Assembly (NCBI RefSeq): GCF_006345805.1
Contig: NC_043007.1
Span: 25,172,001-25,236,000 of the forward strand
Source: Octopus sinensis
Taxonomy: Eukaryota
Reading direction: 5' to 3'
Length of the DNA: 64,000 nt
Positions 1 through 64,000 of the stretch are shown piece after piece; position 1 is the first letter of the stretch; every line of letters starts with the position of its first letter. The notes beneath the pieces are model-generated. The model worked only from the letters and a program-made list of their open reading frames with translations, was not told where the DNA came from and did no database searches. Made by a program: the position numbers and the translations under genes.

Positions 1-298
1 CTTTGTAAGCCCAGTACTTATTCTATCGGTCTCTTTTGCCGAACTGCTAAGTGACGGGGACGTAAACACACCAGCATCGGTTGTCAAGCAATGCTAGGGG
101 AACAAACACAGACACACACACACACATATATATACGACAGGCTTCTTTCAGTTTCCGTCTACCAAATCCACTCATAAGGCTTTGATCGGCCCGGGGCTAT
201 AGCAGAAGACACTTGCCCAAGATGCCACGCAGTGGGACTGAACCCGGAACCATGCGGCTGGTTAGCAAGCTACTTACCACACAGCCACTCCTGCGCCT
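1..298 (-). mobile_element. tRNA-derived SINE family A (cut by window edge)
   Basis: Head AGGCGCAGGAGTGGCTGTGTGGTAAG with A/B-box-like motifs; more than 10 copies in the window. Confidence 0.85.
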
Positions 299-3200
299 TT
301 ATTTACTTTTATCATTTTTTTTATTTGTAATCTTTCTTTCAGATAGATTAAGTACGTATGTTAAGATATCAATGTAATTATGATTTTTTTTTCTGTTATC
401 ATGGACTGCGGCCATGCTGTGGCACCGCCTTACGAGGGTTTTTAGTCGAATGGTCAATCTTACGGTTCTAGTATATTTTACGTCAACTGACCACGTGTAT
501 TTGTTTATATATGATCGTCAATTTCCGTAAAAAACTTTTATTTTTTTACATATGGGGTTGGGGGGAAATGGGATCTTTGGGGTTCCAAAGATCCCAAGAT
601 CGCCAAAAAATTATAAATACTACAGTTGGTACATTCGACGGCGACCCTTCGGTATAAGTACCGTAAGTACCAGAGAAGTGGCTTTGTTTACATTTCTGAA
701 GATAACAGAAACCCTTTTCTCCCCCCCTAACCCTAACCCCCCCATATATATATAAAAAAAACAACACTTTCTTATACCGAAGTTACACCCAACGTTTTTT
801 TGTCTTCCCATTCGGGGGCCATGCATTTTATTGGTTAAAATTCGAAGAATTAAACTACGTTAAACTTACAAATTACAATTTTGTTTTCAATTTTGTTTAC
901 AATAACGTTTTCTTTTGACACATTCTACCAGTATACGAAGTTTCAAATTGTTTAGTTAACTAGAAAATTCCGTCCATCAAAAGGAAAAGATCCACTTCTT
1001 TCTTTCTCTTTCTTTTGATTGTTTTCAACCATCTCCATCACCGTCACCACAACTGCCATACACACACCGCCTTCCCCTCCAACACCATCACGACTGTCTT
1101 TCACATCACTTACTACCACCTCGGCTACCACTACCACCATCATCACCGTCGCCTCCGCCTCTATGACAACTACAGCTCATACAATTACTATCACCCCATT
1201 ACCATCACAACATCGATCTACTACTGTCCTCACCGTTTCTATGTCCACTATTACTCTCGTCCCAACATGAGGTATAGTAGAAGTGTCACTGAATAGTGAG
1301 AGAGTGGGGTCAAAGTGTGACACACTGACACACAATTTTGTTTTGGCATTTATTATATATATATATATATATATCTTTGGTCTGCAAGATCCTCAATGCG
1401 AAATTGTATCCTGAAACATACACACACACATTACTGTATTTTGGGAGAGTACTAGGCTTTGAAAAAATGTCCTGGGGTCGATTTGTTTGACTAAAACCCA
1501 TCAAGGCAGTGCTCCAGCATGGCCACAGAGAAATGACTGAAGCAAGTCAAAGAATAAACCAATACTGTTTGTCAAGCTGTGATGGGAACAAACACAAAGA
1601 AATACAGTTCTTTCAATTTCCATCTACCAAATTTACACAGATGGCATGGGTTAACCAGAGCTATAGGTGAAAACACTTGCTCAAGGAGTTACACAGTGGG
1701 ACTAAACCCAGAACCACGTGGCTGGGAAGCAAGCCTCTTAACCACATATCCATGCCTGTGTCTATTATATATGTATGTGTTTTTCTTTCTTTGTAATTCC
1801 TGGGCAGCACTATCTGTTAGATAGAATGGGTGTGAGTAGGTGTCAAAACTGTAATGATTTCCAACAATGCAGCTGATGATGAGATGTCTATGTCCATTTG
1901 GATTAATTTATTATTGTTATTTTTATGTAGTTGTTTATCTGTTACCTTTTTGTTTCCATGTAAGATATGTTCTCAGTCATATTGTTTTATATCGTTAATT
2001 ATTGTCCTGGTTTTTTAGAATTATCATTGTCATCATCATAACATCTGTCTTCCATGCTACATGAGTTTGACATTTTGACAGGAACTGCTTAACATCCAAT
2101 TATAGAAACTGTACCAAAAACAGGTATTGAAGTACACTGCATTGTGCTCCAATATCTGCTTTGGCATGATTTCCAAAGCTGAATGCCCTTCCTAATGTCA
2201 ACCACTTCATAATGTACTAAATGCTATTTTTCATGGCACCAATACTAGCAAGATGCCACATAGATTGCACAAATAGAATCCCCACCACCATCACCACAGC
2301 TGAGTGGGACTACAGTAGAGAGCGAAAGGTGGTTTTATACTAAGTGTAGTGAGGGTAAAGTATGAAAGAAGAGGCAAGAACAGGTTTCTTGCTATAAAGA
2401 AAGAGATACTTAATCACCTTGCATTACATAACAGTGGGTCGAAATAATGAAGGAGTGGTAAAAATGGTGGTGGCAAGGTGAGCCCTTAAAGTATATCAAA
2501 GAGAAGTGGAAATAGATGATCAGGGAGTATGGGTGTAAAGAGATTACAAGAAAGTATGGGGAGAGTGAGGGATGGTTAGTGACACATATGAGTTGCTGGG
2601 AAGGCAAGGGAGAATAGGTGATGACTGGCAGTACAGATAGTGTTAAGAGCAGCATGAAAGTAATACAGTAGAAAGTGGGAAGATGAGTGAAAGAGAAAGG
2701 TCATGTGAGTGGGGAGATTGAAAGTATATATGGAGAAAGACAGATGTGTAGTGTGAGGGGAGATTGAGAGACATAAGGTTATATGGACAAGTGAACAGGA
2801 GATGGTTCAGAAGAGATAACTGCTAGCAGAAAAGAGTGATCAACATAAAATGTAAGTGGAGAGGGGCAATTTTAAAAATGAAAGATAGATCTCAAGTGAA
2901 GTAGTTTTTGATCAAGTCTGTTGTACAGTGGACCTAAATATAAGTACCACAATGACATATAGTTCACGTGCTGTAAATAGGTAGGCAATTACAGTCCATT
3001 TAGCTGTATGTTCCACATCAAGCTCCATGTAGTTCTACTGTGTAGACATAAAGTTTAAATAGCTTGGAGTTTTTAGATTTTAATGCTGAATAGCTTATAA
3101 TCCAGCATTTTGCAAACTTTGCATGTGTACGCAATGAAAACAATGCTAAGGTTAACTACAGCTGCTTATATAATACTGCATGCTAAATATCCAGTCAAAA

Positions 3201-4639
3201 CCAAAATCATGAAAATTGAAACACATCCACCCTGATGCAGTTCCAGCAACACCAAATCCTGTCTACTTAATGATAAGTGCCTATTAAAGACGCTTATGAT
3301 AACAACAAAGATAGCAATTGCAGATACAACCAAGATGAGCTGCATAGAATTAATGGGAAATACATTTAAAGTCAGATACATTCAGCACACTCACTCTTTC
3401 AGAATCAGAGATAGAATCAACTCCACAATGTCTACATGACTGTCTCTGGGACCTGAAGACATATGAAATTAACAACATCCTTATAAACTGGACTATCATC
3501 AAAACTGCAATCTACATCTTACAGAGAAGTGTAACATCTTGACTCAAAGTTTCAACATACTGAATAAAATGTCCAAAATAATATCTACTTGCAAACCTAT
3601 GCATTTCTCTTGCAAAAGTTTGAGTGCAGGCCATATATACCACCACCACCACAACCTTCACAGCTCATTGGCTAAAGATACACATTATCCAATTGTAAAT
3701 CTTCCTCATACTGCACCACACTTACCACTTGTCCTCCACCACACACAGTAGTATCTTCCATTTCTGTGCAAGTGACAAGTAGCCAGACCGTTTCTAGAGA
3801 CCCTTCCCTTTGTCTTCACCTATCAGCAGTGCATCATATCAGCTGGCTTAAGTTGACCAATGAGAATTGAACAGTTTGAATAATTTGATTTTCATTCTGC
3901 CCTTACTTGATGAATCCTCAACTAAGTTCATCAGTTCATCTTTTTGTCTTCCCAAAGAAAGGTTTATACATGGTAAGATACTCTGAGTAGCAGCAAAGTG
4001 AATCCCCTGCTTCAAGCAAATAGCTGAAAACTAATACATGTATTGAGTACTTTTCTTCATTGTCCTATTTGTATTTTTCAGACAAATACCTTATTTAATG
4101 GCATAAAAGACATAGGAGCATTCCATCGGTTACGACAACAAGGGTCCCAGCTGATCTGATCAACAGAACAGCCTGCTCGTGAAATTAACGTGCAAGTGAC
4201 TGAGCAATCCACAGGCACGCGTACCCCTAACGTAGTTCTCAGGGGAGATTCAGTGTGACACAGAGTGTGACAAGGCCGGCCATACAGGTACAACTCATTT
4301 TTGCCAGCTGAGTGGACTGGAGCAATGGGGAATAAAGTGTCTTGCTCAAGGACACAATGTGTCGCCAGGAATCGAACTCATGACCTTACAATCGTGAGCC
4401 AAATGCCCCTAACCACTAAGCCATGCACCTTCACTATAAAAGACATATAGGTATATTAAATGCGCCCAAACAGAAATATTTCTTTGCAGTCTCAATGTTT
4501 CCGAGGTTAGTATTTTACCATTACTGGTTTTTGGTTTAAATTATGCTTTCATTTATATCCCTTCCTCTGTGGTCTGCAGTTGATTATTAATAGGTGTTTG
4601 AGAATATTTAGTCATAATGTATCAGCTGGTACTGGTGGA

Positions 4640-5022
4640 TGGAAGCACTCCGTCGGTTACGACGACGAGGGTTCCGGTTGATCCGATCAACGGAACAGCC
4701 TGCTCGTGAAATTAACGTGTAAGTAGCTGAGCACTCCACAGACACGTGTACCCTTAACGTAGTTCTCGGGGATATTCAACGTGACACAGAGTGTGACAAG
4801 AACGGCCCTTTGAAATACAGGTACAACAGAAACAGGAAGTAAGAGTGAGAGAAAGTTGTGGTGAAAGAGTACAGCAGGGATCACCACCATCCCCTGCTGG
4901 AGCCTCGTGGAGCTTTAGGTGTTTTCGCTCAATAAACACTCACAACGCCTGGTCTGGGATATCGAAACCGCGATCCTACGACCGCGAGTCTGCTGCCCTA
5001 ACCACTGGGCCATTGCGCCTCC
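4640..5022 (-). mobile_element. tRNA-derived SINE family B
   Basis: Head GGAGGCGCAATGGCCCAGTGGTTAGGGCAG. Near-identical copy at 7243-7626; related bodies at 4117-4432 and 16780-17082. Confidence 0.85.
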
Positions 5023-5241
5023 ATGCTGGTACTGGTACTGGTGAATGCCACTGGCCCATTGTTATGGTAATTCTTTTTACAGTGCAAGTAGTAATAAGGT
5101 TTAAATAAATACCATTATTATTATCATGGCGTGTCTTGTGTCACACACTGTAACATTTATAGTGAACTGTCCTTCTTGTACTTACTATGTGATGGCACTC
5201 ATTCCATGTCACCTATAATTTATGTTAATTACTCATTATGT

Positions 5242-5585
5242 GAAGGCGCATGGCTCAGTGGTTAGAGCATCGAGCTTATGATCGTGAGGTTGTGAGCTCG
5301 AATCCCGGACCGGGCTGCGTGTTGTGTTCTTGAGCAAGGCACTTTATTTCACGTTGCTCCAGTTCACTCAGCTGTAGAAATGAGTTGCGACGTCACTGGT
5401 GCCAAGCTGTATCGACCTTTGTCTTTCCCTTGGATAACACTGATGGCGTGGAGAGGGGGAGGCTGGTATGCATGGGCGACTGCTGGCCTTCCATAAACAA
5501 CCTTGCCCGGACTTGTGTCTAGGAGGGTAACTTTCTAGGTGCAATCTTATGGTCAGTGTCGTGACCGAAGGGGGTCTTTACCCCT
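5242..5585 (+). mobile_element. tRNA-derived SINE family C
   Basis: 13-bp TSD TTACTCATTATGT (5229-5241 / 5586-5598). Confidence 0.88.
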
Positions 5586-5629
5586 TTACTCATTATGTAA
5601 TATTGTATATGTCATGTTTTTATTATGTA

Positions 5630-6003
5630 CTAGCAGTATCGCCCGGCGTTGCTCAGGTTTGTAAGGGAAATAACTATAAAGCATTTTTAGAGAGTTATAG
5701 CCAAAAAATGGAAAAAAATGATGGTAAATTTTTTTTGAGAGTAAAAAAAGGTGGAGTTGCGTCCCCTAGACAGTTTGCAGTTTGTGTTTCTGATTCTCGA
5801 CCCCATGTCGAATTTATCGATTTTTTTCAGAACTTGGGGGAACTTTTCAAAATTTTCGCTGCGTTAGTTTTGAATTATGACATTGGGCTATGTGTGTGTC
5901 AAATTTCATCAGAATCGGTTGAAAGCCGTGGTCAGGGTGAGGGTACAAGCAAACAGACACACAGAAATACGCACAGACAAACTGCCGTTTATATAGAGAG
6001 AGA
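5630..6003 (-). mobile_element. Non-autonomous Helitron
   Basis: 5' TCTCTCTATATA, 3' GC-rich subterminal segment then CTAG, inserted between A and T. Confidence 0.8.
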
Positions 6004-6189
6004 TAAATTGCATATATGTGTATGCGCATGTTTGCTATGCTTTTGAATGTGGCTGGGAGTGAGATCTGAGTTTTTTTCTGTTTTGTTTACATTTTCATAC
6101 ACACACACACACATACACACACACATACACACACACAATCAGATACAAATAATTTACTAGTTATTACATATAGAAAACAACACAGCTCC

Positions 6190-6377
6190 CATGACTTTCG
6201 GAAACATTTTTTTCACGCTCAGAGTTGCTGAAGCATGGAATAAACTGCCTGCATCAGTTGTTGACTGCCATGACACTGCATCCTTTAAGGCCCTCATGCT
6301 TTCCGAAATCCGCCGAAACTACACCTGATTATATATACACTTTAGATGAGTTGTAGTGCACCTGAGCACTGTACACA

Positions 6378-6408
<31 letters not shown>

Positions 6409-6420
6409 TATTATTATTAT
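6190..6420 (+). mobile_element. 5'-truncated CR1 LINE 3' end
   Basis: Encodes FFTLRVAEAWNKLPASVV...*; (ATT)n tail. Confidence 0.8.
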
Positions 6421-6612
6421 TATTATTTATTATATTTGTTATTGTTGTGCTTTTGTTCCGTCAAGTGGTTGTCATTTTTTTTTCATTATCCTTTCATGCA
6501 CGTCCATAATTAGCACAAGATTGGCTGTTTTTTGAGAAGTTTGCTTCCAAACCACATGGTTCTAGGTTCAGTCCCACTATGTGGCACCATGGGCAAGTGT
6601 CTTCTACTATAG

Positions 6613-6946
6613 GACCCCCTTCGGTCATGAATGACCATGGGATTGCACCTAGAAAGTTACCCTCCGAGGAACAAGTCCAGGCAAGGTTGTTTATGGAAGG
6701 CCAGCAGTCGCCCACGCATACCAGCCTCCCCTCTCCACACCACTGATGTTATCCAAGGAAAAGGCAAAGGGGCTGATACAGCTTGGCACCAATGATGTCG
6801 CAACTTCTTTCTACAGCTGAGTTAACTGGAGCAACGTGAAATAAAGTGTCTTGCTCAAGAACACAACACGCAGCCCGGTCCAGGAATCGAACTCACAACC
6901 TCCCAAACGTAAGCTCGACGCTCTAACCACTGAGCCATGCGTCTTC
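6613..6946 (-). mobile_element. SINE family C nested in an old family-A copy
   Basis: 7-bp TSD ACTATAG; family-A sequence on both sides. Confidence 0.85.
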
Positions 6947-7242
6947 ACTATAGTCCCATACAAACAACAAGCCTTATGACTGGATTTCGTGGAAGGAAAC
7001 TGAAAGAAGCCCATCAAAAAAATGTGTGTGTGTGTGTTTATGTGTGTTTTGCTAAGTGAAATTAAGTGTCTTGCTCAAGAACACAATGCATAGCCCAGTC
7101 TGGGAATTAAACTCACTACCTCATGATTGTGAGCCGTGAGTTTAGAATATCATCATCCAGTCTACTTTTTTCAGTATGGTGGTGTGATTACTACTGTACT
7201 TAACAGTATTATGGGTTATGATATTTAATATTGGATTGAGAT

Positions 7243-7626
7243 TGGAAGCACTCCATCGGTTACGACGATGAGGGTTCCGGTTGATCCGAATCAACGGAAC
7301 AGCCTGCTCGTGAAATTAACGTGTAAGTGGCTGAGCACTCCACAGACACGTGTACCCTTAACGTAGTTCTCGGGGATATTCAGCGTGACACAAGAGAGTG
7401 ACAAGGCCGGCCCCTTGAAATACAGGTACAACAGAAACAGGAAGTAAGAGTGAGAGAAAGTTGTGGTGAAAGAGTACAGCAGGGATCACCACCATCCCCT
7501 GCTGGAGCCTCGTGGAGCTTTAGGTGTTTTCGCTCAATAAACACTCACAACGCCCGGTCTAGGAATCGAAACAGCGATCCTATGACCGCGAGTCCGCTGC
7601 CCTAACCACTGGGCCATTGCGCCTCC
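7243..7626 (-). mobile_element. SINE family B
   Basis: Direct homologue of 4640-5022. Confidence 0.85.
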
Positions 7627-7839
7627 GATATTTAATATAATTATATAATGTAAAACATCCGTTGTCAAAATTAATAAAAGATGTTCTAAATAAGGAACTC
7701 CTTGATGTAAAATAGACAATAGAAAATTAGAAACTCTGTACATTGGACCTGTGATGTAATATGCTTAACAGTTGCCTTCAGTTTCACAAGCTATTTTACT
7801 TATTTTTCAGTGATATAAATAAGTAGATACATAGAGAAA

Positions 7840-7876
7840 GATAAATAGACAGATAGTGATAGAAGTTGATAAACAG

Positions 7877-7921
<45 letters not shown>

Positions 7922-8420
7922 TAGATAGATAGATATGTTTCTTTATTAGCCACACACGGCTGAACACAGAGGGAACAAATTACAAAGTAGAGCTTTTCTT
8001 TTTGGGGAGAAAAAAAAGGTGGGGGTAGGTTTTCGATCAAAAGGGATCGTAAAAAAAAAGATAGATAGATAGATAGATAGAGAGAAATAGATAGACAGAC
8101 GAATAAATAGATAGATAGATAATTAGATAATGATAGAAGTAAATAGATAGGATAGATAGAGAGAGAGAGAGAAATAGACAGACAGATGAATAGATAGATA
8201 ATTAGATAATGGTAGAAGTAAATAGATAGATAGATAGATAGATAGACAGACAGATAGATAAATAGATATAGATAGGTAGATAAATAGATATAGATAGGTA
8301 GAAGTAGATAAACAGATAGATAGAAAATGTTGGAGGTAGCTAGGTAGATAAAAAGATAGGTAAAGCCAAATAGATAGATAAGATGACAGAAATAGATAAA
8401 CAGATAGATAGATAACTAGA
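7840..8420. repeat. (GATA)n-based compound microsatellite
   Basis: Directly visible in the sequence. Confidence 0.9.
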
Positions 8421-9228
8421 GTCAGATAAGTTGGTGAGAATCACTGATTCTGTAATTATTAATCTGTCATGGATTATAATACCATGAAAATCTAAGTAAA
8501 TCTGATTGTAAGATTATCCCAATCGAGGAAATGAGCAACCAGAACACATTGACTTCATCAAGGCTTCTCTAGAAGCTAACAACGCCTTTGTCACTAGAAT
8601 ACACAGAAGTGTGTATGTATACAATGGTTCAAAATTACTCGTAATCCAATTAAAATATATAGATAATGAGGGGCAAAAAATAACCAATTGATTACCTGTG
8701 TATCTGAGATTAGTTATGACTAAACACAATTTAAATTCTTCAGACCACCATCATGTAATAATGATGATGGTGATGATGATGATGATGATTTCAGTCCAAG
8801 GCCAACATTTTTGGTGGAGATAGGTATGTAGTCGATCATGTATAAGTCCTTGTGTGTATCTGGTATTTATTTATATGTTCAACCCTCAGAAAGATCAAAG
8901 TCAATTTGATATCAGTGATATTTGAACTTGGACCATTCTTTTACTCTTTCACTTGTTTCAGTCATTTGACTGTGGCCATGCTGGAGCACCGCCTGGCTCA
9001 GAACTACTGGTCTGGACTGATGAGATGGTCAAGGCAAGTCATCTAAATATAATTATGAAGGACCAGAACTAAAATGCCTGTATTGTGATAGACATTTTGA
9101 ATATCTTCTAAACAAAATATTACCTGGAAAGAAGTCAAAAAACTGTCATGGTATGAGTATGTTGAAATCGAAATAAGGTGGATATATGGAAGTTGAAAAA
9201 CTGTATCAATAACAGCTGGAGCTATAAT

Positions 9229-9449
9229 ACTCTTTACTCTTTTACTTGTTTCAGTCATTTGACTGTGGCCATGCTGGAGCACCGCCTTTAGTCGAGCAAA
9301 TCGGCCCCGGGACTTATTCTTTGTAAGCCTAGTACTTATTCTATCGGTCTCTTTTGCCGAACTGCTAAGTGACAGGGACGTAAACACACCAGCATCGGTT
9401 GTCAAGCAATGCTAGGAGGACAAACACAGACACACAAACATATACACAC

Positions 9450-9484
<35 letters not shown>

Positions 9485-9654
9485 TATATACGACAGACTT
9501 CTTTCAGTTTCCGTCTACCAAATCCACTCACAAGGCATTGGTCGGCCCGAGGCTATAGCAGAAGTCACTTGCCCAAGATGCCACGCAGTGGGACTGAACC
9601 CGGTACCATGTGGTTGGTAAGCAAGCTACTTACCACACAGCCACTCCTGCGCCT
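9229..9654 (-). mobile_element. SINE family A, full length
   Basis: Head, central (TA)n/(TG)n and (GTAAAAGA)n tail. Confidence 0.88.
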
Positions 9655-9662
9655 ATAATAAT

Positions 9663-9700
<38 letters not shown>

Positions 9701-9789
9701 TAACAATTATTTCTTTATTAACCACAAGGGTTTACATGAAGAAAAACATGGACAGCACAGGACAAAATAAAAAATGTGTGTGTGTGTGT

Positions 9790-10140
9790 GTGTAGTTGTG
9801 AGGGTTTAGCATGTAAGCAAGACTAATAAAATTTTTTAAAAAAAGGGAGATCAACAATGTGTAACCCTCAATAGGGAGGAGACTCTCAAGGGCTGCTTGT
9901 GGAAAAACCCCATAAAAACCATTGGTGCCCTGACTTTTGGGGCAAGTGCCTTTTTTCATTTTCTTTCCTTTTTCCAACTACAGGCATATGCTGAGGACAG
10001 GCCCGTTCACTCACACCATTCTGACAACTTTCATCCACCTTTCAGCTAACTGACTATAAGACAACACTTTCCTCTCTGCTCTTATTTTCCTTTTCAAGTG
10101 AAACTTGAAGAAGTTCATCAGGGATTGGTCAATAATAACA
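9790..10140 (-). mobile_element. 3' fragment of a related Tx1/L1-like LINE
   Basis: Encodes FHLKRKIRAERKVLSYSQLAERWMKVVRMV. Confidence 0.6.
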
Positions 10141-11083
10141 AAACATTTAGGCTCAAAGCCAGACATTTGAAGTAAGGTCAGTTGATTAAATCATCTCTAG
10201 TGTTCAGATTATTCAATCAAACATAATGTCCATTTGATTCCCATTGATTTGAATTAATCATGCATTATCTCATATCTTCAAGATCTTGATGGTGTAATTA
10301 CTTAATGTAGAATAACATTGTAGGGTAGGTGTGAGAGCCTGGATCTGGTCAGTTTGAACAAAAAACAAATTAACTATTTTAGCTGGATATGGCCGGTTTA
10401 AATACTAAAGGGTTAAATCATCTCTAGTGTCTGATTCATACTTGATGAACTGAGAGAGGTTGAAAAGCAAAGTCAACCTCAGTGTAGTTTAAACAACATT
10501 AATAATAATAATAATAATAATTTTATTTCTTTATTGCCCACAAGGGGTTAAACATAGAGGGGACAAACAAAGACAGACAAAGGGATTAATTCGATTACAT
10601 CAATCCCAGTGCGTAATAATAATAATAATGATGATGATGACAAGAAGAACTTTTATTTGCCACAAGGGCAGTGGGGACAGAGGTACATTACACAGATTTC
10701 AAAAAGTCTGACGAAAAGAAAATTGAATGAAATTTGCATAGCATAAAATTTGAATCCATTATTTTTTAATTTCATTTCCATGTATTTGAAAATGATTTCA
10801 TTTTATTTTCTGAGGTGCTGTAATCAGAGTTAACCTCATTCTTATTAGCCACCTTTTAGTATACAAAAATTTAATAAAAATAATAATAATAATGTCCAAA
10901 AGGCAGACTTTCCTGTGTGTTGCAACAACAACAATAATAATGGTTTCAAATTTTGGCACAGGCTTTGATATGGAATAAAAAATAACTGAAATAAATGCAT
11001 TCTAGTGTGAGGATTGTCTGACAATGATGGACTACTCAGCTAGTATGTATGTGTGTGTGTATATACATGTATGTATATATATC

Positions 11084-11512
11084 ATCATCATCATCGTTTA
11101 ACGTCTGCTTTCCATGCTAGCATGGGCTGGACGAATGACTGAGGGCTGGCAAACCAAGTAGCTGCACCAGGCTTCAATCTTGATCTGGCAGGGTTTCTAC
11201 AGCTGGATGCACTTCCTAATGCCAACCACTCCGAGAGTGTAGTGGGTGCTTTTACGTGCCACTGGCATGGGGCCAGTCAGGTGGTACTGGCAATGACCTT
11301 GCTCGAATCTTTTACACATGCCACCGGCACAGGTGCCAGTAAGGCGATGCTGGCATCAATCAATCTCGGAAGGTGCTCTTTAAGGCGACGCTGGTAATGA
11401 TCATGCTCGAATGGTGCCTTTTAAGTGCCACTGGCACGGAAGCCGGTTAGCCGCTCTGTCAATGATCACACTCGTATGGTGCTCTTTGCGCCACGCTATA
11501 ACGGACGCCAGT
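11084..11512 (-). mobile_element. Repeat family D ((GAT)n-tailed, RTE-type 3' end, internal tandem units)
   Basis: Shared end TCCAACCCATGCTAGCATGGAAAGCGGACGTTAAACGATGATG. Other copies at 20559-20880, 24635-24900, 39690-40065, 46387-46660 and 51612-51895. Confidence 0.75.
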
Positions 11513-11530
11513 CATCGAATTTGATTATAC

Positions 11531-11572
<42 letters not shown>

Positions 11573-12260
11573 ATATGTATATATGTATATGTATACGTGC
11601 ACACATATATCTACAAATATGTGTGTCTTTGTAATTTCATTCGTTCATCTGTGTATGTATACACACATGTACGTATATATATGTATATATATATATATGT
11701 GTGTGTGTGTGTATAATAGATTCAATTTATTTATAGTTGATTTTTTTTTTTGTAATATAAATAAATAAAAGTGAGCAAAACATGGTTGTATTAATGAAAG
11801 CATAGAGCATAATGTATGTATATTTGGTAACCATGATTACAAACCTATATCTGAAGGTTTCATGATACCTAAATATAGCTTGCAGAGAAGATATTGTCGT
11901 TAGGGTGACAACTTTACACAAGTTCTCAGCAAGCATCTGTTGTCACTATGTTGCTGTCTACAGCAGAACTGTATGTCTTGGAGAGCAAGTAAGGGGTTTA
12001 TTGATTTAAAGGCAAGCAAAGCAGGTCTCAGGAAATAGGTATATAGGCATACATGCACGCATACATACATAAATACACACATACATCATACATACATACA
12101 TATATGAGTGGCTGTGTGGTAAAAAGTTTGTTTCGCAACCACATGTTTCCAAGTTCAGTCCCACTATGTGACACCTTGGCTAAGTGTCTTCTACTACGGC
12201 CTAAGGCTGACTCAAAAGCCTTGTGAGTGGATTTGGTAGACAGAAACTGGAAAAAAGCTG

Positions 12261-12305
<45 letters not shown>

Positions 12306-12330
12306 ATATATTTATGTGTGTCTGTGTATA

Positions 12331-12725
12331 TCTCTCTATATATAAAGCTGAAGTTGTCTGCGTATGGTATGTTTGGTAGCTTTCAACTAACACTATCTCC
12401 TCCGAGACCCTGCAGTATAGGTTGACCAAAAGTTGAGTGCATGATAGAAGAAGGATTGCTTTTTCTTCCGTAGAAGAAAAAATTGAAATCGGACCATGTT
12501 AACACCAAAAATTATTTACATCAAAAAGGTGCTTTTTTTCTATGAAAATCCCTATTTTTTTTACGATTTTTCGACTGCTGTGTCGCCATTTTTCGGTGTA
12601 TTTCAACCAGAAAAATGTTCACCTAAAGACAATAACAAGCTACATAATGCAAAATTTTTACTTTTCAAAAATTCCAATTCTAAAGGGTTGAAACAAACCC
12701 GGGCAACGCCTGGCGATACTGTTAG
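12331..12725 (+). mobile_element. Non-autonomous Helitron (same family as 49255-49637)
   Basis: 5' TCTCTCTATATATAAAGCTGAAG; 3' GGGCAACGCCTGGCGATACTGTTAG|T. Confidence 0.75.
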
Positions 12726-12819
12726 TATATATATATATATATATAATATATATATATATAGAAATATTAAAATTACTAAGTCTCTCTAAAAGAGATTACG
12801 GCAGCGTTCCTGGAAATTA

Positions 12820-12938
12820 ATAGTTATCGCCATACTAATATGGGATTCTTATAAAAATAAGAAAAAAGCTAATGGAGCTAATCAGCGGACAGCTTTTTCC
12901 TTATTTTTATAAGAATGCCATATTAGTATGGCGATAAC

Positions 12939-12941
<3 letters not shown>
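12820..12941. mobile_element. Short foldback/MITE (51-bp arms, 20-nt spacer)
   Basis: Arms 12820-12870 and 12891-12941, 2 mismatches, TA-rich flanks. Confidence 0.7.
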
Positions 12942-12970
<29 letters not shown>

Positions 12971-13177
12971 ATAAATTAATATAAACAACCAGGTGTAATG
13001 TTATACTATAAAGGAAATATTCAATCATCACTAAGTGTGACTAAAGATACCGAAGCACCTGCATTGCTTGAAATAAGAGTTAAAATACTCTAAATGCTGT
13101 AGGAGGAGCGCAAAATGTATACGCACATGCTGACAAGGGAGGCAACTGCCCCATGACCGACATATATGTATATGTAT

Positions 13178-13544
13178 TACTTTTTTACTCTTATTTGTTT
13201 TAGTCTTTTTGACTGTTGTCATGCTGGAGCACAGCCTTTAGTTGAACAAATCAATCCCAGGACTTATTCTTTGTAAGCCTAATACTTATTCCATCGTCCT
13301 CTTTTGCCGAACCACCAGCATCAGTTGTCAAGCGATGCTGGGGAGACAAACACACATACACACACACACACATATATATATATATGATGGGCTTCTTTCA
13401 GTTTCCATCTACCAAATCCACTCACAAAGCTTTGGTTGGCCCAAGACTATAGCAGATGACACTTGCCCAAGGTGCCACGAAGTGGGACTGAACCCGGAAC
13501 CATGTGGTTCGTAAGCAAGCTACTTACCACACAGCCACTCCTAC
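13178..13544 (-). mobile_element. SINE family A
   Basis: Homologous to the other family-A copies. Confidence 0.82.
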
Positions 13545-13619
13545 AAAACCTTAGGTAACTCTGTGTCCAAAATTCAAATTTTTGTTGTAATAATTACTGT
13601 TCTATTCTTTAGAGTGTGC

Positions 13620-13941
13620 TTCAGTCCCATCTTGGGCAAGTGTCTTCTGCTATAGCCCCGGGCCGACCAATGCCTTGTGAATGGATTTGGTAGACGGAAA
13701 CTGAAAGAAGCCTGTCGTATATATGTATATATATATATATATATGTGTGTGTTTGTGTGTCTGTGTTTGTCCCCCTGGCATTGCTTGACAACCGTTACTT
13801 AGCGGTTCGGCAAAAGAGACCGATAGAATAAGTACTGGGCTTACAAAAGTATAAGTCCCGGGGTCGAGTTGCTCGATTAAAGGCGGTGCTCCAGCATGGC
13901 CGCAGTCAAATGACTGAAACAAGTAAAAGAGTAAAAGAGAG
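13620..13941 (+). mobile_element. SINE family A, 5'-truncated, inverted relative to its neighbour
   Basis: Homologous to the other family-A copies. Confidence 0.85.
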
Positions 13942-14585
13942 TATATATATATATCTATATCAATATCTCAATTTACTTGGCTGAAGTTCCTCAAGGTGGT
14001 GCCCCCCGCATGGCTGTAGTGATTTTTCAGAGTTATGCAGAAAACATGTCTAGCTATGGGAAAATATTGGTTTCAAATTTTGGCACAAGGCCAGCAATTT
14101 CAGGGAGTTGGGTAAATTGATTACTTCAACCTCAATGTTCTATTGGTACTTATCTTTTGGACCTTGAAAGGATAAAGGTCAAAGTTGTCCTCGGCAGCAT
14201 TTGAAGTCAGAATGCAAAGGTGGATGAAATTGACATGCTAAAGATTCTGCCAGCTCTCTGCCTTGCTATCTTCTACTATAATAATACTCTTGTGTTTTTC
14301 TCCGTCACAACATATGAATGAGAAAGGAAGGGGTGATGGCAAACCTGGTTGCGGGATGATGGAAATTGTACAGTGAAAACAAAAAAATCAAACAGCGTTT
14401 CAACTCTGTGTGAGTATATGTATGTGTATGTAAAAGGTAGGTATGTGAATGTTTGTGTGTGTGTGCAATGGAAGTGGGATGGTGAACATTCAATGCTGAA
14501 AAGAAAGATCAAACAGCATTTCAACTCTGTATGAGTATATGTGTGTATGTGTGATTATTATGTTCCTTGTTTTGTACCCTATTAA

Positions 14586-15030
14586 CCCTTTCGTTTCCAA
14601 CCCGGCTGAAACTGGCTCTGGCTCTGAGTACAAATGTCTTATTTTCATAAGTTTTGAATTAAAAATCTTCAACCAAACTTTTGTCACAATTTCTGTTCCT
14701 AACACTAGCTTAATGATAACTAAGTTATTTTACTAAATTCTTTGTTATATTTAGCTCTTTAGCGTTCAGATTACTTTGTCAAATATAATGCTTATTTATC
14801 TACATCATTTTGAATTAATCTGGCATTGTCTCATAGTTTCAAAATTTCAATGATGTGATTATGTATTTTTGGAATAACATTGAAGGGTAGGTGTGAAAGG
14901 CCAGTTCCAGCCAGATTGAACATAAAAAAGCTAGTACATTTGAGCCGGATATGGCCAGTTTAAATGCTAAAGGGTGAAAGTAATTGAAAGAAACACAGAG
15001 CATCTCAAAATAAATACAGTAACAAAAGGG
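14586..15030 (+). mobile_element. piggyBac-type MITE with a second TTAA-type MITE nested at ~14751-14975
   Basis: TTAA|CCCTTTCG...AAAAGGG|TTAA termini. Confidence 0.8.
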
Positions 15031-15154
15031 TTAATATATAAAATACTACATTTCTGATGACACGGGGCCAGCTAGTGGGAAAATATTACCCTACTTGGAA
15101 ACAGATGAGGGTTTAGGAACAGAAAGAGCATCTGCAGGAGCCCATACAAAATCT

Positions 15155-15553
15155 GTGGCTGTGTGGTAAGTAGCTTGTTTACCAGCCACATGGTTCCGGG
15201 TTCAGTCCCACTGTGTGGCACCTTGGGCAAGTGTCTTCTACTATAGTCTCGGGCCGACCAAAGCCTTGTGAGTGGATTTGGTAGACGGAAACTGAAAGAA
15301 GCTCATCGTATATATGTATATATATATATATATACGCGTGTGTGTGTTTGTGCGTCTGTGTTTGTCCCCCTCGCATTGCTTGACAACCGATGCTGGTGTG
15401 TTTATGTCCCCGTTACTTAGCGGTTCGGCAAAAAAGAGACCGATAGAATAAGTACTGGGCTTACAAAAAGAATAAGTCCCAGGGTCGAGTTGCTCGACTA
15501 AAGGCGGTGCTCCAGCATGGCCGCAGTCAAATGACTGAAACAAGTAAAAGAGT
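15155..15553 (+). mobile_element. SINE family A
   Basis: Homologous to the other family-A copies. Confidence 0.85.
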
Positions 15554-15856
15554 AATTCTGTCTGAGTCATGCAAATATGGAGAAGTAGGCATTAAATGAT
15601 GATTATGATGACGAAAGAAATAATGATGCTGGTGTATGCATGTATGTATGTCTTCCATCCTATGTTGTTATAAATTTGCTTTTTATTTTAATGCATGTGT
15701 GTGTGTATGTCTATATCTGTTTCTTTTATCCATTTTGTTTTTAAATTTATCTTTTTTTCTATTTTTCTATGTTGCATGAGACTCAATTCTCAATTGTTTC
15801 ATAGTTACAGCTTCAACATTGAGCACAGTAACCAATGTCTGTTATAAATTATTTGT

Positions 15857-16420
15857 ATGTCGGTGGCACGTAAAAGCACCATCCGTTCGTGTCCGTTGCC
15901 AGCCTCGGCTGGCCCCCGTGCCGGTGACACGTAAAAGCACCGTCCGTTCGTGGCCGTTTGCCAGCTCTGTCTGGCCCTGTGTCGGTGGCACGTAAAAGCA
16001 CCGTCCGTTCGTGGCCGTTTGCCAGCTCTGTCTGGCCCTGTGTCGGTGACACGTAAAAGCACCGTCCGTTCGTGGCCGTTTGCCAGCTCTGTCTGGCCCT
16101 GTGTCGGTGGCACATAAAAAGCACCGTCCGTTCGTGGCCATTTGCCAGCTCTGTCTGGCACCTGTGTCGGTGGCACGTAAAAGCACCATCCGTTCGTGGC
16201 CGTTTGCCAGCTCTGTCTGGCACCTGTGCAGGTGGCATGTAAAAAACACCCACTACACTCGCGGAGTGGTTGGCGTTAGGAAGGGCATCCAGCCGTCGAA
16301 ACAATGCCAGATCTGACTGGGCCTGATGAAGCCTTCCGGCTTCACAGACCCCAGTAGAACCGTCCAACCCATGCTAGCATGGAAAGCGGACACTAAATGA
16401 TGATGATGATGATGATGATA
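15857..16420 (+). mobile_element. Repeat family D with seven 61-63-bp tandem units
   Basis: Units start near 15858, 15919, 15980, 16041, 16102, 16165 and 16227. Confidence 0.82.
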
Positions 16421-16644
16421 TATGTGTATGCATGATGACATACAAAGATGCGTGTGTGTGTGTGGATGGATGGATGTGTATAAATGGTCATACAAGCATG
16501 TAAGTGTATATGTGTATTTGAGAGCGTGTGTGTGTGTAAGTTTGTGCGTAAGTGTCTATGCTTTGCTTTATGTATAGGCATATATTTGTGTGTGGATTTA
16601 AAGATAGTTAGATTTGCCAGTCTTTTTTGCATTGTATACCAAGG

Positions 16645-16757
<113 letters not shown>

Positions 16758-17081
16758 CATATATATATATGTGTGTGTGAAGGTGCGTGGCTTAGTGATT
16801 AGGGCATTCAGCTCAGAATCATAAGGTCATGAGTTCAATTCCTGGCAACACGTGTCCTTGAGCAGGACACTTTATTTCACATTGCTCCAGTCCACTCGGC
16901 TGGCAAAAACGAGTAGTACCTATAATTCAAAGGGCCAGCCTTGTCACACTCTGTGTCACGCTGAATCTCCCTGAGAACTACATTAAGGGTACACATGTGT
17001 TTGCACGTTAATTTCACCAGCAAGCTGTTCCATTGATCGTATCAGCTGGGACCCTTGTCATCGTAACCAACAGAGTGCTCC

Positions 17082-17162
<81 letters not shown>

Positions 17163-17164
<2 letters not shown>

Positions 17165-17382
17165 TTCTTTATTGCCCACAAGGGGATAAACACAGAGAGG
17201 ACAAACAAAGTGATTATGTCGATTACATCGACCCTAGTGCATAACTGGTACTTTATTTATCGACCCCGAAAGGATGAAAGGCAAAGTCGACCTTGGCGGA
17301 ATTTGAACTCAGAACGTAACGGCGGACGAAATACTGCTAAGCATTCCGGCCAGTGTGCAAACGATTCTGCCAGCTCGCCGCC
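17163..17382 (-). mobile_element. tRNA-derived SINE family E
   Basis: Head GGCGGCGAGCTGGCAGAATCG. Other copies at 23975-24195, 32456-32668 and 61190-61570. Confidence 0.8.
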
Positions 17383-17389
17383 TTTTTAC

Positions 17390-17429
<40 letters not shown>

Positions 17430-17988
17430 GTGGGGGTGAGAAAAACAAAGTTATTTTATTCTACACAGGCTGAAATATTGGAAAAATAGAAGCTGAAAAT
17501 GCACTGAGAATAGTTAGATATTTTTATTAATATATTTAAAGCTTTGGTTTCACAGTTTACACTGATTTTCAAAAGTTCAAATAGAAAGACATGGCTTATG
17601 TTGCAGCTGTCTAGTGCTTGAAGCTTGCCCTGTTTTTATAGGGAGTTCATGGCTCAAATTAGTATATGTTTTGAATAGGATTTGATTTAGTAGAGGATAG
17701 TCACATGACTGGTCTTAGAAATTTTTGTATGCCTCCCCCCCCGCTATGTTAGTATCAAGTGACAATGTTTGGCATCATAAGTTAAGGCTGTCATGGTTGA
17801 CTGAACATATCCAAGCAATCAATGCTTTGAATATCTTCTCTCAAGTGTTTGTGGAGAATGAATACATGATTAAGTTTGTAACCTTTTGTATGTGCATTTG
17901 TGTCACTTGACAGTATATTTTACACCTAAAACGACTTTTTACATGTAAGTCATCTCCCCTTCTTCCTAGCTCTCCTGTGTGACCCCCA

Positions 17989-18209
17989 TGTCCGGCATTC
18001 GCCATGATAGATCGCTAGCCACTACACATTCTTTATTTTCTCTCCTTGTGTACACAACAAACAGATGTATTAGTATAATGCTCAGGAAGTGAAAAAGTCT
18101 TTAATGTTTCGAGGCTATGCTCTTCCACAGAAAGGAACACAGAAAGATAGAAGGAGAAAAAATAAAGAGTGTGTAGTGGTCAGCGATTTATCATGGCGAA
18201 GGCCAGACA
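17989..18209. mobile_element. MITE with ~59-bp TIRs
   Basis: 17989-18047 is the near-perfect reverse complement of 18151-18209. Confidence 0.7.
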
Positions 18210-18769
18210 GTGTATGTATGTATGCATATATATATATATATGCACACATGCATGGATACATAGATATATGTAGGTGTGTGTATGCATGTACATATAAATA
18301 TAGATATATGTATATAATATGTGCATTAGGTACTAAGTTACAATGTATACACGCATACACAACATGATGTGAGTATCAACATCTGCATTTAAAAACATAA
18401 GTCAATAAATAAATAAATAGTGTCTTTGATGTTTGAAATACCATGGTTACTAGGCAGGAAATATATGAAGGAAATATATAAATATGAATGAACTGTAAGA
18501 GTTTCTCATGGTGCAGAGGAAAGATAATGTAGCTGACCGACTGAACAGAAATGTCTTATGTCCAGTCGTGAATGCCTTGAATCCTTAATACACAGGAATA
18601 ACTATCGAAGAGATAATCCAAAGGATGGATATTCAATATATTTATAGCCTAAAGCTGTGATATATGTTATAATAAGCTACTTATACAAAGAACTCAGATC
18701 TTTCTTGTTTTGTTAATGTCTTCGTGTCTTTGTAGGAATATTCAAGTACACACTGTTTCACATTTCTTA

Positions 18770-18829
18770 CATGTGTGTATGTGTGTGTGTATATATATAT
18801 AAATACACACATATATATGTGTGCGTCTC

Positions 18830-18860
<31 letters not shown>

Positions 18861-19150
18861 ATGTATATATAAATACACACATATATATGTGTGCGTCTCT
18901 ATATATATATATATATGTGTGTGTGTATATATATATATAAATACACACATATATGTGTGCGTCTCTATATATATATATATATGTGTGTGTGTATGTATAT
19001 ATAAATATACACATATATATGTGTGCGTCTCTCTATATATATATATGTGTGTGTGTATGTATATATAAATATACACATATATATGTGTGCGTCTCTCTAT
19101 ATATATATATATGTGTGTGTGTATGTGTATATAAATATACACATATATCA
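18770..19150. repeat. ~60-bp compound minisatellite, ~6 copies
   Basis: Unit (TG)n(TA)n-AAATACACACATATATATGTGTGCGTCTC-(TA)n. Confidence 0.88.
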
Positions 19151-19400
19151 TCATCATCTTTTAATGTCCGCTCTCCATGCTGGCATGGATTGGATGGTTT
19201 GACAGGAGCTAGCCAGGTAGATGACTACCCCAAGCTACTATGCCTGTTTTGGCATGGTTTTTACAGGTGGATGTCCTTCCTAACACCAGCTATCCAGCAG
19301 ATTAAGTATATGAATGCATGTATGTATATATACATATATATATGTATACATGTGTGTGTGTATGTTTGCATACGTGTGTGTATGTATATATGTACATGTG

Positions 19401-19440
<40 letters not shown>

Positions 19441-19989
19441 CATGTATGTATTTATGTCTGTGTGTATGTATGCATGTATATATGTATGTGTGTATGTATG
19501 TATATATATATGTATGTGTGTAAGTATGTATGTATATATATATATATATATATATGCATGTATGTATGTTTGTAATACACTCCAAAGTGATACTACACAT
19601 TTTGCTTGTTCGTTCTTTCTGATATATCTGCCTGCTCAATGATGAACCACTTAGAGCCACTTTTTACTAAGCAGCTACAACACCACTATTGTTTTAGTTG
19701 CGGTTCAAGTCAGAATTTTAGTGGTAAACTAACTCAAGCACTTATTGTACACACCTATTACATTAAGTCATCAAATGAACCTCTTTATATACACACATAT
19801 GTATGTATGTATATATATATATATATATATATCTATATATATATATATATATATATATTATATGATTTGAAAACCCTAGTAGAATGCGAGAAAGCGCTAA
19901 TATATGATCTAAGTATATCAAGTATAAAAACATGTAAATTACAAATATCTGTAAATATAAACCATCATCCGATTTCTGAGTACCTCATT

Positions 19990-21485
<1,496 letters not shown>

Positions 21486-22359
21486 TTGCATATATTTTTG
21501 TATACTTGTAAGAGTCGAATGAGATCTCTTACCTTGGGGAAATTTTTCTATGACCAGATGCTCTCCTTGGTGCCAACCATCTCTAGTTTTCCACACACAC
21601 ACACTATTCTTTCAAGTATAAACAGCATGCTGCCTAAATGCATTTCCACTGCTCATATGGTATGACAGTGATATTCATTTATAATTAGTGCACAATGTCC
21701 AAACAAGGAAGCACAAATACTTACACACATACACACACGTCTGTATATTTAACAGTTGTTAAAAGCCCAACCTACCATGGCTCTCAGGTCTTACCACCTG
21801 GCATTAATGTCATTTTTATTTACTAATCTGCTCATATTTTTTTATGGATCTTCTTTTGTTTGGGAACATTTATTTTCGGACCAGACAGATTATGTATAAT
21901 CCATCCACTATACACTGATCTCAAATTTCTGAATTACTGTACATCCCCATCATTTAACAGGTCTTTGCTCTCTTCACAACATCTAAATAAGTGATGGTTG
22001 ATGAAGGATTGCATAAGGTTACTGTTATGTAATCAGTCTGATTGTCACTGAAACATTCGTAAGGATTTTGCAAGTAAATTATTTCTAACAATATTCTTTG
22101 GTGTTGTCTTTTGTATCTATACTTTGTGGTCATTATAGCCAGAAAATCCTGGATCATAACATTTCACTATAAGAGCACCATTTTTCATCATAGACTTCTA
22201 TTTTTAGTGTTATGTTCACTTGTTACTTTGACCTCACATATCTCACTCTCTCTGTCTCTCTCTCTTTCATAATTCTTGATGCTCACTTGCAATAATCTTT
22301 ATAGTATTCCTGCCCTGTTTCATAACCCATGTCTATACAATATTCTCTCCCTGTTTCAT

Positions 22360-22920
22360 AGCTTATGTCCTCTGAACACCTGCTGTCGCATTCAAGAAGA
22401 GTACAACTGGCGAGCGAATCTGTAATTAAGATCGTTCCACCGACCTCCCTGAATAGGGAGGAGCAAGCCTGCTTTCTCTCGGTAGTTGCTATGGCGAAAG
22501 AGGTAGTATGGAAGACGAGAGTGAAAGGAATTGTAACAGGCATGTTCATCTCCTGTCTTGAGCGAATCGACTTTTTCGTTTTCCACATGAAACGGAAAAT
22601 AAGGCTGGAGAAGAAATACCTGTCGCAAAGTGTGTTTCGTAAAAGATGGAAGTCTATAGCAAGTATGTTACGAGTGAAAGAACCTGTTTAAACGAGAATG
22701 TAAAAAAGGAGAAAGCAAACTCTTCAGTGTGAGTATGTGGTTTGTGGGGTCGATCGCATCCTCCGCTTCATTTTTGTAAATCACTCATTCTCATTTAATT
22801 GTATATATTTTAATTGTTTGTTTATTCATACCTTTCGTCTCATTCGATACCCTGACCCCAACGTTTGTTTTGTCTGTCCTCGTATCATCCCTCTTCCCCT
22901 CTTTTTTCTCTCAACTCTAT
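22360..22920 (+). mobile_element. 3' fragment of a Tx1/L1-like LINE (ORF2 C-terminus + 3' UTR)
   Basis: Encodes ...VAMAKEVVWKTRVKG...FFVFHMKRKIRLEKKYLSQSVFRKRW; homologous to the peptide at ~9990-10140 (minus). Ends at a (CT)n tract. Confidence 0.65.
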
Positions 22921-22924
22921 GATC

Positions 22925-22988
<64 letters not shown>

Positions 22989-25900
22989 CCTCCCTCCCTT
23001 TCTCTCTCAGCTATGTATTCTCTTCAGCAAGACACTTGCCCCTGTTCTTCTATCATATTTTTCTCATCTCTCAGTACTATGCCCCACACGGTTGAAGGAT
23101 CTTGTCTTGCAAGTACTTGGTGACTTCACCACTGCTAGTGTCACAAATAAAGCACCCAGCACACTCTGTGAAGTGGTTGGTGTTAAGAAGTGCATCCATT
23201 TCTATGCCAAAGCAGATACTGGAGCTTGGCATTGCAGCCCTCTGGTTTGTCAGTTCATGTCAAAATCATCCAACCCATGCCAGTATACAAAAGGAGACAT
23301 TAAATGATGAATATATATATATATATATATATATATCCTATGGGCTTCCATGCAGTATCTGTCTCCCAAATTTCACTCAGAAAGCATTCATTGACCTGAG
23401 GCCATAATAGAAGACACTCACTCACTCAAGGTGCCACACATAGGATGTGAACTCAAAACCTCATTGTTGTGAAGCAAATTCAGACACAGCCATGCCTGTG
23501 TCTGAGATAAAATTCTGTCGTAGTCAACTTGAGCGTTCATCATTCTGCTATAGTAAGTCCCATTAAAGCATTGTGGTTATTTCCCTTCCCTATAAACCTT
23601 AGTGGCCTGTGCTTATGGTAGAAATTATTTATGATTTAACTTAGGTTCATTCTTATTCCTGGTAGAATTTATGTGAGTAGCAGGTTACTACCTGTAACTT
23701 CAGGTATCCACAAACCTAAATCAGAAACCATTCTTTGTTGCAGTATCAGGGTGACAAACTGCAGAACTGTAATCATCCAGATAAAATGCTTAATGGCATT
23801 TCATCCGTTTACGTTCTAGGTTCAAATTCCACCAAATTCCACTTTGCCATTCATCCTTTTTTGGGCCAATAAAGTAAGTACCAGTTGATCACTGGGGTCA
23901 GTGTAAGTGACTTACCTCCTGTCTGGAATTGCTGGCCTTGTGCCAAAATTTGAAACCATTATTAGTTGCAGCTCAAAATGGAGAGCTGGCAGAACTGTTA
24001 GCATGCAGGGGCAAAATGTTTAGTGACGTTTTGTCCGTCTGTACATTCTGAGTTCAAATTCTGCTGAGGTTGACTTTTCTGTTCATCCTTCCAGGGTCAA
24101 TAAAATAAGTACCAGTTGTGCACTGGGGTCAATGTGATTGACTTATCCCCCCCACCTCAAAATTGTTAGCCTTGTGCTTAAATCAGAAACCATTATTAGT
24201 TGCAAGATCCTCACAGCCTTAAAATACCCCCATCCTGTTCCATCAATCCCATACCCCTCCATTAAGCTTTATCCTCAATCATCAGTCTCCACCATCAGAG
24301 CCAGTCCACTAATACTAATTAAACATGTTAACTAACCTAAGACACTCAAGACTGTTAAGAACATGATAATAACTGAAAAATTAATTAATTCATTCATTAA
24401 GCTGTTTAGTATTTGGCAGATTAACTTATTTGTCTATAAAACCACAATTAACTACAAATGTTCATTCAAGCACACCTGCTGAAAGTAATTTGTGGTAATG
24501 AGAAGTGGAGTAAGTGTGAGATGGCCTTGCGTTTAAGACGTTTGCCTTGCAATCATGTGGCTCTGAGTTCAATTCTGTTGTACAAAACCTTGGGCAAGTG
24601 TCTCCTGTCATAATCTCAGTGTGATTCAAGCCTTCATCATCATCATCATTTAACGTCCGTTTTCTGTGCTAGCATGGGTTGGACGGTTCGACCGGGGTCT
24701 GGGAAGCCAGGAGGCTGCACCAGGCTCCAGTCTGATCTGGCAGTGTTTCTACAGCTGGATGCCCTTCGTAACGCCAACCACTCCATGAGTGTAGTGGGTG
24801 CTTTTTACGTGCCACCAGCACAGGTGCCAGGGGAGGCTGGCATCGTCCGCGATCAGTTGGTGCTTTTTACGTGCCACTGGCACAGGTATCGTAACTACAA
24901 TTTCCATTTGATATTTATTTTGATATTGATGTACTTGACTCAATACGTTTCCTCAAGCACAGCAGGTCACTCTATGTTCCAAGGTAGGCACAGCAGGTCG
25001 TTTTGCAATCCAAGGTACTTTGGATGGGCTGGGGCTATGCGAAACTGGTGCAGTAAATGAAATTTGGTAAATGGAAACTGTTGACACTGAATGGAGGGAC
25101 TGTACTAGTTTTGGGGTACTGGACTTAATCTGTCAGCTGCTGTTGAAGTTTAGCTGAATCCATGCTGTTGCAAGCATTCTGACTAAATTACTGGCCTCTA
25201 CAAAATGTCACAGATACTTTCATATTCTGTCTAATCCATACAATAAAAGAAAAACATTAGTGTACCAGTGTTGTAACGTAGTAAAGTTCATCTTGTTAAC
25301 TGCTACATCTAAATATGGAGTCAGTATTTTAAAATGTTTTGTACAGTAAACTGTTTACTTATGTATTATTCATATTATGCATTTAATAAAATTGAAGAGA
25401 TGTTGGAAGAATGAGAAGCGTAGTCTTTTGTTTTCAAATCATCATCTGCTTTATTGTTAAAAGTTTACATGGACCATAACCGTTCCAAGAAAAGAACTTA
25501 AGAGAATGACATCAGAAAAATGAGATTAATGTTGTAGTCTGATTTTGTAATCATGAGTGAGGGTCCAAAACAAAAGAAGAAGAATAGAGAATGCTATGCT
25601 TATATTAGGGATTTAGCTGAACAGCTTGTGTGATTGTGTATCGATGAGAGAGAAAGAAATATAAAGAGGTGGTAAGTGAAAGAACAAAAATGACCCCTGC
25701 CATGGTTGATTTTTAAGTTAGTAGCTGTTTGGTAATTGTGCATTGCAGACTGTTCATGCTGACAAGCCTGGTTGCTGGACAACATCTGATATTGAGCTTA
25801 GCCTATCTACTAAGCATAAGACTGCATCCAATGCTTTGTGAATGAATTTGACAGATGGAATCTGTGAGGAAACCAGTCATATACAAGTGTGTGTGTGTCT

Positions 25901-26217
25901 TAGTGTCTGTGTTCATTCTCCTCTCCAACCATATGATGTCTCATGTTAATTTATTCATGTCCTTATAACATAGTAGCTCAGCAACAAGAAATCAATATAG
26001 AACTATTACAAGACTTAAAAAAAAAATAAGTACTACGGTCAATTTGTTCAACTAAAACCCTTCAAGGCAGCATGTTCACAGTCCAGTGCCTGAAGCAAGT
26101 AAAAGATAGAAGATAGCCTTGAAATCTAACCTCAACAAAGGTTCAATATAAAAGGTCAACATATCATCTAAAACTAAAAAACAAAAAGAAAGGACTCAGC
26201 TCATAGCATTCTATATT

Positions 26218-26484
26218 TTTGTTGGTTCTTGAGCCACGCCTGGCTCGTAAGGCCCGGTTTCCATGGCGTATAGGTTCCTCAGGTGAGCTGCAAGATGCAG
26301 GAGGAAAGGGGTGAGAGAAAGTTGCGGTGAAAGAGTCAGCAGAAGTTCGCCATTACCTTCTGCCAAATCGCATGGAGCTTAGGTGTTTTGCTCATAAACA
26401 CACACATCGCTTGGTCTGAGATTCGAACCCGCGATATCTCAACCGCGAGTCTGCTGCTCTAACCCCTAAGCCATGTGCCTCCAC
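26218..26484 (-). mobile_element. tRNA-derived SINE family F
   Basis: 13-bp TSD AGCATTCTATATT (26205-17 / 26485-97). Confidence 0.85.
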
Positions 26485-26843
26485 AGCATTCTATATTCCC
26501 CCAACAAGATGGCATGATCATGAATAGAATGCCTTTGAACTCAGGTCTACCTGATCAGAGATGTCCTAGGGCTAAACTCAACATCTAGAAAAAACACATC
26601 AGAGCAATGTAGAACAGAATGCTTTACTCAAGTACACAAAATGCCACCCAATCTAGGAATTGAACCCATGACCTCATCCATTGTAAGTTCAACATCCTAA
26701 CCACTAGACCATGCAGATAATTGGAAAATCTATGATCATAATCTTGTTGGATCATGGTTGACCTAGGGCCAATGCTTTCAGTTGCAATATACTGCTTTTA
26801 TTCCAATTAATTTTCGAAATAATGAAGAATTTAATAAAATTAC

Positions 26844-27058
26844 TTTACTCTTTTACTTGTTTCAGTCATTTGACTGTGGCCATGCTGGAGCACCACCTTT
26901 AGTTGGGCAAATTGACCCCAGGTCTTATTCTTTGTAAGCCTAGTACTTATTCTATTGGTTTCTTATGCTGAACCATTAAGTTACGGGGACATAAACACAC
27001 CAGCATCGGTTGTCAAGTGATGTTGGGTGAACAAACACAGACACATAAACACACACAC

Positions 27059-27131
<73 letters not shown>

Positions 27132-27297
27132 TATGACGGGCTTCTTTCAGTTTCTGTCTACCAAATCCACTCACAAGGCTTTCGTCGGCCTGAGGTTATA
27201 GTAGAAGACATTTGCCCAAGGTGCCACGCAGTAGGACTGGTCCTAGGACCATGTGGTTCATAAGCAAGCTACTTACCACACAGCCACTCCTACGCCT
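26844..27297 (-). mobile_element. SINE family A, 200 bp into the PLC intron
   Basis: Homologous to the other family-A copies. Confidence 0.85.
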
Positions 27298-27497
27298 GCG
27301 TTTGTCCAAATTAATCTAGTGTTTGAAACAACATGAAATTTTGATGGAGGGTTTTAATTTAGGTCACTTTAAAACAAGAACTTTGTAACGTAGAAAACAA
27401 GGTGGTCTTGTGCAGGTTGATATCAAATGAGTTGAACGTCAACAACATTATTTCTGTGTTTTTTGTTTCTGTCAAAGAAATTAAAAGTTAGACTCAC

Positions 27498-27596
27498 CTC
27501 TTCCCATTTAAGGAATTTGTTCCCTTTGATTAATTGGTCAGGTACATTTGGCCATTTTAGTTCAATTTGACGTACAGCAGTTTCAACTCCTGCCAT
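27498..27596 (-). CDS. PLCB: First coding exon of phospholipase C-beta (cephalopod PLC21 type, Gq effector)
   Basis: Minus strand gives MAGVETAVRQIELKWPNVPDQLIKGNKFLKWEE (33 codons, context caagATGG) followed by GAG|GTGAGT, a phase-0 donor. Closely matches the recalled squid/cuttlefish PLC21 N-terminus and the PLC-beta motif KG.KF.KW(D/E)(D/E). Too short to appear in the ORF track. Confidence 0.93.
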
Positions 27597-28326
27597 CTTG
27601 ACTCTTTATGCTGACTTACTTCTGTTGTTGTTGCTATTGGTTAGTTGCAGAAGATCAAATTCCATGTACAATTTTGATGTGTGGTGTTGGCAGCGGGGCT
27701 GTTCTGTTGTACTTTAATTTTATTCTTTCTTCTTGTTGTAATAACAGCAATAGTATTAATATTACTACAAGTAATAGTAGTTGTTCTTTTAGGTTTAAAA
27801 TACGTCAGGGTTTTTCTTTATATATATATAATTTTTACTTTTCAAGATTAAAAAAAGGAGCTGAAATATATATTTATTATATATTCAACAATACTAAGTT
27901 AAAAAATGATCCCAAAAGAGAAGTGAACTGAGTTTCTTTTTGTGAAAGGGCTTCAGTTAAGAAACTCAATTTATCTTAGAGAGTTTTTGAATAGAGAGAT
28001 GATCAATTCTGTTTCCCTTGTTGGTTTTCTTTTTAAAATCCAAAATCCAATTGTAGCTGAATTAATTTACAATTCCACAAGAAGCTTGCAAATAAAACAT
28101 ATATGTATATATATACATATATATATATAAGTAGCTCTCTGTTTTTCTTTTTATGTATATATACACACACACAGATTCTGTACTTTTTTTCCCACTAGTT
28201 GTTTTGGTTTCACTGGAGTGAAGTTGTTGATAACAATGGTAATTCCTCCTTGAAAAGAGAAACAAAAACAAAATTACATATATATTTGGGTATATGTATG
28301 TGTATATAAATGTATGCATATATGTA

Positions 28327-28358
<32 letters not shown>

Positions 28359-29157
28359 GAAAAAAACACCTTTTATCAATTCAATAATGAAAAATTAAAT
28401 TATACCATTTAGAAAAATTACATATTATAGAAAGATTAAATATAAGATAAAACATATAACAATGATTAAGTAATATGCAAAATAGTAAATAAAACATATA
28501 TATTTGGTAGAATAACAACATGTGTTTTGTGGCTATATTTAAGAAACGATAATAGTAATAAAAATAGTAAAATCACTTCAATTATTGAATTGATAAAAGG
28601 TGGGGTTTTTTCTAATTTATATATATATATATTATATTTTGTGAAATTTGATTTAGTATTTCTAAATTGAATTTTTCCCTGTAAGTTTGGAATAATATTC
28701 CTTCATATTATTAATATTATTATAATATATATATATGCTACATATGTATGTATGTAATGTGTGTGTGTTGTATAAAAGAAAAATTCAAGTGAGGTTTAAA
28801 TTTTACTACAGCTGTTTCGGCAGCATTCTATTGATGCATTCATATATTACATCATAGAAAAAATCCACAATCCTCAGGCATAATTTTAAACACGTATAAC
28901 CAGGCAAGGTAAAACTAGAAGATGACTTTTGTTGACAAAATGACCACCTTCAAGTAAAACATCTAGGATGTCAAAAGAGAAAGAGTGATATCGGTGAAGG
29001 GAGAAGAGAGAAAGAAGTAATACAGTGAAGGAGAGGTATATATATGAATATAGGCATGTATTCATATGTGTATGTATGTAAATGTGTGTATATATGTATA
29101 TGTATACATACAAATGCATACATACATACACACACACACACACATACATACACACAC

Positions 29158-29188
<31 letters not shown>

Positions 29189-29284
29189 TACTACATACAT
29201 ACACACACACACATACATACATACATACACACACACATACACACATACATACATACATACATACATACATACATAAGGCTTGTC

Positions 29285-29390
29285 AAAACCAGAATGGAGA
29301 AAGATAATTCGAAGACTACAGATCCAATCCATCACTGGAACTGTAAGAATCTATAAAACTTTCCAGAAGTTTATCGTTTAGATATATATA
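29285..29390 (+). mobile_element. Short RLE-type LINE C-terminal remnant
   Basis: Encodes WRKIIRRLQIQSITGTVRIYKTFQKFIV*. Confidence 0.45.
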
Positions 29391-29718
29391 AGCATGTCTA
29401 GATATGTAACTATATGCATGAGAATACGTACATAAAGCAAAACATACAAGTCTGCACATATACATACATACATGCAAGCAAAAATACCCTGTAGCTGGTG
29501 TTGAAATTCCAATGAAGGATCCTTGGATCTAGGTTAGAAACTGGCACTTTCTCTATTGGCAAGAAATTTTGAAATGACACACATACATACACATGCATAC
29601 ATATCTACATTCATGTCTTTCTAAATATAAAAACATCCACATATCTACATGTGCATGATTGTTTATTTACACTTGTGAGTCTACTTATCTATGTACATTT
29701 ATATATATAAATATGTGC

Positions 29719-29751
<33 letters not shown>

Positions 29752-29829
29752 AGTGTGTGTATATATATGTGTATGTTTGTATATATGTATGTATGTGTAT
29801 ATATAGAAAATGAACCTCCACCAACTATT

Positions 29830-30085
29830 CTGCCTATGTGTCTGTGCACACCTTTCAATGCAATGTATACCAGAAGGTTTGCAAATCTAACAAAGACCTC
29901 AAAAGACATTTTAAGATCCACAAAAATCAGAACTTATCTGCAGCTCTTGGTGGTCCAAAGCAGATATACAATCTATGTGAGTGTCTTTTCAGAAATTGGT
30001 TTCAAAAGCCACATAATATACCATGATGGTCCTAAGGTATAGGTACAGGAGGTGGTCAAACTTTGCATAAGGAGTAGTCAACCAC
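29830..30085 (+). mobile_element. Decayed twin C2H2 zinc-finger fragment, probably an RTE-like LINE 3' end
   Basis: Encodes FQCNVYQKVCKSNKDLKRHFKIH and a frameshifted second finger LCEC..SEIGFKSHIIYH. Followed by a short UTR and (TA)n; no splice context. Confidence 0.55.
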
Positions 30086-30117
30086 TATATATATAAGTGT
30101 ATGTATGTATGTTGGTG

Positions 30118-30150
<33 letters not shown>

Positions 30151-31169
30151 TATATATATGCACCCATATAGCCATCTACACATACACACAAGCTCCAATT
30201 TTTATAGCTATATGATATACCAGATATAAACCAAAATATATCATGCAATAATACAATAGATAAGATACAATAAATATATAATAATAGATTTTGAGTTTGG
30301 AACCAGACTAACAAATATTTCATTATTTATGAGATAAAGATTAAGTGGGCTAGTTTAATGAGAATTTGTAATTAGGAGGCCTATTATATTGAGTAACATA
30401 TTACTCAAACAATACCTACAGCCATAGATAATAGACAAAACTACATTAGATGATTTAGATAAAGATAAGGGATGTTTGAAGTGGATTTGGTAACAGGTTT
30501 AGAATATGCAAATGTGCTTCTAATATTATGTAAGCATTTGAATCTAAGTTCCTGAGATTTAATCAGGACATTACCGGGATGTTACCTACAATAGCTGTAG
30601 TAAATTTTAAGCCCCACTTGTGTTCTTCTTTTATACATATGTCACACCTAGAACCTACCCTGGGTCAGATCTACAGTTAATATTGGATTTGGTACCTGTG
30701 TGTGTGTGTGTATACATATATACATCTACTACATATGTGGGAAATTCTGTCTGGGTGTGTTTGTGGAGTTGTCAGCTAACTCCTCCAACATCGTTTTATC
30801 AATTTTAATGAAACTTGAGTAGAACTCATGTCTGGAAATGTCGAGGCATACTCAGATTTTTGAAAAACATCGATAATAGGGCCCCTGGAAGGGATCCTTA
30901 TATATAACTAATATATTTTATTTTAACAGCCAAGGGAAATAACCCATTCATTTTCCTATATTATTTGGTATAAATCAAATTGAGTATGCTAGTTTCTTAG
31001 TATTTGAACTGTTAGAGTTATTTTTGCAATTTATCCAGTACAACCATAAATAGATCCACTAATTTCTGTTAGTGACTTATTCATGAATGGCGATGCTTTT
31101 CATGTCACTTCAGCCAGTTGACAAGTGCTGCATGAAGAACTGTTCTGCTTTTAGACAAAGGCACTGTCA

Positions 31170-31855
31170 ACACAATGATCACACCCTGTTTACTTGTAGG
31201 AACACCTTAAAATCAATCTGTACATCTTCAAAATGGCCAGGGTATATATTTCACTGAAGACAATGTTCAAAACGTAGTTCTGAATCCATGAGAGACCACT
31301 TTGACAGTTTTCTTCAAATTATGCCAGTGGGATCTGTTTGCCGAACGCTTCTGTATGTAGAGAACCCCGTGTACTATACCTGGGCACACAATAGATGGAA
31401 CAGATGCAAGCAAGAAACATGCATTGAGGGCTGAGAATAAGGTGCTTTTTTCAGAAGTTGAGCCATGGGACAGGTGTACACTGTGCACCCTGATCAGCTG
31501 GAGTGCTTCTTTCTGCATCTACTGCTACAAATTGTCAGAGGTCCTACATCATTCACAGACTTTTGAAGACATAATAGGAAGTCTGTATGACCTATAGAGA
31601 AGCCTGTGCCAAACATGGACTACTGGAGGACGATGCTCACTGGGACCAGACACTGGAGAAGACAGTAGTCAACACAGCACTAAGTCAACTGTGCCAGCTG
31701 TTTTCTATCATGTTGATGATATGTGGCTTGCGTGAACCCCACAAGCTTTGGGCGATCCACAAAACCAGCATGGCAGAGGACATCTAGAAAGGATCCAAAG
31801 GCAAACCTCAGAGGAAATTGCCATGTTCACTAACACCATTTACAATGAGGCATTA
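31170..31855 (+). mobile_element. Decayed Helitron RepHel coding fragment (Rep-to-helicase linker)
   Basis: Encodes NGQ..YFTEDN, GQVYTVHPDQLECFFLHLLL..VRGPTSF, TYREACAKHGLLEDDAHW and LWAIHKTSMAEDI, with stops and frameshifts. Confidence 0.85.
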
Positions 31856-32064
31856 TTTGTGCTGTTTATCTTGATATGAGATCACCATGTCGTGCACATA
31901 TGGTTCTGATGCATGTGCCTAGTGTACCCTTATCAGACGGGTAGTCATGATGGGTATACTGGGCTTCGTATATTTTACCCCAGTGTCACTTTGATGGCAT
32001 GCACTGCTCTCTCACTCAACAACAACAACAACAACAATAATAATAATAATAATAATATGATGAT

Positions 32065-32400
32065 GATGATGATTTGAAGTGGAAAATATAAGGGTTGTGG
32101 TCAATGAAGAGAGTAGATGTGATACCAATAGTAATTGGTGCACTTGGAAGTATCATCACCCAACTACCAACATGACTGGAAATGATTGGCGCAAGTTTGA
32201 AGATAGAACACCTACAAAAATCAGCATTGCTTGGAACTGCAAAAATTCTTTGCAGGTTTCTTGAAGCATGACCACTAAAACCAGTGTCATCTTACCACTG
32301 GCTGTGGACAGCTGACACTTTCCATCATACCCAGCAAAATAAGCTGTGAGTTTTCATATAGTAATAATAATAATAATATTAATAATAATAATAATCATCG
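32065..32400 (+). mobile_element. 3' fragment of an RLE-type (R4/NeSL-like) LINE
   Basis: Encodes RLWSMKRVDVIPIVIGALGS...IEHLQKSALLGTAKIL; (AAT)n tail. Confidence 0.75.
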
Positions 32401-32684
32401 TCATCGTTTAACGTCCGCTTTCCATGCTAGCATGGGTTGGACCAATAATAATAATCCTTTCTACTAAAGGCACAAGGCCTGAAATTTGGGGAAGGGGCAC
32501 AGTCAATTACATCAACCCCAGTGTTTCACTGGTAATTAATTTATCAACCCCGATAGGATGAAAGGCAAAGTCGACCTCGGTGGAATTTGAACTCAGAATG
32601 TAGCAACAGATGAAATACCACTAAGCATTTCATCCTGTGTGCTAATGATTCTGCCAGCTTGCCACCTTAATAATAATAATAATG

Positions 32685-32739
<55 letters not shown>

Positions 32740-32744
<5 letters not shown>

Positions 32745-33302
32745 TGCCCTGATGCAGTACCAGGCAGTGGCTCTCATGGCTTTTGATCTTAACTGATTGG
32801 AAGTGTTATCATGTACATTGTTTTGTCTTGGTATAAAAGATGGGCTACAGCAAATATTCTGCTCAATACCACAGATTTGCTTGTCAGTTGTTTGACCTTA
32901 ACCAGTTGAGCATGTCCCTTAGTGGCTGACGATATGTGCATCTCTGATCACGAGCAGAAGTAGTGTGTGGGAGAGCATCATGCCATGTGTTGAGAGGGAT
33001 TCTTTGGGGTTTGAATAATTCACCTCTGGAAACATGGGTGGTTCTTTCAACATCCTTAAACAACCCTTATTCAGGGACCTTTTGTGCAGGATGGGCTACT
33101 CAACCTGAAGAAAATTCCAACTGGGCCCCACCTGCAAGGTGATGCGCTGTTTATCTTGATATGAGATCACCATGTCGCGCACATATGGTTGTGATGCATG
33201 TGCCTGGTGTACCCTTATGAGACGGGTAGTCATGATGGGTATATTGGGCTTCGTATATTTTACCCCAGTGTCACTTTGATGGCATGAACTGCTCTCTCAC
33301 TC

Positions 33303-33345
<43 letters not shown>
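32740..33345 (+). mobile_element. Interspersed repeat ending in (AAT)n (LINE 3' UTR or SINE)
   Basis: Partial copies at 31856-32060 (+) and ~38130-38200 (-). Confidence 0.6.
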
Positions 33346-33349
<4 letters not shown>

Positions 33350-33695
33350 TAATCCTTTCTACTAAAGGCACAAGGTCTGAAATTGGGGGGGGGGAATAGT
33401 CAATAACATTGACCTCAGTACTCAACTGGTACTTCATTCATCGACCCCGAAAGTATGAAAAGCAAAGTTGACCTTGGCAGAATTTGAACTCAGAACATAA
33501 AGACGGACAAAAATAATAATAATAAAATATAATGATAACAACAAAATCAACAACAACAACAACAATAATGATAAGAAAGGAACAGAAGGCAGAGAGAAAG
33601 TTAAAATGTATGAAAATTATTGGTTTCAACGAATAATAAGATATTGAACATTTATACTTATGTAAATATACATATTATATATATGTGTATATATA

Positions 33696-33733
<38 letters not shown>

Positions 33734-34026
33734 AGCATTAAACTAATGCAACACTTGTCCCTCCCATGTTGTCTTCATTTTCTGCTCATTTGCTTTCTTA
33801 ATATGTGTGCTTGTGTTTGTGTGCATATGTATGTATATATACCATCATCATCATCATTGTTTAACGTCCATCTTCCATGCATGCATGGGTAGGAGATATA
33901 TATATATATATATGTATACACACACATGCATACATATATATATATATATATATATATGATTGATTGATTCTAGTTTCAGCTCACGAGCTGTGGCCATGCT
34001 AGGGCACCGATATATATATATTATAT

Positions 34027-34062
<36 letters not shown>

Positions 34063-34149
34063 CATGCATACATACATATATAGAAAGGGAAAAATTGATA
34101 GAAAGAGAAAGACAGATACACAGACAGACCAATAGATTGACATACAGAC

Positions 34150-34266
34150 AGTCAGGTAGATAGATAGATGGATAGATAGATAGATATAGATAGATAGATT
34201 GATAGATAGATAGATGGATAGATAGATAGATATAGATAGATAGATTGATTGATAGATAGATAGATT

Positions 34267-34354
<88 letters not shown>

Positions 34355-35030
34355 CAGACAGATAGATAATTAACAAATATATTTATATAATGATGTTTAG
34401 CCAGCCAGTGCAATTAGGTGTATTTTTCTCGTTAAAAAGCCACAGACGTATCCAACCAGCCAACCTTTTCTCTCCATATACACTATATATATATACATAG
34501 CAACTGGAAGAGACCTGCTTCAACACTGAATGAACAATCAGCAGTTTTTGTTGTTCTTGTTTCTGTTGTTGTTGTTGTTGTTGTTTTATGGCAATATTGC
34601 AGTCATTTATTCCATGCATTGTTTTATTCATACCAACAGGTATGTGTGTGTGTGTGCGTGTGTGCACATGTGTGTGTGTGTGTATTTAATAATAAACATA
34701 TGTGTGTGTGTGTTTTTATACACATATGTACACGAATGTGTGTTGTGTGTATGTATATTTGTATGTGTGTATATGTATATATGTGTGTGAGTGCATGCAT
34801 GTATGTATGTGTATATATATATATATATGTGCATGTGTTTGTGTATATATAATATATATATTATATATATATATATATAGATATATATATATATATGCAT
34901 GTTTGTGTAAAATTTTTATACATGTATATATACAGATAGATATAGATAAATAGAAAGATAGATAGATAGATAACCAAATAGACAAATATATAGGCTGATA
35001 GTTTGGAAGTTAGATAAGATAGATAGATAA

Positions 35031-35090
<60 letters not shown>

Positions 35091-35116
35091 GCAGATAGAT
35101 AGGCAGATAGATAGGC

Positions 35117-35178
<62 letters not shown>

Positions 35179-35200
35179 GCAGATAGATAGATAGATAGGC

Positions 35201-35234
<34 letters not shown>

Positions 35235-35260
35235 GCAGATAGATAGATAGATAGATAGGC

Positions 35261-35310
<50 letters not shown>

Positions 35311-35460
35311 GCAGATAGATAGATAGATAGATAGGCAGATAGATAGATAGATAGATAGGCAGATAGATAGATAGAAAGATAAAGTAACTAGATAGACAGA
35401 CAAATAGATGGATAGATAGACAGATAGACAGGTGAAAAGAGGGAAAGTCAAACTAATAGA
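34150..35460. repeat. (GATA)n/(GGCA)/(TG)n microsatellite cluster
   Basis: (GATA)n at 34150-34372 and 34960-35460. Confidence 0.9.
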
Positions 35461-35715
35461 AAGATAGATACTATAACTCCGTACACTGGTTCTTCAACCG
35501 CGGCTACCAAAGTATAGGTTCCATAGATAGGTGCAATCTATCTCTTCAAAATGCACATTATTGCAGGATGATGGAGACAGTTTAAACATTAAAAACAGAA
35601 TGAGGCAAGACGGATGGTGGAGATGGGGAGAGGGGTGGTGGTGGTAGTGATGTTAGAAGGGGAGTGGAGATTAAGAGTCAAGATTAAGAGAAGTGGAAAA
35701 GAAAGGAAAGGTGGA

Positions 35716-35751
<36 letters not shown>

Positions 35752-36483
35752 AGAGAGCATTGAAGAGTGAGGGGGTGTGAGATGAAAATTGGGGTAAGGT
35801 GAAGGGGGGAGGGAATAGCGGAGACAGAATGAGGGATATACGTGTTAGAGGTTGGTAGAAGGAAGAGGAAGCAGGGGTTTGTAGAGATGAAAGATAGAGA
35901 CAAGAGTGACAGAGAGAGAGAAAGAGGGGAGGAGGAGTGAGAGGTAGAGAAAAGAAAGCGGGAGCGAAAGAAAGAAATTTGTTACACATGCACACAACCA
36001 CATGTAGACATACACACATGCACACACACACACATAATGTGCATCATACATACATACACACACACATATACATACATACATGTACACAAGGTCACTTCAC
36101 ATGCAGACACATCCGTTGGTGTTTTATTATTGATCTGTGAAGGAGTGTCGGTGGCAGTTTAATGGGTGGGGGGTGGGGGGGTGGATGAGAGTGTTAAATC
36201 TAATAATTTGAATGTCCACACCCAGCTGCTTGGTAGGGATGGCAGCACTTGCAGCAGCCACAGCAGCAGCATTAGCAGCAGCAGCAGCAGCATCAACAAC
36301 AGCAGCAGCAGGTCTGGTCCAAGTGAACCAAACAAATGTGGCTGAAGAAAAATCTTGACTTATTTATGATTGTAGATCAGGGATTCTCAACCATATTCAA
36401 CCTACAGACCCCTATGATTCTTATTTCACTTGGATCTACCCTCATAGCCATTCGATATTTAAGAAAATCATATTATATCTTAA

Positions 36484-37178
36484 TTATCTCCGCCTTAGCA
36501 AAGGCAGAGGTATTGTTTTCAGTTGTGTTTGTTTGTTTGTTTGTTTGTCCGTGGACAAGATATCTCAAGAACCACTGGATGGATTCTGATGAAACTTCCA
36601 GGAATGTTTGGCTTTATGATTTTTGTTGTTGTTTGTTCTTTCTCGAGCCATGCCTGGCTCATAAGGGCCAGTTTCCCGGTTTCCTTGGCGTATTGGTTTC
36701 CCCACCTGGATAGGACGCTGGTCCGTCGCAGGTGAACTGCTAGATGCAGGAGAAAAGAGAGAGAAAGTTGTAGCGAAAGAGACAGTAGAAGTTCACCATT
36801 ACCTTCTGCCGGAGCTGCGTAGAGCCTAGGTGTTTTGCTCATAAACACACACATTGGCCGGTCTGAGATTCGAACCCGCAATCCCTCGACCGCGAGTCTG
36901 CTGCTCTAACCACTAGGCCATGTGCCTCCTGGCTTTATGATTGGCACAAACTGATTAGATTTTGGGATCGATCCTGTACCAGACAAGGATTCTGGATTAT
37001 TTTTCCATTTTTTTCACTTAATTTTTGAGAGCAGTCGGGTTCATTTTAAGCATTCTCATTTGTGAGAGCAGTCGAGTTTATTTCAGGTATTCTTGTTCTA
37101 AAAATCATCTCCAGCTAATCATTGAGAGGACATTGGTGTTGCCTTGGCTGAGGTTTGTGCTCTCTGAGTGTTCTTGTT
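36484..37178 (+). mobile_element. Helentron-associated non-autonomous element (HINE/DINE-like)
   Basis: TTATCTCCGCC...GGCAGAGG subterminal IR, (TTTG)n tract, and 3' CCTTGGCTGAGG...CTCTCTGAGTG end. Confidence 0.6.
36622..36929 (-). mobile_element. SINE family F inside the HINE
   Basis: 13-bp TSD TGGCTTTATGATT (36609-21 / 36930-42). Confidence 0.87.
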
Positions 37179-38210
37179 ATTAAATATTTTAGGAATTGTA
37201 TAAAAGAAATTGTTAAAATATTTGGGGTATCATAGAATTATAAGCTACTTACTGCTCATAAATTTTAATAAAATAATCTTAAATGGACCCCCAAAAGCCA
37301 TATGAACCCTGGTTGAGAAACCCTGATGTTGGTGTTGCATATTTATTTTAGCCCTAGGTGAGCCCTGATCAAGCTAATCTGTGCTCAAAATTATCCTTGT
37401 CATCACCATTACATATTTTATTCAGAGACAAAAGGGCAACATTATATAATATGCCCTTCCTTTTTTCTATTATTGAAGACAATAAAATATGATTTGAGAG
37501 AGATTTGGCTGGTATTTCTAGTAGATCAAGTTTAACTACTGTTGCTTTAAATTTGTGAAGAGAGTTGGACTGGTGGTGTTGACCTTTGTAGATCCTCCCA
37601 CCTTCTTCACAGGTCAGATTAGTGTAGCAGATATTCAGTCTGAACAAATACTGGTCTATATTATCACCATCATTATCATCATCATCATCGCCATTATCAA
37701 GACTGTGCTGGCTCAGTTATATTAAGTAGATGGATGCCAAATGCTCCATGAAGAAGTGCTGTTTACTCAAAGTGGATGGAACTTGTGGAAGAAGGAGACC
37801 TAGGAAGATATGGGACACTGTACTGAAGGACAACCTCAGAATGCTGAACCTTTTGGATGAGATGACAAGGAGCCAAGATACCTGGCACCTTGTACTCTAG
37901 AAGACCCATCCTCCTCAGCAAAAGTGTTAAATCCACATCCTCATGATGAAGAAGATTGGCCTGCAGGAGTTCTGTGCTGGTGCCACATAAAAAGCATTTG
38001 TGCCATGTAAAAGAGCTCATGCTGGTGGCACATTAAAAGCACCTGGCACACACTGTAAAGTGTTTGGTGTTAGGAAGGGCATCAAGCCATAGAAACCAAG
38101 TCAAATCAAACTAGGAAGACAAAACAATGTACATAATAACACTTCCAATCAGTTAAGATCAGAAGCCACAAGAGCCACTGCCTGGTACTACATCAGGGAA
38201 TTTATTATTA

Positions 38211-38242
<32 letters not shown>

Positions 38243-38247
38243 TATCT

Positions 38248-38416
38248 AAAAATACCTTAGGAATGAAAACCCCAGGTTTGGTTTCAGAATTATACCAGGA
38301 CACCTGATGAAGGCTGGAGAGTAAATCAGCCGAAACATTATGGTAAAAAACAAACAAGATGAGGACACATATCCGTCCAATGTAAATAATGTAAACAATG
38401 TACAGAAGTCCTCATC
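38248..38416 (+). mobile_element. Penelope-type terminal repeat with a hammerhead-core-like motif
   Basis: CTGATGA-A-GGCTG...CAGCC-GAAA at 38304-38335; inverted copy at 39169-39320. Confidence 0.55.
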
Positions 38417-39168
38417 GCAACTCATTGTGATGCACATTTACATTAAACATCCAGATCCAGCTGGACATACATGCTTCACTTCTTTCCAGCTTTTGTGTAT
38501 CCTTACTGTTCAGTATCCATCGTTTTGCTACCATGCAACATCATACTTTATACAAAAGCATCATACAATCTGCTCTTTGCTTAGAGAAGGAATCTCTTCG
38601 TTATCAGCTTCCTGAGTATTTCCTACTCTAAAATAGTCATCTATGAATCATACTTAATGTATAAACATTGTTAATAGGCAAGCTACTGTGGATATACTGC
38701 ATTAAAAATACAATATATATGAAAGTGAGATGATTACCAGTCATTGATGTTCATCCTTCATGTCTCTGAAGATGACCAGATTAGCAGCTGACACGTTGGG
38801 GATCCTTAAGGTGGTTTATTAGGCCAATATTGGTATAAAATCTATGGTTACGAGGGGTGAAAGTAATAGCAGTCAGGACCCAGTCAAGTTGTTGCCTTCC
38901 ATGCAACGCTTCTCTCTTTAATTTCTCTGCTCATTTCTGTACTCTGGAGTGCTGTACTCCAGGATAGGCAGCACTGAGCCACAGGGAGTAAATTCAGAGC
39001 ATGACTGCTTTTAGTAAGACTTTTTTTTTTATGTTGTCTTGAGAGTGCCTTTGTATCTCTTCTTTGGTTCACTTCATGAACAAGAGTCAACAGCTAGTTC
39101 ACCAAAGAAAATCTGTTTAGGGAGTCTAGAGTCAGGCATGTATGTTACATACAGTTCCATATTTAAGA

Positions 39169-39320
39169 GATGAGGAATTCTGTACATTATTTACATTTGA
39201 CGGATATTTGTCCTCATCTTGTTTGTTGTTAACACAATATTTCGGCTGATATACCCTCCAGCCTTCTTCAGGTGTCTTGGGGAAATTTCGAACCTGGGTT
39301 CTCATTCCTAAGGTATTTTT
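39169..39320 (-). mobile_element. Second, inverted copy of the Penelope-type terminal repeat
   Basis: Minus strand CTGAAGA-A-GGCTG...CAGCC-GAAA at 39240-39271. Confidence 0.55.
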
Positions 39321-40226
39321 CGATGTTGTTATTATTATTATTATTATTATTATTGTTATTGTTCAGGTCACTGGTTGGAATAACAACCATCTAGCTTCCT
39401 GTAACTCTCTTCTGTTGTTGATTTTCAGTTTCTTTTGGTGTATGAGAATGGCCTCAGAGATTCTAAGGTTGCCCCTGTACCACTGTGTTGCCTAGAAGCC
39501 ATACTAAAGCATGCATTGAAGCTCAGCACTGCTCTCTGGCTCATCTGTTCATGTTGGACCATCAAACCCACGCCAGCATGACAAAAGGGATGTTGAATGA
39601 TGATGATGATGAAAACGAAATCAAACAGAATATCTCTGTCTATTTGTAAAAAAACTTCGAGTGAGCAAAAAGATTCAAGCGAGCAAAAAGATTTGAGCGA
39701 GGTCATTGCCAGTACCGCCTGACTGGCCCCCATGCCGTGGCACGTAAAAGGGCACCATTCAAGCGTGATCGTTACCAACATTGCCTTACTCTTACTGGCA
39801 CCTGTGCTGGTGGCATGTGTAAAACGATTCAAGCGAGGTCAGTGCCAGTACTGCCTGACTGGCCCCCGTGTCGGTGGCATGTAAAAAGCACCCACTACAC
39901 TCTCGGAGTGGTTGGCATTAGGAAGGGCATCCAGCTGTAGAAACTATGCCAGATCAAGATTGGAGCCTGGTGCAGCCATCTAGTTCACCAGCCCTCAGTC
40001 AAAATCATCCAACCCATGCTAGCATGGAAAGCGGACGTTAAACGATGATGATGATGATGATGATTATTTGTATGATTTTTTATTTATTACTGTAATGTTC
40101 CTTCTTTTATTTTTACCAGTTTTTGTAGGTGCTACTACAATACCTTTTACAATTTTCAAATTAATTTTTATATACAATTCTATATTGCTGAAAGGAAGAA
40201 TTTATATTATATATACTTTTTATAGT

Positions 40227-40497
40227 GTGGAGGCACATCACCTTGTGGTTGGAGCAGTGGATTCATGGTCGAGGGATCTTGGGTTTGAATCTCAGACTGG
40301 GTGATGTGTGTGTTTATGAGTGAAACACCTAAGCTCCATGCGACTCCGGCAGAAGGTAATGGTGAATTTCTGCTGACTTTTTTACCACAACTTTCTCTCA
40401 TTCCTTCATTCTGCATCTAGCAGCTCACCTGCGACGGACCGGCGTACCGTCCAGGTGGGGAACCTATACACCAACGAAACCGGGAAACCGGCCCTTA
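40227..40497 (+). mobile_element. SINE family F
   Basis: Homologous to 36622-36929; a related copy lies at 41309-41570. Confidence 0.8.
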
Positions 40498-40579
40498 TAT
40501 ATATTGGTTAAATAAATAAAATGAGACAAAGTCAAGACAGTGTGAAATTTCTAGGACATTTTATAAAGAGAGGGGTAGT

Positions 40580-40625
40580 CCTTACAGCTGTTTCAGAGAT
40601 ATAAAGGATATCCCATAATCAGAGA
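40580..40625 (-). ncRNA. Mutated hammerhead copy (core CTGATTA)
   Basis: Inverted-arm copy with a G8>T core change and a stem II mismatch. Confidence 0.55.
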
Positions 40626-40931
40626 TGAAATGAGAGAGTTAAATAGAAGAAAATGATAGAGTTCAGTATAAGAAGTTATTTTGGAAAGGGAGAGATATAA
40701 GAAGTATAAAGACAAATATAAAAATAAAGATAAAGATATAAGTTGGATGTTAAATTTGTTGTTTCATTATCCAAGGAATGTGCTGTGTAGAATAGGTAAA
40801 AAGGCTTCTTGTCCATAGTATGTAAGTTCCAGTAGGAATTTATATTTTGTTATTACAAATGGATAGTGGGCAACAAAATAACATCTTATATTGAACTCTA
40901 CTATTTCCTTCTATTTAACTCTCTCATATCA

Positions 40932-40977
40932 TCTCTGATGATGGGATATCTTTTATATCCCTGAAACAGCTGTAAGA
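40932..40977 (+). ncRNA. Minimal type I hammerhead ribozyme motif
   Basis: TCT-CTGATGA-T-GGGATAT-CTTTT-ATATCCC-T-GAAA-C-AGCT-GTA/AGA. Intact core, 7-bp stem II, palindromic ACAGCTGT stem III and 3-bp stem I. Activity untested. Confidence 0.7.
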
Positions 40978-41201
40978 CTACCCTTCTCTTTATAAAATGT
41001 CCAGGAAATTTCACACTGCCTTGGCTTTGTTGTCTCATTTTATCTAACCTATACATGCTCACACACGACCTGCGTTAGACTCCTCACTCACACTATTTTC
41101 AAACCGGGAGTCTAACAGCGGTCCTTTTGTAGCACTTACATAGCCTTACCTGCTTTTTTGAGCTTCTAGATACCAAAGCCTCTCATATATATATACATAC
41201 A

Positions 41202-41292
<91 letters not shown>

Positions 41293-41591
41293 TGTGTGTG
41301 TGTGTGTGTGGAGGCACAATGGCCCAGTTGTTAGGGCAGTGGACACGCGGTCGGAGGATCGCAGTTTCGATTCCCAAACCGAGCGTTGTGTTTGTTTATT
41401 GAACGAAAACACCTATAAGCTCTACAACCTGTTGTACTCTTTCGCCCCAACTTTCTCTCACTCTTTCTTCCTGTTTCTTGAGTAACGCTGCGATGGACTG
41501 GCATCCCGTCCAGCTAGCAGGGAACACATATGCCATAGAAACCAGGAAGCCAGGACCATGAGCTTGAAAAGGGTGCATAAATAAAATTTAA

Positions 41592-41632
<41 letters not shown>

Positions 41633-42042
41633 TAATCCAACCAAGAAAACAAAAAGACAACAACGCGAGGATGTGGAACAAATAAAGTATTATTGGGCGC
41701 TCAGGAAAAAAGGGAGCTTTCGTCGGAAACAAAGGAGAAAGAAAGATCCCGAGGTGGGAGGACAGAGGGAAAAAAAATGCAAGTGGTCTTCACGAGGTCA
41801 CATACTGAATTCAACTATAAGTGGCCTATACACCGCATCACCCAGTCTGAGATTCAAACCCAAGATCCCTCGACCATAAATCCACTGCTCCAACCACTAG
41901 GTGATGTGCCTCCACACTATAAAAAGTATATATAATATAAATTCTTCCTTTCAGCAATAAAAGAATTGTATATAAAAATTAATTTGAAAATTGTAAAAGG
42001 TATTGTAGTAGCACCTACAAAAACTGGTAACATACTGTAAAG

Positions 42043-42076
<34 letters not shown>

Positions 42077-42835
42077 TTTCTATATCTATATCTGTTGTAT
42101 TCTGTTATGTCCTAACAAACAAGCAGAAACAAAGATGATAGAGATTAAAAAAAGAGAGAAAACTGGGAAGTTTATCAAATGTTGAACTGTTCGTAGTAGC
42201 AGTCATTAAAAGTCATCGTTCTTAATTGCTCATTAATCCATTAATCTTACTTTGCCAGCTTCGTTATATAATCTACAGTAATCCTATCCCTTCACCCCTC
42301 TTACCTCTCTCTCTCTCTCTCTGCTCCACACACACACACACACGATTCACTCAATTTTTCTATCCTTCTCCATACGTCAGAGCGTACCTTGGTGAATATG
42401 TGTGCACTTATGTGTGTATATGTGTCTGTGTGTGATTGCTTGGGTCTATATGTGCGTGTGTGTGTGTGTGTATGAGTGCGTGTGTGAGTATGAGTGCTTG
42501 GGCCTTTGTCTATATGTTGACGTATAAACACAATTGCTCATTCATATGTATGCCATCACTATGTACGTATGTGTGTGTATTTATATAAGTGTGTGCGCGT
42601 GTGTGTGTGTACACAGGTTTATATGTATGTGCATGTGTGTTGCCATCACAAATCTTGTATACTGACTTGGTCAACTCCCAGATTAGTCCTCTCCTCCCCA
42701 TCAGCATCACTGCCGCCACCACCACCACCACAACAGTAATGAAATAATTCATTATAATTAGGAAGTTATGTGATAGGTTGTGACAAATTAGTTTCAACCT
42801 GAAATATTTTGATATTCTGAACAATGAGGCACCTG

Positions 42836-42925
42836 CTTTTATAGGTGGCTCTGATTGGTGTGCTGATAGTTTGAGCTCAAGGTCAGGAAGTGGAGTGTGT
42901 TAATTAACCTGGGAACTAATCAGCT
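42836..42925 (-). promoter_or_regulatory. Candidate TATA/CCAAT core promoter facing the PLC-beta exon
   Basis: Minus strand ACCAATCAG...TATAAAAG (42843-42836), with TTAATTAA and CTAATCAG just upstream, in non-repeat DNA. Motif evidence only. Confidence 0.3.
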
Positions 42926-43449
42926 TTTGTACATCAACAACAACAACAGCAACAACAATAGCAAGTGGTCGAGAATCTACCAAATACTAGGCTTTTGGAA
43001 TGGAAAGTAACAGTATGTGGGACATGAAAGTAAAAAAAAATCATTACCAGTAATAAATGGGGCACTAGGTTTGATTTTTTTTTTTTTAATTATGGAAAAT
43101 AATGCAAGGTATAAAAAACTTATAAAGGGTTCACATACCAATGTGCAATCAAATAGATAAGCTTTGCTATAATAAAAAAGAGGTAAAGTTACCATCTGGT
43201 GTCATACTGAATCATAAGGGCCAGTTTCCCGGTTTCAGTGGTGTATATATTTCCCACCTGGATGGGACACCGGTTTGTTACAGGATTACTCATTTTTGCC
43301 AGCTGAGTGGACTGGAGCAATGTGAAATGAAGTGTTTTGCTCAAGAACACAACACATCACCCAGTCCAGGAATTGAAACCACAATTTTATAATCATGAGT
43401 CTAACACCCTAACCACTAAACCATGTCTTTCTTTGTTTTTTTATGCCTT

Positions 43450-43800
43450 TAACCCTCCAACGCGGTGTATAGGCCACTTATAGTTGAATTCTATGTCACA
43501 TAATTTTTGGCTTCTGTATTTATACTCTGCCATGAATGTCCCCCTTTCTCTAGTTCCTTTTGTGTTGATCTCCGCCACGCGTTCTTAGGCCTACTTCTCC
43601 TTCAATATCCATCTAGTTTCCACTGTAAAGCACTTTTCGCTACATTTGGTGTGACTTTCCTAATTGTGCTACCAATCCACTTCCACTTTTTTCTTAAATA
43701 TTTGCTCCCTAATCAAAACTTCATTTGTTCTTTGCCATAGCTCCATATTGCTTATTTGTTCGGGCCATCTAATTCTAAGTATACTACACAAGCATCTGTT
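43450..43800 (-). mobile_element. RTE-clade LINE ORF2 C-terminal fragment
   Basis: Encodes ILRIRWPEQISNMELWQRT...WKWIG...RSRPKNAWRR. Confidence 0.8.
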
Positions 43801-44808
43801 GATGAATGATTGTATTTGCTAATTTGACTTAACTAAACCATGTGCCTCCACAAAATGATAAAGTTACCTTCTTGATTCATAAGGGCCAGTTTCTCAGTTT
43901 CCATGGCATGTATAATCCTCACCTGGACAAGACACTGGTCTATTGCATGATTACTCATTTTTGCCAGCTGAGTGGACTGGAGCAATGTGAAATGAAGTGT
44001 TTTGCTCAAGAACACAATGCGTCACCCAGTCCAGGAATCGAAACCACAATCTTACCGTCATGAGTCTAACATTCTAACCACTAAGCCATATGCCTCCACA
44101 TAAGGCTTTGCTATGTACAAGCTGTATCTTATGCAGGATGCTTCCAGATAAATAGCACGTGGTAAGAAGCTTGCTTCATAACTTCACAGCTTTGGGTTCA
44201 GTCCCACTGCATGGCACCTTAGGAAAGTGTCTTCAGTTATGGCCCCAGGCCAACCACAGCCTTGTTAATGGATTTGGTTGATAGAAACTAAAAGATGCCT
44301 GTCATGTGTGTGTGTGTGTGTGTCACTTCTACTTGACAACAGGTACTGGTTTATGTCCCCTATAACTTAACAGTTCAGCAAAAGAGACCGAATTAGTACC
44401 AGGCTTTAAAAATAAACAGCAGAAAATTTGTTCAACAAAACTCTTCAAGGCAGGGCCCCAGCATGACCAGCAAGAAACTTGCAGGGAATGGAACCAAAAC
44501 ATACCAAGATGAGACAGGTTCAAGACAAGATTGTTAGTAAATGGATGGTGGACAAAACAATAAAGAGAATAAGGGCTTAGGGCATGGGAAAACAATTAAA
44601 ATGATAATTTATAATATAAATTGGACATGGGCGAGCGTTGTATTCTTTTTTGTCTTGAGGTTCACAGCCAAACGGCTGGGTGGATTCACGTGAAAAAGGG
44701 CACACATGTGGAGACGGGTGCATAGATTGGAATGCAGTTTGTATTTTTTTCCTAACCCCCATACTTACCGAGAAAATCGATTAAAACTTTTTTAAAAGAA
44801 ATTTTCAT

Positions 44809-45220
44809 AGGCGCAGGAGTGGCTGTGTGGTAAGTAGCTTGTTTACCAACCACATGGTTCTGGGTTCAGTCCCACTGCGTGTCACCTTGCGCAAGTGTCT
44901 TCTACTATAGCCTCAGGTCGACCAAAGCCTTGTGAGTGGATTTGGTAGATGGAAACTGAAAAGAAGCCCGTCGTATATATGTATATATATATATATGCGT
45001 GTGTGTGTTTGTGTGTCAGTGTTTGTCCCCCTAGCATTGCTTGACAACCAATGCTGGCGTGTTTACGTCACCGTCACTTAGCGGTACGGCAAAAAAGACC
45101 GATAGAATAAGCACTGGGCTTACAAAGAATAAGTCCCGGGGTCAATTTGATCTACTAAAGGCGGTGCTCCAGCATGGCTGCAGTCAAATGACTGAAACAA
45201 GTAAAAGAGTAAAAGAGAGT
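44809..45220 (+). mobile_element. SINE family A, full length
   Basis: Homologous to the other family-A copies. Confidence 0.88.
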
Positions 45221-45629
45221 ATACAGCTGGAGCTGGAGGCTCCAATCGAAACAGGGGACTCGAAATGATAAGGTTAAGAAATGCTGTTATAGATTATGCC
45301 TGACTGAAAACGATCACACCCACATCATCCAAACAGACTGGGTGAAACTGGGCTTAGCTGCTAGTAATATATATGCAGCAAAAAAGCCTTAGGGCTGCAA
45401 GATAAGACAAAAATGGGTAACGTGAAGGAGAAATGAAAGCTGTTCTAAAGGGCTATAAATACAGGAGGGGTAGGGCAAGGGTCTCAGAAAATCGGGAGGC
45501 ATTGGTATCCAGAAGACCCAAGATGGCAGGTAAAGCTATGTAAGTGCTTCTGGAGGACCCTAGTTAGATTCTTGGTTTGATAATAATACAAGTGAGGAGT
45601 CTAATGCAGGTCTTGTGTGAGCATGTATA

Positions 45630-46226
45630 TCTTTATATATAAAAGAGAGGTTGTGTGTCTGTCTTCTATGATTTAGATTCCTAACTACTCCCACATTTTG
45701 CGGTGCAGTTTAACCAAAACCGAGTATCTTATAGTCGTGAGTCATATCAAGCCCTTCTGGGTACTAGCGTGCGTCTACGATGAGTCTATGATTTTAAAAA
45801 AAAATTTACCATCATTTTTTTCCATTTTAATGCATTTTTTTCGCTATTATATAAGGGAAGTAACTCTAAAAATGTCTACGATGAGTCAACGATTTAAAAA
45901 AAAATTTACCATCATTTTTTTCCATTTTAATGCATTTTTTTCGCTATTATATAAGGGAAGTAACTCTAAAAATGTCTACGATGAGTCAACGATTTAAAAA
46001 AAAATTTACCATCATTTTTTTCCATTTTAATGCATTTTTTTCGCTATTATATAAGGGAAGTAACTCTAAAAATGTCTACGATGAGTCAACGATTTAAAAA
46101 AAAATTTACCATCATTTTTTTCCCATTTTTAATGCATTTTTTGCTACTTTTTGGCTATAACTCTCTAAAAATGCTTATATAGTTATTTCCCTTACAAACC
46201 TGAGCAACGCCGGGCGATACTGCTAG
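45630..46226 (+). mobile_element. Non-autonomous Helitron with an internal 100-bp tandem array
   Basis: A|TC...CTAG|T termini. Units start at 45775, 45876, 45976 and 46076 (3 full + 1 partial). Confidence 0.82.
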
Positions 46227-47024
46227 TGTTAAATAAAATGAGATAATGAAGCCAAGGCTGTGTGGAATTTATGTTAAATAAAATGAGACAAAGCCATTAT
46301 AGGACATTCTTTCTATAAATGTCCTATAAATTCCACACAGCATTGGTTTTGTTGTCTCATTTTATTTAACATATACATGTGTGTGTCATCATCATCATCA
46401 TCGTTTAACGTCTGCTTCCCATGCTAGCATGGGTTGGACATATGACTGAGGGCTGGCGAACCAGATGGCTGCACCGGACTCCAATCTTGATCTGGCAGAG
46501 TTTCTACAGCTGGATGCCCTTCCTAACGCCAACCACTCCGAGAGTGTAGTGGGTGCTTTTTACGTGCCACCAGCATGGGGCCAGTCAGGCGGCACTGGCA
46601 ACGACCTCGCTCGAATCTTTTACACATGCCACCGGCACAGGTGCCAGTAAGGCGATGCTTGTGTGTGTATATTTGTGTGTTTTAATGTGTGTTGTGTATG
46701 CATGAGTATGTAGGTCATGGATGTGTGTAGAGTTGTGTGTGAATAAAGAATGTAGTTTATTTCTTGTTACAGAAGTTTTTAATTCTCTATCAATCATCAC
46801 GTGACCCTTAGTGACTTACTACTACCACAGCTTCCACTACCACCTCCATCAACCAACATCCCCACCTATAACCCACCACCACCACTTTAACAATAGACAC
46901 AGTTCTTAATATATCATGCATGTGTGTGTATGCATCTATTTATGTCTGTATAGCATTCCTTATTTCTCCGAAACACTCCTCTCTCTTTCTCTCTTTCTAT
47001 CTCTCTCTTCTTTTGCCTGCTACT

Positions 47025-47220
47025 TCATTCATCATCATTGTTCGACCGTGGTCGAGACAATGGAACTTACTATGTTACGCTAGACTTCATGGTCCATCAT
47101 AGCATTACGGAGGTCCTGTTGCTGGATGCCTGTATCCCTGGAGATTACATCAAGGTAGGAGAGTGTGCGCCCTCTGGTATTGCGAGTAGATGGCTTCCAG
47201 AGGAGAAGAGTAGAAATTAC
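47025..47220 (-). mobile_element. RTE-clade LINE 3' end
   Basis: Encodes LLLWKPSTRNTRGRTLSYLDVISRDTG...AMMD; (TGA)n tail. Confidence 0.75.
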
Positions 47221-47428
47221 TTCTTTTTCAGTGTACTTCAGTGCTACTTCACTCAGTGTAACTTGCACTTTGCACTTGGTGCATTGCTATCTGTTAAATA
47301 ACAAACACTGAACCTTTTTATAGTTTTTGATTTTGTAAAAATATGGATGACATGAAGTGACAAAAAAGACAAGAAGAAGGTACAAGGTGCAGGGAAGGCA
47401 AGAGCAGAGAGATGAAACATTAGCTTAA

Positions 47429-48067
47429 CCCTATCATTACCAACCCGGCTGAAACCGGCTCTGGCTCTGAGTACAAATGTCTTGTTTTCATAAGTTTTGA
47501 ATTAAAATCTTCCACCAAACCTTAGTCACAATTTATGTTCCTAACACTAGCTTAATGCTATACTCTTACTCTTTTACTCTTTTACTTGTTTCAGTCATTT
47601 GACTGCGGCCATGCTGGAGCACCGCCTTTAGTCGAGCTAATCGACCCCGGACTTATTCTTTGTAAGCCCAGTACTTATTCTATCGGTCTCTTTTGCCGAA
47701 CCGCTAAGTGACGGGGACGTAAACACACCAGCATCGGTTGTCAAGCAGTGCTAGGGGGACAAACACACATACATACACACATATATATATATACATATAT
47801 ACGACAAGCTTCTTTCAGTTTCCGTTACCAAATCCACTCACAAGGCATTGGTCGGCCCGGGGCTATAGCAGAAGACACTTGCCCAAGATGCCACGCAGTG
47901 GGACTGAACCCGGAACCATGTGGTTGGTTAGCAAGCTATTTACCACACAGCCACTCCTGCGCCTGAAGCCACTCTTGCGCCTGAGTTATTTTACTAAATT
48001 CTTTGATATATTTAAAGAAATTGAAAGAAACACAGAGCATCTCAAAATAAATACAGTAACAAAAGGG
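47429..48067 (+). mobile_element. piggyBac-type MITE interrupted by a family-A SINE
   Basis: TTAA TSDs at 47425-28 and 48068-71; same family as 14586. Confidence 0.8.
47562..47964 (-). mobile_element. SINE family A inside a piggyBac MITE
   Basis: Homologous to the other family-A copies. Confidence 0.88.
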
Positions 48068-49009
48068 TTAAGCATAGGAACAACAGTGGAGAAGAGAAAT
48101 GAGGCTGAAAGAGAATGCAATAAGTTTTAACAACAAATGAGAGAAAGAGAGAGAGAGAGTGAGAGACAGACAGACGAAGTTTCAGAAAACGGTAATTATT
48201 GTGTTTTAATTATCAACCATGGAATTCTTATGGGTTCAACTAGTTGGCACAGGAATGGCTGTGTGGTAAGAAGCTTGCTTCCCAACCACATGGTTCCGGG
48301 TTCAGTCCCACTGTGTGTGACACCTTGGGCAATGTCTTAAACCAAAGCCTTGTGAGTGGATTTGGTTGACAGAAACTGAAAGAAGCCCTTCATGTGTGTG
48401 TGTGTGTCTGTGTCTGTTTGTCTCCTACCTCCTCTTGACAACCAGTGTTGGTGTGTTTCTGTCTCCGTAACTTAGCGGTTCAGCATAAGAGACCAATAGA
48501 ATAAGTACCAGACTTAAAAAAAGAAACATACATAGAGGGGTTGATTCACTTAACTAAATATTCTTCAAGGCACTGCCCCAGCATGGCCATAATCAAAAAA
48601 CAAAATAGACAGTTTATATAACTTCTGTACAAAAGATCACTTTATCCTTTTTTTGTTATATGATTTTTTTTCTTTTCTACTTAATTATCAAATATTATCT
48701 TTTTGTTTGTCCTTAATAACTAGTGTGTACCTTGATAAAACCAAGATATGATAAAAACTTTCCCCTTTCCTCTGCCACTACACCACCCCCTCTTCAACTA
48801 CTGGGTCATATATATATAAAAAGTTGATTACTTAAATAAACAATTGCTCTGGAATAATTGGTGTTTCTAGATCTTATTCAATACAGAAATCTTTAAAAAT
48901 TTACTGTAAGTAATTTAATGTTGTCTTTTTTGAAAAACTCTCTCTTCAAACTAGCATTTGTATTATTGTTTATGTGACAAATAAAGGCTGAGGAAGCCTA
49001 TGATCCTAA

Positions 49010-49810
49010 CACTATCTGCAACCTTGTGGCCCTAGGTGATAGCTTTCTTTATTTTTTCCATCTTGTTCTACTCTGCTGTATAGAGAATCGGGTCTTATCC
49101 ATATATACTCGTTTATCACAGAAGCTACTTGTAGGTAACCAACATAACTTCCCAAATGAAAATTACTTCTAGCTCGACAACATGCAACTTTTGTGGCCCT
49201 TAATGATAGCTTTTTTAAATTTTTCCATCTTGTTCTACTCTGCTGTATAGAGAACTAGCAGTATCGCCGGCATTGCTCAGGTTTGTTTTGACCCTTTAGA
49301 ATTGGAATTTTTGGAAAGTAAAAATTTTGCATTGTTATTCTCTTTAAGTGAACATTTTTCTGGTTGAAATATACCAAAAAATGGCAACACAGCAGTCAAA
49401 AAATCGTAAAAAATAGGGATTTTCATAGAAAAAAAAGCACCTTTTTGATGTAAATAATTTTTGGTGTTAACATGGTCCGATTTGAATTTTTTCTTCTACG
49501 GAAGGAAGAGCAAGCCTTCTTCTATCATACTCTCAATTTTGGTCAACTTGCGCCGCAGGGTCTCAGAGGAAATAGTGTTAGTTGAAGGCTACCAAACCTG
49601 CCATACACAGACAACTTCAGCTTTATATATAGAGAGATTGGGTCTTGTTCATATATACTAGTTTTATCACAGAAAATTACTTCTAGCTCGACAACATGCA
49701 ACTTTTATGGCCCTTAATGATAGCTTTTTTTTTTTTCCATCTTGTTCTACTCTGATGTATAGAGACAATTCTTAACAACATGCAACTTTTGTGGCCCTTA
49801 AGGGTAGCTT
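49010..49810. repeat. Local tandem repeat (~4 partial copies) split by a Helitron
   Basis: GCAAC(T)TT(T)GTGGCCCT..GATAGCTTT near 49019, 49182, 49697 and 49781. Confidence 0.8.
49255..49637 (-). mobile_element. Non-autonomous Helitron inserted in a local tandem repeat
   Basis: CTAG at 49255-49258 and TCTCTCT 5' end at 49637. Removing it restores GAGAA|T, as in the neighbouring repeat unit. Confidence 0.82.
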
Positions 49811-50213
49811 TCTGGTTTGCATTAAAAATACATTTATGATGATGACGCCAAATTGTACAGTCGTGGGAAAACTGCAATGTGTGTGATTTCCTGATTGACA
49901 TGCTAAATTTCATGAGGGAAATAACATATGTGTAATTGTTCAAGTAGTGCAACTAACTTGATCATGAACCATGCCTCATGTGACCTGCTTCTCAAATTTG
50001 TTGCAGGCGTAGCTGGTATGATAAGAAGCTTGCTTCCAAACCACGTGGTTCTGAGATCAATCTCATTGCGTGGCTGGTCAACCAAAGCCTTGTGAGTGGA
50101 TTTAGTTAATGGAAACTGAAAAGAGCCTGTCATATATGTGTGTGTGTGTGTCTGTGTGTGTGTGTCTTTCTATCTGTGTTTGTCCCCCACCATTGCTTGA
50201 CAAATTATGTTAA

Positions 50214-50434
50214 CCCTTTTGTTACTGTATTTCTGTTGAGATGTTCATGTTTCTTTCAATTAATTTAAAATATAACAAAGAATTTAGTAAAATAACTTGG
50301 TTATTATTAAGCTAGTGTTAGGAACATAAATTGTGGCTAAGGTTGGTGGAAGATTTTTATTCAGAACTTATGAAAACAAGACATTTATACTACTGAGCAA
50401 GAGCCGGTTTCAGCTGGGTTGGTATCAAATGATG
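50214..50434 (-). mobile_element. piggyBac-type MITE inserted in a family-A SINE
   Basis: TTAA at 50210-13 and 50435-38. SINE halves at ~50005-50209 and ~50440-50620. Confidence 0.72.
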
Positions 50435-51055
50435 TTAATATGTTTATGTAACTTAGCAGTTTGGCAAAAGAAACCAATAAAATAAATACTAGGCTCCAAA
50501 AATAAAAAAAAAAAAGAAGCTCTGGGATTTGATCATCTGACAAAGAATTATTCAAGGTAGTGCTCCAGCATGGCTGCAGTCTACTGACTGAAACAAGTGA
50601 AAGATAGAAGATAAAAAATACCTGGCATAGTATTTTTTTTTAAGTTCTTAAATTATTTTAATGACTTACTAAAAGTTACAAAAAATTTTTAATGAGTTGT
50701 TTAAATAATTAAGAACTTTAAAATAAATACTACCCTACTTCTGACCTCCATCTTTGTCAGTGTACATCTCTCTCTCCCCCACACTTCACATTATCTCCCT
50801 ATTTCTCATTATCTACAGTTTTATGATACTGTTGCTCTCTACCCACCAACCCATCCCTTTTCATGTAGTGCCCCCAATCACTTCCTTCTTAAGCCACAGC
50901 TATTTTTTTTACATTCCCACAAACTGAAGGCACACAGCTTTGTGGTTAAAGTGTTCAGCTCAGGATCATAAGACTGTGGGTTCAATTCTTGGTAGTATGT
51001 TGTCTCCTTGAGCAAGACACTTTATTTCATGCTACTACAGACAACCGGTGATTTT

Positions 51056-51100
51056 CACACGCTGATGATGAGTCAATACCCAGAAACTCGGGTCCGCATG
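51056..51100 (+). ncRNA. Decayed type I hammerhead motif, second family
   Basis: CACACG-CTGATGA-TGAGT-CAAT-ACCCA-GAAA-C-TCGG-GTC/CGCATG. Core intact; 4 transition-type mismatches in the stems. Confidence 0.5.
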
Positions 51101-51556
51101 TATCACGTCAGGCTGGAGATGGGAAGGATGGCTTCCCTTTGCAAATACTGATAGAGCACAGAAAGTGTGTCAATAGCCAGTGGAGGAGGTGTCTTCCTGG
51201 GGCTACAAGCTACAGTATCATCCACCCTTAAGGGTTAGCCACATTTAAGTGGCATATATACTTCACGATGTCATGCAGCTAGATTGGGATTAGTCGTTGC
51301 CTACTAGGGGCTCTTACATACCCGGGCTATGCTGCTAGTGTCCTATAAATTCCACACAGCATTGGTTTTGTTGTCTCATTTTATTAACATATACATGTGT
51401 GTGTCATCATCATCATCATCGTTTAACGTCTGCTTTCCATGCTAGCATGGGTTGGATGTATGACTGAGGGCTGGTGAACCAGATGGCTGCACCAGGCTTC
51501 AATCTTGATCAGAGATTTATTTATACCTCGCTCAGAGATCTATTATTGCTATATAT

Positions 51557-51614
<58 letters not shown>

Positions 51615-52250
51615 CATCATTGTTGTCTAATGTCCGCTTTCCATGCTAGCATGGGTTGGATGATTTGACTGAGGACTGGCGAACCAGATAGCTGCACCAG
51701 GCTCCAATCTTGGTTTGGCAGAGTTTCTACAGCTGGATGCCCTTCCTAACGCCAACCACTCCAAGAATGTAATGGGTGCTTTTATGTGCCACCAGCACGA
51801 GGGACAGTCAGGCGGTACTGGCAGTGGTCACGGAAAATTGTGTTTTTTTTTTTTACGTGTCACCTGCTCACTGGCACAAGTGCCAGTAAGGTGACACTAT
51901 ATATATATATATGGCAAATAAAAGACAGAAGATGGAATATACGAGAATTTCTATTATTAATCATGACAGTTGTTTCAATACATCCAGCATCGATCCCTCA
52001 TGGGTGGGACAATCAACAACTGGTTCAGGAGCATCTGGCGGTGCAGATGTATCTCGTCCGGTGATAAATAGATACAACTCGTTAAAATAATAGTTCTGCA
52101 ATGTAACTCCTCATTTTGTACAAAGAAAAGCGGCCAGATGGAGGAATTATCTTCATTTATATAGAAGATCAAAAATAAAATCACAGATGGTAAAAAAAGA
52201 GAAACAAGTACATAATCCAGCGAGAAAATTATCAAAAATATATATATTAT

Positions 52251-52420
52251 AGGCGCAGGAGTGGCTGTGTGGTAAGTAGCTTGCTAACCAACCACATGGT
52301 TCTGGGTTCAGTCCCACTGTGTGGCATCTTGGGCAACTGTCTTCTGCTATAGCCTCGGGCCGACCAAAGCCTTGTGAGTGGATTTGGTAGACGGAAACTG
52401 AAAGAAGCCCGTCATATATA
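52251..52420 (+). mobile_element. SINE family A, 5' half (split by the LINE)
   Basis: Runs from the head to the central (TA)n; the 3' half resumes at 57065. Confidence 0.85.
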
Positions 52421-52759
52421 CTGGTTCAGGAGCAGTTAACTGGATTAACTGTTGAAGTGGACGGACGTCTATTCGTTTCTCTCCCAAGTCAGTAGCAAGC
52501 TACACAGCTTCAAAACTAACTGACCTTAAATATATATATATATGTAACCACGTGTTTGCCTACAAACCCGTAGTACGTTTTCATTTAACTACAAATTGTT
52601 ATATACACCTGTTTTTCTTTTAATATCCTCAAACAACCAAATAATCAAAACTCACACCCTTAAGAGAGAACATTTATATATATATACACTTCTTTAACTC
52701 CCAAGAAAGAATATATATATTTTCAAAAATCAAAAGGAAAACAAACAAAGAAAAACAAG

Positions 52760-53480
52760 CATGACTAACTTGCGGCCTGCAACAGACGAAATTGGTCTGA
52801 TAACGAAATTGATGTTTTAATAAACACATGGCTCTCTCTTTCCAAACAGAAAATCTAAATGTCTTGTGTTTGAATGAGATTGCCGAAAAAAAACATCACA
52901 CGATCCGTCAAACAGATTCGTAGCAAGTTGAAACATATCGAAGTATCTTTCAAACTGATAAGAGGCCATTATGAAAAGCTTCTACATATTTTCACAGTTC
53001 AAGAACAACAACAGCTAGAAAATCAGCAGCCACAACAACAACAACAACAGAATGAGCTACTCCTGGTTCCCAGCACAATGGCTGACCCTGACATCGGTCA
53101 GGCACAACAACAACAACAACAGACACCGCAACAAGAACAACAACAGCCACTCCTCAACTCTAGCTTACTAGACGATTCACTAAATGCCAGTATCTTTTCA
53201 CCGCTCTCACAGCAACCACCACAATTATCATCATCATCATCACCACCGCTGCCACCATCGTCTTCTATCACCAAAAATACCAACAGAAAACCAAATAAGA
53301 AACCACTGCCCTCTTCCCCCACATCACACCTCAATACTACTGCAGTAACAAAAACTTAAAGAACATAGGAAGCAGAATGCGCCCCCCACGGCACAAACAA
53401 GAAATCCCCAAATATGCCGCTATTCACTGCGCCAGAGACTCTGCACAAATAGTGACTGCATCTTCACGCATCTACCGGCA
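52760..53480 (+). pseudogene. LINE ORF1 remnant, Gln/Ser/Pro-rich, with a CCCH-type motif
   Basis: ORF 52874-53359 has polyQ/polyS runs. 53415-53471 encodes CRYSLRQRLCTNSDCIFTH (C-x8-C-x4-C-x3-H). Confidence 0.6.
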
Positions 53481-54029
53481 CTAGACGCACTACCGGCCAA
53501 GGCCAAAGCACGCATCCCACAATAACATCAACACCACCAAATAGTAAATCGAAATTCAAAACACACACAACTCGGAGTCCCAAAATCTGCCAGTATTCCA
53601 ACGTGAGAGAACATGTCTACTGAGTGACTGTCCCTTCACTCATCTTCCAGGGACCCGACGCACAAACAGAAACGGGGCCTCAAGCCACACACAACCTGAA
53701 TAACAATAAAAATAGAAACACACCATGCTGCAGTAATGCTGGTCCAGTATTTTCAGGAAGACACAAAACAACAACAACAAAAGTGGAAACTACAACCCTA
53801 TCCAACAGTGCAACCACACCTCCAGCCAAAAACTGCTCCCTAAGCAGGAAAATTCTTTTTTAGCCATGTTGAACATGGCAAAAGAGATACACAAAAACAT
53901 TCTAGCCATCACTCAACACCATCCTATGCTATTACCCCAGTGCACCAATTCCCCACATTGCTGCCACCACAACACACACAAAAAATCCAAGCCCCCTGCA
54001 ACAGTCAAAACCAGCCACTACACTAACCT

Positions 54030-56973
54030 CCACATTCCTACTCAATGCACAAGGTGTCAGCCCTTCCATCAATGCACAAAAATGGAAGGTCCAATTCATT
54101 GAAGACTGGGTTGGTAACCATTCACACCACATCCCTTTCTTCATTCTCACTGAGACCCACCTTGGCAACTCCCACTTGGAAGCCGAAGTGAGAGTGAAGA
54201 ATTTCACAACCATCCGCGCGGATCGTATCGGCAGGAGGAAGGGTGGAACTGCCATTTTCCTGCATGATTCATTTACGGCAGATGGAAATAGTATATTCTC
54301 CAACGGCTACTGTGAATCAGTCACCGTGCACAACAAAGCCAATGACCTGACAGTATTGGGCTCTATAGGCCGCCCCAAAACACCCATACTGTGCTTTAAA
54401 GAATGCCTCAACAGCATTAAGTGCTTTATTCAACAGTGCCATTCTAGCAACATACTCATGATGGGAGACTTCAATCTACCCTGTGTTGACTGGACTACAA
54501 ACTGTTTGAAACCAAGCACTCCCGCCTCAACCGCTGACAAAGAAGCAGCAGAGTCACTTTTCGACTTTACGAATGAGTTTTTCTTGTCCCAACTTGTCCT
54601 TGCACCAACAAGACATCAGAACATTTTGGACCTAGTGTTTAGTAACCACACTAACACTATACATAACGTTACAGTGGAAAAAACCCTTCTTTCAGACCAT
54701 GACATGGTTCTCTGTAACATGAATTCCACCAGCCGAAAGCTAATCCTAGTTACCTTCCTCCAGCCCACCCATTTGACAACATGGATCTCCATAAAGCCAA
54801 CTGGGATGCAATCAGGAACGAGCTATCAAATGTTGACTGGTCCTTTACACATACACACATCTCCACCAACCATAAAACATCTTGGCAGATCTTTGTAGAC
54901 ACCGTCACAGACATATGTGCAAAACGCTCCCCACCAGACCTGTGAACAAAAAGTGCAGAATCCCTCAAAACAGAAAAACCATTATCAGAAAAATAAAAAG
55001 AACAAACAAAAAATTAACAAACTAAAGTACTGCCAACAGCAACACACATTCGACGGCTATCGCACTGCTTGAATCCAAAAATATAACCTCCAACAATGCA
55101 TGAAGACCCTCATCAATAACCAAAGATCAGCTGAGGAGAAGTGGGCCATTGAAAAAATCAAACTCAACCCCAAAGTGTTCTTTTCATTTGCGAGGAAACG
55201 CAGGGTCACTGTCTCCACTGTAGGCCCTCTAATTGACGAAACTGGCACTCTCCAAGATAATGCCAAATCCATGGCCGAGATACTGCAGAAACAATACTGC
55301 TCTGTTTTCAGCAATCCTGATATGGCCGATCTGGGCTGTATCAGTGATGTCAACCCCCAACCACTATATCGGACATAACGTTTAGTGCCCCTGATGTCTT
55401 AGCGGCGATAAACGAAATAAAACACAATTCAGCAGTAGGCCCCGATAGGTTCCCTGCTTGTGTCCTGAAGGTGTGTCGACACCAACTTGCATCTCCCCTT
55501 GCTAATCTGTGGAGAAACTCACTGGATGCTGGCTATATTCCAAAAACCTTCTGTCCCAGTCTGTTGTCCCAGTTTTCAAAAAGGGAAACAAGTCCCTTGC
55601 AGTGAATTACCGTCGATCGATCTCACTCACCTCTCATATCATAAAGGTATTTGAGAGGGTGGTGAGATCTCGAATAACCCAATTTCTGGAAGCAACAGAC
55701 GGCTGATCTCCAACCAACATGGGTTCCGTAATGGAAGGGACTGCCTAACGCAGCTCCTGCATCACTTTGAGGACATTTTGAGAGCTTGGGAGAGGGCTCC
55801 AACACCGATGTCATCTACCTTGATTTCAGTAAGGCCTTCGACAGGGTCGTTCACAAGATCCTATTGAAAAAACTATCCAACATTGGTGTCTCTGGAAAGT
55901 TACTGAAATGGATTAATGTTTTTCTGACAGACAGATCTCAACATGTTGTAGTTGAAGGGGTAAAATCAAGCCCAGCCAAAGTCAGTAGTGGTGTTCCGCA
56001 AGGCACTGTGCTGGCCCACTTCTTTTCATCATTTACATTAATGACATTAATGACATCATCAAGCACAGCAACATAAAAATCTTTGCAGATGACTCCAAGC
56101 TACAGAAGGTCATAAACGAGGCGAGTGACCGGACATGCCTTCAGTCAGATCTACTGGCTGTTATCCAATGGGCAGAAAAAAAACAATATGCTGCTGAACG
56201 AGGATAAATTTGAGCTAATCCACTTTGGAAAAGAGGATGCCCTGAAACTCCCATACTCCCTTCCTTCATTGGTGAACTCTCTTGCGGCGTCCAACAACAT
56301 CAGAGACTTGGGAGTAATTGTGGACAACAACGTAAGCTGGGCCACTCATATAAACACCAAAGTTGACATGGCCCGCAGAATGTGTTCCTGGATTCTCAGA
56401 ACTTTCCAGTCGAGAGATATCCACACCATTATCCTTCTCTTCTCCACTTTTGCCCGACCCCACCTTGAATACTGTTGTCCACTGTGGTCTCCCCACACAA
56501 TACAAGGTATCATAAAAGTTGAAGCACCTCAAAGGGCAATCACAAAAAAGATAGATGGCATGACAGGCCTCGACTATTGGGGTCGACTAGAAAAGCTAAA
56601 ACTCTATTCTCTCCAACGTCGTCGTGAGCGCTACATCATCTGCATGATGTGGAAAATATTCCATCAGCATTGCCCAAATGATGTTGGCATCACCTTTAAG
56701 GTACATCCAAGGCTTGGGCCCCGTGCCATCCGCCCAAAACAAAAATCGCACTCTCATCTCATAACAACAATACGGCACAATTATTTCACCTCAATTGGCC
56801 CCACTCTCTTTAACATTACACCAAAACACATTAAAACAGAAACTGACCCTATAGGGTTCAAGAAGTCTTTGGACAGATTCCTTCAAGAAATCCCGGATAA
56901 ACCCCCTACACCCGGATATGTCTCTGTAAACAATAACTCTCTACTTGAGTGGGCCATAGTGCCCAAATTCTGA
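54030..56973 (+). pseudogene. LINE ORF2 (APE endonuclease + reverse transcriptase), multiple frameshifts
   Basis: EN motifs LNAQG, ILTETHL, MGDFNLP, LDLVFSN and SDHDMV. RT motifs YLDFSKAFD, SGVPQGTVL and FADD. CR1-type C-terminus RPHLEYCCPLWSPH...YSLQRRRER. Broken into at least 5 ORF pieces. Confidence 0.92.
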
Positions 56974-57064
56974 CTTGAAAGACTTCACCAGGTGGTGCTA
57001 TTAAGTTAGACATGGCCTGGGCCAATAATGGCCGAAACCTATCAAAGTATCAAAGTATCAAAGT

Positions 57065-57310
57065 ATATATGTATATATATATGTGTGTACGTGTGTTTGT
57101 GTGTCTGTATTTGTCCCCCTATCATTGCTTGACAACCGATGCTGGTGTGTTTATGTCCCCGTTACTTAGCGGTTTGGCAAAAGAGACCGATAGAATAAGT
57201 ACTGGGCTTACAAAGAATAAGTCCCGGGGTCGATTTGATCGACTAAAGGCGGTGCTCCAGCATGGCCGCAGTCAAATGACTTAAACAAGTAAAAGAGTAA
57301 AGAGTAAAGA
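57065..57310 (+). mobile_element. SINE family A, 3' half
   Basis: Runs from (TA)n/(TG)n to the GTAAAAGAG tail. Confidence 0.85.
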
Positions 57311-57568
57311 GTATATATATATTACATACCTTCCATTTTGTAAGATAGTAGGATGTGCTTTAGTGGAGATTTGGCTGGTATTTCTAACAAGTCAAATAAC
57401 CACATAGATTCTCCTTCAAAACTTCAGCACAACCAGTTTATTGTTCTTGCATAAAAAGGTACTTTATTGTCTTGTATTTTATTTTTTTTTGTATATGATT
57501 TACTTTTAATAATGTTTTATGATATTTTGGTGGTTAAATCTAGTTATGCTCCAGTGAAGAACTCAAAG

Positions 57569-57721
57569 ATGTCAACAGCAACGACGGAGAATATCTTAAA
57601 TGAAGTCTTTGGACTGATTGAGAAACATGGAGAAAGTGAATATTTTGGAGAACCAGTCAGTATCAAGGAACATATGATCCAGTGTGCCATGTTAGCTGAA
57701 GAAGAGAATTATTCTAAAGAG
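57569..57721 (+). CDS. phnZ: ATG-containing exon of a PhnZ/TmpB-like HD-domain diiron oxygenase (2-amino-1-hydroxyethylphosphonate dioxygenase-like)
   Basis: MSTATTENILNEVFGLIEKHGESEYFGEPVSIKEHMIQCAMLAEEENYSKE followed by GAG|GTGAGT, phase 0. The motif Y-x-G-E-x5-E-H-x2-Q-C-A has the spacing of recalled PhnZ DYIGEAINQLEHSLQCA. A T-rich tract and candidate acceptors (TAG ending 57543, CAG ending 57553) lie upstream. The HD motif is expected in the next exon, which is not in the window. Confidence 0.85.
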
Positions 57722-57809
57722 GTGAGTTAATGAACATTGTTGTTGTTATTGACCTACCTTCCAGGTATTGTGTAACTCAGACTATGTTATCTAGTGTGTT
57801 TATATATAT

Positions 57810-58170
57810 ATATGTTACGTTAAGTTAAGTTAATTTTTTGGCTCAAAAATCAAAAAGCAAGGCCATGTAGGGGGATATGGAGTTATGTACAGGGAGGGTG
57901 TTCATGCAAAGAGTTCAGGCCATTTCTGGTCAAGAGAGACTGTAAACCGAGCGGTCATTGGCATCTTCACTATCTCGTCCGGCAGCTTATTCCACGGATC
58001 TGCAACCCAGATGGAGAAAGCCCCTCTCCTTTGATTGAGATGAAATCGTCGCAGATAGAGCTTTTCGGAGTGACCCTGCAGCCGACGCTCTGGAGCAGGA
58101 GTAAAGAACAGCTCTTTCGAGAGGTTACACTTTCCGCTTATGATGTTGTGGTCGTACCTATTTGGATATG
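57810..58170 (-). mobile_element. 5'-truncated CR1 LINE (second subfamily)
   Basis: Encodes LQGHSEKLYLRRFHLNQRRGAFSIWVADPWNKLP; (TTAAC)n tail. Confidence 0.8.
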
Positions 58171-59079
58171 AGAAGTATGGCCTCAAACCTCTGGTCTGGT
58201 TTTTTATTTCCTGCAAAATTGTGCTGCTGTTGATAATTTGCATAATGGAAATATATACTAAGCATTTAACACCTGTCATTGTGTTCCTTGTTGGACACTG
58301 AAGAGGCTATTAGCAAGATTATATAATATTTCAACAATGATTATGTAATCATGACAGAAATTAGTTGAAACACGTGTATGTTTAATAAACCATTGGATAC
58401 CATAGCTGCTGTGTGTGTGTGTATGTGTGTGTATAAAAAATAAATGTGCCCTTTTAAAGCCTAGCCAGGCTCATGGGCCTGGTTTCCTGGTTTCAATGAC
58501 ATATGTGTTCCCCAGCTGGATGGGATGCCAGTCCATCGCAGCGTTACTCATTTTTGCCAGCTGAGTGGACTGGAGCAACGTGAAATGAAGTGTTTTGCTC
58601 AAGAACACAACGCGTTGCCTGGTCCAGGAATGGTCATTCACAACCATCATGTGATGTCTTCACAAGGTTATAAACACACACACAGATATGCAAAGAGCTT
58701 CTTTCAGTTTCCCTCAACCAAATCCACTCAAGGCTTTGATCAGCCTGGGGGCCAAACCAGATAACACTTGCCCAAGGTGCCATGCAGTGGGACTGAACAC
58801 ATACCTATGTGCTCGGGTAGTAAGATTCTTAACTAAACAGCCACACCTGTGTCTAAAATGAAATTAAATATGATATTTCACAATTTGTAGAAAATTGAAA
58901 CTCACAGAACAATTATTTGCTAAGAATAATAAGTATGGTGAATGGCTTGTTAGGAACAAAAACAACGATTCTTCACCCAAAATTTGGAGTAAAACACTTG
59001 AATATTTTTGTGATTGCATTTTGAATTTTCCATCTTAATGCCGTAGATAACCAGACTTAAGTCAAACGTCATCACTGCT

Positions 59080-60110
59080 GATGACAGAAGAAAGATAACA
59101 CATTGGCAATTAAAGAAGCTGATAAAGGAAGTGCAGATATATTGATTGTTCATGAATATTAAATGTTATAAAAATTTTGTTTTATCCATGCTAGAAGACA
59201 ATGTACACTACAGAAGGGTTATAAATTATAACCAACAGAAATTGATGGAGCACCATCATCATTATCATTACCATCATTGTTTAACACCATCTTCTATGCA
59301 TGCATGGGTAGAACAGTTCACAGGAGCTGGTCAGGTAGAAAAACTTCTCTATGCTACTCTGTTTTGGCAGGGTTTTTATAATTGGATACCCTTCCTAACA
59401 CCAACCACCCCACAGAGTGGACTCGGTGCTTTTTACGTGGCACTAGCACAGGCGAGGTTAGTTTTGGCATGATTTTTACAGCTGGATGCCCTTCCAGGTG
59501 CCAACCACTTTACAGTTGGACTGGATGCTTTTTACATGGCACCAACACTGTCAGGGTCACCATGTATCTTACAATTTTGTTACACTTGTACCAAAAAGGG
59601 GGAAGGTGCTTGACTTAGTGTTTAATGTATTTGGCTCACAATCATAAAGTTCTGAGTTCAAATCCTGCAGCACTTAACGTATTTTTTGATATAGTGAAAT
59701 TTTATACAAACATCCCTTCTCTTGCTACTATGGAATACGTAGAAGCAATAAAATTCTGTTTGGCAAATGATGTGAAAGAATTACCAGAACATAAGAAAAT
59801 AATTAATAATTGAGGAATTCAAATCTACTTCCCAAAATAACTGTTTTGTGTTTGATGCCAACTATTACCAACAAAAATCTAGAATTGCAATGGTCACAAA
59901 AGTAGCTCCAGTCTACGCAAATTTAGTCATAAGATATATGGAGATTATGCTGTATCAATATTTGTAAAGAAACTACAGAAACTCTGTCAGCATATAAGAG
60001 AATACTGGAAAAGATTTCTACATGATTGCTTCATTCTTTTGAAGGGAAGCTTGGAGAAACTAAATGAATTTTAAATACTACTTAATGGAATAAATGATAA
60101 ACACTAAAAC
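59080..60110 (+). mobile_element. Decayed Penelope-like element RT fragment (interrupted by a family-D repeat)
   Basis: Encodes AIKEADKGSA, YTNIP, IAMVTKVAPVYANL and YWKRFLHDCFI, with stops and frameshifts. A CT-rich tail and GAAACGTT motif follow near 60580. Confidence 0.75.
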
Positions 60111-60364
60111 GAAAAATTCCCTTGTTTGAATAGTTGATGTAAAGATAACTCTTTGGTTGTTTTATCTGTATTTGTTTTCCTATTTTTGTACTCTTTCACC
60201 TATTTACATAGCAATATGCTTAAGCCTGTTTTTTTTTCTCCACTTTTGTGGTTTTGATAATCTGCTGTGATAACATTTTTGCTCTCTCCTCTCTTTCCCT
60301 TTTTCTCTACCCTCCATCTTTCTACCTCTCTATTTTTGTCTCTCTATTTCCTCATTCATATACT

Positions 60365-60424
<60 letters not shown>

Positions 60425-60639
60425 CATCACTTTTCTATTTACTTACTTTTCCAGTGTTCCTCTTTTGTCCTACTTCTCTTCCAATATCATGACCTCCTTT
60501 TTCACTGACACCTTCCTTAAAACAACACATCTTCTCTGTTTCCTTTGCTACTCTCATTTGTTTATTTAGGGCCCATGCCTGAAACGTTCATATTTTCATT
60601 TTCCCCTGTTCAAGAGAAAATGTCTCACACACACTGTAA

Positions 60640-61075
60640 GACATACATCTAGATGGCCCCTTGACAGTTAAGTGCCTCAGTCATCGACATAGCACAGTGA
60701 TCTATACCATTATATTCTATATACTTACATCTAGGTGGACTAGATTACTGACAATGAAATAACTTGGTCAGAGGTCACACTGTGGTGGTACCTACTTACA
60801 GTTAGATGGACTGAACTTTGGACAGTTAAGTGTTTTAGTCATGGACACATTACAGTTAATTATACCTATACTGTGGTACCTGCTTTCAGCTAGATAGACT
60901 GGGGTGTTGGCAGTTAAATATCTTAGTCTTGAACACGGTACAATGGACCATTCCACACCATGGGATCTACTCACAGCTTAGTGTATTGTTGATAGTTAAG
61001 TAGCTTGATCATGGAGTCATGAACTACAGACCGCACTGAGGGTCATAACTGTTTACAACTAGATGGACTAAGCTT
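60640..61075. repeat. Degenerate ~80-bp tandem repeat, 6 copies
   Basis: TACTTACA.CTAGATGGAC-like cores at 60644, 60722, 60793, 60881, 60968 and 61050. Confidence 0.6.
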
Positions 61076-61189
61076 CACCATCATCATCACCATCATCATC
61101 ACCATCATCATCACCATCATCATCATCATCATCATCAGCAGCATTTAACATCTGTTTTTCATACTGGCATAGGTTGGATGGCTTGACAG

Positions 61190-61570
61190 AAGCTGGCAGA
61201 AACGTTAGCATGCTGGGCGAAATGCTTAGCGGTATTTCATCTGCTGTTATGTTCTGAAGTCAAATTTCGCCGAGGTCCACTTTGCCTTTCATCCTTTCGG
61301 GGTCGATAAATTAAGTACCAGTTACGCACTGGTGTCGATGTAATTGGCTTAATTCTTTTTGTCTGTCCTTGTTTGTCCCCTCTGTGTTTAGCCCCTTGTG
61401 GGTAGTAAAGAAATAGGTATTTCATCTGCCGTTATGTTCTGAGTTCAAATTTCGCTGAGGTCAACTTTGCCTTTCATCCTTTTGAGGGTCGATAAATTAA
61501 GTACCAAATCCCTTTGTCTGTCTTTGTTTGTCCCCTCTATGTTTAGCCCCTTGTGGGCAATAAAGAATAA
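61190..61570 (+). mobile_element. SINE family E, tandem partial dimer
   Basis: The body from GGTATTTCATCTG is repeated at ~61220 and ~61415. Confidence 0.78.
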
Positions 61571-62099
61571 GAAACTGACAAGGCCAAAGGCCACACCAGG
61601 TTTCATAGCCTGTTTTGGCTTGGTTTCTGCAGCTGAATGCCCTTCCTAACACCAACCACTTTACTAAGTGTACTGGGTGCTTTTTACATGGCACCAGCAC
61701 AAGTGCTCTTTATGTGGCACCAGCATTAGTGCTTTTTTTTTTAAGGTAGCCCCAACGCCAATGCTTTTTAGATGGCACCAGCACCTACACCAGTGCATTT
61801 TATGTAGCACATTGGTTTTAGGATCTCAGTTCTCTTGTGGTCTTAAAAGTAGTTCCTTGAATGAAACACTACGATACCAGCTAACAGAAAGGAGACTATT
61901 GGTCAGTAGTTGACTTGGTCTCGGACACAGTATAGAGGCCAATGAGAGGAAATGACCTTGTGACTCACTGCATAGTCATCCAGTAACTCTCTGTCCTCAT
62001 TGTCAACTCATTGAACTGTGGTTCCCTTCAATGATTTTTATGGTATTTCCATAAATTTCAATTTCTTATCATTTCCCCCATACCCCAACCGTCATCCTC

Positions 62100-62530
62100 T
62101 TGACATTTTCAACATCATCAGCATCATCATTATCATTGTCGTCATCGCCATCATCGTCATCATCGTTGCCATTGTCATCATTATCATCATCATCATCATT
62201 GTCATCATCATCATCATTATCAACATCTTCGTCATCAACATGATTATTATCATCATCATCATAATTATCTATTATCATCATCATCGACATTGCCATCATT
62301 ATCATCATCATCATCATTATCAACATCTTCGTCATCAACATGATTATTATCATCATCATCATAATTATCTATCATCATCATCATCATCATCATCATTGTC
62401 ATCATCATCATCATTATCAACATCTTCGTCATCAACATGATTATTATCATCATCATCATAATTATCTATCATCATCATCATCATTGACATTGTCATCATT
62501 ATCATCATCATCATCATCATCATTATAATT
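62100..62530. repeat. (ATC)n microsatellite with a ~100-bp higher-order unit x3
   Basis: ATCAACATCTTCGTCATCAACATGATTATT at ~62219, 62319 and 62416. Confidence 0.88.
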
Positions 62531-63095
62531 ATACATGAGTTACTTCCTCTCCCTGGTTTTTATACTGTGTCCATGACCAAGACTACTACTTATCAACAGT
62601 ACTGTTTACCTTGCTATAAGTTGGCACCACTATTTACCAACAGCAGCAGCAGCAGCAGCAGCAATACCTTTGGCAAGGCATAATATAAGAACCACCCAAC
62701 TGAGGGCAACAACCATTTAACCCTCACCTCTTCCATTGAAAGCTTCCTAATAGACATCACAACAGAATGAATGTGACTATCTCAGGTGTACCACCACCAT
62801 CACCACCGCCACTACCAATATCACCACTAATATCATCATCATCATCATTGTCGTCATCATCATCATCATCATCAGATTATGGTGAGTTTAAAAATTACTC
62901 GTCCGGTTAATAGACACACACACACACACACACATACATAAAAAAAAAATCCACCAACCACATCATCAGAGCCACCCAGCCATCCATACGTAATCATTAA
63001 AAAAAAACTGGATTAAGGGTGGAGTTAATCTCATTGAAATAATCCTCTTAAAACTGTTGTTCTTCTTGTTTGCGTTCTTCTCTCCCCCTCTCTCT

Positions 63096-63143
<48 letters not shown>

Positions 63144-63206
63144 GTATATATATACACATACTACATATATACATACATACATATACATATATATCTATAC
63201 ATACAT

Positions 63207-63280
<74 letters not shown>

Positions 63281-63291
63281 TATATATATAT

Positions 63292-63354
<63 letters not shown>

Positions 63355-63639
63355 TACACACACACACACACACACATATATATGTGTGTTTGTGTGTGTG
63401 CATATATGTGTTATAATGAGGTTGACCTGTTATACACTCACACTGACATGTGTAAATATATTTCTAGATAGACAGCTTAGTGTGTGTGTGTGTGCATATA
63501 TCATTTTTGCCATGTAAAAAAGCATATATCTGTCAATCATATAACATGTTACGTTTCTGTTCATGGTCTGACACTTGACTGTACATATACAAAATGCCAT
63601 GATCCTGCATGGCATTTAACTGAGAAGAGACATTTATGT

Positions 63640-64000
63640 TGTTGGCAAATCTCAGGAAGCATGGAAGTTTTGAAAGATGCAGTGCTCCGACAACTAACAA
63701 CTGATGCCGGCAGTTTGTTCCATGCTTCAGCAACTCTTAGCACGAAATGCTTCACGCTAAGAGTTGCTGAAGTATGGAACAAACTACCGGCATCAGTTGT
63801 TAGTTGTTGGAGCACTGCATCCTTCAAAACTTCCATGCTTCCTGAGATTCGCCAACACTACACCTGATTTTCTCCCTTCCATACACACCCAAGACACACC
63901 CAAGACATTTGTACATTACTGCATATGCTTTATTCGCACTTTTGACAAGTTGTGGTGCATCTGAGCACTGTATACAATAATTTCATTATTATTATTATTA
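63640..64000. mobile_element. CR1 3' end with a foldback inverted duplication
   Basis: 63640-63741 is the reverse complement of 63756-63857. The right copy continues into the 3' UTR and (ATT)n. Confidence 0.85.

What the first reader, a model, noticed from the sequence alone, without database searches (positions are those of the whole stretch)
57540..57727. Intron-containing animal gene for a PhnZ/TmpB-type C-P bond-cleaving oxygenase
Seen: a 51-codon exon with a canonical donor and the motif YFGEPVSIKEHMIQCA, embedded among host SINEs, so it is nuclear DNA and not bacterial contamination. Established: bacterial PhnZ is a mixed-valent diiron HD oxygenase that converts 2-amino-1-hydroxyethylphosphonate to glycine + Pi. 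Its Tyr24, Glu27 and His34 correspond to Y25, E28 and H35 here. TmpB does the same for the trimethylated substrate. Molluscs make abundant 2-aminoethylphosphonate lipids. Inference: this cephalopod may encode its own oxidative phosphonate-recycling pathway. That would need a PhnY/TmpA-like 2OG-Fe hydroxylase partner elsewhere. The frame stays open through both candidate acceptors, so an N-terminal extension or fusion is possible. Similar models may already be auto-annotated in invertebrates; I know of no biochemical test in an animal.
Basis: partly seen in the sequence, partly recalled or inferred. Interest (0 to 1): 0.82.

Follow-up and report, generated by a model that had tools for sequence, protein, structure and literature searches.

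The report
First exon of animal PhnZ-like oxygenase
The window holds the first coding exon of an intron-containing animal gene related to the bacterial iron enzymes that break carbon-phosphorus bonds; such animal genes are already auto-annotated in corals, sea anemones and acorn worms, but I found no report of one being tested biochemically.

Summary
An ATG at 57569 opens 51 codons ending at 57721, followed by a consensus donor GAG|GTGAGT. The peptide matches only the phosphonate HD-domain oxygenase family (NCBIfam TmpB 1e-9, TIGR03276 Phn-HD 1.7e-9; PDB TmpB 5e-7, PhnZ 6e-3). It carries the YxxE loop (Y25, E28) and the first iron-binding His (H35).

It is nuclear animal DNA. A roughly 250-bp SINE-like repeat with at least seven other copies in the window and a decayed LINE lie just upstream, and the intron is full of interspersed repeats. 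The phase-0 intron after codon 51 sits at the same alignment position in both Ptychodera flava genes and in two unannotated eukaryotic contigs. dN/dS against those two contigs is about 0.2.

Only exon 1 is in the window. The HD...H...H...D ligands lie beyond 64000 and are unverified for this species.

Full-length animal homologues keep all ligands. In a rough tree they form one clade next to a Bacteroidota clade, outside characterised PhnZ and TmpB. They score just under the TIGR03276 cut-off, so the substrate is inferred, not shown.

Verdict: a new member of a known, already auto-annotated but biochemically untested animal family. Interest is moderate.

The parts
57569..57721 (+). Coding exon 1 (51 codons, starting at the ATG) of a PhnZ-family HD-domain oxygenase gene. 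It carries the YxxE loop (Y25, E28) and the first iron ligand, H35.
   Evidence: Sequence read. NCBIfam TmpB 1e-9 and TIGR03276 1.7e-9. PDB TmpB 6NPA 5e-7 and PhnZ 4MLM 6e-3 with residue alignment. Family HMM E 3.3e-19, the only hit in the window. dN/dS 0.19-0.23 against the closest relatives.
57722..57727 (+). 5' splice donor GTGAGT (exon end GAG|GTGAGT), phase 0.
   Evidence: The position and phase are the same as the donors in L001 (AAG|GTAAGT), L008 (AAG|GTGAGT) and both Ptychodera flava genes (GAG|GTAGGT, GAG|GTAGGG).
57722..64000 (+). Intron 1, incomplete (at least 6279 bp, running off the window). It is made largely of interspersed repeats and contains no further exon of the gene.
   Evidence: tblastn with 12 homologues and the family HMM on six-frame segments find nothing downstream. 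Repeat copies are shared with the rest of the window.
57455..57568 (+). Unique upstream stretch in the same open frame: either the 5'UTR of a first exon, or the end of an upstream intron plus UTR. Candidate acceptor AGs are at 57542-43 and 57553-54, and an in-frame TAA is at 57452-54.
   Evidence: The stretch is unique in the window. Relatives have in-frame stops between a similar acceptor-like site and the ATG.
57063..57322 (.). SINE-like interspersed repeat copy of about 250 bp, immediately upstream of the exon.
   Evidence: blastn against the window finds at least seven other full or near-full-length copies at 83-93% identity on both strands: 9228-9470, 47559-47802, 15308-15555, 44973-45223, 26843-27079, 13717-13952 and 1-128.
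52874..56973 (+). Decayed non-LTR retrotransposon (LINE) upstream of the gene, with endonuclease and reverse-transcriptase pieces in different frames.
   Evidence: Pfam Exo_endo_phos_2 5e-12 for 53906-54895 and RVT_1 4.8e-9 for 55771-56073. ORF list.

Best explanation
Positions 57569-57721 are the first coding exon of a stand-alone, three-exon-type animal gene for a PhnZ-family HD-domain enzyme of roughly 190-205 aa. Exons 2 and 3 lie beyond the end of the window.

The gene belongs to a metazoan clade, seen here in cnidarians, a hemichordate and this presumed mollusc. The clade looks vertically inherited: the first intron is at the same codon boundary and phase as in the hemichordate genes.

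Inferred mechanism, by homology with PhnZ and TmpB:
- A mixed-valent Fe(II)/Fe(III) pair is held by H35 plus the downstream HD...H...H...D ligands.
- In the resting enzyme Y25 caps Fe2.
- When a 1-hydroxy-2-amino(alkyl)ethylphosphonate binds, E28 swings in to hold its amino group and Y25 leaves.
- O2 then binds Fe2 and the C-P bond is cleaved oxidatively to phosphate plus glycine, or an N-methylated glycine.

The likely physiological role is turnover of the aminoethylphosphonate head groups of the animal's own or dietary phosphonolipids (CAEP and N-methyl-CAEP).

Shown here: the exon, the donor, family membership of the fragment, three active-site residues, the conserved intron position, and purifying selection on the exon. 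Inferred: the rest of the gene, its expression, iron binding, the substrate and the physiological role.
For: - Family assignment of the exon.
- Y25, E28 and H35 align with PhnZ Y24, E27 and H34. The roles of the YxxE loop and the H..HD..H..H..D motif are in PMC8177086.
- Nuclear eukaryotic context: SINE copies, LINE, repeat-filled intron.
- The same phase-0 intron is present in two Ptychodera flava genes and in two unannotated eukaryotic contigs. Cnidarian genes lack that intron but share intron 2 with Ptychodera.
- dN/dS is 0.19-0.23 against the closest exon-1 relatives.
- Full-length animal homologues align with PhnZ at E 1e-40 to 1e-42, with all ligand blocks identical: EH, LHDxGH, HE, GHV..AKRYL, QGGPM, WDE.
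- Those homologues score 148.7-200.8 bits on TIGR03276; the four best score 192.5-200.8.
- Animals form a clade with 92% bootstrap whose internal branching follows taxonomy.
- The nearest bacterial clade sits in phosphonate and phosphorus-scavenging gene clusters: a TIGR03364 FAD oxidoreductase (429 bits), a PhnX-like hydrolase, DUF5690, a phospholipase C-type phosphoesterase and SusCD.
- Octopus muscle contains CAEP and N-methyl-CAEP (PMC12335516). CAEP is a main sphingolipid of molluscs and cnidarians (PMC9174665).
Against: - Only 51 of about 195 codons are visible. Five of the six metal ligands, and therefore the integrity of the gene, are unverified for this species.
- No protein carrying this exon turned up in the protein collections searched, and no gene with its exact read-through product is on record. 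There is therefore no annotated model or assembled transcript to lean on.
- Full-length animal homologues fall just below the curated TIGR03276 cut-off and far below the TmpB and hydroxymethylphosphonate-dioxygenase equivalog cut-offs.
- In a rough neighbour-joining tree they lie outside characterised PhnZ and TmpB, so substrate transfer is uncertain.
- No PhnY/TmpA-type hydroxylase is seen next to any animal or nearest-bacterial gene examined.
- The cephalopod origin of the window was not verified.
Confidence: 0.7

Rival explanations
1. Same family and same diiron-oxygenase chemistry, but a substrate other than hydroxy-AEP. It could be another hydroxylated phosphonate, or a non-phosphonate C-X bond as in MIOX. 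The animal clade would then be a functionally distinct subfamily.
For: The animal proteins miss the curated cut-offs of all three equivalog-type models. They branch, together with a Bacteroidota clade, outside PhnZ 4MLM and TmpB 6NPA. No PhnY/TmpA neighbour is present. A related domain is fused to a zinc alcohol-dehydrogenase-like domain in P0081, and Oculina has GFO/IDH/MocA oxidoreductase neighbours.
Against: The YxxE loop, which recognises the substrate amino group in PhnZ and TmpB and is absent from MIOX (PMC8177086), is intact in this exon. The nearest bacterial relatives sit among phosphonatase-like and aminophosphonate-type oxidoreductase genes. The taxa carrying the gene are those rich in CAEP.
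Confidence: 0.15
2. A decaying gene or orphan exon. Exon 1 survives, but the remainder has been lost or disrupted by the transposon insertions that fill this locus, so no enzyme is made.
For: The rest of the gene is not in the 6.3 kb that follow. The locus is saturated with LINE and SINE copies. No protein containing this exon turned up in the collections searched.
Against: The reading frame, start codon, catalytic residues and consensus donor are all intact. dN/dS is about 0.2. Relatives also have first introns longer than 10 kb (L001), so a long intron is normal here. The exon and its 240-bp upstream stretch are free of repeat insertions.
Confidence: 0.12
3. A fusion protein like fungal PhoF. 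The exon would be internal, spliced at 57543 or 57554 to upstream exons encoding a PhnY-type hydroxylase or another domain.
For: The frame is open for 38 codons upstream of the ATG, through two AG dinucleotides preceded by a T-rich tract. A PhnY-PhnZ fusion exists in a fungus (PMC10574752) and a dehydrogenase-PhnZ fusion exists in a bacterium (P0081).
Against: The ATG aligns with the N-termini of all animal homologues. The two closest relatives have in-frame TGA codons 4-12 nt upstream of the same ATG. The DNA immediately upstream is a SINE and a LINE. The selected large open segments of the window that were scanned gave no Pfam domain other than transposon domains. The window was not scanned specifically for PhyH or TauD exons.
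Confidence: 0.03

Closest known systems
PhnZ (bacterium HF130_AEPn_1; PDB 4MLM/4MLN/4N6W), (R)-2-amino-1-hydroxyethylphosphonate dioxygenase (glycine-forming)
   Same: The exon has the same N-terminal helix, the YxxE loop and the first His ligand. Full-length animal relatives align end to end at E ~1e-40 with every ligand block conserved. The size and single-domain architecture are the same.
   Different: Only 13 of 42 residues are identical over the comparable part of the exon. The animal clade branches outside PhnZ in the tree. This gene has introns. No adjacent PhnY was found. Activity is untested.
TmpB (Leisingera caerulea; PDB 6NPA), (R)-1-hydroxy-2-trimethylaminoethylphosphonate oxygenase
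   Same: It is the best single PDB and NCBIfam match of the exon (32.5 and 38.4 bits). The Y..GEPV..EHM.Q motif is shared.
   Different: Full-length animal homologues score only 112-165 bits against a 300-bit cut-off, which is lower than their score on the PhnZ-type model. TmpB is the outgroup in the tree. No TmpA partner was seen.
Auto-annotated animal homologues: Ptychodera flava '2-amino-1-hydroxyethylphosphonate dioxygenase (glycine-forming)-like' (two tandem genes), and Nematostella, Exaiptasia, Oculina, Porites and Paramuricea HD-domain proteins
   Same: The family is the same: 20-28 of 42 residues are identical over the exon. The first-intron position and phase are identical to the Ptychodera genes. 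The animals form one clade.
   Different: Those genes are complete and compact (1-3 kb). This one has a first intron longer than 6.3 kb and only exon 1 is visible. Cnidarian genes lack intron 1.
Bacteroidota 'phosphonate degradation HD-domain oxygenase' (TIGR03276 members, for example Mucilaginibacter and Algoriphagus)
   Same: This is the nearest bacterial clade: 100% bootstrap together with the animals and 26-27 of 42 identical residues over the exon.
   Different: They pass the TIGR03276 cut-off (219-227 bits). They have no introns. They lie in clusters with a TIGR03364 FAD oxidoreductase, a PhnX-like hydrolase, DUF5690, a phospholipase C-type phosphoesterase and SusCD. They have QAA where the animals have QCA.
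PhoF of Fonsecaea multimorphosa (fungal PhnY-PhnZ fusion)
   Same: It is the only eukaryotic oxidative C-P cleavage enzyme I found in the literature (PMC10574752).
   Different: It is a two-domain fusion. The animal genes are stand-alone, and relatives of this exon have stop codons upstream of the start.

Membership tests
PhnZ/TmpB-type HD-domain diiron oxygenases (TIGR03276 Phn-HD and relatives) | Significant sequence homology to the family and to no other | tested here: met
   The only NCBIfam hits are TmpB 1e-9, TIGR03276 1.7e-9 and HMP dioxygenase 2.7e-4. The only PDB hits are TmpB and PhnZ. The family HMM gives E 3.3e-19. Pfam has no hit for the 51-aa fragment.
PhnZ/TmpB-type HD-domain diiron oxygenases (TIGR03276 Phn-HD and relatives) | Score above the curated whole-protein cut-off (214.6 bits) | tested here: inconclusive
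   A 51-aa fragment cannot reach the cut-off (37.5 bits). Full-length animal homologues reach 148.7-200.8 bits, just under it for the best four, while the nearest bacteria reach 219-227.
PhnZ/TmpB-type HD-domain diiron oxygenases (TIGR03276 Phn-HD and relatives) | YxxE substrate-gating loop (PhnZ Y24/E27; TmpB Y30/E33) | tested here: met
   Y25-F-G-E28 aligns with PhnZ Y24-I-G-E27. The role of the loop is described in PMC8177086.
PhnZ/TmpB-type HD-domain diiron oxygenases (TIGR03276 Phn-HD and relatives) | First metal ligand His (PhnZ H34) | tested here: met
   H35 in KEHMIQCA aligns with H34 in LEHSLQCA. It is invariant in alignment A1.
PhnZ/TmpB-type HD-domain diiron oxygenases (TIGR03276 Phn-HD and relatives) | Remaining ligands HD...H...H...D | not testable with these tools
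   They are encoded by exons beyond position 64000. All are present in the Ptychodera and Nematostella homologues.
PhnZ/TmpB-type HD-domain diiron oxygenases (TIGR03276 Phn-HD and relatives) | Works after a 2-oxoglutarate/Fe hydroxylase partner (PhnY or TmpA) | not tested
   No such gene is listed within 10 kb of the Ptychodera, Nematostella or Oculina genes or within 6 kb of the Bacteroidota relatives. The window was not scanned specifically for one, and the rest of the genome is unavailable.
PhnZ/TmpB-type HD-domain diiron oxygenases (TIGR03276 Phn-HD and relatives) | O2-dependent C-P bond cleavage with a mixed-valent diiron cofactor | not testable with these tools
   This needs biochemistry. 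No animal enzyme has been assayed in the literature I could search.
TmpB equivalog (NF049941, trimethyl substrate) | Score above the equivalog cut-off (300 bits) | tested here: inconclusive
   The exon scores 38.4 bits. Full-length animal homologues score 112-165 bits, far below the cut-off and below their TIGR03276 score. The relatives therefore fail, but this gene's full length is unseen.
PhoF-type PhnY-PhnZ fusion | N-terminal hydroxylase domain in the same polypeptide | tested here: inconclusive
   The frame is open for 38 codons upstream, but the ATG aligns with homologue N-termini. Relatives carry in-frame stops upstream of the ATG. The upstream DNA is SINE and LINE.
Vertically inherited metazoan gene (as opposed to contaminant or recent transfer) | Spliceosomal intron at a position shared with other animals, in a host repeat context | tested here: met
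   A phase-0 intron after the codon aligned with Ptychodera E60 (P0123) and E70 (P0095) is present in the window, L001, L008 and both Ptychodera genes. SINE and LINE context. Animal clade at 92% bootstrap.

The most novel reading that the evidence does not exclude
Animals that build their membranes with aminoethylphosphonate sphingolipids (cnidarians, hemichordates, molluscs including this presumed cephalopod) may carry an anciently inherited, stand-alone PhnZ-clade diiron oxygenase. It would let them cleave the C-P bond of their own or dietary (N-methyl)aminoethylphosphonate head groups. This would be the first endogenous animal phosphonate-catabolic enzyme. It might work without a classical PhnY/TmpA partner, either on naturally hydroxylated phosphonate or with a different hydroxylase.
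Probability: 0.4. Interest if true: 0.7.

Novelty: new member of a known kind. Interest (0 to 1): 0.42.

Why it matters
Phosphonolipids such as CAEP are major membrane lipids of molluscs and cnidarians, yet C-P bond cleavage is described almost only in microbes. A recent review calls eukaryotic phosphonate metabolism 'even more cryptic' than the prokaryotic kind (PMC10574752).

A conserved, intron-bearing animal PhnZ-family gene gives a concrete candidate for how these animals recycle phosphonate phosphorus. It is directly testable by expression and 31P-NMR or phosphate-release assays.

The contribution of this particular window is modest. It adds one more (presumed mollusc) lineage and a shared bilaterian intron position to a family that is better represented by complete, already annotated genes in other animals.

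Tried and rejected
- A word-indexed homologue search with the exon alone found no candidates. A profile of the exon plus its closest relative found only five short exon-1-type ORFs and no full-length protein from this species.
- An exact look-up of the read-through ORF found no contig on record, so the sequence beyond 64000 could not be fetched.
- The search for exons 2 and 3 was negative by every method: motif regex, tblastn with 12 homologues at word size 2 and a family HMM on all six-frame segments. It was also negative within 10 kb downstream in the closest relative's contig, L001.
- Bacterial contamination was rejected because of the intron, SINE and LINE context.
- An HD phosphohydrolase assignment was rejected for the visible part. 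There are no hits to hydrolase families, and the YxxE loop specific to PhnZ and TmpB is present.
- A tree built from the N-terminus alone is too weak to place the exon precisely (54% with L001 and L008), so I do not rely on it.
- The primary PhnZ and TmpB papers are not held in the library.
- ARAGORN found no tRNA gene.
- The organism could not be identified with the collections on hand.

Full report
**The observation**

The + strand carries an ATG at 57569. It is followed by 51 codons (MSTATTENILNEVFGLIEKHGESEYFGEPVSIKEHMIQCAMLAEEENYSKE) ending at 57721. A consensus splice donor follows (GAG|GTGAGT, 57722-57727) and then a stop at 57728-57730.

The same frame is open upstream to 57455, with an in-frame TAA at 57452-54. 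It passes two AG dinucleotides at 57542-43 and 57553-54 that sit behind a T-rich tract. I only refine the exon to 57569-57721.

**Is it more than chance?**

- Against NCBIfam the peptide hits only three families: the TmpB equivalog (1e-9), TIGR03276 'phosphonate degradation HD-domain oxygenase' (1.7e-9) and the hydroxymethylphosphonate dioxygenase model (2.7e-4).
- Against all PDB sequences it hits only TmpB 6NPA (5e-7) and PhnZ 4MLM/4N6W/4N71 (about 6e-3). Pfam gives nothing for so short a piece.
- An exhaustive phmmer search of 1.8 billion representative proteins gave 110 hits with E <= 1e-3. Apart from one low-complexity artefact (P0001), every hit I fetched and read is a PhnZ-family N-terminus.
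- A profile built from 23 family members, run over all 3191 six-frame open segments of the window, hits this segment alone (E 3.3e-19, profile positions 3-53).

**Active-site residues in the exon**

HMMER aligns Y25, E28 and H35 with PhnZ Y24, E27 and H34. According to PMC8177086:

- PhnZ and TmpB, unlike MIOX, have a YxxE loop.
- In the resting enzyme the Tyr ligates Fe2.
- On substrate binding the Glu swings in to hydrogen-bond the substrate amino group, and the Tyr leaves so that O2 can bind.
- The diiron site is held by H...HD...H...H...D.

The exon thus carries the loop and the first His. The other five ligands are not in the exon.

**The rest of the gene is outside the window**

A motif search, tblastn with twelve homologues at word size 2 and the profile search all find nothing else, on either strand. 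Intron 1 is therefore at least 6279 bp long.

The intron is filled with interspersed repeats that recur elsewhere in the window. A long first intron seems normal for this lineage. In the closest relative's contig (L001) no second exon is found within 10 kb either.

**Genomic context**

- Positions ~57063-57322 are one copy of a roughly 250-bp repeat. It has at least seven other full or near-full-length copies in the window at 83-93% identity on both strands. The stretch 57330-57800, which includes the exon, is unique.
- Upstream, 52874-56973 is a frameshifted non-LTR retrotransposon: endonuclease 5e-12, reverse transcriptase 4.8e-9.
- The window is about 38% GC with long microsatellites.

This is eukaryotic nuclear DNA, not a bacterial contaminant. 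I could not verify that the organism is a cephalopod.

**Relatives**

A profile search of the 5.8-billion-protein collection returned complete animal proteins as the best hits:

- Oculina patagonica
- Porites harrisoni
- Nematostella vectensis ('predicted protein' / 'HD domain-containing protein')
- Exaiptasia diaphana
- Paramuricea clavata
- two Ptychodera flava proteins that NCBI already names '2-amino-1-hydroxyethylphosphonate dioxygenase (glycine-forming)-like'

The closest matches to the exon itself are short ORF calls from unannotated eukaryotic contigs: P0002 (64% identity), P0229 (63%) and P0021. Each is an exon 1 read through its donor into the intron. No full-length protein carrying this exon was found.

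**Gene structure**

- In Ptychodera flava both tandem genes have three exons. Exon 1 ends ...YSEE|GT in phase 0, which is the column where the window's exon ends ...YSKE|GT.
- L001 (...YSDK|GTAAGT) and L008 (...YSTK|GTGAGT) have the donor at the same place.
- Nematostella and Oculina lack this intron but share the second intron with Ptychodera (...YHEK|L...YYNR|L).
- In L001 and L008 an in-frame TGA lies 4-12 nt upstream of the ATG, behind an acceptor-like site. There the ATG is the true start and any upstream exon is non-coding.

The open upstream frame in this species means it is not formally excluded.

**Selection**

Nei-Gojobori counts over 47 shared codons give dN/dS of 0.23 against L001 and 0.19 against L008. 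Synonymous sites are near saturation. The exon is 78% identical to L001 at the DNA level, while the flanks align at background levels.

The exon has therefore been under purifying selection for most of the time since these lineages split. This cannot exclude very recent inactivation.

**Which subfamily?**

- Full-length animal proteins score 148.7-200.8 bits on TIGR03276 (cut-off 214.6); the four best score 192.5-200.8 and the divergent Ptychodera paralogue P0095 scores 148.7. They score 112-165 on the TmpB equivalog (cut-off 300) and 105-130 on the hydroxymethylphosphonate dioxygenase equivalog (cut-off 300).
- The nearest bacterial proteins pass TIGR03276 at 219-227 bits.
- Against PDB, Ptychodera and Nematostella proteins match PhnZ (E 1e-42 and 1e-40) better than TmpB (1e-37 and 1e-29). 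The blocks EH, LHDxGH, HE, GHV.AKRYL, QGGPM and WDE are conserved.
- In a neighbour-joining tree (191 columns, 100 bootstraps) the animal sequences form one clade (92%) whose internal order follows taxonomy. That clade joins a Bacteroidota-type clade at 100%. Characterised PhnZ and TmpB lie outside. Sampling is small and the method simple, so this is indicative only.
- Over the exon, identity is 20-28 of 42 to animals, 26-27 of 42 to the Mucilaginibacter-type Bacteroidota proteins, 13 of 42 to PhnZ and 16 of 42 to TmpB.

**Context of the nearest bacteria**

In Mucilaginibacter xinganensis and two metagenome contigs the HD gene lies beside these genes:

- a TIGR03364-family FAD oxidoreductase (429 bits)
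- a PhnX-like 'phosphonatase-like hydrolase' (180 bits, below its cut-off)
- a DUF5690 protein
- a phospholipase C-type phosphoesterase
- a SusC/SusD pair
- a phosphodiesterase

This is a phosphonate and phosphorus-scavenging setting. No PhyH-type PhnY is listed within 6 kb. Likewise no such gene is listed within 10 kb of the Ptychodera, Nematostella or Oculina genes.

**Physiology**

CAEP is described as the main sphingolipid of molluscs and cnidarians and is reported in cephalopods (PMC9174665). Octopus vulgaris muscle contains both CAEP and N-methyl-CAEP (PMC12335516). The taxa in which I found the gene overlap with CAEP-rich taxa, which fits a role in head-group turnover. This is correlation, not proof.

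**Literature**

The library holds no paper that discusses or assays an animal PhnZ homologue. A 2023 review reports one eukaryotic case, the fungal PhnY-PhnZ fusion PhoF. [quoted passage not shown]

**Verdict**

The finding is real and correctly classified at the family level. It is best described as exon 1 of a cephalopod-type member of an animal PhnZ-family clade. That clade is already present, complete and partly named in public annotations, but I found no report of it being studied biochemically.

New here are the identical intron position shared with a hemichordate and the evidence of constraint. The integrity of the gene, its expression, its substrate and its partner remain open.

My confidence:

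- About 0.9 that this is a genuine exon of such a gene.
- About 0.55 that the encoded enzyme cleaves a hydroxy-aminoethylphosphonate-type C-P bond.

Noticed in passing
L002 10001-13038 and 20413-23038 (Ptychodera flava CM083796.1): There are two tandem PhnZ-like genes. The second (P0095) has lost the Glu of the YxxE loop (YIGS instead of YIGE) and reads HDIDH instead of HDIGH. It also scores much lower on TIGR03276 (148.7 against 197.7 bits). It may be a paralogue with changed substrate recognition.
   Followed up: partly
L005 1-12582; L006 and L007 1-12579 (Bacteroidota contigs): The nearest bacterial relatives of the animal clade have no PhnY neighbour. They sit beside a TIGR03364 FAD oxidoreductase, a PhnX-like hydrolase, DUF5690, a phospholipase C-type phosphoesterase, SusC/SusD and a phosphodiesterase. 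This looks like a phosphonolipid-scavenging locus that combines 'hydrolytic' and 'oxidative' C-P enzymes.
   Followed up: partly
P0081 (536 aa): This is a fusion of an N-terminal zinc alcohol-dehydrogenase-like domain with a C-terminal PhnZ-like domain (match at residues 350-398). This architecture differs from the fungal PhnY-PhnZ fusion.
   Followed up: no
L004 11599-20946 (Oculina patagonica): Two consecutive GFO/IDH/MocA-family oxidoreductase genes lie directly downstream of the coral PhnZ-like gene. This could be coincidence or a functional neighbourhood.
   Followed up: no
window 59604-59676 (+): Rfam tRNA match just above the gathering score (32.6 against 29 bits) inside intron 1. ARAGORN does not call it. 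It is next to a short repeat family found at about 15 other places in the window, so it is probably a tRNA-derived SINE head or a tRNA pseudogene.
   Followed up: partly
window 59380-59550, 61590-61700, 11143-11394, 15852-16373, 20596-20967, 24614-25057, 39428-39972, 46493-46575, 51673-51891: A second interspersed repeat family. Units of about 70-90 bp, often in tandem pairs, translate to '...[10 protein letters not shown]...VGAF..PPTQ'. Copies are 75-85% identical.
   Followed up: partly
window 57902-58279 (-): A 125-aa ORF on the opposite strand inside intron 1. Its C-terminal part (...WNKLPDEIV...) resembles the tail of the LINE ORF at 56125-56973 by eye. It has no Pfam hit and is probably a LINE 3' fragment.
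   Followed up: partly
window 18600-21700 and 33850-35500: Two very long simple or tandem-repeat tracts. The first is an AT-rich TA/TATG-type microsatellite (GC 0.23-0.30). The second is a tract with strong GC skew (+0.54) that translates to SIYLSIYL... on the minus strand.
   Followed up: no
window 63640-63857: An inverted duplication: 218 bp match their own reverse complement at 92% identity. This is a palindromic element near the end of the window.
   Followed up: no
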